Shown: one piece after another, positions 1 through 64,000 of the stretch
Layout: each line of letters opens with the position of its first letter
Position numbering within the stretch: the first letter of the stretch is position 1
From: Eledone cirrhosa
Lineage: Eukaryota
Length of the DNA: 64,000 nt
Assembly (NCBI GenBank): GCA_964016885.1
Contig: OZ024740.1
Location: forward strand, 9,052,001 to 9,116,000
Direction of reading: 5' to 3'
Notes under the pieces: model-generated
What the model was told of the DNA's origin: nothing
The model's database searches: none
The model's input: only the letters and a program-made list of their open reading frames with translations
Translations under genes and position numbers: made by a program

Positions 1-117
1 ATTGTTATGTGAGTTTCGATTATTATATCAGTTACTATTGGTATGTCAGTTTCGATTGGTATGTCAGTCTCGATTGTTATGTCAGTGTCTATTGGTATAT
101 AAGTTTCGTTTGGTATG

Positions 118-508
118 CCTCTCAAAGTCAATGACACACGACCGTGACTTCTGGCGTCACGCAGTAATACAGGGTACCCGACCTCCCATGGGTACATGCT
201 GAAGCATATAAACAATATGCCCCCACTCCCCCCACCGCAAGGTGGTCGTGGAGGTGACACAGCAAAAAAGCACCCAGCCCACACTGTAAACAGGACGTGT
301 AGGCGCCACGAGAAAGCACCCAGCACACACTGTAAATGAGGTTGGTGTTAGGAAGGGTATCCAGCTGTAGAAATCAAGCCAGATCAGTTCCTGTATGAGC
401 AAGGCATGGCCAGCCGACCAGACACTGCCCACAACAGGACAACCCGTCTAACCCATGCTAGCGTGGAAGAACGGACGTAAAACAGTGATGATGGTGATGA
501 TGATGATG
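118..508 (+). mobile_element. RTE LINE family A, 5'-truncated 3' fragment (~390 bp) with (GAT)n tail
   Basis: Near-identical to the reverse complement of 2085-2472. Encodes the ORF C-terminus SKSMTHDRDFWRHAVIQGTRP. The tail joins ATG|TCAG of the satellite. Confidence 0.93.
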
Positions 509-2387
509 TCAGTTTCGATTAGTATATCAGTTTCTATTGGTATGTCAATTTCGATTGGTATGTCAGTTTCGATTGGTATATCAGTTTCGAATGGTATTTC
601 AATCTCGATTGGTATGTCAGTTTCGATTGGTATATCAGTTTCGATTAGTATGTCAGTTTCTATTGGTATATCAGTTTCGTGTGGTATATCAGTTTCTATT
701 GGTATTTCTTTGGTATATCAGTTTCGATTGGTATGTCATTTTCTATTGGTATATCAGCTTCGATTGGTATATCAGTTTCAATTGGAATATCAGTTTCGAT
801 TGGTATGTCACTTTCTATTGGTATGTCAGTTTCGATTGGTATATCAGTTTCGATTGGTATATCAGTTTCTATTGCTATGTCAGTTTCTATTAGTATATCA
901 GTTTCGGTTGGTATGTCAATTTCTATTGGTATATCAGTTGCGATTGGTATGTCACTTTCGATTGGTATGTCAGTTTCAATTGTTATGTCAGTGTCTATTG
1001 GTATATCAGTTTCGATTGGTATGTCAGTTTCTATTGGTATATCAGTTTCGTTTGGTATGTCAGTTTTGATTGGTATGTTAGTCCTCGAGTTGTATGGTAG
1101 TTTCTATTGGTATATCAGTTTCGATTGGTATGTCAGTTTCGATTAGTATATCAGTTTCTATTGGTATGTCAGTTTCTATTGGTATATCAGTTTCGATTGG
1201 TATATCAGTTTCGATTGGTATGTCAACTTTGATTGGTATGTCAGTTTTGATTGGTATATCAGATTCGACTGGTATATCACTTTCTATTTATATATCAGTT
1301 TCTATTGGTATGTCAGTTTCAATTGGTATGTCAGTTTCTATTGGTATATCAGTTTTGATTGGTATGTCAGTTTCTATTGGTATGTCAGTTTCTATTAGTA
1401 TATCAGTTTCTATTGATAAGTCAGTCTCTATTGGTATATCAGTTTCGAATGGTATTTCAGTTTCGATTGGTATATCACTTTCGATTGTTATGTCAGTTTC
1501 AATTGGTATATCAGTTTCTATTGGTATATCAGTTTCGTTTGGTATGTCAGTTTCGATTGGTATGTTAGTCCTCGAGTTGTATGGTAGTTTCTATTGGTAT
1601 ATCAGTTTCGATTGGTATGTCAGTTTCTATTGGTATATCAGTTTCGATTGGAATATCAGTTTCGATTGGTATGTCATGATCTATTGGTATGTCAGTTTCG
1701 ATTGGTATATCAGTTTCGATTGGTATATCAGTTTCTATTGCTATATCAGTTTCTATTGGTATATCAGTTTCGATAGGTATGTCAGTTTCTATTGGTATAT
1801 CAGTTGCGATTGGTATGTCAGTTTCTATTGGTATGTGAATTTCGATTATTATATCAGTTACTATTGGTATGTCAGTTTCGATTGGTATGTCAGTTTCGAT
1901 TGTTATGTCAGTGTCTATTGGTATATCAGTTTCGATTGGTATGTCAGTTTCTATTGGTATATCAATTTCGATTGGTATTTCAGTTTCGATTGGTATATCA
2001 GTTTCTATTGTTACGTCAGTTTCGATTGGTATATCAGTTTCTATTGGTATATCAGTTTCGATTGGTATGTCAGTTTCTATTACTATCATCATCATCATCA
2101 TCACCGTTTTACGTCCGTTCTTCCACGCTAGCATGGGTTAGACGGGTTGTCCTGTTGTGGGCAGTGTCTGGTCGGCTGACCATGCCTTGCTCATACAGGA
2201 ACTGATCTGGCTTGATTTCTACAGCTGGATGCCCTTCCTAACACCAACCTCATTTACAGTGAGTTCTGGGTGCTTTTTCGTGGCGCCTACACGTCCACTT
2301 TACAGTGTGGGCTGGGTGCTTTTTTGCCGTGGCACCTCCACGACCACCTTGCGGTGGGGGGGGGGGGGAGCATATTGTTTATATGCT

Positions 2388-5300
2388 TCAGCATGTACCC
2401 ATGTGAGGTCGGGTACCCTGTATTACTGCGTGACGCCAGAAGTCACGGTCGTGTGTCATTGACTTTGAGAGGTGTAGTTGGATAAGGTCGGCTTTTATCA
2501 CCTCATCCCAAGTCATCTTGGGTCTCCCCACTCCGCGGTTTCCATCAACTTCTAGTGCTCTGCACCTTTTTATGCAGCTGTCATCCTTCATACGCATCAC
2601 ATGTCCATACCAGCGTAACCGCCTCTCCTGCACGCAGCATTTGATTCCTCTTATGCTCAGTCTCTCTCTCAATTCATTTATGCTTTGTCGTTCACGTATA
2701 TTACTGTTACACATCCATCGGAGCATGCAGGCTTCGTTTCTCTCTAATCTACGTAAGTCTTCCACCTTCAGCGCCCAGGTCTCACTACCATGCAACATCG
2801 CTGTTCGGATACACGCATCATACAGTCTGCCTTTCATTCTGAGGGAGAAGCCTTTTGCAGCTAGCAGTGGTAGTAGTTCCCTAAACTTCTTCCATCCCGT
2901 TCTTACCCTAGTTATTGTACTTTCTGAGCACCCACCTCCGTTGCTAATTCGGTCACCTAGGTAGCAGAAGCTGTCTACTGTTTCTACAGGGCCCTCCCAG
3001 AGATTGGTGGTACTTGTTTCCTGTGGCTGTTTGCTTGCTGTTTCAGCACAGCTGCTGCATGTGAATCCTACATTCTTAATTAAGCTTCCTGAGATCCCGC
3101 TACATCTCTTGTGTACCCATTGTTTGCATTTGGGGCAAAGAATGGAGTTCCTACCTACACCTTTCCTACATACTGAGCAAGGCCATTTCCCTGAGGGGAT
3201 CTGGGTTCTGTTTTCTCGTCTACTTATAAGGACCTTAGTCTTTGTCATGTTGACTTTGAGGCCCTTTCTCTCTAGTCCCTGCTTCCAGGTTTGGAATTTA
3301 TTCTCTAGTTCTACCATAGATTCAGCTATGAGTGCGAGGTCATCAGCATACAGGAGTTCCCATGGGCATCCGGTCTTAAACTCCTCCGTTATTGCCTGCA
3401 GGACTATGATGAACAGGAGAGGGCTAAGAACAGAGCCCTGGTGGACCCCAACCTGTACGCTAAATTCCTCGCTATACTCATTGCCAATCCTAACTTTGCT
3501 GACTGCTCCCCTATACATGGCTTGTACCGCTTTCACAAGCCATTCATCTACTCCTAGTTTTCTAAGAGCCCACCAGATTACTGCACGTGGAACTCTGTCA
3601 AAGGCTTTCTCAAGGTCGACAAATGCCAAGTAGAGTGGCTTACTTTTAGCTAGGTACTTTTCCTGTAATTGCCTCACAAGGAAGAGCGCATCAGTGGTGC
3701 CTTTCCCTGGAACAAACCCAAATTGCATCTCGTCTATATTCACCCGGTCCCTAATCAGCTGTGCTATAACTCTTTCTGTTACTTTCATGACCTGGTCCAT
3801 CAACTTTATACCTCTATAGTTTCCTCTATCTAGTGCATCGCCTTTACCTTTGTAGCAGTTGACAATGATGCTACTGCACCAATCTTTTGGTATGGCCCCC
3901 TCTAGTATTACCTGGTTAACGATACGTGTGGTTATAGTGTGACCTACAGACCCAGATGCCTTCAGCATCTCGGCAGCTATACCCGATGGACCGGTTGCCT
4001 TCCCTATCTTCATATCTCTGATTGCCTTACTTACTACGCTGCCGCTGACTTGTACTGCTCGTCCCTCTATAGGGTCTACGTGGGGTAGGGTCTCTTCTTC
4101 CCATGCATTCTCCTCATTTAGTAATCTATCATAATGACTCTTCCATGCATCTTTCTTCTCAGCACTTGTGAGGGCAAGCTCACCTTTATCATTCCGGATA
4201 CACTTCTCTCCAATGACATCACAACTATCTCTGACACACTGCCTCGCAATCTTGAATACCTCCTGTTTCTGGTCCTCACGTTGTAAAACATGCTTGAATT
4301 TTCTATCCTCTGCTTCCCTCCTAGCTAAGTATACTTGTCGCCTAGCTTCCCTCTTGGTCTCTATGTAATGTACCCTGCTCCCCCCGTTCTTCCATTCTTT
4401 CCATGCCTGTCTCTTGGCCTTGACTGCTTCATCTACCTTATTGTTCCACCACCAAGTCACTCTCCTCCTGCTTGAGGTCTTACTCCAGCCACAAACCTCA
4501 TCCGTCGCCTCTAGTAAGTTATTTTTTAGGAACTCCCAGTTCTCTTCTACGTTAAATGTCTCTATCTGTTCTTCTTTACTGTCGTAGGCGTTGAGTAAAA
4601 TATCTTTAAATCTGTTACTGGTTGAGGGGACTTTCAGCTTCCAGATCTTTCTTCTCCAGGTTGGCCTCTGTTTCAGGGCTCGTCTAGTTCTGACCGTGAG
4701 GTCGCTGACAACTAAGCTATGTTGGGATGTACATTCCTCACTAGGGAAGGCTTTTGTGTTTACGACCGTCCATCTGTCACGTCCTCTGATGAGGATAAAA
4801 TCTAACTGACTAGAGTGCTCCCCTGATCTATAGGTGATCAGGTGGTTGTCGGGTTTTTTAAAGTTTGTGTTACATATCAACATGTCATTGGCGTCGCAGA
4901 ATTCTAGAAGTCTGAATCCTTCCTCATTCCTTGTGCCAACTCCATGGCCTCCATGTACTCTATTGAAGCCGTCGCAGTGTTTACCTACGTGTCCGTTAAA
5001 ATCTCCTGCAATGATTAGGAAGTCCTTGTCGTCTGTTAGAGCAGTAGTGTGTATTAGGGACTCGTAAAACCTATCCTTAAGTTCGTCTGGCAGCCCCGAT
5101 TGGGGTGCGTAAGCTGATATTATTGTGGTAATTGTCTTATTCAGGACTAGTCTGAGTTTAATGATTCTTGCATTTACCCTGTACACTGAGATTACTTTAT
5201 CTACCCACTTGTCAGCTAATAGTATACCTACACCACCCATCCCATCGTCATTTCCCACCCAGAAAAATTTGTAGCACTGGCTTTTTCCTACAAGGACTCT

Positions 5301-5507
5301 AGCAGACCCTCCTCTCCATCTAGTCTCTTGCACACAGCATACATCAACTTCCTTTCGCTCTAGCATTTCTACGATTTCTCCTGCTCTTCCTTTCATTGAG
5401 CCTACATTGATGGTACCAACTCGGAGTTTTGGGCATTTGTCGACACTCGTAGGGGAGGGTCTCTGGGTTGGCGCTTCACGTGGGTGCTTGGTAGCTCGCA
5501 GATTCAT
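2388..5507 (-). CDS. RTE-type polyprotein (1039 aa): AP endonuclease + reverse transcriptase + embedded PHD-type zinc finger
   Basis: APE motifs GTINVGSM, CVQETRW, SAYAPQ, AGDFNGH, QLDFIL. RT motifs NYRGIKL, QFGFVPG, FVDLEKAFDRV, GVHQGSVLSPLLF, LLYADD. C4HC3 finger at 3048-3185. RTE C-terminal RRLRWYGHVMRM..GRPKMTW. Confidence 0.95.
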   Translation of the reverse strand: MNLRATKHPREAPTQRPSPTSVDKCPKLRVGTINVGSMKGRAGEIVEMLERKEVDVCCVQETRWRGGSARVLVGKSQCYKFFWVGNDDGMGGVGILLADKWVDKVISVYRVNARIIKLRLVLNKTITTIISAYAPQSGLPDELKDRFYESLIHTTALTDDKDFLIIAGDFNGHVGKHCDGFNRVHGGHGVGTRNEEGFRLLEFCDANDMLICNTNFKKPDNHLITYRSGEHSSQLDFILIRGRDRWTVVNTKAFPSEECTSQHSLVVSDLTVRTRRALKQRPTWRRKIWKLKVPSTSNRFKDILLNAYDSKEEQIETFNVEENWEFLKNNLLEATDEVCGWSKTSSRRRVTWWWNNKVDEAVKAKRQAWKEWKNGGSRVHYIETKREARRQVYLARREAEDRKFKHVLQREDQKQEVFKIARQCVRDSCDVIGEKCIRNDKGELALTSAEKKDAWKSHYDRLLNEENAWEEETLPHVDPIEGRAVQVSGSVVSKAIRDMKIGKATGPSGIAAEMLKASGSVGHTITTRIVNQVILEGAIPKDWCSSIIVNCYKGKGDALDRGNYRGIKLMDQVMKVTERVIAQLIRDRVNIDEMQFGFVPGKGTTDALFLVRQLQEKYLAKSKPLYLAFVDLEKAFDRVPRAVIWWALRKLGVDEWLVKAVQAMYRGAVSKVRIGNEYSEEFSVQVGVHQGSVLSPLLFIIVLQAITEEFKTGCPWELLYADDLALIAESMVELENKFQTWKQGLERKGLKVNMTKTKVLISRRENRTQIPSGKWPCSVCRKGVGRNSILCPKCKQWVHKRCSGISGSLIKNVGFTCSSCAETASKQPQETSTTNLWEGPVETVDSFCYLGDRISNGGGCSESTITRVRTGWKKFRELLPLLAAKGFSLRMKGRLYDACIRTAMLHGSETWALKVEDLRRLERNEACMLRWMCNSNIRERQSINELRERLSIRGIKCCVQERRLRWYGHVMRMKDDSCIKRCRALEVDGNRGVGRPKMTWDEVIKADLIQLHLSKSMTHDRDFWRHAVIQGTRPHMGTC

Positions 5508-5821
5508 ATTTCATCTATTGATTCAGAGTTGCTCGTGTATTCCCAGCTCATCCATCCCTAACGGTGGGAAAATTGAGGGCTAGAAGGACAGTGGTGGTGG
5601 GGTAATGGCAGGGTGTGTTGGGATGCGCCAGAGGAGGAGAGAGTTAGTTAGGCAGGTAGTAGCAGCAGCAGCAGTGGAAATGGCATGCTAGGTTTGATTG
5701 GTCGAATAGACTATGGTGGTGTGTGGGGGTGGGGGGGGAGGGAAATTGTGAGGTAGGAACTGAGGGTCGCATGGTAAATATCCAAGTTAATACTACATCA
5801 GTAAAATTAACAATAATAACG

Positions 5822-6217
5822 TCATGAAAAAAGCTACTAAGAGAAACCCTCGAAAATTTATCGCTAATACAGCAGGGAAAATTTAACGCTAATACAGCAG
5901 GGAACATCATAATATTAACGACATGAAAAAGCTACTAAGAGAAACCCTCGAAAATTTATCGCTAATACAGCAGGGAAAATTTAACGCTAATACAGCAGGG
6001 AACATCATAATATTAACGACATGAAAAAGCTACTAAGAGAAACCCTCGAAAATTTATCGCTAATACAGCAGGGAAAATTTAACGCTAATACAGCAGGGAA
6101 CATCATAATATTAACGACATGAAAAAGCTACTAAGAGAAACCCTCGAAAATTTATCGCTAATACAGCAGGGAAAATTTAACGCTAATACAGCAGGGAACA
6201 TCATAATATTAACGACA
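5822..6217 (-). repeat. 98-bp tandem repeat (4 copies) in the family A 5' region; each unit contains two 25-bp sub-repeats
   Basis: acatgaaaaagctactaagag recurs at 5921, 6019, 6117. The internal repeat gaaaattta(t/a)cgctaatacagcagg occurs twice per unit. Confidence 0.92.
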
Positions 6218-6521
6218 ATATGTAGGCTAAAATACCTTCGTAGATTAGGTGGATGGCTGGCTGGGAAAATTTGAATCAGCTCTAGTGGTACATTTTAGCA
6301 GAGAAGAATGGCAAAGTGTCTTATCTCTTCAATATTTTCAGATTGAATGAATTAGGTTAAAGACAGGGTAGTAAGCCTTAAAGAAGTGCATAGAGGGGGG
6401 GGGTATGAACTGAGGGTCGCATGGTAAATAACTGAGAGAGATACAATAGGATTAGAATACCGCATGGTAAATATCCAAGTTAATAAGTTAATACTACATC
6501 AGTAAAATTAACAATAATAAC

Positions 6522-6834
6522 GTCATGAAAAAAGCTACTAAGAGAAACCCTCGAAAATTTATCGCTAATACAGCAGGGAAAATTTAACGCTAATACAGCA
6601 GGGAACATCATAATATTAACGACATGAAAAAGCTACTAAGAGAAACCCTCGAAAATTTATCGCTAATACAGCAGGGAAAATTTAACGCTAATACAGCAGG
6701 GAACATCATAATATTAACGACATGAAAAAGCTACTAAGAGAAACCCTCGAAAATTTATCGCTAATACAGCAGGGAAAATTTAACGCTAATACAGCAGGGA
6801 ACATCATAATATTAACGACATGAAAAAGCTACTA
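6522..6834 (-). repeat. Second 98-bp repeat array (3 copies plus a partial one), part of a ~700-bp higher-order duplication in the family A 5' region
   Basis: Same unit as 5822-6217. The flanking gaactgagggtcgcatggtaaata and ttaatactacatcagtaaaattaac are also duplicated (about 5757 and 6407). Confidence 0.9.
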
Positions 6835-7564
6835 TTGGTATGTTAGTTTCTATTGGTATGTCAGTTTCGATTAGTATATCAGTTTCTATTGGTTTGTCAG
6901 TTTCGATTGGTATGTTAGTCCTCGATTCGTATGTCAGTTTCTATTGGTATATCAGTTTCGATTGGTATGTCAGTTTCGATTAGTATATCAGTTTCTATTG
7001 GTATGTCAGTTTCTATTGGTATATTAGTTTTGATTGTTATATCAGTTTCGATTTGTATGTCAATTTTGATTGGTATGTCAGTTTCGATTGGTATATCAGA
7101 TTCGACTGGTATATGACTTTCTATTGCTATATCATTTCTATTGGTATGTCAGTCTCTATTGGTATATCAGTTTCGATTAGTATGTCAGTTTCGATTGGTA
7201 TATCAGTTTCGATTGGTATGTCAGTTTCGATTGGTATATCAGTTTCGAATGGTATTTCAATCTCGATTGGTATGTCAGTTTCGATTGGTATGTTAGTCCT
7301 CGATTTGTATGTTAGTTTCTATTGGTATATCAGTTTCGATTGGTATGTCAGTTTCAATTAGTATATCAGTTTCTATTGGTATGTCAGTTTCTATTGGTAT
7401 ATCAGTTTCAATTGGCATATCAGTTTCGATTGGTATATCAGTTTCGATTGGTATATCAGTTTCGATTGGTATGTCAGTTTCTATGGGTATATCAGTTGCG
7501 ATTGGTATGTCAATTTCTATTGGTATGTCAGTTTTGATTATTATATCAGTTACTATTGGTATGT

Positions 7565-9253
7565 CATATCGACCCAATAGAGGGACCAGCAGTGTTAGTC
7601 GAGGGGAGTATAATAAGTAAGGCAATCAAGGATATGAAGACGGGTAAGGCGGCTGGGCCTTCGGAAATATTTGCTGAGATGCTGAAGGCATCTGGCATGG
7701 TGGGACACACCATGGTCACCCGCATAGTTAACCAAGTCGTACAGAATGGGGTTGTTCCGAAGGACTGGCATAGCAGCATCATCGTTAACTGTTATAAGGG
7801 TAAAGGAGACGCCCTAGATAGGTGTAACTATAGAGGCATTAAATTAATCGACCAGGTCATGAAGGTCACGGAAAAAGTAATAGCGCAACTAATCAGAGAG
7901 AGAATTGACCTAGATGAAATGCAGTTCGGGTTTGTGTCAGACAAAAGTACCACAGACGCTCTTTTCATAGTACGACAACTACAGGAGAAGTACCTAGCTA
8001 AAGGTAAACCCCTCTACTTAGCTTTTGTCGACTTGGAGAAAGCCTTCGACAGAGTCCCCCGCTCCATTATCTGGTGGGCTCTTAGAAAACTAGGCGTTGA
8101 CGAATGGCTTGTGAGGGCTATACAAGCCATGTATAAAGAAACAGTCAGCAAGGTTAGAATTAACAACGAGTATAGTGAAGAGTTTAGCGTAAAAGTTGGC
8201 GTCCATCAGGGCTCTGTTCTCAGCCCACTACTATTTATTATTGCCCTTCAGGCTATAACAGAGGAGTTCAAGACAGGCTGCCCATGGGAACTCCTATACG
8301 CAGACGACCTGACACTCATAGCGGAATCAATGGCCGAGCTAGAGAAGAAATTCCAAACATGGAAGCACGGCCTAGAGTCAAAAGGACTTAAAATTAACCT
8401 GGCTAAGACCAAAGTACTAGTTTGTAGGAAAGAAAACAAGGCGGCGGTCCCTTCTGGGAAATGGTCGTGCTCGGTGTGTAGGAAAGGTGTAGGTAGAAAC
8501 TCCATTTTATGTCCTAAATGCAAAGTATGGGTGCATAAAAGATGTAGTGGGATCACAGGTAAGCTAACTAAGAACATAGATTTTACATGTGGCCGGTGTT
8601 CTGGTGCAATAAGTAGCAGCAAGTGCCCACAAAATACTAGCTCTTTCAATTGCGCAGAGGGTTCTATAGAAATAGTGGACAGCTTCCGTTACCTGGGCGA
8701 TAAAATCAGCAGTGGGGGAGGGTGCTCTGAAAGTACTGTAGCTAGAGTCAGAACTGGTTGGAAAAAGTTCAGAGAGCTTATACCACTATTAGCTGCTAAA
8801 GGGTTCTCCCTAAAAATGAAAAGCAGGTTGTACGATGCCTGCATACGAACAGCAATGCTGCATGGCAGTGAGACCTGGGCATTGTGTGCAGAGGATATAC
8901 GCAGACTAGAGAGGAACGAAGCTTGCATGCTCCGCTGGATGTGTAACAATAATATACGTGAACGGCAAAGCATAAACGAACTAAGGAAAAAATTAGAGAT
9001 AAGAGGGATCAGATGTTGTTTACTCGAGAGAAGGCTACGTTGGTATGGACACGTGATGCGCATTAAAGTTGATAGCTGTATAACAAAGTGCAGGGCAATA
9101 AAGATAGACGGTAGTCACGGAATAGGCAGACCTAGAAAAACCAGGGACGAGCTGATAAACTCCGACCGCACACACTTACACCTCTCCAAGACAATGTCAC
9201 TGGACCGAGACCTTTTGCGGTACTCAGTAACAGAGAAGACCCGCCTTACCTAA
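7565..9253 (+). pseudogene. 5'-truncated but uninterrupted RTE RT + PHD finger reading frame (family B)
   Basis: IDPIEGPA...FVDLEKAFDRV...LLYADD...WSCSVCRKG...stop at 9253. Lacks the APE domain and native start. Confidence 0.88.
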
Positions 9254-9655
9254 ATATATAGTAAAACCTACTCCAGCCAGTAGGCATCTCTAACAAAATA
9301 CACCCCGTCCCACCACCACCACCACCCCCATCCCATCCACACCACCCCGTTCTATGTAAAGTTATGTTGGTGCCGCGCCATCGAGGCCGAAACAAATGAG
9401 ATCGTGTAGGTGTCACGACAAAAAACACACAGTCCACGCTGTAATGTGGCCGTGTAGGCAACACGGTAAAAACCTCCCAGACCCACACTGTAAATGTGGT
9501 TGGTGTTAGGAAGGGCATCCAACTGTAGAAAACCTGCCAGACAGTCCTATGCGAGCAAGACAATCACTCTTGCCTCAAGTGGGACTACCCCCGTCCAAAC
9601 CCATGCAAGCGTGGAACACGGACGTTAAACGTTGATGATGATGATGATGATGATG
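7565..9655 (+). mobile_element. RTE LINE family B, 5'-truncated (no endonuclease), (GAT)n tail
   Basis: RT frame runs to 9253, then 3' UTR and tail at 9633-9655. The flanks rejoin to match an uninterrupted satellite paralog at ~10741-10800, implying a target duplication of at most ATGTCA. Confidence 0.93.
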
Positions 9656-12600
9656 TCAGTCTCTATTGGTATATCAGTTTCGATTGGTATTTCAGTTTCG
9701 ATTGGTATATCAGTTTCTATTGGTATATCAGTTTCGATTGGTATGTCAGTTTCGACTAGTATATCAGTTTCTATTGGTATGTCAGTTTCTATTTGTATAT
9801 CAGTTTCGATTGGTATATCAGTTTCGATTTGTATGTCTATTTCGATTGGTATGTCAGTTTCGATTGGTATATCAGATTCAATTGGTATATCAGTTTCGAT
9901 GAGTATATCAGTTTCTATTGGTATGTCAGTCTCTATTGGTATATCAGTTTCAATTGGTATGTCAGTTTCGATTGGTATATCAGTTTCGATTGGTATGTCA
10001 GTTTCGATTGGTATGTCAGTTTCAATTAGTATATCATCTTTCTATTGGTATGTCAGTTTCTATTGGTATGTCAGTTTCTATTGCTATATCAGTTTCGATT
10101 GGTATATCAGTTTCGATTGGTATGTCAATTTCTATTGGTATGTCAACTTCTATTGTTATGTCAGTTTCGATTGTCATATCAGTTACTATTGGTATGTCAG
10201 TTTCTATTGGTATGTCAGTTTCTATTGGTATGTCTGTTTCGATTATTATATCAGTTTCTATTGGTATGTCAGTCTCTGTTGGTATATCAGTTTCGATTGG
10301 TATGTCAGTTTTTCGATTGCTATGTCAGTTTCGATTGGTATGTCAGTTTCGATTGGTATATCAGTTTCGAATCGTATTTCAATCTCGATTGGTATGTCAG
10401 TTTCGATTGGTATATCAGTTTCAATTGGTATATCAGTTTCAATTGGTATGCTAGTTTCTATTAGTATATCAGCTTCTATTGGTATGTCAGTTTCGATTGG
10501 TATGTTAGTCCTCGATTTCTATGTCAGTTTCGATTGGTACGTCAGTTTCAATTAGTATATCAGTTTCAATTGGTATATCAGTTTCTATTGGTATATCAGT
10601 TTCAATTGGCATATCAGTTTCGATTGGTATATCAGTTTCGATTGGTATATCAGTTTCGATTGGTATGTCTGTTTCTATGGGTATATCAGTTGCGATTGGT
10701 ATGTCAATTTCTATTGGTATGTCAGTTTTGATTATTATATCAGTTACTATTGGTATGTCAGTCTCTATTGGTATATCAGTTTCGATTGGTATTTCAGTTT
10801 CGATTGGTATATCAGTTTCGATTGTTATGTCAGTTTCGATTGGTATATCAGTTTCTATTGTTATATCAGTTTCGATTGGTATGTCAGTTTCGATTGGTGT
10901 GTCAGTTTCTATTGGTATGTCAGTTTCTATTAGTATATCAGTTTCTATTGGTAGGTCAATCTATATTGGTATATCAGTTTCGAATGGTATGTCAGTTTCG
11001 ATTGGTATATCAGTTTCTATTGGTATGTTAGTTTCTATTGGTATGTCAGTTTCGATTAGTATATCAGTTTCTATTGGTGTGTCAGTTTCGATTGGTATGT
11101 TAGTCCTCGATTTGTATGTCAGTTTCTATTGGTATATCAGTTTCGATTGGTATGTCAGTTTCGACTAGTATATCAGTTTCTATTGGTATGTCAGTTTCTA
11201 TTGGTATATCAGTTTCGATTGGTATATCAGTTTCGATTTGTATGTCTATTTCGATTGGTATGTCAGTTTCGATTGGTATATCAGATTCGATTGGTATATC
11301 AGTTTCGATGAGTATATCAGTTTCTATTGGTATGTCAGTCTCCATTGGTATATCAGTTTCGATTGGTATGTCAGTTTCGATTGGTATATCAGTTTCGATT
11401 GATATGTCAGTTTCGATTGGTATATCAGTTTCGAATGGTATTTCAATCTCGATAGGTATGTCAGTTTCGATTGATTTGTCAGTTTCAATTATTATATCAT
11501 CTTTCTATTGGTATGTCAGTTTCTATTGGTATGTCAGTTTCGATCATTATATCAGTTTCGATTGGTATGTCAGTTTCTATTGCTATATCAGTTTCGATTG
11601 GTATATCAGTTTCGATTGGTATGTCAATTTCTATTGGTATGTCAACTTCTATTGTTATGTCAGTTTCGAATGTCATATCAGTTACTATTGGTATGTCAGT
11701 TTCTATTGGTATGTCAGTTTCTATTGGTATGTCTGTTTCAATTATTATATCAGTTTCTATTGGTATGTCAGTTTCGATTCGTATATCAGTTTCTATTGGT
11801 ATGTCAGTCTCTGTTGGTATATCAGTTTCGATTGGTATGTCAGTTTTTCGATTGCTATGTCAGTTTCGATTGGTATGTCAGTTTCTATTGGTATGTCAGT
11901 TTCGATTGGTATATGAGATTCAATTGGTATATTAGTTTCAATTGGTATGCTAGTTTCTATTAGTATATCAGCTTCTGTTGGTATGTCAGTTTCGATTGGT
12001 ATGTTAGTCCTCGATTTCTATGTCAGTTTCGATTGGTATGTCAGTTTCAATTAGTATATCAGTTTCTATTGGTATGTCGGTTTCTATTGGTATATCAGTT
12101 TCAATTGGCATATCAGTTTCGATTGGTATATCAGTTTCGATTGGTATATCAGTTTCGATTTGTATGTAAGTTTCTATGGGTATATCAGTTGCGATTGGTA
12201 TGTCAATTTCTATTGGTATGTCAGTTTTGATTATTATATCAGTTACTATTGGTATGTCAGTCTCTATTGGTATATCAGTTTCGATTGTTATGTCAGTTTC
12301 GATTGGTATATCAGTTTCTATTGGTATATCAGTTTCGATTGGTATGTTAGTTTCGATTGGTATGTCAGTTTCTATTGGTATGTCAGTTTCTATTAGTATA
12401 TCAGTTTCTATTGGTAGGTCAGTCTCTATTGGTATATCAGTTTCGAATGGTATGTCAGTTTCGATTGGTATATCAGTTTCTATTGGTATGTTAGTTTCTA
12501 TTGGTATGTCAGTCTCTGTTGGTATATCAGTTTCGATTGGTATGTCAGTTTTTCGATTGCTATGTCAGTTTCGATTGGTATGTCAGTTTCTATTGGTATG

Positions 12601-15600
12601 TCAGTTTCGATTGGTATATCAGATTCAATTGGTATATTAGTTTCAATTGGTATGCTAGTTTCTATTAGTATGTCAGCTTCTATTGGTATGTCAGTTTCGA
12701 TTGGTATGTTAGTCCTCGATTTCTATGTCAGTTTCGATTGGTATGTCAGTTTCAATTAGTATATCAGTTTCTATTGGTATGTCAGTTTCTATTGGTATAT
12801 CAGTTTCAATTGGCATATCAGTTTCGATTGGTATATCAGTTTCGATTGGTATATCAGTTTCGATTTGTATGTAAGTTTCTATGGGTATATCAGTTGCGAT
12901 TGGTATGTCAATTTCTATTGGTATGTCAGTTTTGATTATTATATCAGTTACTATTGGTATGTCAGTCTCTATTGGTATATCAGTTTCGATTGTTATGTCA
13001 ATTTCGATTGGTATATCAGTTTCTATTGGTATATCAGTTTCGATTGGTATGTTAGTTTCGATTGGTATGTCATTTTCTATTGGTATGTCAGTTTCTATTA
13101 GTATATCAGTTTCTATTGGTAGGTCAGTCTCTATTGGTATATCAGTTTCGAATGGTATGTCAGTTTCGATTGGTATATCAGTTTCTATTGGTATGTTAGT
13201 TTCTATTGGTATGTCAGTTTCGATTAGTATATCAGTTTCTATTGGTATGTCAGTTTCGATTGGTATGTTAGTCCTCGATTTGTATGTCAGTTTCTATTGG
13301 TATGTGGGTTTCTATTGGTATATCAGTTTCGATTGGTATGTCAATTTCGATTGGTATGTCAGTTTCGATTGGTATATCAGATTCGATTGGTATATCTGTT
13401 TCGATGAGTATATCAGTTTCTATTGGTATGTCAGTCTCTATTGGTATATCAGTTTCGATTGGTATGTCAGTTTCGATTGGTATATCAGTTTTGATTGGTA
13501 TGTCAGTTTCGATTGGTATATCAGTTTCGAATGGTATTTCAATCTCGATTGGTATGTCAGTTTCGAATGGTATGTCAGTTTCAATTAGTATATCATCTTT
13601 CTATTGGTATGTCAGTTTCTATTGGTATGTCTGTTTCGATCATTATATCAGTTTCGATTGGTATGTCAGTTTCTATTGCTATATCAGTTTCGATTGGTAT
13701 ATCAGTTTCGATTGGTATGTCAATTTCTATTGGTATGTCAACTTCTATTGTTATGTCAGTTTCGATTATCATACCAGTTACTATTGGTATGTCAGTTTCT
13801 ATTGGTATGTCAGTTTCTATTGGTACGTCTATTTCGATTATTATATCAGTTTCTATTGGTATGTCAGTTTCGATTAGTATATCAGTTTCTATTGGTATGT
13901 CAGTCTCTGTTGGTATATCAGTTTCGATTGGTATGACAGTTTTTCGATTGCTATGTCAGTTACGATTGGTATGTCAGTTTCGATTGGTATATCAGTTTCG
14001 AATGGTATTTCAATCTCGAGAGGTATGTCAGTTTCGATTGGTTTGTCAGTTTCAATTAGTATATCATCTTTCTATTGGTATGTCAGTTTCTATTGGTATG
14101 TCAGTTTCGATCATTATATCAGTTTCGATTGGTATGTCAGTTTCTATTGCTATATCAGTTTCGATTGGTATATCAGTTTCGATTGGTATGTCAATTTCTA
14201 TTGGTATGCCAACTTCTATTGTTATGTCAGTTTGGAATGTCATATCAGTTACTATTGGTATGTCAGTTTCTATTGGTATGTCTGTTTCAATTATTATATC
14301 AGTTTCTATTGGTATGTCAGTTTCGATTCGTATATCAGTTTCTATTGGTATGTCAGTCTCTGTTGGTATATCAGTTTCGATTGGTATGTCAGTTTTTCGA
14401 TTGCTATGTCAGTTTCGATTGGTATGTCAGTTTCGATTGGTATATCAGTTTCGAATGGTATTTCAATCTCGATTGGTATGTCAGTTTCGATTGGTATATC
14501 AGATTCAATTGTTATATTAGTTTCAATTGGTATGCTAGTTTCTATTAGTATATCAGCTTCTATTGGTATGTCAGTTTCGATTGGTATGTTAGTCCTCGAT
14601 TTCTATGTCAGTTTCGATTGGTATGTCAGTTTCAATTAGTATATCAGTTTCTATTGGTATGTCAGTTTCTATTGGTATATCAGTTTCAATTGGCATATCA
14701 GTTTCGATTGGTATATCAGTTTCGATTGGTATATCAGTTTCGATTTGTATGTAAGTTTCTATGGGTATATCAGTTGCGATTGGTATGTCAATTTCTATTG
14801 GTATGTCAGTTTTGATTATTATATCAGTTACTATTGGTATGTCAGTCTCTATTGGTATATCAGTTTCGATTGTTATGTCAGTTTCGATTGGTATATCAGT
14901 TTCTATTGGTATATCAGTTTCTATTGGTATGTCAGTTTCTATTGGTATGTCAGTTTCTATTGGTATGTCTGTTTCGATCATTATATCAGTTTCGATTGGT
15001 ATGTCAGTTTCTATTGCTATATCAGTTTCGATTGGTATATCAGTTTCGATTGGTATGTCAATTTCTATTGGTATGTCAACTTCTATTGTTATGTCAGTTT
15101 CGATTATCATACCAGTTACTATTGGTATGTCAGTTTCTATTGGTATGTCAGTTTCTATTTCGTATGTCGGTTTCGATTATTATATCAGTTTCTATTGGTA
15201 TGTCAGTTTTGATTAGTATATCAGTTTCTATTGGTATGTCAGTCTCTGTTGGTATATCAGTTTCGATTGGTATGTCAGTTTTTCGATTGCTATGTCAGTT
15301 ACGATTGGTATGTCAGTTTCGATTGGTATATCAGTTTCAAATGGTATTTCAATCTCGATTGGTATGTCAGTTTCGATTGGTATATCAGTTTCAATTGGTA
15401 TATCAGTTTCAATTGGTATGCTAGTTTCTATTAGTATATCAGCTTCTATTGGTATGTTAGTTTCGATTGGTATGTTAGTCCTCGATTGTTATGTCAGTTT
15501 CGATTGGTATGTCAATTTTGAATGGTATGTCAGTTTCGATTGGTATATCAGTTTCGATTAGTATGTCAGTTTTTATTGGTATATCATTTTCGATTGGTAT

Positions 15601-16793
15601 ATCAGTTTCTATTGGTATGTTTATTGGTATATCAGTTTCGATTGGTATGTCAGTTTCGACTAGTATATCAGTTTCTATTGGTATGTCAGTTTCCATTGGT
15701 ATATCAGTTTTGATTGGTATATCAGTTTCGATTGGTATGTCAATTTCGATTGGTATGTCAGTTTCGATTAGTATATCAGTTTCGAATGGTATTTCAATCT
15801 CGATTGGTATGTCAGTTTCAATTGGTATATCAGTTTCTATAAGTATGTCATTGGTATATCAATCTCGATTGGTATGTCAGTTTCAATTGGTATGTCAGTT
15901 TCGATTGGTATGTAAGTTTCTATTGGTATATCAGTTGTGATTGGTATGTCAGTTTCTATTGATATATCAGTTTCTATTGGTATGTCCGTTTCGATTGGTA
16001 TGTCAGTTTCTATAGGTATATCAGTTTCGATTGGTATGTTAGGTTCTATTGGTATGTCAGTTTCGATTAGTATATCAGTTTCGATTGGTATGTTAGTCCT
16101 CGAGTTGTATGTCAGTTTCTATTGCTATATCAGTTTCGATTGGTATGTCAGTTTCGATTAGTATATCAGTTTCGATTGGTATATCAGTTTCGATTGGTAT
16201 GTCAGTTTCAATTAGTATATCAGCTTCTATTGGTATGTCAGTTTCTATCGGTATATCAGTTTCGATTGGTATATCAGATTCGACTGGTATATCACTTTCT
16301 ATTGCTATATCAGTTTCTATTGGTATGTCAGTTTCAATTGGTATGTCAGTTTCCATTGGTATATCAGTTTTGATTGGTATGTCAGTTTCTATTGGTATGT
16401 CAGTCTCTATTGGTATATCAGTTTCGATTGGTATGTCAGTTTCGATTGTTATGTCAGTTTCGATTGGTATATCAGTTTCTATTGGTATATCAGTTTCGAT
16501 TGGTATGTCAGTTTCGATTGGTATGTCAGTTTCTATTGGTATGTCAGTTTCTAGTAGTATATCAGTTTCTTTTGGTAGGTCAGTTTCTATTGGTATATCA
16601 GTTTCGATTGGTATATCAGATTCGACTGGTATATCACTTTCTATTGCTATATCAGTTTCTATTGGTATGTCAGTTTCAATTGGTATGTTGGTTTCTATTA
16701 GTATATCAGTTTCTATTGGTATGTCAGTCTCTATTGGTATATCAGTTTCGATTGGTATATCAGTTTTGATAGGTATATCAGTTTCTATTGGTA

Positions 16794-17190
16794 AATAACT
16801 ACACCTCTCAAATACAATGACACACGACCGTGACTTCTGGCGTCACGCAGTAATACAGGGTATCCGACCTCCCATGGGTACATGCTGAAGCATATAAACC
16901 ATATGCCCCCACTCCCTGCACCGCAAGGTGGTCGTGGAGGTGCCACGGCAAAAAAGCACCCAGCCCACACTGTAAAGTGGACGTGTAGGCGCCACGAAAA
17001 AGCACCCAGCACTCACTGTAAATGAGGTTGGTGTTAGGAAGGGCATCCAGCTGTAGAAACCAAGCCAGATCAGTTCCTGTATGAGCAAGGCATGGTCAGC
17101 CGACCAGACACTGCACACAACAGGACAACCTGTCTAACCCATGCTAGCGTGGAAGAACGGACGTAAAACGGTGATGATGATGATGATGAT
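16794..17190 (+). mobile_element. RTE LINE family A 3' fragment (~395 bp) with (GAT)n tail
   Basis: aactacacctctcaaa...ggacgtaaaacggtgatgat matches the family A 3' end. The tail joins AT|ATCAG. Confidence 0.93.
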
Positions 17191-20100
17191 ATCAGTTTCG
17201 ATTGGTATGTCAGTTTCTATTGGTGTGACAGTTTCGATTGGTATGTCAGTTTCGATTGGTATGTCAGTTTCTATTGGTATGTCAGTTTCGATGAGTATAT
17301 CAGTTTCTATTGGTATGTCAGTTTCGATTTGTATATCAGTTTCGATTGGTATGTCAGTGTCAATTGCTACATCAGTTTCGATTGGTGTGACAGTTTCGAT
17401 TAGTATATCAGTTTCTATTGGTATGTCAATTTCGATTGGTATGTCAGTTTCGATTGGTATATCAGTTTCGAATGTTATTGCAATCTCGATTGGTATGTCA
17501 ATTTCGATTGGTATATCAGTTTTGATTAGTATATCAGTCTCTATTGGTATATCAGTTTCGATTGGTATGTCAGTTTCTATTGGTACGTCTATTTCGATTA
17601 TTATATCAGTTTCTATTGGTATGTCAGTTTCGATTAGTATATCAGTTTCTATTGGTATGTCAGTCTCTGTTGGTATATCAGTTTCGATTGGTATGACAGT
17701 TTTTCGATTGCTATGTCAGTTACGATTGGTATGTCAGTTTCGATTGGTATATCAGTTTCGAATGGTATTTCAATCTCGAGAGGTATGTCAGTTTCGATTG
17801 GTTTGTCAGTTTCAATTAGTATATCATCTTTCTATTGGTATGTCAGTTTCTATTGGTATGTCAGTTTCGATCATTATATCAGTTTCGATTGGTATGTCAG
17901 TTTCTATTGCTATATCAGTTTCGATTGGTATATCAGTTTCGATTGGTATGTCAATTTCTATTGGTATGCCAACTTCTATTGTTATGTCAGTTTGGAATGT
18001 CATATCAGTTACTATTGGTATGTCAGTTTCTATTGGTATGTCTGTTTCAATTATTATATCAGTTTCTATTGGTATGTCAGTTTCGATTCGTATATCAGTT
18101 TCTATTGGTATGTCAGTCTCTGTTGGTATATCAGTTTCGATTGGTATGTCAGTTTTTCGATTGCTATGTCAGTTTCGATTGGTATGTCAGTTTCGATTGG
18201 TATATCAGTTTCGAATGGTATTTCAATCTCGATTGGTATGTCAGTTTCGATTGGTATATCAGATTCAATTGTTATATTAGTTTCAATTGGTATGCTAGTT
18301 TCTATTAGTATATCAGCTTCTATTGGTATGTCAGTTTCGATTGGTATGTTAGTCCTCGATTTCTATGTCAGTTTCGATTGGTATGTCAGTTTCAATTAGT
18401 ATATCAGTTTCTATTGGTATGTCAGTTTCTATTGGTATATCAGTTTCAATTGGCATATCAGTTTCGATTGGTATATCAGTTTCGATTGGTATATCAGTTT
18501 CGATTTGTATGTAAGTTTCTATGGGTATATCAGTTGCGATTGGTATGTCAATTTCTATTGGTATGTCAGTTTTGATTATTATATCAGTTACTATTGGTAT
18601 GTCAGTCTCTATTGGTATATCAGTTTCGATTGTTATGTCAGTTTCGATTGGTATATCAGTTTCTATTGGTATATCAGTTTCTATTGGTATGTCAGTTTCT
18701 ATTGGTATGTCAGTTTCTATTGGTATGTCTGTTTCGATCATTATATCAGTTTCGATTGGTATGTCAGTTTCTATTGCTATATCAGTTTCGATTGGTATAT
18801 CAGTTTCGATTGGTATGTCAATTTCTATTGGTATGTCAACTTCTATTGTTATGTCAGTTTCGATTATCATACCAGTTACTATTGGTATGTCAGTTTCTAT
18901 TGGTATGTCAGTTTCTATTTCGTATGTCGGTTTCGATTATTATATCAGTTTCTATTGGTATGTCAGTTTTGATTAGTATATCAGTTTCTATTGGTATGTC
19001 AGTCTCTGTTGGTATATCAGTTTCGATTGGTATGTCAGTTTTTCGATTGCTATGTCAGTTACGATTGGTATGTCAGTTTCGATTGGTATATCAGTTTCAA
19101 ATGGTATTTCAATCTCGATTGGTATGTCAGTTTCGATTGGTATATCAGTTTCAATTGGTATATCAGTTTCAATTGGTATGCTAGTTTCTATTAGTATATC
19201 AGCTTCTATTGGTATGTTAGTTTCGATTGGTATGTTAGTCCTCGATTGTTATGTCAGTTTCGATTGGTATGTCAATTTTGAATGGTATGTCAGTTTCGAT
19301 TGGTATATCAGTTTCGATTAGTATGTCAGTTTTTATTGGTATATCATTTTCGATTGGTATATCAGTTTCTATTGGTATGTTTATTGGTATATCAGTTTCG
19401 ATTGGTATGTCAGTTTCGACTAGTATATCAGTTTCTATTGGTATGTCAGTTTCCATTGGTATATCAGTTTTGATTGGTATATCAGTTTCGATTGGTATGT
19501 CAATTTCGATTGGTATGTCAGTTTCGATTAGTATATCAGTTTCGAATGGTATTTCAATCTCGATTGGTATGTCAGTTTCAATTGGTATATCAGTTTCTAT
19601 AAGTATGTCATTGGTATATCAATCTCGATTGGTATGTCAGTTTCAATTGGTATGTCAGTTTCGATTGGTATGTAAGTTTCTATTGGTATATCAGTTGTGA
19701 TTGGTATGTCAGTTTCTATTGATATATCAGTTTCTATTGGTATGTCCGTTTCGATTGGTATGTCAGTTTCTATAGGTATATCAGTTTCGATTGGTATGTT
19801 AGGTTCTATTGGTATGTCAGTTTCGATTAGTATATCAGTTTCGATTGGTATGTTAGTCCTCGAGTTGTATGTCAGTTTCTATTGCTATATCAGTTTCGAT
19901 TGGTATGTCAGTTTCGATTAGTATATCAGTTTCGATTGGTATATCAGTTTCGATTGGTATGTCAGTTTCAATTAGTATATCAGCTTCTATTGGTATGTCA
20001 GTTTCTATCGGTATATCAGTTTCGATTGGTATATCAGATTCGACTGGTATATCACTTTCTATTGCTATATCAGTTTCTATTGGTATGTCAGTTTCAATTG

Positions 20101-20553
20101 GTATGTCAGTTTCCATTGGTATATCAGTTTTGATTGGTATGTCAGTTTCTATTGGTATGTCAGTCTCTATTGGTATATCAGTTTCGATTGGTATGTCAGT
20201 TTCGATTGTTATGTCAGTTTCGATTGGTATATCAGTTTCTATTGGTATATCAGTTTCGATTGGTATGTCAGTTTCGATTGGTATGTCAGTTTCTATTGGT
20301 ATGTCAGTTTCTAGTAGTATATCAGTTTCTTTTGGTAGGTCAGTTTCTATTGGTATATCAGTTTCGATTGGTATATCAGATTCGACTGGTATATCACTTT
20401 CTATTGCTATATCAGTTTCTATTGGTATGTCAGTTTCAATTGGTATGTTGGTTTCTATTAGTATATCAGTTTCTATTGGTATGTCAGTCTCTATTGGTAT
20501 ATCAGTTTCGATTGGTATATCAGTTTTGATAGGTATATCAGTTTCTATTGGTA

Positions 20554-20950
20554 AATAACTACACCTCTCAAATACAATGACACACGACCGTGACTTCTGG
20601 CGTCACGCAGTAATACAGGGTATCCGACCTCCCATGGGTACATGCTGAAGCATATAAACCATATGCCCCCACTCCCTGCACCGCAAGGTGGTCGTGGAGG
20701 TGCCACGGCAAAAAAGCACCCAGCCCACACTGTAAAGTGGACGTGTAGGCGCCACGAAAAAGCACCCAGCACTCACTGTAAATGAGGTTGGTGTTAGGAA
20801 GGGCATCCAGCTGTAGAAACCAAGCCAGATCAGTTCCTGTATGAGCAAGGCATGGTCAGCCGACCAGACACTGCACACAACAGGACAACCTGTCTAACCC
20901 ATGCTAGCGTGGAAGAACGGACGTAAAACGGTGATGATGATGATGATGAT
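20554..20950 (+). mobile_element. Duplicate of the 16794-17190 family A fragment (segmental copy, not a new insertion)
   Basis: Same sequence and flanks at +3760. Confidence 0.93.
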
Positions 20951-23900
20951 ATCAGTTTCGATTGGTATGTCAGTTTCTATTGGTGTGACAGTTTCGATTG
21001 GTATGTCAGTTTCGATTGGTATGTCAGTTTCTATTGGTATGTCAGTTTCGATGAGTATATCAGTTTCTATTGGTATGTCAGTTTCGATTTGTATATCAGT
21101 TTCGATTGGTATGTCAGTGTCAATTGCTACATCAGTTTCGATTGGTGTGACAGTTTCGATTAGTATATCAGTTTCTATTGGTATGTCAATTTCGATTGGT
21201 ATGTCAGTTTCGATTGGTATATCAGTTTCGAATGTTATTGCAATCTCGATTGGTATGTCAATTTCGATTGGTATATCAGTTTTGATTAGTATATCAGTCT
21301 CTATTGGTATATCAGTTTCGATTGGTATATCAGTTTCTATTGGTATGTCAGTTTCTATTAGTATATCAGTTTTGATTGGTATATCAGTTTCGATTAGTAT
21401 ATCAGTTTCGATTGGTATGTCAGTTTCGATTAGTATATCAGTTTGTATTGGTATGTCAGTTTCTATTGGTATATCAGTTTCGATTGGTATATCAGTTTCG
21501 ATTGGTATGTCAATTTCGATTGGTTTGTCAGTTTTGATTGGTATATCAGATTTGACTGGTATATTACTTTGTATTGCTATATCAATTTCTATTGGTATGT
21601 CAGTTTCAATTGGTATGTCAGTTTCTATTGGTATATCAGTTTTGATTGATATGTCAGTTTTTATTGGTATGTCAGTTTCTATTAGTATATCAGTTTCTAT
21701 TGATATGTCAGTCTCTATTGGTATATCAGTTTCGATTGGTATGTCAGTTTCGATTGGTATATCAGTTTCGATTGGTACGTCAGTTTCGATTTGTATGTCA
21801 GTTTCTATTGGTATATCAGTTTCGATTGGTATGTCAGTTTCGAGTAGTATATCAGTTTCTATTGGTATATCTGTTTCGATTGGTATGTCAGTTTCTATTG
21901 GTATGTTTGTTTCGATTAGTATATCAGTTTCTATTGGTATGTCAGTCTCTATTGGTATATCAGTTTCGATTGGTATATCAGTTTCTATTGGTATATCAGT
22001 TTCGATTGGTATGTCAGTTTCGATTGCTATGTCAGTTTCGATTGGTATGTCAGTTTTGATTGGTATATCAGTTTCGAATGGTATTTCAATCTCGCTTGGT
22101 ATGTCAGCTTCGATTGGTATATCAGTTTCGATTGGTATATCAGTTTCGATTGGTATGTTAGTTTCTATTGGTATGTCAGTTTCGATTAGTATATCAGTTT
22201 CTATTGGTATGTCAGTTTCGATTGGTATGTTAATCCTCTATTTGTATGTCAGTTTCTATTGGTATGTCAGTTTCAATTGGTATGTCACTTTTAATTGGTA
22301 TGTCAGTTTCTATTGGTATATCAGTTTTGATTGGTATGTCAGTTTCTATTGGTATATCAGTTTCAATTGGTATGTTAGTTTCTATTGGTATATCAGTTTC
22401 GATTGGTATATCAGTTTCTATTGGTATATCAGTTTCGATTGGTATGTCAGTTTCGATTGGTATATCAGTTTCGAGTGGTATGTCAGTTTCGATTGGTATG
22501 TCAGTTTCGATTGCTATGTCAGTTTCTATTGGTATGTCAGTTTCTATTGTTAGATCAGTTTTGAATGGTATTTCAATCTCGATTGGTATGTTAGTTTCTA
22601 TTGGAACGTCAGTTTCGATTAGTATATCAGCTTCTATTGGTATGTCAGTTCCGATTGGTATGTTAGTCCTCGATTTGTATGTCTGTTTCTATTGGTATAT
22701 CAGTTTCGATTGGTATGTCAGTTTCAATTAGGATATCAGTTTCTATTTGTATATCAGTTTCGATTGGCATATCAGTTTCTATTGGTATATCAGTTTTGAC
22801 TGGTATGTCAATTTCTATTGTTATATCAGTTGTGATTGGTATGTCAGTTTCTATTCGTATGTCAGTTTCTATTGGTATGTCAGTTTCAATTGGTATGTCA
22901 GTTTCGATTGTTATGTCAGTCTCTATTGGTATATCAGTTTCGATTGGTATGTCAGTTTCGATTAGTATATCAGTTCCTATAGGTGTCAGTTTCTATTGGT
23001 ATATCAGTTTCGATTGGTATGTCAGTTTCGATTAGTATATCAGTTTCTATTGGTACGTCATTTTCTATTTGTATATCAGTTTCGATTGGTATATCAGTTT
23101 CGATTGGTATGTCAGTTAATATTGGTATGTCAGTTTCGATTGGTATATCAGTTTCGATTGGTATGTCAGTTTCTATTGGTATGTCAGTTTCTATTAGTAT
23201 ATTAGTTGCTATTGGTATGTCAGTCTCTATTGGTATATCAGTTTCGATTGGTATGTAAGTTTCTATTGGTATATCAGTTTCGATTGATATGTCAGTTTCG
23301 ATTTTTATATCAGTTTCTATTGGTATGTCAGTTTCGATTGGTATATCAGTTTCGATTGGTATATCAGTTTCGATTTGTATGTCAATTTCGATTGGTATGA
23401 CAGTTTCGATTGGTATATCAGTTTCTATTGGTATATCAGTTTCAATTGGTATGTTAGTTTCTATTGGTATGTCAGTTTCGATTAGTATATCAGCTTCTAT
23501 TGGTATGTCTGTTTTATAGGTATGTTAGTCCTCGATTTGTATGTCAGTTTCTATTGGTATATCAGTTTCGATTGATATGTCAGTTTCAATTAGTACATCA
23601 GTTTCTATTGGTATATCACTTTCTATTGCTATATCAGTTTCTATTGGTATGTCAGTTTCGATTGGTATGTCAGTTTCTATTGGTGTGACAGTTTCGATTG
23701 GTATGTCAGTTTCGATTGGTATGTCAGTTTCTATTGGTATGTCAGTTTCAATGAGTATATCAGTTTCTATTGGTATGTCAGTTTCGATTTGTATATCAGT
23801 TTCGATTGGTATGTCAGTGTCAATTGCTACATCAGTTTCGATTGGTGTGACAGTTTCGATTAGTATATCAGTTTCTATTGGTATGTCAGTTTCTATTGGT

Positions 23901-26270
23901 ATATCAGTTTTGATTGGTATATTAGTATCGATTGGTATGTCAATTTCGATTGGTATGTCAGTTTCGATTGGTATATCAGTTTCGAATGTTATTGCAATCT
24001 CGATTGGTATGTCAATTTCGATTGGTATATCAGTTTTGATTAGTATATCAGTCTCTATTGGTATATCAGTTTCGATTGGTATATCAGTTTCTATTGGTAT
24101 GTCAGTTTCTATTAGTATATCAGTTTTGATTGGTATATCAGTTTCGATTAGTATATCAGTTTCGATTGGTATGTCAGTTTCGATTAGTATATCAGTTTGT
24201 ATTGGTATGTCAGTTTCTATTGGTATATCAGTTTCGATTGGTATATCAGTTTCGATTGGTATGTCAATTTCGATTGGTTTGTTAGTTTTGATTGGTATAT
24301 CAGATTTGACTGGTATATTACTTTGTATTGCTATATCAATTTCTATTGGTATGTCAGTTTCAATTGGTATGTCAGTTTCTATTGGTATATCAGTTTTGAT
24401 TGATATGTCAGTTTTTATTGGTATGTCAGTTTCTATTAGTATATCAGTTTCTATTGATATGTCAGTCTCTATTGGTATATCAGTTTCGATTGGTATGTCA
24501 GTTTCGATTGGTATATCAGTTTCGATTGGTACGTCAGTTTCGATTGGTATGTCAGTTTCTATTGGTATATCAGTTTCGATTGGTATGTCAGTTTCGAGTA
24601 GTATATCAGTTTCTATTGGTATATCTGTTTCGATTGGTATGTCAGTTTCTATTGGTATGTTTGTTTCGATTAGTATATCAGTTTCTATTGGTATGTCAGT
24701 ATCTATTGGTATATCAGTTTCGATTGGTATATCAGTTTCTATTGGTATATCAGTTTCGATTGGTATGTCAGTTTCGATTGGTATGTTAGTTTCTATTGGT
24801 ATGTCAGTTTCGATTAGTATATCAGTTTCTATTGGTATGTCAGTTTCGATTGGTATGTTAATCCTCTATTTGTATGTCAGTTTCTATTGGTATGTCAGTT
24901 TCAATTGGTATGTCACTTTTAATTGGTATGTCAGTTTCTATTGGTATATCAGTTTCGATTGGTATGTCAGTTTCTATTGGTATATCAGTTTCAATTGGTA
25001 TGTTAGTTTCTATTGGTATATCAGTTTCGATTGGTATATCAGTTTCTATTGGTATATCAGTTTCGATTGGTATGTCAGTTTCGATTGGTATATCAGTTTC
25101 GAGTGGTATGTCAGTTTCGATTGGTATGTCAGTTTCGATTGCTATGTCAGTTTCTATTGGTATGTCAGTTTCTATTGTTAGATCAGTTTTGAATGGTATT
25201 TCAATCTCGATTGGTATGTTAGTTTCTATTGGAACGTCAGTTTCGATTAGTATATCAGCTTCTATTGGTATGTCAGTTCCGATTGGTATGTTAGTCCTCG
25301 ATTTGTATGTCTGTTTCTATTGGTATATCAGTTTCGATTGGTATGTCAGTTTCAATTAGGATATCAGTTTCTATTTGTATATCAGTTTCGATTGGCATAT
25401 CAGTTTCTATTGGTATATCAGTTTTGACTGGTATGTCAATTTCTATTGTTATATCAGTTGTGATTGGTATGTCAGTTTCTATTCGTATGTCAGTTTCTAT
25501 TGGTATGTCAGTTTCAATTGGTATGTCAGTTTCGATTGTTATGTCAGTCTCTATTGGTATATCAGTTTCGATTGGTATGTCAGTTTCGATTAGTATATCA
25601 GTTCCTATAGGTGTCAGTTTCTATTGGTATATCAGTTTCGATTGGTATGTCAGTTTCGATTAGTATATCAGTTTCTATTGGTACGTCAGTTTCTATTTGT
25701 ATATCAGTTTCGATTGGTATATCAGTTTCGATTGGTATGTCAGTTAATATTGGTATGTCAGTTTCGATTGGTATATCAGTTTCGATTGGTATGTCAGTTT
25801 CTATTGGTATGTCAGTTTCTATTAGTATATTAGTTGCTATTGGTATGTCAGTCTCTATTGGTATATCAGTTTCGATTGGTATGTAAGTTTCTATTGGTAT
25901 ATCAGTTTCGATTGATATGTCAGTTTCGATTTTTATATCAGTTTCTATTGGTATGTCAGTTTCGATTGGTATATCAGTTTCGATTGGTATATCAGTTTCG
26001 ATTTGTATGTCAATTTCGATTGGTATGACAGTTTCGATTGGTATATCAGTTTCTATTGGTATATCAGTTTCAATTGGTATGTTAGTTTCTATTGGTATGT
26101 CAGTTTCGATTAGTATATCAGCTTCTATTGGTATGTCTGTTTTATTGGTATGTTAGTCCTCGATTTGTATGTCAGTTTCTATTGGTATATCAGTTTCGAT
26201 TGATATGTCAGTTTCAATTAGTACATCAGTTTCTATTGGTATATCACTTTCTATTGCTATATCAGTTTCT
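20951..26270 (+). repeat. ~2.63-2.70 kb higher-order satellite duplication (about 20951-23640 / 23651-26270)
   Basis: tggtgtgaca at 20981/23681. ORF pairs 22246/24874 and 22679/25307. The offset changes through whole-monomer indels. Confidence 0.85.
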
Positions 26271-28561
26271 ATTGGTATGTCAGTTTCAATTGGTATGTCA
26301 GTTTCTATTGGTATGTCAGTTTCGATGTGTATATCAGTTTCTATTGATATGTCAGTCTCTATTGGTATATCAGTTTCGATTGGTATGTCAGTTTCGATTG
26401 GTATATCAGTTTCGACTGGTATGTCAGTTTCGATTGGTATATCAGTTTTGAATGGTATTTCAATCTCGATTGGTATGTCAGTTTCGTTCGGTATGTTAGT
26501 CCTCGATTTGTATGTTAGTTTCTATTGGTATATCAGTTTCGATTGGTATGTCAGTTTCAATTGGTATGTCAATTTCGATTGGTATGTCAGTTTCGATTGG
26601 TATATAAGTTTCTATTGCTATATCAGTTTCTATTGGTATATCAGTGTCGATTGGTATGTCAGTTTCTATGGGTATATCAGTTTCAATTGGTATGTCAATT
26701 TCTATTGGTATGTCATTGGTATATCAGTTTCGAATGGTATGTCTGACTTGATTGGTATATCAGTTTCTATTGGTATATCAGTTTCGATTGGTATGTCAGT
26801 TTCTATTGGTATATCAGTTTCGATTAGTATGTCAGTTTCTATTGCTATATGAGTTTCTATTGGTATATCAGTTTCTATTGGTATATCAGTTTCTATTGGT
26901 ATGTCCGTTTTGATGGGTATGTCAGTTTCTATAGGCATATCAGTTTTGATTGTTATGTTAGGTTCTATTGGTATGTCAGTTTCGATTAGTATGTCAGTTT
27001 CGATTGGTATGTCAGTCCTCGAGTTGTATGTCAGTTTCTATTGGTATATCAGTTTCGATTTTATGTCAGTTTCGATTAGTATATCAGTTTCTATTGGTAT
27101 GTCATTTTCTATTGGTATGTCAGTTTTGATTGGTATATCAGATTCGACAGGTATATCACTTTCTATTGCTATATCAGTTTCTATTGGTATGTCAGTTTCA
27201 ATTCGGATGTCAGTTTCTATTGGTATATCAGTTTTGATTGGTATGTCAGTTTCGATTGGTATATCAGTTTCGATTGGTATATCAGTTTCGATTGGTATGT
27301 TAGTTTCTATTGGTATGTCAGTTTCGATTAGTATATTAGTTTCTATTGGTATGTCAGTTTCGATTGGTATGTTAGTCCTCTATTCGTATGTCAGTTTCTA
27401 TTGGTATATCAGTTTCCATTGGTATGTCAGTTTCGATTAGTATATCAGTTTCTATCTGTATGTCAGTTTCTATTGGTATATCAATTTCTATTGCTATATC
27501 AGTTTCTATTGGTACATCAGTTTCAATTGGTATGTCAGTTTCTATTGGTATATCAGTTTCAATTGGTATGTTAGTTTCTATTGGTATATCAGTTTCTATT
27601 GGTATATCAGTTTCGATTGGTATGTCAGTTTCTATTGGTATATCAGTTTCAATTGGTATGTTAGTGTCTATTGGTATATCAGATTCGATTAGTATGTCAG
27701 TTTCGATTAGTATATTAGTTTCTATTGGTATATCAGTTTCGATTGGTATATCAGTTTCTTTTGGTATATCAGTTTCGATTGGTATGTCAGTTTCGATTGG
27801 TATGTCAGTTTCGATTGCTATGTCAGTTTCGATTGCTATGTCAGTTTCGATTGGTATGTCAGTTTCGATTGGTATATCAGTTTTGAATGGTATTTCAATC
27901 TCGATTGGTATGTTAGTTTCTATTGGTATGTCAATTTTGATTAGTATATCAGCTTCTATTGGTATGTCAGTTCCGATTGGTATGTTAGTCCTCGATTTGT
28001 ATGTCAGTTTCTATTGGTATATCAGTTCCGATTGGTATGTCAGTTTCAATTGTTATATCAGTTGCGATTGGTATGTCAGTTTCCATTGGTATGTCAGTTT
28101 CGATTATTATATCAGTTACTATTGGTATGTCAGTTTCGATTGGTATGTCAGTTTCGATTGTTATGTCAGTCTCTATTGGTATATAAGTTTCGATTGGTAT
28201 GTCAGTTTCGATTAGTATATCAGTTCCTATATTTGTCAGTTTCTATTGGTATATCAGTTTCGATTGGTATGTCAGTTTCGATTAGTATATCAGTTTCTAT
28301 TGGTACGTCAGTTTCTATTTGTATATCAGTTTCGTTTGGTATATATATATTTTTCTTGGGCTCTGCTAGAGTCAGCAGCAACACACAACCACGTGTTGCT
28401 ACACACACACAAGAGGAAAGAGAAAAAAAAAAAAAAAAAAATTTAAAATTTATGAGACCAATAGAGATATGTACATTTATATATTTATATCTAGATATTG
28501 CTATCATCATTTACAGTCCCTCTGTGTTTAATGTATGTTCATTAGTATATGTGTTGTTATC

Positions 28562-28860
28562 TCTGCTTGCATTTTGCATATATACATATATATATCTATA
28601 TATATGCTTGCGTGACCCCTCTCAAAAATTTGTTGGATTTTCTAATTGGATACCCCAACACTGGATACCAACACTGAATACACCTGAACTTCTACCAGGA
28701 AATCTTTCGTTGTCATTTCTGCTTGCATTTTACATATATAGATATATATATCAATGGTTGCGTGGACCCCTCTTAAAGATTCGTTGGATTTTCTAATTGG
28801 ATACCCCGAAACTGGATACCAATCACTGAATACACCTGAACTTCTACCAGGAAATCTTTC
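28562..28860 (+). repeat. Diverged ~150-bp direct duplication in the family C leader
   Basis: ttggattttctaattggatacccc...ctgaatacacctgaacttctaccaggaaatctttc ends at 28708 and again at 28860. Confidence 0.85.
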
Positions 28861-29109
28861 ATATCAGTGAAAATTTTCTTTTCTTTGCTTCATATATATA
28901 TATTATATATACTTGTCCGCCATTGCAAAAGGCCATAAATTCAAAATTTTGAAGAGAGAGGAAAAGAGAGAAGTGATCTATGAACTTGTAACATCTCACT
29001 TACCCCCCCCCCCCGTCACCACAATAACAATAACGCCTACACTCGCTCCCCACCATCACCACATTACTCTAAGGTCGCTGTCCTGTCCCCTGTTGACATA
29101 CTGCTGACT

Positions 29110-29769
29110 ATCTTTTGATGTATGTATGTGTATATACATATGTGTATGTGTGTGTATATGTATATCTCTGTGGATGCGACCAGATTTCAACACAGCAACA
29201 ACTACAACAACAACAGCAGCAACACCAACAACAACAACAACAGCAACAACACCATCGTCTGTGTTGAATGTGTGTGTATGTATTTGTATATATGCGACAG
29301 CAATAACAGCATCAACACCATTGTCTGCAGCAACAGCAGCAGTGAAATGAAGGACAACAACAACAGTAACAACTACAATAACAACTACAGCACCAACAAC
29401 TGTCACCACCATCACTGACCATCCACCACCACCACGCTGATACCATCCACCACCACCACACTGACACCATCCACCACCGCCATTACCAGCGTAAACAAAC
29501 AATTATTATTGTTATTGTTATTATATACAAGCCGAACTGGACTGGGAAAGGTCAACAGTTGACATGATAGTGATTTTGACGATTTTGACTTTGATTTTGA
29601 TTTTGTATCAGTACTGTCGGTAATATATGTATATATATATATGTGTTTGTGAGTTGTGTGTGTGATTGTATTCATGAATGAGTGTTGGTATGTGTGGTTG
29701 TGGTTTGTATGCATGAGTATTAGTGTGTGAGTCGTGTCAATAAGTTTTTTTTTTTTTTTTTTTTTTTTT
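29110..29769 (+). repeat. Microsatellite-rich tract (TA/TG, CAA/CAG, CAC, GATTTT) ending in poly(T), within the family C leader
   Basis: Read directly; poly(T) at about 29745-29769. Confidence 0.85.
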
Positions 29770-29773
29770 AATG

Positions 29774-29910
29774 ACCATGCTGTAAAATGGAGGGGTAGAG
29801 AGGGCCCTTGAGTCTAGTAAGACATCCTCACTAGTGCTGGTGGCACAAATAAAAGCACCCAGTCCATGCTGTAAAGTGGCGCTGGTGTTAGGAAGGGCAT
29901 CCAACCAGTG
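29774..29910 (+). other. Putative structured RNA module in the family C 5' UTR, homologous to the 3' UTR module of families A and B
   Basis: gtgctggtggcac-aaataaaa-gcacc, ccatgctgtaaagtgg and ctggtgttaggaagggcatccaaccag match 16932-17060 and 9402-9532. The structure is inferred by eye. Confidence 0.6.
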
Positions 29911-29964
29911 TATCAATGCCAAAAAGCTTATCAGCACAGCAACAAAACAGCATAGAAAAAAAAT

Positions 29965-32900
29965 ATGAAGACGTCGCATCTCAGAGTTGCAACACTTAAT
30001 GTTGGCACTCTCAGAGGTAGATCTGCTGAAATAGCGGAGATGCTGGAGAGAAGGCAGGTGGATGTGTGCTGCGTGCAAGAGGTGAGATGGAGAGGTGCCT
30101 CTGCGAGACTAGTCGTAGGCAAGCGTCTTAGCTATAAGCTATTCTGGGTAGGTAAGGATGATGGGTTAGGGGGAGTAGGCATTTTCCTGGCTGAGAAATG
30201 GATCAATAAGACAATAGAGGTAGTTCGAGTTAGTAATCGAATAATTAAGCTGAGATTAGTTGTAGGTAGGAGACTACTGACAATCATCTCGGTCTATGCT
30301 CCCCAAGCAGGCCTAGGCAAAGATGAGAAAGACTGCTTTTATGAGCAACTTTTGCAAACAACCACAATGACAGAGGACGGAGACATCGTTATGCTAGCAG
30401 GAGACTTCAATGGTCATGTTGGACAGCTCCAGGATGGTTACACTGGGGTACATGGTGGGCATGGTTACGGTTCAAGAAATGAAGAAGGAGTGAGACTTCT
30501 TGAATTTTGTGATGCAAGTACATTGACTATTTGCAACACAAACTTCCAGAAACCTGCCAATCACCTAATAACCTACAAATCTGGTGAGCACATAAGCCAG
30601 ATTGACTTCCTGCTAGTTAGGCAGCGGGACAGGCAGATAGTGTCTAATACCAAGGCATACCCTGGGGAAGAATGTACCCCACAGCATAGGTTAGTTGTTA
30701 GTGATATCTCAGTAAGCAAGAGATGGAATGAGACATATAGGAAGGTGTGGAGAAGAAAGGTCTGGAAGCTAAAAGACCTTTCACTAAAATTCAAATTTAG
30801 GAAAGCCCTTCAAGATGTATATGACGAAAAAGAAGACGATTTAGAGACGTATGACATAGATAATAACTGGAAGTTCTTACGTGACAACTTGCTGAAGGCT
30901 ACTGATGAAACCTGTGGCTGGAGCCGAGCTCCAACCAGACAGAGAGTGACCTGGTGGTGGAACAGCAGTGTAGATAAGGCTATTAGAGACAAAAGACTAG
31001 CATGGAAGGCTTGGAATAAGGGTGGGAGTAGGGAAGAATATACAGCCACTAAGAGAGAAGCTAGACGTCAGGTGTACTTAGCACGCAGGGAGGCAGAGAG
31101 TAGGAGGTTTGCCAATGTTCTGCGACGGGAAGATCAGAGGCGTGCGGTGTTCCACATTGCAAGGCAGTGTGTCAATGCAAATCAGGATGTTGTTGGTGAT
31201 AAATGTGTCCGGGATGATGCCGGTGTACTTAGTGTCACGAATGACCAGAAAAAGGAGGCCTGGAAATGTCATTATGAGAGACTGATGAATGTGGAGAACG
31301 AATGGGAGAGAGAGAAATTACTCTTGGTAGATCCGACAGAGGGACCAGCTATTGAGATTGACGAATATAGGGTCCAAGAGGCGATTAGGGAAATGAAAAA
31401 TGGTAAGGCGGCCGGACCATCGGGAATAGTTGCTGAGATGCTGAAGGCATCAGGGGACGTAGGCACTAAACTGGTTGCACGCATAATCAATCAGGCTATA
31501 TATGGTGGTGTCATACCCAAAGACTGGTGCAGCAGTATTCTCATAAATTGCTACAAAGGTAAAGGGGATGCTTTGGAGAGGAGCAATTATAGGGGTATAA
31601 AACTGATAGATCAGGTTATGAAAGTGGCAGAAAGGATTTTAGCACAACTAATTAGAGAAAGGGTCAAACTAGATGAGATGCAGTTTGGTTTTGTGCCTGG
31701 GAAGAGTACAACAGATGCCCTCTTCTTGGTGAGACAAATGCAAGAGAGGTTCTTAGAGAAGAATAAGCCACTATACTTGGCCTTTGTTGACCTAGAGAAG
31801 GCCTTTGATAGGGTACCCCGATCTGTCATCTGGTGGTCCCTAAGGAAGATGGGTGTTGAGGAATGGCTTGTAAGGACAGTGCAAACTTTGTACAGAGGTA
31901 CTCTCAGTAAAGTCAGGGTAGGAATGGAGTTTAGTGAGGAATTCCAGATACAAGTAGGAGTACATCAGGGTTCGGTCCTCAGCCCGCTCTTGTTCATTAT
32001 AGTCCTCCAAGCCATAACAGAGGAGTTTAAGACTGGCTGTCCATGGGAACTTCTCTATGCTGACGATCTGGCTCTTATGGCAGAATCAGTAGAGGAGCTA
32101 GAGAATAAATTCCGGCTATGGAAACAGCAGTTGGAAGCAAGAGGACTGAGAGTAAATCTAGCTAAGACAAAAGTGTTGATGAGTAGAAAAGAGGACAAAA
32201 CCCTGATTCCGTCAGGGAAATGGCCATGTTCGATATGCAGAAAAGGAACTGGCATAAATTCTATAAAATGCACACAATGTAGGTCCTGGGTACACAAGAG
32301 ATGTAGCGGGATAGCAGGCAAACTAACAGGTAGGGAGAACTATGTATGCAGTAGATGTACAGGGAAATTAGACAGTAGAAGTCGCACTGATAGACACATT
32401 TTTCAAATGCGAGAGGGCGCTATAGAAGTGGTGGATAGCTTCCGGTACCTAGGAGATCAGATTAGCATGGGAGGAGGGTGTTCCGAGGCCATAGTATCTA
32501 GAATAAGGACGGGTTGGAAGAAGTTTAGGGAGCTGCTTCCTCTGTTGACGAAGAAGGGTTTCTCCCTGCGTACGAAAGGCCGGTTGTATGATGCCTGTGT
32601 GAGGAGCGCGATGCTGCATGGTAGTGAGACATGGGCAGCTACCGCAGAAGATATGCGACGGCTGGAGAGAAATGAGGCAAGCATGCTCCGTTGGATGTGC
32701 AGTGTAAATGTGCGTGAACGACCCAGCATAAATGTGTTGAGAGAGAAACTGTGTCTGAGAGGGATAGAATGTAGTGTACGGGAGAGGAGACTGAGGTGGT
32801 ATGGACATGTGATGCGCATGGAGGATGACCGATGGGTGAAGAAGTGCCAGGAAATGCCAGTTGAAGGAAGACGTGGTAGAGGTAGACCACGAAAAACATG

Positions 32901-33033
32901 GGCGGAGGTGGTGAGAACAGACCTCAGATCATTGAAGCTCACGGTGGAGATGACGAGGGACCGTCACGAGTGGAGAGATGCTGTGCTGAATAAGACCCGT
33001 CCCACCCTTGCAAGCAGGGAAAAGCGGACGTAA
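29965..33033 (+). CDS. RTE-type polyprotein (1022 aa): AP endonuclease + RT + PHD-type finger (family C)
   Basis: ATLNVGTL, CVQEVRW, SVYAPQ, AGDFNGH, FVDLEKAFDRV, LLYADD; C4HC3 finger at 32221-32358; RLRWYGHVMRM, GRPRKTW. Confidence 0.95.
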   Translation: MKTSHLRVATLNVGTLRGRSAEIAEMLERRQVDVCCVQEVRWRGASARLVVGKRLSYKLFWVGKDDGLGGVGIFLAEKWINKTIEVVRVSNRIIKLRLVVGRRLLTIISVYAPQAGLGKDEKDCFYEQLLQTTTMTEDGDIVMLAGDFNGHVGQLQDGYTGVHGGHGYGSRNEEGVRLLEFCDASTLTICNTNFQKPANHLITYKSGEHISQIDFLLVRQRDRQIVSNTKAYPGEECTPQHRLVVSDISVSKRWNETYRKVWRRKVWKLKDLSLKFKFRKALQDVYDEKEDDLETYDIDNNWKFLRDNLLKATDETCGWSRAPTRQRVTWWWNSSVDKAIRDKRLAWKAWNKGGSREEYTATKREARRQVYLARREAESRRFANVLRREDQRRAVFHIARQCVNANQDVVGDKCVRDDAGVLSVTNDQKKEAWKCHYERLMNVENEWEREKLLLVDPTEGPAIEIDEYRVQEAIREMKNGKAAGPSGIVAEMLKASGDVGTKLVARIINQAIYGGVIPKDWCSSILINCYKGKGDALERSNYRGIKLIDQVMKVAERILAQLIRERVKLDEMQFGFVPGKSTTDALFLVRQMQERFLEKNKPLYLAFVDLEKAFDRVPRSVIWWSLRKMGVEEWLVRTVQTLYRGTLSKVRVGMEFSEEFQIQVGVHQGSVLSPLLFIIVLQAITEEFKTGCPWELLYADDLALMAESVEELENKFRLWKQQLEARGLRVNLAKTKVLMSRKEDKTLIPSGKWPCSICRKGTGINSIKCTQCRSWVHKRCSGIAGKLTGRENYVCSRCTGKLDSRSRTDRHIFQMREGAIEVVDSFRYLGDQISMGGGCSEAIVSRIRTGWKKFRELLPLLTKKGFSLRTKGRLYDACVRSAMLHGSETWAATAEDMRRLERNEASMLRWMCSVNVRERPSINVLREKLCLRGIECSVRERRLRWYGHVMRMEDDRWVKKCQEMPVEGRRGRGRPRKTWAEVVRTDLRSLKLTVEMTRDRHEWRDAVLNKTRPTLASREKRT

Positions 33034-34559
33034 AATGATGATGATGATGATGATGATATCAGTTTCGATTTGTATGTCAATTTCGATTGGTATGTCAGTT
33101 TCGATTGGTATATCAGATTCGACTGGTATATCACTTTCTATTGCTATATCAGTTTCTATTGGTATGTCAGTTTCAATTTGTATGTCAGTTTCTATTCGTA
33201 TATAAGTTTCGATTGGTATCTCAGTTTCTATTGGTATGTAAGTTTCTATTGGTATATCAGTTTCGATTGATATGTCAGTTTCGATTTTTATATCAGTTTC
33301 GATTGGTATGTCAGTTTCGATTGGTATATCAGTTTCTATTGGTATATCAGTTTCGATTGGTATGTCAGTTCCTATTGCTATGTCAGTTTAGATTGGTATG
33401 TCAGTTTCAATTGGTATATCAGTTTCAATTGGTATATCAGTTTCGAATGGTATTTCAATCTCGATTGGTATGTCTTTTTCGATTGGTATATCAGTTTCGA
33501 TTAGTATGTCAGTTTCTATTGGTATATCAGTTTTGATTGGTATATCAGTTTCCATTGGTATGTTAGTTTCTATTGGTATGTCAGTTTCGATTAGTATATC
33601 AGTTTCTATTGGTATGTCAGTTTCGATTGGTATGTTAGTCCTCTATTTGTATGTCAGTTTCTATTGGTATATCAGTTTCGATTGGTATGTTTGTTTCGAT
33701 TAGTATATCAGTTTCTATCTGCATGTTAGTTTCTATTGGTATATCAATTTCTATTGCTATATCAGTTTCTATTGGTATGTCAGTTTCAATTGGTATGTCA
33801 GTTTCTATTGGTATATCAGTTTCGATTGGTATGTCAGTTTCTATTGGTATGTCAGTTTCAATTGGTATGTTAGTTTCTATTGGTATATCAGTTTCGATTG
33901 GTATGTCAGTTTCTATTAGTATATTAGTTTCTATTGGTATATCAGTTTCAATTGGTATATCAGTTTCTATTGGTATATCAGTTTCGATTGGTATGTCAGT
34001 TTCGATTGGTATGTCAGTTTTGATTGCTACGTCAGTTTCGATTGGTATATCAGTTTCGATTGGTATATCAGTTTTGAATGGTATTTCAATCCCGATTGGT
34101 ATGTTAGTTTCTATTGGTATGTCAGTTTCGATTAGTATATCAGCTTCTATTGGTATGTCAGTTCCGAATGGTATGTTAGTCCTCGATTTGTATGTTAGTT
34201 TCTATTGGTATATCAGTTTCGATTGGTATGTCAGTTTCAATTAGGATATCAGTTTCCATTGGTATATCAGTTTCTATTGGTATATCAGTTTTGATTGGTA
34301 TGTCAGTTTCTATTGTTATATCAGTTGCGATTGGTATGTCAGTTTCTATTGGTATGTCAGTTTTGATTGGTATATCAGTATCGAATGGTATTTCAATCTC
34401 GATTGGTATGTCAGTTTCGATTGGTATATCAATTTCGATTGGTATATCAGTTTCGATAGGTATGTTAGTTTCTATTGGTATGTCAGTTTCGATTAGCATA
34501 TCAGTTTCTATTGGTATGTCAGTTTCGATTGGTATGTTAGTCCTCTATTTGTTTGTCAG

Positions 34560-35600
34560 TTTCTATTGGTATATCAGTTTCGATTGGTATGTCAGTTTCG
34601 ATTAGTATATCAGTTTCTATCTGTATGTCAGTTTCTATTGGTATGTCAGTTTCAATTGGTATGTTAGTTTCTATTGGTATATCAGTTTCGATTGGTATGT
34701 GAGTTTCTATTAGTATATCGGTTTCGAATAGTATGTCAGTTTCGATTACTATATTAGTTTGTATTGGTATATCAGTTTCGATTGGTATATCAGTTTCGAT
34801 TGGTACGTCAGTTTTGATTGGTATATCAGTTTCTATTGGTATATCAGTTTCGATTGGTTTGTCAGTTTCGATTGGTATGTCAGTTTCTATTGGTATGTCA
34901 GTTTCGATTGGTATATCAGTTTCTATTGGTATGTCAGTCTCTATTGGTATATCAGTTTCGATTGGTATATCAGTTTCTATTGGTATATCAGTTTCGATTG
35001 GTATGTCAGTTTCGATTGCTATGTCAGTTTCGATTGGTATGTCAGTTTCGATTAGTATATCAGTTTCTATCTGTATGTCAGTTTCTATTGGTATGTCAGT
35101 TTCAATTGGTATGTTAGTTTCTATTGGTATATCAGTTTCGATTGGTATGTGAGTTTCTATTAGTATATCGGTTTCGAATAGTATGTCAGTTTCGATTACT
35201 ATATTAGTTTGTATTGGTATATCAGTTTCGATTGGTATATCAGTTTCGATTGGTACGTCAGTTTTGATTGGTATATCAGTTTCTATTGGTATATCAGTTT
35301 CGATTGGTTTGTCAGTTTCGATTGGTATGTCAGTTTCTATTGGTATGTCAGTTTCGATTGGTATATCAGTTTCTATTGGTATGTCAGTCTCTATTGGTAT
35401 ATCAGTTTCGATTGGTATATCAGTTTCTATTGGTATATCAGTTTCGATTGGTATGTCAGTTTCGATTGCTATGTCAGTTTCGATTGGTATGTCAGTTTCG
35501 ATTAGTATATCAGTTTCTATCTGTATGTCAGTTTCTATTGGTATGTCAGTTTCAATTGGTATGTTAGTTTCTATTGGTATATCAGTTTCGATTGGTATGT
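34560..35600 (+). repeat. 450-bp (25-monomer) tandem higher-order repeat; also copied at about 50500-51540
   Basis: ORF pairs 34733/35183 and 50670/51120 are offset by 450. Confidence 0.85.
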
Positions 35601-38600
35601 CAGTTTCTATTAGTATATCGGTTTCGATTAGTATGTCAGTTTCGATTAGTATATTAGTTTCTATTGGTATATCAGTTTATATTGGTATGTCAGTTTCAAT
35701 TGGTATGTCAGTTTCTATTGGTACATCAGTTTCGATTGGTATGTCAGTTTCTATTGGTATATAAGTTTCAATTGGTATGTTAATTGCTATTGGTATATCA
35801 GTTTCGATTGGTATGTCAGTTTCGATTAGTATATTAGTTTCTATTGGTATATCAGTTTCGATTGGTTTGTCATTTTCTATTGGTATGTCAGTTCCGATTG
35901 GTATGTTAGTCCTCGATTTGTATGTCAGTTTCTATTGGTATATCAGTTTCGATTGGTATGTCAGTTTCAATTAGGATATCAGTTTCTATTGGTATATCAG
36001 TTTCTATTGGTATATCAGTTTCGATTGGTATATCAGATTCGACTGGTATGTCAGTTTCGATTGGTATGTCAGTTTCGATTGGTATATCAGTTTCGATTGG
36101 TATGTCAGTTTCGATTAGTATATCAGTTCCTATATGTGTCAGTTTCTATTGGTATATCAGTTTCGATTGGTATGTAAGTTTCTATTGGTATATCAGTTTC
36201 GATTGGTATGTCAGTTTCGATTAGTATATCAGTTTCTATTGGTACGTCAGTTTCTATTGGTACGTCAGTATCTATTGGTATATCAGTTTCGATTGGTATA
36301 TCAGTTTCGATTTGTATGTCAATTTCGAATAGTATGTCAGTTTCAATTGGTATATCAGATTCGACTGGTATATCACTTTCTATTGCTATATCAGTTTCTA
36401 TTGGTATGTCAGTTTCAATTTGTATGTCAGTTTCTATTGGTATATCAGTTTTGATTGGTATGTCAGTTTCTATTGGCATGTCAGTCTCTATTGGTATATC
36501 AGTTTCGATTGGTATGTAAGTTTCTATTGGTATATCAATTTCTATTGGTATATCAGTTTCGATTGTTATGTCAGTTCCGATCGCTATGTCAGTTTAGATT
36601 GGTATGTCAGATTCAATTGGTATATCAGTTTGAGTATGGTATTTCAATCTCGATTGGTATGTCTTTTTCGATTGGTATATCAGTATCGATTAGTATGTCA
36701 GTTTCTATTGGTATGTCAGTTTCGATTGGTATATCAGTTTCTATTGGTATGTCAGTCTCTATTGGTATGTTAGTTTCTATTGGTATGTCAGTTTCGATTA
36801 GAATATCAGTTTAGATTGGTATGTCAGTTTCTATTGGTATGTCCGTTTCGATTGGTATGTCAGTTTCGATTTGTATGTTTGTTTCGATTGCTATGTCAGT
36901 TTCGATTGGTATGTCAGTGTCGATTGGTATATCAGTTTTGAATGGTAATTCAATCTCGATTGGTATGTTAGTTTCTATTGGTATGTCAGTTTCGATTTGT
37001 ATGTCAGTCCTCGATTTGTATGTCAGTTTCTATTGGTATATCAATTTCGATTGGTATATCAGTTTCTATTGCTATATCAGTTTCTATTGGTATATCAGTT
37101 TCGATTGGTATATCAGTTTCTATTGCTATATCAGTTTCTATTGGTATATCAGTTTCGATTGGTATGTCAGTTTCTATTGGTATGTCAGTTTCGAGTATTA
37201 TATCAGTTATTATTGGTATGTCAGTTTCGATTGGTATGTCAGTTTCGATTGTTATGTCAGTCTCTATTGGTATATCAGTTTCGATTGGTATGTCAGTTTC
37301 GATTAGTATATCAGTTCCTACAGGTGTCAGTTTCTATTGGTATATCAATTTCGATTGGTATGTAAGTTTCTATTGGTATATCAGTTTCGATTGGTATGTC
37401 AGTTTCTATTAGTATATTAGTTTCTATTGGTATGTCAGTCTCTATTGGTATATCAGTTTCTATTGGTATGTCAGTTTCTATTGGTATATCAGTTTCCATT
37501 GGTATATCAGTTTCTATTGGTATGTCAGTTTCTATTGGTATATCAGTTTCTATTGGTATGTCAGTTACGATTGGTATGTCAGTTTCGATTAGTATATCAG
37601 TTTCTATCTGTATGTCAGTTTCAATTGGTATATCAGTTTCGATTGGTATATCAGTTTCGATTTGCATGTAGGTTTCTATTGGTATGTCAGTTTCGATTAG
37701 TATATCAGTTTATATTGGTATGTCAGTTTCGATTGGTATGTTTGTCCTCTATTTGTATGTCAGTTTCTATTGGTATATCAGTTTCGATTGGTATGTCAGT
37801 TTCGATTAGTATATCAGTTTCTATCTGTATGTCAGTTTCTATTTGTATATCAATTTCTATTGCTATATCACTTTCTATTGGTATGTCAGTTTCAATTGGT
37901 ATGTCAGTTTCTATTGGTATATCAGTTTCGATTGGTATGTCAGTTTCTATTGGTATATCAGTTTCAATTGGTATGATAATTTCTATTGGTATATTAGTTT
38001 CTATTGGTATATCAGTTTCGATTGGTTTGTCATTTTCTATTGGTATGTCAGTTCCGATTGGTATGTTAGTCCTCGATTTGTATGTCAGTTTCTATTGGTA
38101 TATCAGTTTCTATTCGTATATCAGTTGCGATTGGTATGTCAGTTTCAATTGGTATTTCAGTTTCGATTGTTATGTCAGTCTCTATTGGTATATCAGTTTC
38201 GATTGGTATGTCAGTTTCGATTAGTATATCAGTTCCTATAGGTGTCAGTTTCTATTGGTATATCAGATTCGACTGGTATATCACTTTCTATTGCTATATC
38301 AGTTTCTATTGGTATGTCAGTTTCAATTTGTATGTCAGTTTCTATTGGTATATCAGTTTCGATTGGTATGTCAGTTTCTATTGGTATGTCAGTTTCTATT
38401 AGTATATTAGTTTCTATTGGTATGTCAGTCTCTATTAGGTATATCAGTTTCGATTGGTATATCAGTTTCGATTGGTATATCAGTTTCTATTGGTATATCA
38501 GTTTCGATTGGTATGTCAGTTTCGATTGGTTTATCAGTTTCGATTGGTATATCAGTTTCGATTGGTATGTCAGTTTCGATTGGTATATCAGTTTCTACTG

Positions 38601-41600
38601 GAATATCAATTTCGATTGGTATATCACTTTCGATTGGTATATCAGTTTCGATTGGTATCTCAGTTTCTATTGGTATATCAGATGCGATTGGTATGTCAGT
38701 TTCGATTGGTATGTCAGTTTCGATTGTTATGTCAGTCTCTATTGGTATATCAGTTTCGATTGTTATGTCAGTTTCGATTGGTATATCAGTTTCTACTGGA
38801 ATATCAATTTCGATTGGTATGTCAGTTTCGATTGGTATGTCAGTTTCGATTAGCATATCAGTTTCTATTGGTATGTCAGTTTCTATTGGTATATCATTTT
38901 CGATTGGCATATCAGTTTCTATTGGTATATCAGTTTCGATTGGTATGTCAGTTTGTATTGGTATATCAGTTGCGATTGGTATTCAGTTTCTATTGGTATG
39001 TCAGTTTCGATTATTATATCAGTTACTATTTGTATGTCAGTTTCTATTGGTATATCAGTTTCATTTGGTATGTAAGTCTCTATTGGTATATCAGTTTCGA
39101 TTAGTATATCAGTTCCTATAGGTGTCAGTTTCTATTGGTATATCAGTTTCGATTGGTATGTAAGTTTCTATTGGTATATCAGTTTCGATTGGTATGTCAG
39201 TTTCGATTAGTATATCAGTTTCTATTGGTACGTCAGTTTCTATTAGTATATCAGTTTCGATTGGTATATCAGTTTCGATTGGTATATCAATTTCTATTGC
39301 TATATCACTTTCTATTGGTATATCAGTTTCGTTTGGTATCTCAGTTTCTATTGGTATGTCAGTTTCGATTGGTATGTCAGTTTCTATTGGTGTGACAGTT
39401 TCGATTGGTATGTCAGTTTCGATTGGTATGTCAGTTTCTATTGGTATGTCAGTTTCAATGAGTATATCAGTTTCTATTGGTATGTCAGTTTCGATTTGTA
39501 TATCAGTTTCGATTGGTATGTCAGTGTCAATTGCTACATCAGTTTCGATTGGTGTGACAGTTTCGATTAGTATATCAGTTTCTATTGGTATGTCAGTTTC
39601 TATTGGTATATCAGTTTTGATTGGTATATTAGTATCGATTGGTATGTCAATTTCGATTGGTATGTCAGTTTCGATTGGTATATCAGTTTCGAATGTTATT
39701 GCAATCTCGATTGGTATGTCAATTTCGATTGGTATATCAGTTTTGATTAGTATATCAGTCTCTATTGGTATATCAGTTTCGATTGGTATATCAGTTTCTA
39801 TTGGTATGTCAGTTTCTATTAGTATATCAGTTTTGATTGGTATATCAGTTTCGATTAGTATATCAGTTTCGATTGGTATGTCAGTTTCGATTAGTATATC
39901 AGTTTGTATTGGTATGTCAGTTTCTATTGGTATATCAGTTTCGATTGGTATATCAGTTTCGATTGGTATGTCAATTTCGATTGGTTTGTCAGTTTTGATT
40001 GGTATATCAGATTTGACTGGTATATTACTTTGTATTGCTATATCAATTTCTATTGGTATGTCAGTTTCAATTGGTATGTCAGTTTCTATTGGTATATCAG
40101 TTTTGATTGATATGTCAGTTTTTATTGGTATGTCAGTTTCTATTAGTATATCAGTTTCTATTGATATGTCAGTCTCTATTGGTATATCAGTTTCGATTGG
40201 TATGTCAGTTTCGATTGGTATATCAGTTTCGATTGGTACGTCAGTTTCGATTGGTATGTCAGTTTCTATTGGTATATCAGTTTCGATTGGTATATCAGTT
40301 TCGAGTAGTATATCAGTTTCTATTGGTATATCTGTTTCGATTGGTATGTCAGTTTCTATTGGTATGTTTGTTTCGATTAGTATATCAGTTTCTATTGGTA
40401 TGTCAGTATCTATTGGTATATCAGTTTCGATTGGTATATCAGTTTCTATTGGTATATCAGTTTCGATTGGTATGTCAGTTTCGATTGCTATGTCAGTTTC
40501 GATTGGTATGTCAGTTTTGATTGGTATATCAGTTTCGAATGGTATTTCAATCTCGCTTGGTATGTCAGCTTCGATTGGTATATCAGTTTCGATTGGTATA
40601 TCAGTTTCGATTGGTATGTTAGTTTCTATTGGTATGTCAGTTTCGATTAGTATATCAGTTTCTATTGGTATGTCAGTTTCGATTGGTATGTTAATCCTCT
40701 ATTTGTATGTCAGTTTCTATTGGTATGTCAGTTTCAATTGGTATGTCACTTTTAATTGGTATGTCAGTTTCTATTGGTATATCAGTTTCGATTGGTATGT
40801 CAGTTTCTATTGGTATATCAGTTTCAATTGGTATGTTAGTTTCTATTGGTATATCAGTTTCGATTGGTATATCAGTTTCTATTGGTATATCAGTTTCGAT
40901 TGGTATGTCAGTTTCGATTGGTATATCAGTTTCGAGTGGTATGTCAGTTTCGATTGGTATGTCAGTTTCGATTGCTATGTCAGTTTCTATTGGTATGTCA
41001 GTTTCTATTGTTAGATCAGTTTTGAATGGTATTTCAATCTCGATTGGTATGTTAGTTTCTATTGGAACGTCAGTTTCGATTAGTATATCAGCTTCTATTG
41101 GTATGTCAGTTCCGATTGGTATGTTAGTCCTCGATTTGTATGTCTGTTTCTATTGGTATATCAGTTTCGATTGGTATGTCAGTTTCAATTAGGATATCAG
41201 TTTCTATTTGTATATCAGTTTCGATTGGCATATCAGTTTCTATTGGTATATCAGTTTTGACTGGTATGTCAATTTCTATTGTTATATCAGTTGTGATTGG
41301 TATGTCAGTTTCTATTCGTATGTCAGTTTCTATTGGTATGTCAGTTTCAATTGGTATGTCAGTTTCGATTGTTATGTCAGTCTCTATTGGTATATCAGTT
41401 TCGATTGGTATGTCAGTTTCGATTAGTATATCAGTTCCTATAGGTGTCAGTTTCTATTGGTATATCAGTTTCGATTGGTATGTCAGTTTCGATTAGTATA
41501 TCAGTTTCTATTGGTACGTCAGTTTCTATTTGTATATCAGTTTCGATTGGTATATCAGTTTCAATTGGTATGTCAGTTAATATTGGTATGTCAGTTTCGA

Positions 41601-44278
41601 TTGGTATATCAGTTTCGATTGGTATGTCAGTTTCTATTGGTATGTCAGTTTCTATTAGTATATTAGTTGCTATTGGTATGTCAGTCTCTATTGGTATATC
41701 AGTTTCGATTGGTATGTAAGTTTCTATTGGTATATCAGTTTCGATTGATATGTCAGTTTCGATTTTTATATCAGTTTCTATTGGTATGTCAGTTTCGATT
41801 GGTATATCAGTTTCGATTGGTATATCAGTTTCGATTTGTATGTCAATTTCGATTGGTATGACAGTTTCGATTGGTATATCAGTTTCTATTGGTATATCAG
41901 TTTTAATTGGTATGTTAGTTTCTATTGGTATGTCAGTTTCGATTAGTATATCAGCTTCTATTGGTATGTCTGTTTTATTGGTATGTTAGTCCTCGATTTG
42001 TATGTCAGTTTCTATTGGTATATCAGTTTCGATTGATATGTCAGTTTCAATTAGTACATCAGTTTCTATTGGTATATCACTTTCTATTGCTATATCAGTT
42101 TCTATTGGTATGTCAGTTTCAATTGGTATGTCAGTTTCTATTGGTATGTCAGTTTCGATGTGTATATCAGTTTCTATTGATATGTCAGTCTCTATTGGTA
42201 TATCAGTTTCGATTGGTATGTCAGTTTCGATTGGTATATCAGTTTCGACTGGTATGTCAGTTTCGATTGGTATATCAGTTTTGAATGGTATTTCAATCTC
42301 GATTGGTATGTCAGTTTCGTTCGGTATGTTAGTCCTCGATTTGTATGTTAGTTTCTATTGGTATATCAGTTTCGATTGGTATGTCAGTTTCAATTGGTAT
42401 GTCAATTTCGATTGGTATGTCAGTTTCGATTGGTATATAAGTTTCTATTGCTATATCAGTTTCTATTGGTATATCAGTGTCGATTGGTATGTCAGTTTCT
42501 ATGAGTATATCAGTTTCAATTGGTATGTCAATTTCTATTGGTATGTCATTGGTATATCAGTTTCGAATGGTATGTCTGACTTGATTGGTATATCAGTTTC
42601 TATTGGTATATCAGTTTCGATTGGTATGTCAGTTTCTATTGGTATATCAGTTTCGATTAGTATGTCAGTTTCTATTGCTATATGAGTTTCGATTGGTATA
42701 TCAGTTTCTATTGGTATGTCATTGGTATATCAGTTTCGAATGGTACGTCAGACTCGATTGGTATATCAGTTTCGATTGGTATATCAGTTTCGATTGGTAT
42801 CTCAGTTTCTATTGGTATATCAGTTTCTATTGGTATGTCCGTTTTGATGGGTATGTCAGTTTCTATAGGCATATCAGTTTTGATTGTTATGTTAGGTTCT
42901 ATTGGTATGTCAGTTTCGATTAGTATGTCAGTTTCGATTGGTATGTCAGTCCTCGAGTTGTATGTCAGTTTCTATTGGTATATCAGTTTCGATTTTATGT
43001 CAGTTTCGATTAGTATATCAGTTTCTATTGGTATGTCATTTTCTATTGGTATGTCAGTTTTGATTGGTATATCAGATTCGACAGGTATATCACTTTCTAT
43101 TGCTATATCAGTTTCTATTGGTATGTCAGTTTCAATTCGTATGTCAGTTTCTATTGGTATATCAGTTTTGATTGGTATGTCAGTTTCGATTGGTATATCA
43201 GTTTCGATTGGTATATCAGTTTCGATTGGTATGTTAGTTTCTATTGGTATGTCAGTTTCGATTAGTATATTAGTTTCTATTGGTATGTCAGTTTCGATTG
43301 GTATGTTAGTCCTCTATTCGTATGTCAGTTTCTATTGGTATATCAGTTTCCATTGGTATGTCAGTTTCGATTAGTATATCAGTTTCTATCTGTATGTCAG
43401 TTTCTATTGGTATATCAATTTCTATTGCTATATCAGTTTCTATTGGTACATCAGTTTCAATTGGTATGTCAGTTTCTATTGGTATATCAGTTTCAATTGG
43501 TATGTTAGTTTCTATTGGTATATCAGTTTCTATTGGTATATCAGTTTCGATTGGTTTGTCAGTTTCTATTGGTATATCAGTTTCAATTGGTATGTTAGTT
43601 TCTATTGGTATATCAGATTCGATTAGTATGTCAGTTTCGATTAGTATATTAGTTTCTATTGGTATATCAGTTTCGATTGGTATATCAGTTTCTTTTGGTA
43701 TATCAGTTTCGATTGGTATGTCAGTTTCGATTGGTATGTCAGTTTCGATTGCTATGTCAGTTTCGATTGCTATGTCAGTTTCGATTGGTATGTCAGTTTC
43801 GATTGGTATATCAGTTTTGAATGGTATTTCAATCTCGATTGGTATGTTAGTTTCTATTGGTATGTCAATTTTGATTAGTATATCAGCTTCTATTGGTATG
43901 TCAGTTCCGATTGGTATGTTAGTCCTCGATTTGTATGTCAGTTTCTATTGGTATATCAGTTTCGATTGGTATGTCAGTTTCAATTGTTATATCAGTTGCG
44001 ATTGGTATGTCAGTTTCCATTGGTATGTCAGTTTCGATTATTATATCAGTTACTATTGGTATGTCAGTTTCGATTGGTATGTCAGTTTCGATTGTTATGT
44101 CAGTCTCTATTGGTATATAAGTTTCGATTGGTATGTCAGTTTCGATTAGTATATCAGTTCCTATATTTGTCAGTTTCTATTGGTATATCAGTTTCGATTG
44201 GTATGTCAGTTTCGATTAGTATATCAGTTTCTATTGGTACGTCAGTTTCTATTTGTATATCAGTTTCGTTTGGTATAT

Positions 44279-47200
44279 ATATATTTTTCTTGGGCTCTGC
44301 TAGAGTCAGCAGCAACACACAACCACGTGTTGCTACACACACACAAGAGGAAAGAGAAAAAAAAAAAAAAAAAAATTTAAAATTTATGAGACCAATAGAG
44401 ATATGTACATTTATATATTTATATCTAGATATTGCTATCATCATTTACAGTCCCTCTGTGTTTAATGTATGTTCATTAGTATATGTGTTGTTATCTCTGC
44501 TTGCATTTTGCATATATACATATATATATCTATATATATGCTTGCGTGACCCCTCTCAAAAATTTGTTGGATTTTCTAATTGGATACCCCAACACTGGAT
44601 ACCAACACTGAATACACCTGAACTTCTACCAGGAAATCTTTCGTTGTCATTTCTGCTTGCATTTTACATATATAGATATATATATCAATGGTTGCGTGGA
44701 CCCCTCTTAAAGATTCGTTGGATTTTCTAATTGGATACCCCGAAACTGGATACCAATCACTGAATACACCTGAACTTCTACCAGGAAATCTTTCATATCA
44801 GTGAAAATTTTCTTTTCTTTGCTTCATATATATATATTATATATACTTGTCCGCCATTGCAAAAGGCCATAAATTCAAAATTTTGAAGAGAGAGGAAAAG
44901 AGAGAAGTGATCTATGAACTTGTAACATCTCACTTACCCCCCCCCCCCCCCCGTCACCACAATAACAATAACGCCTACACTCGCTCCCCACCATCACCAC
45001 ATTACTCTAAGGTCGCTGTCCTGTCCCCTGTTGACATACTGCTGACTATCTTTTGATGTATGTATGTGTATATACATATGTGTATGTGTGTGTATATGTA
45101 TATCTCTGTGGATGCGACCAGATTTCAACACAGCAACAACTACAACAACAACAGCAGCAACACCAACAACAACAACAACAGCAACAACACCATCGTCTGT
45201 GTTGAATGTGTGTGTATGTATTTGTATATATGCGACAGCAATAACAGCATCAACACCATTGTCTGCAGCAACAGCAGCAGTGAAATGAAGGACAACAACA
45301 ACAGTAACAACTACAATAACAACTACAGCACCAACAACTGTCACCACCATCACTGACCATCCACCACCACCACGCTGATACCATCCACCACCACCACACT
45401 GACACCATCCACCACCGCCATTACCAGCGTAAACAAACAATTATTATTGTTATTGTTATTATATACAAGCCGAACTGGACTGGGAAAGGTCAACAGTTGA
45501 CATGATAGTGATTTTGACGATTTTGACTTTGATTTTGATTTTGTATCAGTACTGTCGGTAATATATGTATATATATATATGTGTTTGTGAGTTGTGTGTG
45601 TGATTGTATTCATGAATGAGTGTTGGTATGTGTGGTTGTGGTTTGTATGCATGAGTATTAGTGTGTGAGTCGTGTCAATAAGTTTTTTTTTTTTTTTTTT
45701 TTTTTTTAATGACCATGCTGTAAAATGGAGGGGTAGAGAGGGCCCTTGAGTCTAGTAAGACATCCTCACTAGTGCTGGTGGCACAAATAAAAGCACCCAG
45801 TCCATGCTGTAAAGTGGCGCTGGTGTTAGGAAGGGCATCCAACCAGTGTATCAATGCCAAAAAGCTTATCAGCACAGCAACAAAACAGCATAGAAAAAAA
45901 ATATGAAGACGTCGCATCTCAGAGTTGCAACACTTAATGTTGGCACTCTCAGAGGTAGATCTGCTGAAATAGCGGAGATGCTGGAGAGAAGGCAGGTGGA
46001 TGTGTGCTGCGTGCAAGAGGTGAGATGGAGAGGTGCCTCTGCGAGACTAGTCGTAGGCAAGCGTCTTAGCTATAAGCTATTCTGGGTAGGTAAGGATGAT
46101 GGGTTAGGGGGAGTAGGCATTTTCCTGGCTGAGAAATGGATCAATAAGACAATAGAGGTAGTTCGAGTTAGTAATCGAATAATTAAGCTGAGATTAGTTG
46201 TAGGTAGGAGACTACTGACAATCATCTCGGTCTATGCTCCCCAAGCAGGCCTAGGCAAAGATGAGAAAGACTGCTTTTATGAGCAACTTTTGCAAACAAC
46301 CACAATGACAGAGGACGGAGACATCGTTATGCTAGCAGGAGACTTCAATGGTCATGTTGGACAGCTCCAGGATGGTTACACTGGGGTACATGGTGGGCAT
46401 GGTTACGGTTCAAGAAATGAAGAAGGAGTGAGACTTCTTGAATTTTGTGATGCAAGTACATTGACTATTTGCAACACAAACTTCCAGAAACCTGCCAATC
46501 ACCTAATAACCTACAAATCTGGTGAGCACATAAGCCAGATTGACTTCCTGCTAGTTAGGCAGCGGGACAGGCAGATAGTGTCTAATACCAAGGCATACCC
46601 TGGGGAAGAATGTACCCCACAGCATAGGTTAGTTGTTAGTGATATCTCAGTAAGCAAGAGATGGAATGAGACATATAGGAAGGTGTGGAGAAGAAAGGTC
46701 TGGAAGCTAAAAGACCTTTCACTAAAATTCAAATTTAGGAAAGCCCTTCAAGATGTATATGACGAAAAAGAAGACGATTTAGAGACGTATGACATAGATA
46801 ATAACTGGAAGTTCTTACGTGACAACTTGCTGAAGGCTACTGATGAAACCTGTGGCTGGAGCCGAGCTCCAACCAGACAGAGAGTGACCTGGTGGTGGAA
46901 CAGCAGTGTAGATAAGGCTATTAGAGACAAAAGACTAGCATGGAAGGCTTGGAATAAGGGTGGGAGTAGGGAAGAATATACAGCCACTAAGAGAGAAGCT
47001 AGACGTCAGGTGTACTTAGCACGCAGGGAGGCAGAGAGTAGGAGGTTTGCCAATGTTCTGCGACGGGAAGATCAGAGGCGTGCGGTGTTCCACATTGCAA
47101 GGCAGTGTGTCAATGCAAATCAGGATGTTGTTGGTGATAAATGTGTCCGGGATGATGCCGGTGTACTTAGTGTCACGAATGACCAGAAAAAGGAGGCCTG

Positions 47201-48995
47201 GAAATGTCATTATGAGAGACTGATGAATGTGGAGAACGAATGGGAGAGAGAGAAATTACTCTTGGTAGATCCGACAGAGGGACCAGCTATTGAGATTGAC
47301 GAATATAGGGTCCAAGAGGCGATTAGGGAAATGAAAAATGGTAAGGCGGCCGGACCATCGGGAATAGTTGCTGAGATGCTGAAGGCATCAGGGGACGTAG
47401 GCACTAAACTGGTTGCACGCATAATCAATCAGGCTATATATGGTGGTGTCATACCCAAAGACTGGTGCAGCAGTATTCTCATAAATTGCTACAAAGGTAA
47501 AGGGGATGCTTTGGAGAGGAGCAATTATAGGGGTATAAAACTGATAGATCAGGTTATGAAAGTGGCAGAAAGGATTTTAGCACAACTAATTAGAGAAAGG
47601 GTCAAACTAGATGAGATGCAGTTTGGTTTTGTGCCTGGGAAGAGTACAACAGATGCCCTCTTCTTGGTGAGACAAATGCAAGAGAGGTTCTTAGAGAAGA
47701 ATAAGCCACTATACTTGGCCTTTGTTGACCTAGAGAAGGCCTTTGATAGGGTACCCCGATCTGTCATCTGGTGGTCCCTAAGGAAGATGGGTGTTGAGGA
47801 ATGGCTTGTAAGGACAGTGCAAACTTTGTACAGAGGTACTCTCAGTAAAGTCAGGGTAGGAATGGAGTTTAGTGAGGAATTCCAGATACAAGTAGGAGTA
47901 CATCAGGGTTCGGTCCTCAGCCCGCTCTTGTTCATTATAGTCCTCCAAGCCATAACAGAGGAGTTTAAGACTGGCTGTCCATGGGAACTTCTCTATGCTG
48001 ACGATCTGGCTCTTATGGCAGAATCAGTAGAGGAGCTAGAGAATAAATTCCGGCTATGGAAACAGCAGTTGGAAGCAAGAGGACTGAGAGTAAATCTAGC
48101 TAAGACAAAAGTGTTGATGAGTAGAAAAGAGGACAAAACCCTGATTCCGTCAGGGAAATGGCCATGTTCGATATGCAGAAAAGGAACTGGCATAAATTCT
48201 ATAAAATGCACACAATGTAGGTCCTGGGTACACAAGAGATGTAGCGGGATAGCAGGCAAACTAACAGGTAGGGAGAACTATGTATGCAGTAGATGTACAG
48301 GGAAATTAGACAGTAGAAGTCGCACTGATAGACACATTTTTCAAATGCGAGAGGGCGCTATAGAAGTGGTGGATAGCTTCCGGTACCTAGGAGATCAGAT
48401 TAGCATGGGAGGAGGGTGTTCCGAGGCCATAGTATCTAGAATAAGGACGGGTTGGAAGAAGTTTAGGGAGCTGCTTCCTCTGTTGACGAAGAAGGGTTTC
48501 TCCCTGCGTACGAAAGGCTGGTTGTATGATGCCTGTGTGAGGAGCGCGATGCTGCATGGTAGTGAGACATGGGCAGCTACCGCAGAAGATATGCGACGGC
48601 TGGAGAGAAATGAGGCAAGCATGCTCCGTTGGATGTGCAGTGTAAATGTGCGTGAACGACCCAGCATAAATGTGTTGAGAGAGAAACTGTGTCTGAGAGG
48701 GATAGAATGTAGTGTACGGGAGAGGAGACTGAGGTGGTATGGACATGTGATGCGCATGGAGGATGACCGATGGGTGAAGAAGTGCCAGGAAATGCCAGTT
48801 GAAGGAAGACGTGGTAGAGGTAGACCACGAAAAACATGGGCGGAGGTGGTGAGAACAGACCTCAGATCATTGAAGCTCACGGTGGAGATGACGAGGGACC
48901 GTCACGAGTGGAGAGATGCTGTGCTGAATAAGACCCGTCCCACCCTTGCAAGCAGGGAAAAGCGGACGTAAAATGATGATGATGATGATGATGAT
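44279..48995 (+). mobile_element. Second copy of the family C element (segmental duplicate)
   Basis: Same junctions as 28345-33057. Differences noticed: C12 vs C16 run in the leader, and C>T at 48519. Confidence 0.92.
45903..48971 (+). CDS. RTE-type polyprotein (1022 aa), duplicate; R>W change in KGRLYD
   Basis: Translation matches 29965-33033 except KGWLYD. Confidence 0.95.
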   Translation: MKTSHLRVATLNVGTLRGRSAEIAEMLERRQVDVCCVQEVRWRGASARLVVGKRLSYKLFWVGKDDGLGGVGIFLAEKWINKTIEVVRVSNRIIKLRLVVGRRLLTIISVYAPQAGLGKDEKDCFYEQLLQTTTMTEDGDIVMLAGDFNGHVGQLQDGYTGVHGGHGYGSRNEEGVRLLEFCDASTLTICNTNFQKPANHLITYKSGEHISQIDFLLVRQRDRQIVSNTKAYPGEECTPQHRLVVSDISVSKRWNETYRKVWRRKVWKLKDLSLKFKFRKALQDVYDEKEDDLETYDIDNNWKFLRDNLLKATDETCGWSRAPTRQRVTWWWNSSVDKAIRDKRLAWKAWNKGGSREEYTATKREARRQVYLARREAESRRFANVLRREDQRRAVFHIARQCVNANQDVVGDKCVRDDAGVLSVTNDQKKEAWKCHYERLMNVENEWEREKLLLVDPTEGPAIEIDEYRVQEAIREMKNGKAAGPSGIVAEMLKASGDVGTKLVARIINQAIYGGVIPKDWCSSILINCYKGKGDALERSNYRGIKLIDQVMKVAERILAQLIRERVKLDEMQFGFVPGKSTTDALFLVRQMQERFLEKNKPLYLAFVDLEKAFDRVPRSVIWWSLRKMGVEEWLVRTVQTLYRGTLSKVRVGMEFSEEFQIQVGVHQGSVLSPLLFIIVLQAITEEFKTGCPWELLYADDLALMAESVEELENKFRLWKQQLEARGLRVNLAKTKVLMSRKEDKTLIPSGKWPCSICRKGTGINSIKCTQCRSWVHKRCSGIAGKLTGRENYVCSRCTGKLDSRSRTDRHIFQMREGAIEVVDSFRYLGDQISMGGGCSEAIVSRIRTGWKKFRELLPLLTKKGFSLRTKGWLYDACVRSAMLHGSETWAATAEDMRRLERNEASMLRWMCSVNVRERPSINVLREKLCLRGIECSVRERRLRWYGHVMRMEDDRWVKKCQEMPVEGRRGRGRPRKTWAEVVRTDLRSLKLTVEMTRDRHEWRDAVLNKTRPTLASREKRT

Positions 48996-51900
48996 ATCAG
49001 TTTCGATTTGTATGTCAATTTCGATTGGTATGTCAGTTTCGATTGGTATATCAGATTCGACTGGTATATCATTTATATTGCTATATCAGTTTCTATTGGT
49101 ATGTCAGTTTCAATTTGTATGTCAGTTTCTATTCGTATATAAGTTTCGATTGGTATCTCAGTTTCTATTGGTATGTAAGTTTCTATTGGTATATCAGTTT
49201 CGATTGATATGTCAGTTTCGATTTTTATATCAGTTTCGATTGGTATGTCAGTTTCGATTGGTATATCAGTTTCTATTGGTATATCAGTTTCGATTGGTAT
49301 GTCAGTTCCTATTGCTATGTCAGTTTAGATTGGTATGTCAGTTTCAATTGGTATATCAGTTTCAATTGGTATATCAGTTTCGAATGGTATTTCAATCTCG
49401 ATTGGTATGTCTTTTTCGATTGGTATATCAGTTTCGATTAGTATGTCAGTTTCTATTGGTATATCAGTTTTGATTGGTATATCAGTTTCCATTGGTATGT
49501 TAGTTTCTATTGGTATGTCAGTTTCGATTAGTATATCAGTTTCTATTGGTATGTCAGTTTCGATTGGTATGTTAGTCCTCTATTTGTATGTCAGTTTCTA
49601 TTGGTATATCAGTTTCGATTGGTATGTTTGTTTCGATTAGTATATCAGTTTCTATCTGCATGTTAGTTTCTATTGGTATATCAATTTCTATTGCTATATC
49701 AGTTTCTATTGGTATGTCAGTTTCAATTGGTATGTCAGTTTCTATTGGTATATCAGTTTCGATTGGTATGTCAGTTTCTATTGGTATGTCAGTTTCAATT
49801 GGTATGTTAGTTTCTATTGGTATATCAGTTTCGATTGGTATGTCAGTTTCTATTAGTATATTAGTTTCTATTGGTATATCAGTTTCAATTGGTATATCAG
49901 TTTCTATTGGTATATCAGTTTCGATTGGTATGTCAGTTTCGATTGGTATGTCAGTTTTGATTGCTACGTCAGTTTCGATTGGTATATCAGTTTCGATTGG
50001 TATATCAGTTTTGAATGGTATTTCAATCCCGATTGGTATGTTAGTTTCTATTGGTATGTCAGTTTCGATTAGTATATCAGCTTCTATTGGTATGTCAGTT
50101 CCGAATGGTATGTTAGTCCTCGATTTGTATGTTAGTTTCTATTGGTATATCAGTTTCGATTGGTATGTCAGTTTCAATTAGGATATCAGTTTCCATTGGT
50201 ATATCAGTTTCTATTGGTATATCAGTTTTGATTGGTATGTCAGTTTCTATTGTTATATCAGTTGCGATTGGTATGTCAGTTTCTATTGGTATGTCAGTTT
50301 TGATTGGTATATCAGTATCGAATGGTATTTCAATCTCGATTGGTATGTCAGTTTCGATTGGTATATCAATTTCGATTGGTATATCAGTTTCGATAGGTAT
50401 GTTAGTTTCTATTGGTATGTCAGTTTCGATTAGCATATCAGTTTCTATTGGTATGTCAGTTTCGATTGGTATGTTAGTCCTCTATTTGTTTGTCAGTTTC
50501 TATTGGTATATCAGTTTCGATTGGTATGTCAGTTTCGATTAGTATATCAGTTTCTATCTGTATGTCAGTTTCTATTGGTATGTCAGTTTCAATTGGTATG
50601 TTAGTTTCTATTGGTATATCAGTTTCGATTGGTATGTGAGTTTCTATTAGTATATCGGTTTCGAATAGTATGTCAGTTTCGATTACTATATTAGTTTGTA
50701 TTGGTATATCAGTTTCGATTGGTATATCAGTTTCGATTGGTACGTCAGTTTTGATTGGTATATCAGTTTCTATTGGTATATCAGTTTCGATTGGTTTGTC
50801 AGTTTCGATTGGTATGTCAGTTTCTATTGGTATGTCAGTTTCGATTGGTATATCAGTTTCTATTGGTATGTCAGTCTCTATTGGTATATCAGTTTCGATT
50901 GGTATATCAGTTTCTATTGGTATATCAGTTTCGATTGGTATGTCAGTTTCGATTGCTATGTCAGTTTCGATTGGTATGTCAGTTTCGATTAGTATATCAG
51001 TTTCTATCTGTATGTCAGTTTCTATTGGTATGTCAGTTTCAATTGGTATGTTAGTTTCTATTGGTATATCAGTTTCGATTGGTATGTGAGTTTCTATTAG
51101 TATATCGGTTTCGAATAGTATGTCAGTTTCGATTACTATATTAGTTTGTATTGGTATATCAGTTTCGATTGGTATATCAGTTTCGATTGGTACGTCAGTT
51201 TTGATTGGTATATCAGTTTCTATTGGTATATCAGTTTCGATTGGTTTGTCAGTTTCGATTGGTATGTCAGTTTCTATTGGTATGTCAGTTTCGATTGGTA
51301 TATCAGTTTCTATTGGTATGTCAGTCTCTATTGGTATATCAGTTTCGATTGGTATATCAGTTTCTATTGGTATATCAGTTTCGATTGGTATGTCAGTTTC
51401 GATTGCTATGTCAGTTTCGATTGGTATGTCAGTTTCGATTAGTATATCAGTTTCTATCTGTATGTCAGTTTCTATTGGTATGTCAGTTTCAATTGGTATG
51501 TTAGTTTCTATTGGTATATCAGTTTCGATTGGTATGTCAGTTTCTATTAGTATATCGGTTTCGATTAGTATGTCAGTTTCGATTAGTATATTAGTTTCTA
51601 TTGGTATATCAGTTTATATTGGTATGTCAGTTTCAATTGGTATGTCAGTTTCTATTGGTACATCAGTTTCGATTGGTATGTCAGTTTCTATTGGTATATA
51701 AGTTTCAATTGGTATGTTAATTGCTATTGGTATATCAGTTTCGATTGGTATGTCAGTTTCGATTAGTATATTAGTTTCTATTGGTATATCAGTTTCGATT
51801 GGTTTGTCATTTTCTATTGGTATGTCAGTTCCGATTGGTATGTTAGTCCTCGATTTGTATGTCAGTTTCTATTGGTATATCAGTTTCGATTGGTATGTCA

Positions 51901-54900
51901 GTTTCAATTAGGATATCAGTTTCTATTGGTATATCAGTTTCTATTGGTATATCAGTTTCGATTGGTATATCAGATTCGACTGGTATGTCAGTTTCGATTG
52001 GTATGTCAGTTTCGATTGGTATATCAGTTTCGATTGGTATGTCAGTTTCGATTAGTATATCAGTTCCTATATGTGTCAGTTTCTATTGGTATATCAGTTT
52101 CGATTGGTATGTAAGTTTCTATTGGTATATCAGTTTCGATTGGTATGTCAGTTTCGATTAGTATATCAGTTTCTATTGGTACGTCAGTTTCTATTGGTAC
52201 GTCAGTATCTATTGGTATATCAGTTTCGATTGGTATATCAGTTTCGACTTGTATGTCAATTTCGAATAGTATGTCAGTTTCAATTGGTATATCAGATTCG
52301 ACTGGTATATCACTTTCTATTGCTATATCAGTTTCTATTGGTATGTCAGTTTCAATTTGTATGTCAGTTTCTATTGGTATATCAGTTTTGATTGGTATGT
52401 CAGTTTCTATTGGCATGTCAGTCTCTATTGGTATATCAGTTTCGATTGGTATGTAAGTTTCTATTGGTATATCAATTTCTATTGGTATATCAGTTTCGAT
52501 TGTTATGTCAGTTCCGATCGCTATGTCAGTTTAGATTGGTATGTCAGATTCAATTGGTATATCATTTTGAGTATGGTATTTCAATCTCGATTGGTATGTC
52601 TTTTTCGATTGGTATATCAGTATCGATTAGTATGTCAGTTTCTATTGGTATGTCAGTTTCGATTGGTATATCAGTTTCTATTGGTATGTCAGTCTCTATT
52701 GGTATGTTAGTTTCTATTGGTATGTCAGTTTCGATTAGAATATCAGTTTAGATTGGTATGTCAGTTTCTATTGGTATGTCCGTTTCGATTGGTATGTCAG
52801 TTTCGATTTGTATGTTTGTTTCGATTGCTATGTCAGTTTCGATTGGTATGTCAGTGTCGATTGGTATATCAGTTTTGAATGGTAATTCAATCTCGATTGG
52901 TATGTTAGTTTCTATTGGTATGTCAGTTTCGATTTGTATGTCAGTCCTCGATTTGTATGTCAGTTTCTATTGGTATATCAATTTCGATTGGTATATCAGT
53001 TTCTATTGCTATATCAGTTTCTATTGGTATATCAGTTTCGATTGGTATATCAGTTTCTATTGCTATATCAGTTTCTATTGGTATATCAGTTTCGATTGGT
53101 ATGTCAGTTTCTATTGGTATGTCAGTTTCGAGTATTATATCAGTTATTATTGGTATGTCAGTTTCGATTGGTATGTCAGTTTCGATTGTTATGTCAGTCT
53201 CTATTGGTATATCAGTTTCGATTGGTATGTCAGTTTCGATTAGTATATCAGTTCCTACAGGTGTCAGTTTCTATTGGTATATCAATTTCGATTGGTATGT
53301 AAGTTTCTATTGGTATATCAGTTTCGATTGGTATGTCAGTTTCTATTAGTATATTAGTTTCTATTGGTATGTCAGTCTCTATTGGTATATCAGTTTCTAT
53401 TGGTATGTCAGTTTCTATTGGTATATCAGTTTCCATTGGTATATCAGTTTCTATTGGTATGTCAGTTTCTATTGGTATATCAGTTTCTATTGGTATGTCA
53501 GTTACGATTGGTATGTCAGTTTCGATTAGTATATCAGTTTCTATCTGTATGTCAGTTTCAATTGGTATATCAGTTTCGATTGGTATATCAGTTTCGATTT
53601 GCATGTAGGTTTCTATTGGTATGTCAGTTTCGATTAGTATATCAGTTTATATTGGTATGTCAGTTTCGATTGGTATGTTTGTCCTCTATTTGTATGTCAG
53701 TTTCTATTGGTATATCAGTTTCGATTGGTATGTCAGTTTCGATTAGTATATCAGTTTCTATCTGTATGTCAGTTTCTATTTGTATATCAATTTCTATTGC
53801 TATATCACTTTCTATTGGTATGTCAGTTTCAATTGGTATGTCAGTTTCTATTGGTATATCAGTTTCGATTGGTATGTCAGTTTCTATTGGTATATCAGTT
53901 TCAATTGGTATGATAATTTCTATTGGTATATTAGTTTCTATTGGTATATCAGTTTCGATTGGTTTGTCATTTTCTATTGGTATGTCAGTTCCGATTGGTA
54001 CGTTAGTCCTCGATTTGTATGTCAGTTTCTATTGGTGTATCAGTTTCTATTCGTATATCAGTTGCGATTGGTATGTCAGTTTCAATTGGTATTTCAGTTT
54101 CGATTGTTATGTCAGTCTCTATTGGTATATCAGTTTCGATTGGTATGTCAGTTTCGATTAGTATATCAGTTCCTATAGGTGTCAGTTTCTATTGGTATAT
54201 CAGATTCGACTGGTATATCACTTTCTATTGCTATATCAGTTTCTATTGGTATGTCAGTTTCAATTTGTATGTCAGTTTCTATTGGTATATCAGTTTCGAT
54301 TGGTATGTCAGTTTCTATTGGTATGTCAGTTTCTATTAGTATATTAGTTTCTATTGGTATGTCAGTCTCTATTAGGTATATCAGTTTCGATTGGTATATC
54401 AGTTTCGATTGGTATATCAGTTTCTATTGGTATATCAGTTTCGATTGGTATGTCAGTTTCGATTGGTTTATCAGTTTCGATTGGTATATCAGTTTCGATT
54501 GGTATGTCAGTTTCGATTGGTATATCAGTTTCTACTGGAATATCAATTTCGATTGGTATATCACTTTCGATTGGTATATCAGTTTCGATTGGTATCTCAG
54601 TTTCTATTGGTATATCAGATGCGATTGGTATGTCAGTTTCGATTGGTATGTCAGTTTCGATTGTTATGTCAGTCTCTATTGGTATATCAATTTCGATTGG
54701 TATGTCAGTTTCGATTGGTATGTCAGTTTCGATTAGCATATCAGTTTCTATTGGTATGTCAGTTTCTATTGGTATATCACTTTCGATTGGCATATCAGTT
54801 TCTATTGGTATATCAGTTTCGATTGGTATGTCAGTTTGTATTGGTATATCAGTTGCGATTGGTATTCAGTTTCTATTGGTATGTCAGTTTCGATTATTAT

Positions 54901-56014
54901 ATCAGTTACTATTTGTATGTCAGTTTCTATTGGTATATCAGTTTCATTTGGTATGTAAGTCTCTATTGGTATATCAGTTTCGATTAGTATATCAGTTCCT
55001 ATAGGTGTCAGTTTCTATTGGTATATCAGTTTCGATTGGTATGTAAGTTTCTATTGGTATATCAGTTTCGATTGGTATGTCAGTTTCGATTAGTATATCA
55101 GTTTCTATTGGTACGTCAGTTTCTATTAGTATATCAGTTTCGATTGGTATATCAGTTTCGATTGGTATATCAATTTCTATTGCTATATCACTTTCTATTG
55201 GTATATCAGTTTCGTTTGGTATCTCAGTTTCTATTGGTATATCAGATGCGATTGGTATGTCAGTTTCGATTGGTATGTCAGTTTCGATTGTTATGTCAGT
55301 CTCTATTGGTATATCAGTTTCGATTGGTATGTCAGTTTCGATTGGAATATCAGTTTCTACTGGAATATCAATTTCGATTGGTATGTCAGTTTCGATTGGT
55401 ATGTCAGTTTCGATTAGCATATCAGTTTCTATTGGTATGTCAGTTTCTATTGGTATATCACTTTCGATTCGCATATCAGTTTCTATTGGTATATCAGTTT
55501 CGATTGGTATGTCAGTTTGTATTGGTATATCAGTTGCGATTGGTATTCAGTTTCTATTGGTATGTCAGTTTCGATTATTATATCAGTTACTATTTGTATG
55601 TCAGTTTCTATTGGTATATCAGTTTCATTTGGTATGTAAGTCTCTATTGGTATATCAGTTTCGATTGGTATGTCAGTCTCGATTAGTATATCAGTTTCTA
55701 TTGGTACGTCAGTTTCTATTAGTATATCAGTTTCGATTGGTATATCAGTTTCGATTTGTATGTCAATTTCGATTGGTATGTCAGTTTCGATTGGTATATC
55801 ATATTCGACTGGTATATCACTTTCTATTGCTATATCAATTTCTATTGGTATGTCAGTTTCTATTAGTATATCTGTTTCAATTGGTATGTCAGTTTCTATT
55901 GGTATGTCAGTTTCTACTAGTATATTAGTTTCTATTGGTATGTCTGTCTCTATTGGTATATCAGTTTCGATTGGTATGTCCGTTTCGATTGGTATATCAG
56001 TTTCTATTGGTATA

Positions 56015-57919
56015 TTCAAGCATGTTCTACAACGTGAGGACCAAAAACGTGAGGTGTTCAGGATTGCCAGGCAATGTGTCAAGGAAAACCGTGATATTGT
56101 CGGGGAGAAGTGTGTACTTAACGATGATGGCATACTTGCCATCACCGACGCTGATAAGAAGGTAGCTTGGAAGTGTCACTACGAAAGGCTTCTAAATGAG
56201 GAGAACAAATGGGAGAAAGACAGTCTCCCCCAGATCGATCCAATAGAGGGACCAGCAGTGTTAGTTGAAGGTTGTATAATAAGTAAGGCAATCAAAGATA
56301 TGAAGACGGGTAAGGCGGCTGGGCCTTCGGAAATAGTTGCTGAGATGCTGAAGGCATCTGGTTCGGTGGGACACACCATGGTCACCCGGATAGTTAACCA
56401 AGTCGTACAGAATGGGGTTGTTCCGAAGGACTGGCGTAGCAGCATCATCGTCAACTGCTATAAGGGAAAAGGAGATGACCTAGATAGGAGTAACTATAGA
56501 GGCATTAAATTAATCGACCAGGTCATGAAGGTCACGGAAAAAGTAATAGCGCAACTAATCAGAGAGAGAATTGATCTAGATGAAATGCAGTTCGGGTTTG
56601 TGTCAGGCAAAAGTACCACAGACGCTCTTTTCATTGTACGACAACTACAGGAGAAGTACCTAGCTAAAAGTAAACCCCTATACTTAGCTTTCGTCGACTT
56701 GGAGAAAGCCTTCGACAGAGTCCCCCGTTCCATTATCTGGTGGTCTCTTAGAAAACTAGGTGTTGACGAATGGCTTGTGAGAGCTATACAAGCCATGTAT
56801 AAAGAAACAGTCAGTAAGGTTAGAATTAACAACGAATATAGTGAAGAGTTTAGCGTAAAAGTTGGTGTCCATCAGGGCTCTGTTCTTAGCCCCCTACTAT
56901 TTATTATTGCCCTTCAGGCTATAACAGAGGAGTTCAAGACCGGCTGCCCATGGGAACTCCTATACGCAGATGATCTAACGCTCATAGCTGAATCAATGAC
57001 CGAACTAGAGAAGAAATTCCAAACGTGGAAGCACGGCCTAGTATCAAAAGGCCTTAAAATTAACCTGGCTAAGACTAAAGTTCTAGTTTGTAGGAAAGAA
57101 AATAAGGCGGCGGTCCCATCGGGGAAATGGCCATGCTCAGTGTGTAGGAAAGGCGTAGGTAGAAACTCCATTTTATGTCCCAAATGCAAAGTATGGGTGC
57201 ATAAAAGATGTAGTGGGATCACAGGTAAGCTAACTAAGAACATAGATTTTACATGTGGCCGGTGCTCTGGTGCAATAAGTAGCAGCAAGTGCCCACAAAA
57301 TACTAGCTCCTTCAACTGCGCAGAGGGTTCTATAGAAATAGTGGACAGCTTCCGTTATCTGGGTGACAAAATCAGCAGTGGGGGAGGGTGCTCTGAAAGT
57401 ACAGTAGCTAGAGTCAGAACTGGATGGAAAAAGTTCAGAGAGCTTATACCACTATTAGCCGCTAGAGGGTTCTCCCTAAAAATGAAAGGCAGGTTATACG
57501 ATGCCTGCATACGAACAGCAATGCTGCATGGCAGTGAGACCTGGGCATTGTGTGCAGAGGATATACGCAGACTAGAGAGGAACGAAGCTAGCATGCTCCG
57601 CTGGATGTGCAATAGTAATATACGTGAACGGCAAAGCATAAACAAACTAAGGAAAAAATTAGAAATAAGAGGGATCAGATGTTGTTTACTCGAGAGAAGG
57701 CTACGTTGGTACGGTCACGTGATGCGCATGAAAGACGACAGCTGTATAACAAAGTGCAGGGCAATAAAGATAGACGGTAGCCACGGAGTAGGCAGACCCA
57801 GAAAAACATGGGACGAGCTGATAAATTCCGACCTCACACGCTTACACCTCTCCAAGACAATGTCACTGGACCGAGACCTTTGGCGATACTCAGTAATAGA
57901 GAAGACCCGCCTTACCTAA
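56015..57919 (+). pseudogene. Uninterrupted endonuclease-less RT + PHD frame (family B), in frame with upstream satellite
   Basis: ORF track 55670-57919; LLYADD; WPCSVC...HKRC...CGRC at 57128-57265. Confidence 0.88.
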
Positions 57920-58432
57920 ATACAAAGTAAAAACCTACTACAGTCAGTAGGCATCTCTATCAAAACACACCCCCGCCCCACCACCTCCACCCCACCCACA
58001 CCGCCCCTTTCAATGTAAAGTTATGTTGGTCCCACAACATCCAGGCCGAAACAAATGAGATCGTGTAGGTGTCACGACAAAAAAACACACAGTCCACTCT
58101 GTAAATGTGGCCGTGTAGGCAACACGGTAAAAACCTCCCAGCCCCACACTGTAAATGTGGTTGGTGTTAGGAAGGGCATCCAGCTGTAGAAAACCCGCCA
58201 GACAGTCCACGCTGTAATGTGGCCGTGTAGGCAACACGGTAAAAACCTCCCAGCCCCACACTGTAAATGTGGTTGGTGTTAGGAAGGGCATCCAACTGTA
58301 GAAAACCCGCCAGACAGTCCTATGCGAGCAAGACAACCACTCTTGCCTCAAGTGGGAAAACCCCCGTCCAAACCCATGCAAGCGTGGAACACGGACGCTA
58401 AACCTGATGATGATGATGATGATGATGATGAT
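56015..58432 (+). mobile_element. RTE LINE family B, 5'-truncated, with a 113-bp duplication in the 3' UTR and a (GAT)n tail
   Basis: Starts after ggtatat with ttcaagcatg (FKHVLQRED). RT ends at 57919. Tail at 58405-58432. Confidence 0.93.
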
Positions 58433-58452
58433 ATTAGTTTCTATTGGTATGT

Positions 58453-59318
58453 ACTATTAGCTGCTAATGGGTTCTCCCTAAAAATGAAAGGCAGGTTGTA
58501 CGATGCCTGCATACGAACAGCAATGTTGCATGGCAGTGAGACCTGGGCATTGTGTGCAGAGGATATATGCAGAATAGAGAGGAACGAAGCTTGCATGCTC
58601 CGCTGGATGTGTAACAGTAATATACGTGAATGGCAAAGCATAAACGAACTAAGGAAAAAATTAGAAATAAGAGGGATCAGATGTTGTTTACTCGAGAGAA
58701 GGCTACGTTGGTATGGACACGTGATGCGCATGAAAGTCGATAGCTGTATAACAAAGTGCAGGGCAATAAAGATAGACGGTAGCCACGGAATAGGCAGACC
58801 TAGAAAAACCTGGGACGAGCTGATAAATTCCGACCTCACACACTTACACCTCTCCAAGACAATGTCACTGGACCGAGACCTTTGGCGGTACTCAGTAACA
58901 GAGAAGACCCGCCTTACTTAAATACATAGTAAAACCTACTCCAGCCAGTAGGCATCTCTAACAAAATACACCCCGTCCCACCACCACCCCCACCCCATCC
59001 ACACCACCCCGTTCTATGTAAAGTTATGTTGGTGCCGCGCCATCCAGGCCATAACAAATGAGATCGTGTAGGTGTCACGACAAAAAAACACACAGTCCAC
59101 GCTGTAATGTGGCCGTGTAGGCAACACGGTAAAAACCTCCCAGACCCACACTGTAAATGTGGTTGGTGTTAGGAAGGGCATCCAACTGTAGAAAACCTGC
59201 CAGACAGTCCTATGCGAGCAGGACAATCACTCTTGCCTCAAGTGGGACTACCCCCGTCCAAACCCATGCAAGTGTGGAACACGGACGTTAAACGTTGATG
59301 ATGATGATGATGATGATG
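58453..59318 (+). mobile_element. RTE LINE family B, short 5'-truncated copy inserted one satellite monomer after the previous element
   Basis: actattagctgct... matches 8786 onward. ORF remnant ends at 58921. The tail joins ATG|TCAG. Confidence 0.93.
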
Positions 59319-59939
59319 TCAGTTTCGATTGATATGTCAGTTTAGATTGGTATGTCAGTTTCGATTGGTATATCAGTTTCGAATGGTATTTCAATCTCGA
59401 TTGGTATGTCAGTTTCGATTGGTATATCAGTTTCGAATGGTATATCAGTTTCGATTGGTATGTCAGTTTCGATTGGTATATCAGTTTCTATTAGAATATC
59501 AGTTTCGATTGGTATGTCAGTTTCGATTAGTATATCAGTTTCTATTGGTATGTCAGTCTCTATTGGTATATCAGTTCCTATAGGTATGTCAGTTTCTATT
59601 GGTATATCAGTTTCGATTGGTATGTCAGTTTCTATTTGTATATCAGTTTCGATTGGTATGTCAGTCTAGATTAGTATATCTGTTTTGATTGGTATGTCAG
59701 TTTCGATTAGTATATCAGTTTCTACTGGTATATCAGTTTCGATTGGTATATCAGTTTCGATTGGTATGTTAATTTCGATTGGTATGTCAGTTTCGATTGT
59801 TATATCAGATTCGACTGGTATATCAGTTCCTATTGGTATATCAGTTTCTATTGGTATATCAGTTTCTATTGGTATGTCAGTTTCTATTAGTATATCAGTT
59901 TCTATTGGTATGCCAGTCTCTATTGGTATATCATTTTCG

Positions 59940-62900
59940 ATTGGTATGTCAGTTTCGATTGGTATGTCAGTTTCTATTAGTATATCAGTTTGTATTGGTA
60001 TGTTAATCTCTATTGGTATATCAGTTTCGATTGGTATGTCAGTTTCGATTGGTATGTCAGTTTCTATTGGTATGTCAGTTTCTATTAGTATATCAGTTTG
60101 TATTGGTATGTTAATCTCTATTGGTATATCAGTTTCGATTCGTATGTCAGTTTCGATTGGTATGTCAGTTTCGATTGGTATGTCAGTTTCGATTGGTATA
60201 TCAGTTTCGAATGGTATTTCAATCTCGATTGTTATGTCAGTTTCGATTGGTATATCAGTTTCTATTGGTATGTCAGTTTCTATTGGTATAACAGTTTCGA
60301 TTGGCATATCAGTTTCGATAGGTATGTCAGTTTCGATTGGTATGTCAGTTTCTATTGGTATATCAGTTGCGATTGGTATGTCAGTTTCTATTGGTATGTC
60401 AGTTTCGATTATTATATCAGTTCCTATAGGTATGTCAGTTTCTATTGGTATATCAGTTTCGATTGGTATATCAGTTTTGATTGGTATGTCAATTTCGATT
60501 AGTATATCAGATTCTATTGGTATGTCAGTTTCTATTGGTATATCAGTTTCAATTGGTATATCAGTTTCGATTGGCATATCAGTTTCGATTGGTATGTCAG
60601 TTTCGATTGGTATATCAGATTCGACTAGTATATCAGTTTCGATTGGTATATCAGTTTCTATTGCTATATCTGTTTCTATTGGTATATCAGTTTCGATTGG
60701 TATGTCAGTTTCTATTGGTATGTCAGTTTCGATTATTATATCAGTTTCTATTGGTATGTCAGTTTCTATTGGTATATCAGTTTCGATTGGTATGTCAGTT
60801 TCGATTGGTATGTCAGTTTCGATTAGTATATCAGTTTCTATTGGTATGTCAGTCACTATTGGTATATCAGTTCCTATAGGTATGTCAGTTTCTATTGGTA
60901 TGTCAGTTTCGATTTGTATATCAGTTTCTATTGGTATGTCAGTCTCTATTGGTATATCAGTTTCGATTGGTATGTCAGTTTTGATTGGTATATCAGTTTC
61001 GATTGGTGTATCAGTTTCAATTGGTATATCAGTTTCTATTGGTATATTCAGTTTAAATTGGTATGTCAGTTTCTATTGGTATGTTAGTTTCGATTAGTAT
61101 ATCAGTTTCTATTGGTATGTCAGTGTCTATTGGTATATCAGTTTCAATTGGTATGTCAGTTTCGATTGCTATGTCAGTTTCGATTGGTATATCAGTTTTG
61201 AATGGTATTTAAATCTCGATTGGTATGTCAGTTTCGATTGGTATATCAATTTCTATTGGTATGTCAGTTTCTATTGGTATATCAGTTTCTATTGGTATGT
61301 CAGTTTCTATTGGTATATCAGTTTCTATTGGTATGTCAGTTTCTATTGGTATATCAGTTTCTATTTGTATGTCAGTTTCTATTGGTATATCAGTTTCTAT
61401 TGGTATGTCAGTTTCGATTAGTATATCAGTTTCTATTGGTATGTCAGTTTCTATTGGTATATCAGTTTCGATTGGTATATCAGTTTCGATTGGTATGTCA
61501 GTTTCTATTAGTATATCAGTTTGTATTGGTATGTTAATCTCTATTGGTATATCAGTTTCGATTGGTATGTCAGTTTCGATTGGTATGTCAGTTTCTATTG
61601 GTATGTCAGTTTCTATTAGTATATCAGTTTGTATTGGTATGTTAATCTCTATTGGTATATCAGTTTCGATTCGTATGTCAGTTTCGATTGGTATGTCAGT
61701 TTCGATTGGTATGTCAGTTTCGATTGGTATATCAGTTTCGAATGGTATTTCAATCTCGATTGTTATGTCAGTTTCGATTGGTATATCAGTTTCTATTGGT
61801 ATGTCAGTTTCTATTGGTATAACAGTTTCGATTGGCATATCAGTTTCGATAGGTATGTCAGTTTCGATTGGTATGTCAGTTTCTATGGGTATATCAGTTG
61901 CGATTGGTATGTCAGTTTCTATTGGTATGTCAGTTTCGATTATTATATCAGTTCCTATAGGTATGTCAGTTTCTATTGGTATATCAGTTTCGATTGGTAT
62001 ATCAGTTTTGATTGGTATGTCAATTTCGATTAGTATATCAGTTTCTATTGGTATGTCAGTTTCTATTGGTATATCAGTTTCAATTGGTATATCAGTTTCG
62101 ATTGGCATATCAGTTTCGATTGGTATGTCAGTTTCGATTTGTATATCAGATTCGACTAGTATATCAGTTTCGATTGGTATATCAGTTTCTATTGCTATAT
62201 CTGTTTCTATTGGTATATCAGTTTCGATTGGTATGTCAGTTTCTATTCGTATATCAGTTTCGATTGGTATGTCAGTTTCTATTGGTATGTCAGTTTCGAT
62301 TATTATATCAGTTTCTATTGGTATGTCAGTTTCTATTGGTATATCAGTTTCGATTGGTATGTCAGTTTCGATTGGTATGTCTGTTTCGATTAGTATATCA
62401 GTTTCTATTGGTATGTCAGTCACTATTGGTATATCAGTTCCTATAGGTATGTCAGTTTCTATTGGTATGTCAGTTTCGATTTGTATATCAGTTTCTATTG
62501 GTATGTCAGTCTCTATTGGTATATCAGTTTCGATTGGTATGTCAGTTTTGATTGGTATATCAGTTTCGATTGGTGTATCAGTTTCGATTGGTATATCAGT
62601 CTCTATTGGTATATTCAGTTTAAATTGGTATGTCAGTTTCTATTGGTATGTTAGTTTCGATTAGTATATCAGTTTCTATTGGTATGTCAGTGTCTATTGG
62701 TATATCAGTTTCGATTGGTATGTCAGTTTCGATTGCTATGTCAGTTTCGATTGGTATGTCAGTTTCGATTGGTATATCAGTTTTGAATGGTATTTAAATC
62801 TCGATTGGTATGTCAGTTTCGATTGGTATATCAGTTTCTATTGGTATGTCAGTTTCTATTGGTATATCAGTTTCTATTGGTATGTCAGTTTCTATTGGTA
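59940..62900 (+). repeat. ~1.53-1.57 kb higher-order satellite duplication
   Basis: ORF pairs 60098/61629 and 60481/62012; ORF ends 61097/62664; rare variant ggtatattcagtttaaattgg occurs twice. Confidence 0.82.
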
Positions 62901-64000
62901 TATCAGTTTCTATTGGTATATCAGTTTCGATTGGTATGTCAATTTCGATTGGTATGTCAGTTTCGATTGGTATATCAGTTTCTATTTGTATGTCAGTTTC
63001 TATTGGTATATCAGTTTCTATTGGTATGTCAGTTTCGATTATTATATCAGTTTCTATTGGTATGTCAGTTTCTATTGGTATATCAGTTTCGATTGGTATA
63101 TCAGTTTCGATTGGTATGTCAATTTCGATTGGTATGTCAGTTTCGATTGGCATATCAGATTCGACTGGTATATCACTTTCTATTTCTATATCAGTTTCTA
63201 TTGGTATGTCAGTTTCAATTGGTATGTCAGTTTCTATTAGTATATCAGTTTCTATTTGTATGTCAGTCTCTATTGGTATATCAGTTTCGAATGGTATGTC
63301 AGTTTCGATTGGTATATCTGTTTCGATTGGTATGTCAATTTCGATTGCTATGTCAGTTTCGATTGGTATGTCAGTTTCGATTGGTATATCAGTTTCGATT
63401 GGTATATCAGTTGCAATTGGTATGTTAGTTTCTATTGGTATGTCAGTTTCGATTAGTATATCAGTTTCTATTGCTATATCAGTTTCTATTTGTATATCAG
63501 TTTCGATTGGTATATCAGTTTCGATTAGTTTAGCAGTTTCTATTGGCATGTCAGTTTTTATTGGTATATCAATTTCGATTGGTATATCAGTTTCAATTGG
63601 TATATCAGATTCGACTGGTATATCACTTTCTATTGCTATATCAGTTCGATTGGTATGTCAGTTTCTATTAGTATGTCAGTTTCTATTGGTATGTTAGTCC
63701 TCGATTTGTATGTCAGTTTCTATTGGTATGTCAGTTTCGATTAGCATATCAGTTTCTATTGGTATGTCAGTTTCTATTGGTATATCACTTTCGATTGGCA
63801 TATCAGTTTCTATTGGTATATCAGTTTCGATTGGTATGTCAGTTTGTATTGGTATATCAGTTGCGATTGGTATTCAGTTTCTATTGGTATGTCAGTTTCG
63901 ATTATTATATCAGTTACTATTTGTATGTTAGTTTCTATTGGTATATCAGTTTCATTTGGTATGTAAGTCTCTATTGGTATATCAGTTTCTATTGGTACGT

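What the first reader, a model, noticed from the sequence alone, without database searches (positions are those of the whole stretch)
16932..17060. Covarying structured RNA module (pseudoknot + CUGUAAA hairpin + AGGAAG hairpin) in the 3' UTR of families A and B
Seen: (i) stem CGTG/CACG whose loop can pair downstream after an A-run: A has GGTGC/GCACC, B has GTGT/ACAC (9402-9430), and B's second unit has AGG/CCT. (ii) Hairpins with a conserved CTGTAAA loop: CCAC/GTGG in A, CCACA/TGTGG in B. (iii) GTTGGTGTT-AGGAAG-GGCATCCA(G/A)C, with a G-U to A-U change in B. The pseudoknot and hairpin unit is tandemly doubled in both families. Inference: a selected RNA structure (RNP recognition, translation or stability element, or possibly a ribozyme). 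From memory only, the AGGAAGGGCATCC core resembles conserved domains in RTE-related SINEs (MetaSINE-like); this is unverified.
Basis: partly seen in the sequence, partly recalled or inferred. Interest (0 to 1): 0.72.

Follow-up and report, generated by a model that had tools for sequence, protein, structure and literature searches.

The report
Relocated RNA signal in retrotransposon tails
A small, likely folded RNA segment that RTE-type jumping genes normally carry in front of their protein gene sits behind it in two families of this animal genome, where it likely helps the element's enzyme pick out its own RNA for copying.

Summary
The motifs are present as described. They lie in a 394-nt, 5'-truncated RTE LINE copy inside an 18-bp satellite. 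The module is not a native 3' UTR feature. It is conserved RTE 5' UTR sequence: the same AGGAAG hairpin occurs in published hagfish RTE 5' UTRs and SINEs, and this genome's family C carries the whole module about 55 nt before its ATG. Sister families A and B carry it only after the stop codon, next to the tail; a tRNA/CORE-like SINE carries it too. It is conserved (76-94% identity, against 33-40% at four-fold sites). Stem 1 covaries (5 of 7 pairs change on both sides across 13 units). The pseudoknot stem is plausible but not significant alone. The CUGUAAA loop is lineage-specific, the doubling is optional, and the core was not found in the MetaSINE sequences I could search. A ribozyme is unlikely. 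Best reading, inferred and untested: a position-independent RNA recognition signal that works with the 3' tail hairpin. I found no paper describing this structure or the 5'-to-3' move. An earlier scan note found a satellite derived from the same unit elsewhere in this genome.

The parts
16797..17190 (+). 5'-truncated family A RTE LINE copy (last ~90 nt of the ORF, 3' UTR, GAT repeats) inserted in the 18-bp satellite
   Evidence: (97% to the full copy over 2084-2368)
16886..16888 (+). stop codon of the family A ORF
   Evidence: compared with the intact ORF 2388-5510 minus
16931..16960 (+). unit 1: stem 1 (16931-16937/16943-16949), loop AGGUG, A-rich linker, predicted pseudoknot stem 2 (16939-16942/16957-16960)
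16965..16980 (+). hairpin ii of unit 1 (4 bp, 8-nt loop containing CUGUAAA)
16980..17026 (+). unit 2: weaker stem 1, stem 2 with a C.A mismatch, hairpin ii (4 bp, 7-nt loop)
17026..17052 (+). hairpin iii with AGGAAG loop; the conserved RTE 5' UTR segment
17127..17190 (+). RTE terminal tail hairpin and GAT repeats; family C has a compensated version of the hairpin
   Evidence: 73-82% identity between families
20557..20950 (+). identical duplicate of the same copy (segmental duplication; not independent)
2085..6832 (-). long family A copy: tandem-repeat 5' UTR without the module, 1040-aa APE-RT-PHD ORF (2388-5510), module in the 3' UTR
9401..9532 (+). family B module in the 3' UTR of copy 7571-9654 (also at about 58060-58305 and 59063-59195)
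29790..29906 (+). family C module in the 5' UTR, ~55 nt before the ATG at 29965; its upstream part resembles the conserved RTE/Ceph domain (duplicate copy with core at 45828)

Best explanation
The stem-loop, predicted pseudoknot and hairpins are conserved RTE 5' UTR sequence that sits in the 3' UTR of families A and B, and they likely form an RNA signal that lets the RTE protein recognise its template together with the terminal tail hairpin. Shown: position in each family, conservation, stem 1 covariation, and sister status of A and B. Inferred: (1) The ancestor of A and B gained a short bipartite piece (5' UTR domain plus tail) behind its stop codon, probably by template switching or read-through into such an element, and then replaced its 5' UTR with tandem repeats. 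(2) The signal works from either end of the RNA and in a Pol III SINE, so it is more likely a handle for RNP assembly than a start-codon or processing element. (3) One good unit is enough; duplicates arise by slippage and decay.
For: Mutually exclusive placement. C has the module only in the 5' UTR. A has none in 0.5-6.8 kb of 5' UTR in 12 of 12 fetched copies. B has none in its shared 5' UTR (10 of 18 fetched loci reach it; 4 reach a common start). A and B are sisters (SH-aLRT 98, quick tree) with C outside. In other organisms, 9 of 121 core matches are followed by an RTE N-terminus and none directly follows an ORF end (600-nt flanks). [quoted passage not shown] Of 111 RTE tails in 1.19 Mb, 66 follow the core, 12 follow an ORF end, 2 are at locus edges and 31 are short or decayed pieces with no recurrent module-less family. 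Module identity is 0.76-0.94 against 0.33-0.40 at four-fold sites. Covariation score is 0.283 against 0.144 +/- 0.028 (0/500 shuffles; slid controls at most 0.106). All 5 single-unit elements examined keep stems 1 and 2 intact; broken stem 2 occurs only in duplicated units. Family F changes stem 2 on both sides (5,413 matched units against 83 and 257 single-change forms).
Against: No binding, probing or activity data. Stem 2 alone is not significant (39/500), and RNAalifold, which does not predict pseudoknots, gives only stem 1. The shuffle control ignores relatedness, I picked the 13 representatives, and the top-ranked column pair was a non-structural one. Whole-module folding is no better than shuffles. 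A's true 5' end was not reached, so a far-upstream copy is not excluded. The SINE combines an A-type module with a C-type tail, so recognition cannot be strictly family-specific. Most outside RTE elements have other motifs in place of the pseudoknot, and a generic descriptor found 2 of 58 against 0.63 +/- 0.81 expected. In C the module is close to the ATG, which suits a translation role.
Confidence: 0.5

Rival explanations
1. The module binds a host factor (ribosome or initiation factor). In C it would help start translation; in A, B and the SINE it would park the RNA near newly made RTE protein, as the Alu domain is proposed to do.
For: It lies about 55 nt before the ATG in C. A structured RTE 5' UTR piece supported reporter translation for Perere-3 (PMC8501958 passages). 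The SINE mixes modules and tails across families. The Alu-domain model is stated in PMC7245038 (passages).
Against: The distance to the ORF is longer in outside elements (N-terminal hits start 160-270 nt downstream). A and B keep intact ORFs with no 5' copy.
Confidence: 0.2
2. It is an RNA stability element: a compact pseudoknot with an A-rich strand that blocks exonucleases.
For: An H-type layout with an A-rich linker conserved in all 13 units. That A-rich loops pack against stem 1 is general knowledge, recalled.
Against: It is internal in every context, so it protects no natural end. Stem 2 is only 3-4 bp and is broken in several units.
Confidence: 0.1
3. It acts as DNA, as a transcription-factor site or enhancer, as Kojima 2018 speculated for conserved RTE 5' UTR sequence.
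For: Strong primary-sequence conservation of the AGGAAG core across distant animals. Speculation in the PMC5786205 discussion.
Against: Two-sided base-pair changes in stem 1 and hairpin ii are expected of RNA structure.
Confidence: 0.08
4. In A and B it is a passenger: captured once and kept alike by recombination with the very abundant SINE and 3' fragments.
For: About 230,000 cores by extrapolation (92 in 1.19 Mb). Clear module and tail swapping. Units expand into arrays.
Against: The linkers on both sides diverge (0.22 and 0.57 identity) while the module does not. Differences between families are often compensatory. A and B show no 5' copy.
Confidence: 0.08
5. It is a new self-cleaving ribozyme that fills the slot a twister ribozyme holds in other RTE 5' UTRs.
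For: A twister-P1 match (E 1.6e-7, below the gathering score) lies directly before the same core in L192. A twister-looking motif precedes the core in hagfish RTE-2_EBu (by eye).
Against: No Rfam match in the window; the best weak hit is hammerhead at 16.5 bits against 34. It is internal: 1.5 kb from C's 5' end, and behind the head in 17 of 25 SINE copies. No 5' ends pile up at the unit among 10 A and 11 B hits (small sample). Cleavage in a 3' UTR would cut the ORF from its tail.
Confidence: 0.04

Closest known systems
Conserved RTE 5' UTR segment of hagfish RTE-2_EBu, RTE-4_EBu and their bipartite SINEs (PMC7245038; passages and supplement passages); also zebrafish DANA (bioRxiv 10.1101/493155; passages)
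   Same: Same AGGAAGGGCATCC core and flanks; found in RTE 5' UTRs and next to the RTE tail in SINEs.
   Different: There it follows a twister-looking or another hairpin motif, not this pseudoknot unit. No structure or function is given for it in the passages seen, and the LINEs carry it at the 5' end.
[quoted passage not shown]
   Same: Internal 5' UTR position, sometimes duplicated, carried into SINEs. Metagenome element L217 has a clear copy of this domain running straight into the pseudoknot unit. Family C's 34 nt before stem 1 match OegopSINE at about 22 positions (by eye).
   Different: The C-to-L217 match upstream of the unit is only marginal (102/2000 shuffles). The AGGAAG core is absent from that supplement. 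A and B keep only the 3' tip of the domain. No RNA structure is proposed in the parts read.
Bipartite non-autonomous RTEs and SINEs (Bov-A/Bov-tA, AfroSINE, WALLSI; PMC5786205)
   Same: A 5' UTR piece joined to the 3' tail. This genome's SINE (L086:2783-3112) and metagenome elements L217 and L242 have this build.
   Different: Families A and B are autonomous LINEs with intact ORFs that end in such a bipartite block and lack the domain at the 5' end; I did not find this described.
Twister and HDV-like ribozymes of RTE 5' ends (PMC8501958 passages; PMC6765202 passages)
   Same: Pseudoknotted RNA in an RTE UTR, upstream of the same hairpin in some elements.
   Different: Those sit at the 5' terminus beside the target-site duplication and cleave; this unit is internal, smaller and matches no ribozyme model.

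Membership tests
RTE clade LINE (host element) | single ORF with APE endonuclease followed by RT | tested here: met
   Pfam Exo_endo_phos, RVT_1 and PHD in one 1025-1040 aa ORF
RTE clade LINE (host element) | short tandem-repeat 3' end with a terminal hairpin | tested here: met
   GAT repeats; tail hairpin with compensated stem in A, B and C
RTE clade LINE (host element) | RT phylogeny with named RTE references | tested here: inconclusive
   The tree used mostly unnamed homologs; no curated RTE reference set was included
Conserved RTE 5' UTR AGGAAG segment | core sequence and flanks | tested here: met
Conserved RTE 5' UTR AGGAAG segment | [quoted passage not shown] | tested here: not met
   Met for family C; not for A and B, where it follows the stop codon
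RTE/Ceph conserved domain (Kojima 2018) | sequence similarity over the domain | tested here: inconclusive
   Collinear through bridge L217; upstream part p about 0.05 for C and absent in A and B; comparison with the paper by eye only
MetaSINE Meta-domain | Meta-domain sequence | tested here: not met
   0 hits for the core in supplement file 2 of PMC4824008; BivaMeta-SINE1 shows no likeness; file 1 could not be searched
Self-cleaving ribozymes (twister, HDV-like, hammerhead) | match to the family covariance model | tested here: not met
   0 hits at gathering score; hammerhead 16.5 of 34 bits, E 0.43
Self-cleaving ribozymes (twister, HDV-like, hammerhead) | defines the 5' end of genomic copies | tested here: not met
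   9 of 30 C copies start 1.5 kb upstream; 17 of 25 SINE copies keep their head; no pile-up in A or B
Self-cleaving ribozymes (twister, HDV-like, hammerhead) | cleavage in vitro | not testable with these tools
   needs a bench assay
H-type pseudoknot | stem 1 with covariation | tested here: met
   5 of 7 pairs change on both sides, 84.6% of cells paired
H-type pseudoknot | loop-to-downstream stem 2 with covariation | tested here: inconclusive
   86.5% paired, one two-sided change, 39/500 shuffles reach the score

The most novel reading that the evidence does not exclude
RTE retrotransposons use a two-part RNA signal: a pseudoknot-and-hairpin module plus the tail hairpin. Families A and B are a natural experiment in which the whole signal was compacted into a ~270-nt 3' cassette, freeing the 5' UTR to be replaced. 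This would give the first structure and role for the unexplained conserved RTE 5' UTR and SINE body sequence, and a minimal 3'-only template for RTE-driven insertion.
Probability: 0.4. Interest if true: 0.65.

Novelty: new variant of a known kind. Interest (0 to 1): 0.42.

Why it matters
Why RTE-mobilised SINEs keep a piece of the LINE 5' UTR is an open question (PMC5786205 only speculates). Autonomous families that carry the piece at opposite ends separate the candidate functions and make them testable by swap experiments. RTE elements are also being developed for gene insertion with both UTRs on the template (PMC13708176 passages), so a defined portable signal would be useful. The sequence itself is known, and the function is not shown here.

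Tried and rejected
Rfam at gathering score on the whole window: 0 hits. The weak hammerhead and snoR79 hits were rejected as chance. ARAGORN found no tRNA in 5 SINE-bearing loci, so the head is only tRNA-like. Viral-contig scan: 0 matches. Sequencing runs: no RNA holder listed; the four runs laid were contigs, three only guessed to be RNA, so nothing on expression or cleavage ends. A generic pseudoknot descriptor on metagenome flanks was not above chance. Nearest-hit searches of the genome gave 99-100% copies, useless for covariation. The first structure count used a decayed F copy and misregistered three rows (stem 2 71% paired). It was redone with trimmed units: F replaced by L378, F unit 1 added, the SINE unit dropped as identical to A1 there. 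An alternative register for hairpin iii (GGA/UCC) is unfavoured in A and B (-3.2 against -9.5 kcal/mol) but favoured in C, with a weak T-A association (p 0.022 in 34 clusters, 0.10 in 95 sequences); left open. A likeness to the Deu part of BivaMD-SINE1 (by eye) was not pursued. The protein tree is the quick version; the careful search did not finish. Literature searches that found no description of the structure or relocation. Repbase and Dfam were not available, so the families may be deposited there.

Full report
Setting. The window is an 18-bp satellite array with inserted LINEs of three families, each with one ORF of APE, RT and a PHD finger and GAT-repeat ends. The finding lies in a 394-nt 5'-truncated family A copy at 16797-17190; an identical copy at 20557-20950 comes from a segmental duplication. 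The genome is 3.0 Gb. That it is an octopod is my inference from chromosome sizes and earlier scan notes; no call names it. Families A, B and C are young: the top 40 genomic hits for each are 99-100% identical.

Observation. All three motifs are in the sequence as described. Stem 1 of unit 1 folds to 7 bp (z -2.2), hairpin iii to -9.3 kcal/mol (z -2.2) and hairpin ii weakly (z -1.5). The whole module does not beat shuffles. Rfam has no match.

Where the module occurs. The core also lies at 29890 and 45828, about 55 nt before the ATG of family C, whose tail has no module. Nine of 30 C loci reach a shared 5' start 1.5 kb upstream. Family A has a tandem-repeat 5' UTR with no core in 12 of 12 fetched copies (0.5-6.8 kb covered, true end not reached). 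Family B has about 0.9 kb of 5' UTR with no core (10 of 18 fetched loci reach it, 4 reach a common start). In 119 arbitrary 10-kb stretches there are 92 cores: 31 behind a CORE-like SINE body, 15 behind an ORF end (one counted in both), 1 before an ORF start, 24 with a tail only and 22 unassigned. The SINE has a tRNA-like head, a segment close to the BivaCORE-SINE2 primer (by eye), an A-type module and a C-type tail. A and B are sisters and C is outside them (quick tree, SH-aLRT 98 and 100).

What is known. [quoted passage not shown] Zebrafish DANA has it too (bioRxiv 10.1101/493155, passages). A metagenome scan gave 118 loci. Of 121 matches, 9 are followed by an RTE N-terminus and none directly follows an ORF end within 600-nt flanks, so the 5' position is likely ancestral. 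The slot before the core varies: a twister match in L192, other motifs in most loci, and the same loop-and-A-run unit in three lineages (L150, a 5' UTR; L217 and L242, short elements with RTE tails). In L217 the unit continues the conserved RTE/Ceph domain of PMC5786205 (section 3 parts 1-4 of 5; supplement passages; comparison by eye). Family C's sequence before stem 1 aligns collinearly with it, though only marginally. The MetaSINE recollection fails in the files I could search (PMC4824008, passages and supplement file 2); file 1 was not searchable.

Selection and structure. Four-fold sites are 40% identical between A and B and 33% between either and C. The units are 76-82% identical, hairpin iii 85-94%, and the flanking linkers 22% and 57%. 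On 13 units that I chose (10 from this genome, 3 from outside), stem 1 has two-sided changes at 5 of 7 pairs. The whole-structure score is 0.283 against 0.144 +/- 0.028 (0/500 shuffles; slid controls at most 0.106). This control ignores relatedness, and in a ranking of 231 column pairs a non-structural pair came first, with two stem 1 pairs second and third. Stem 2 alone is 86.5% paired with one two-sided change and is not significant. That change defines family F: 5,413 matched units against 83 and 257 single-change forms, many of those listed lying in tandem arrays; this is one event, not thousands. Units with a broken stem 2 occur only where the unit is duplicated; the 5 single-unit elements are intact. 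Hairpin ii keeps a 3-5 bp stem with some two-sided changes, but its loop is 7-9 nt here and unrelated in the outside lineages. For hairpin iii, the four bases after the core were not fixed by my pattern, and they are pairing-compatible in 93, 94, 91 and 90 of 95 distinct sequences, while the next two vary freely. These are mostly transitions, so the evidence is modest. The U-A pair at 17032 is not general: it is C in 76 of 95 and in 75-84% of depth in three laid runs.

Mechanism. A ribozyme is unlikely: the unit is internal in all contexts, 17 of 25 SINE copies keep their head, and 5' ends of A and B copies are scattered (small sample). A start-codon role does not explain retention behind stop codons and in a SINE. 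Of 111 tails sampled, none formed a recurrent family lacking both ORF and core. I therefore favour a position-independent recognition signal that works with the tail hairpin (0.5). Stringent 3' recognition and an RTE tail hairpin are described in PMC6007223 (passages). Host-factor binding (0.2), stability (0.1), a DNA-level role (0.08), passenger (0.08) and ribozyme (0.04) remain. The ORF ends of A and B resemble the start of C's tail (and the sequence), which fits capture of a bipartite block behind the old end; this step is inferred.

Novelty. The sequence and the bipartite principle are known. The stem and pseudoknot model, and autonomous RTE families with the domain only at the 3' end, were not found in nine searches or in passages of PMC9115989, PMC13282606, PMC4758252, PMC6765202, PMC10085705, PMC8501958 and PMC13708176. 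Repbase, Dfam and subscription journals were not searchable. Verdict: new variant of a known kind, interest 0.42.

Noticed in passing
window 29745-29769 (family C 5' UTR); L038, L045, L047, L055, L056: 5 of 30 family C copies that hold the module begin inside this poly-T tract, a truncation hotspot just upstream of the module.
   Followed up: partly
window 5700-6832 minus; L338-L349: Family A's 5' UTR is a nested tandem-repeat array up to 6.8 kb long with no unique start seen; family B has ~207-nt repeats in its 5' UTR.
   Followed up: partly
L083:7700-10000 minus; L065; L137:200-1100 minus: The 47-49-nt unit expands into arrays of 7 to more than 30 copies inside element 3' UTRs, a likely seed of satellites.
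   Followed up: partly
L086:2783-3112 minus: An abundant ~330-nt SINE: tRNA-like head, CORE-like body, A-type module, C-type tail; about a third of sampled cores.
   Followed up: partly
window 2388-5510 minus, 29956-33033, 55640-57919: All three ORFs carry a PHD-type finger after the RT domain, shared with many unnamed homologs.
   Followed up: no
window 58060-58310; L095:3990-4400: Internal duplications of unit 2 plus hairpin iii in family B copies (2 and 4 cores in a row).
   Followed up: no
window 28341-33057 and 44275-48995; 16797-17190 and 20557-20950: Element copies duplicated together with flanking satellite (15.9-kb and 3.76-kb periods).
   Followed up: partly
L192:618-695 minus: A twister-P1 match directly upstream of the AGGAAG hairpin in an RTE-like element of another organism.
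   Followed up: no
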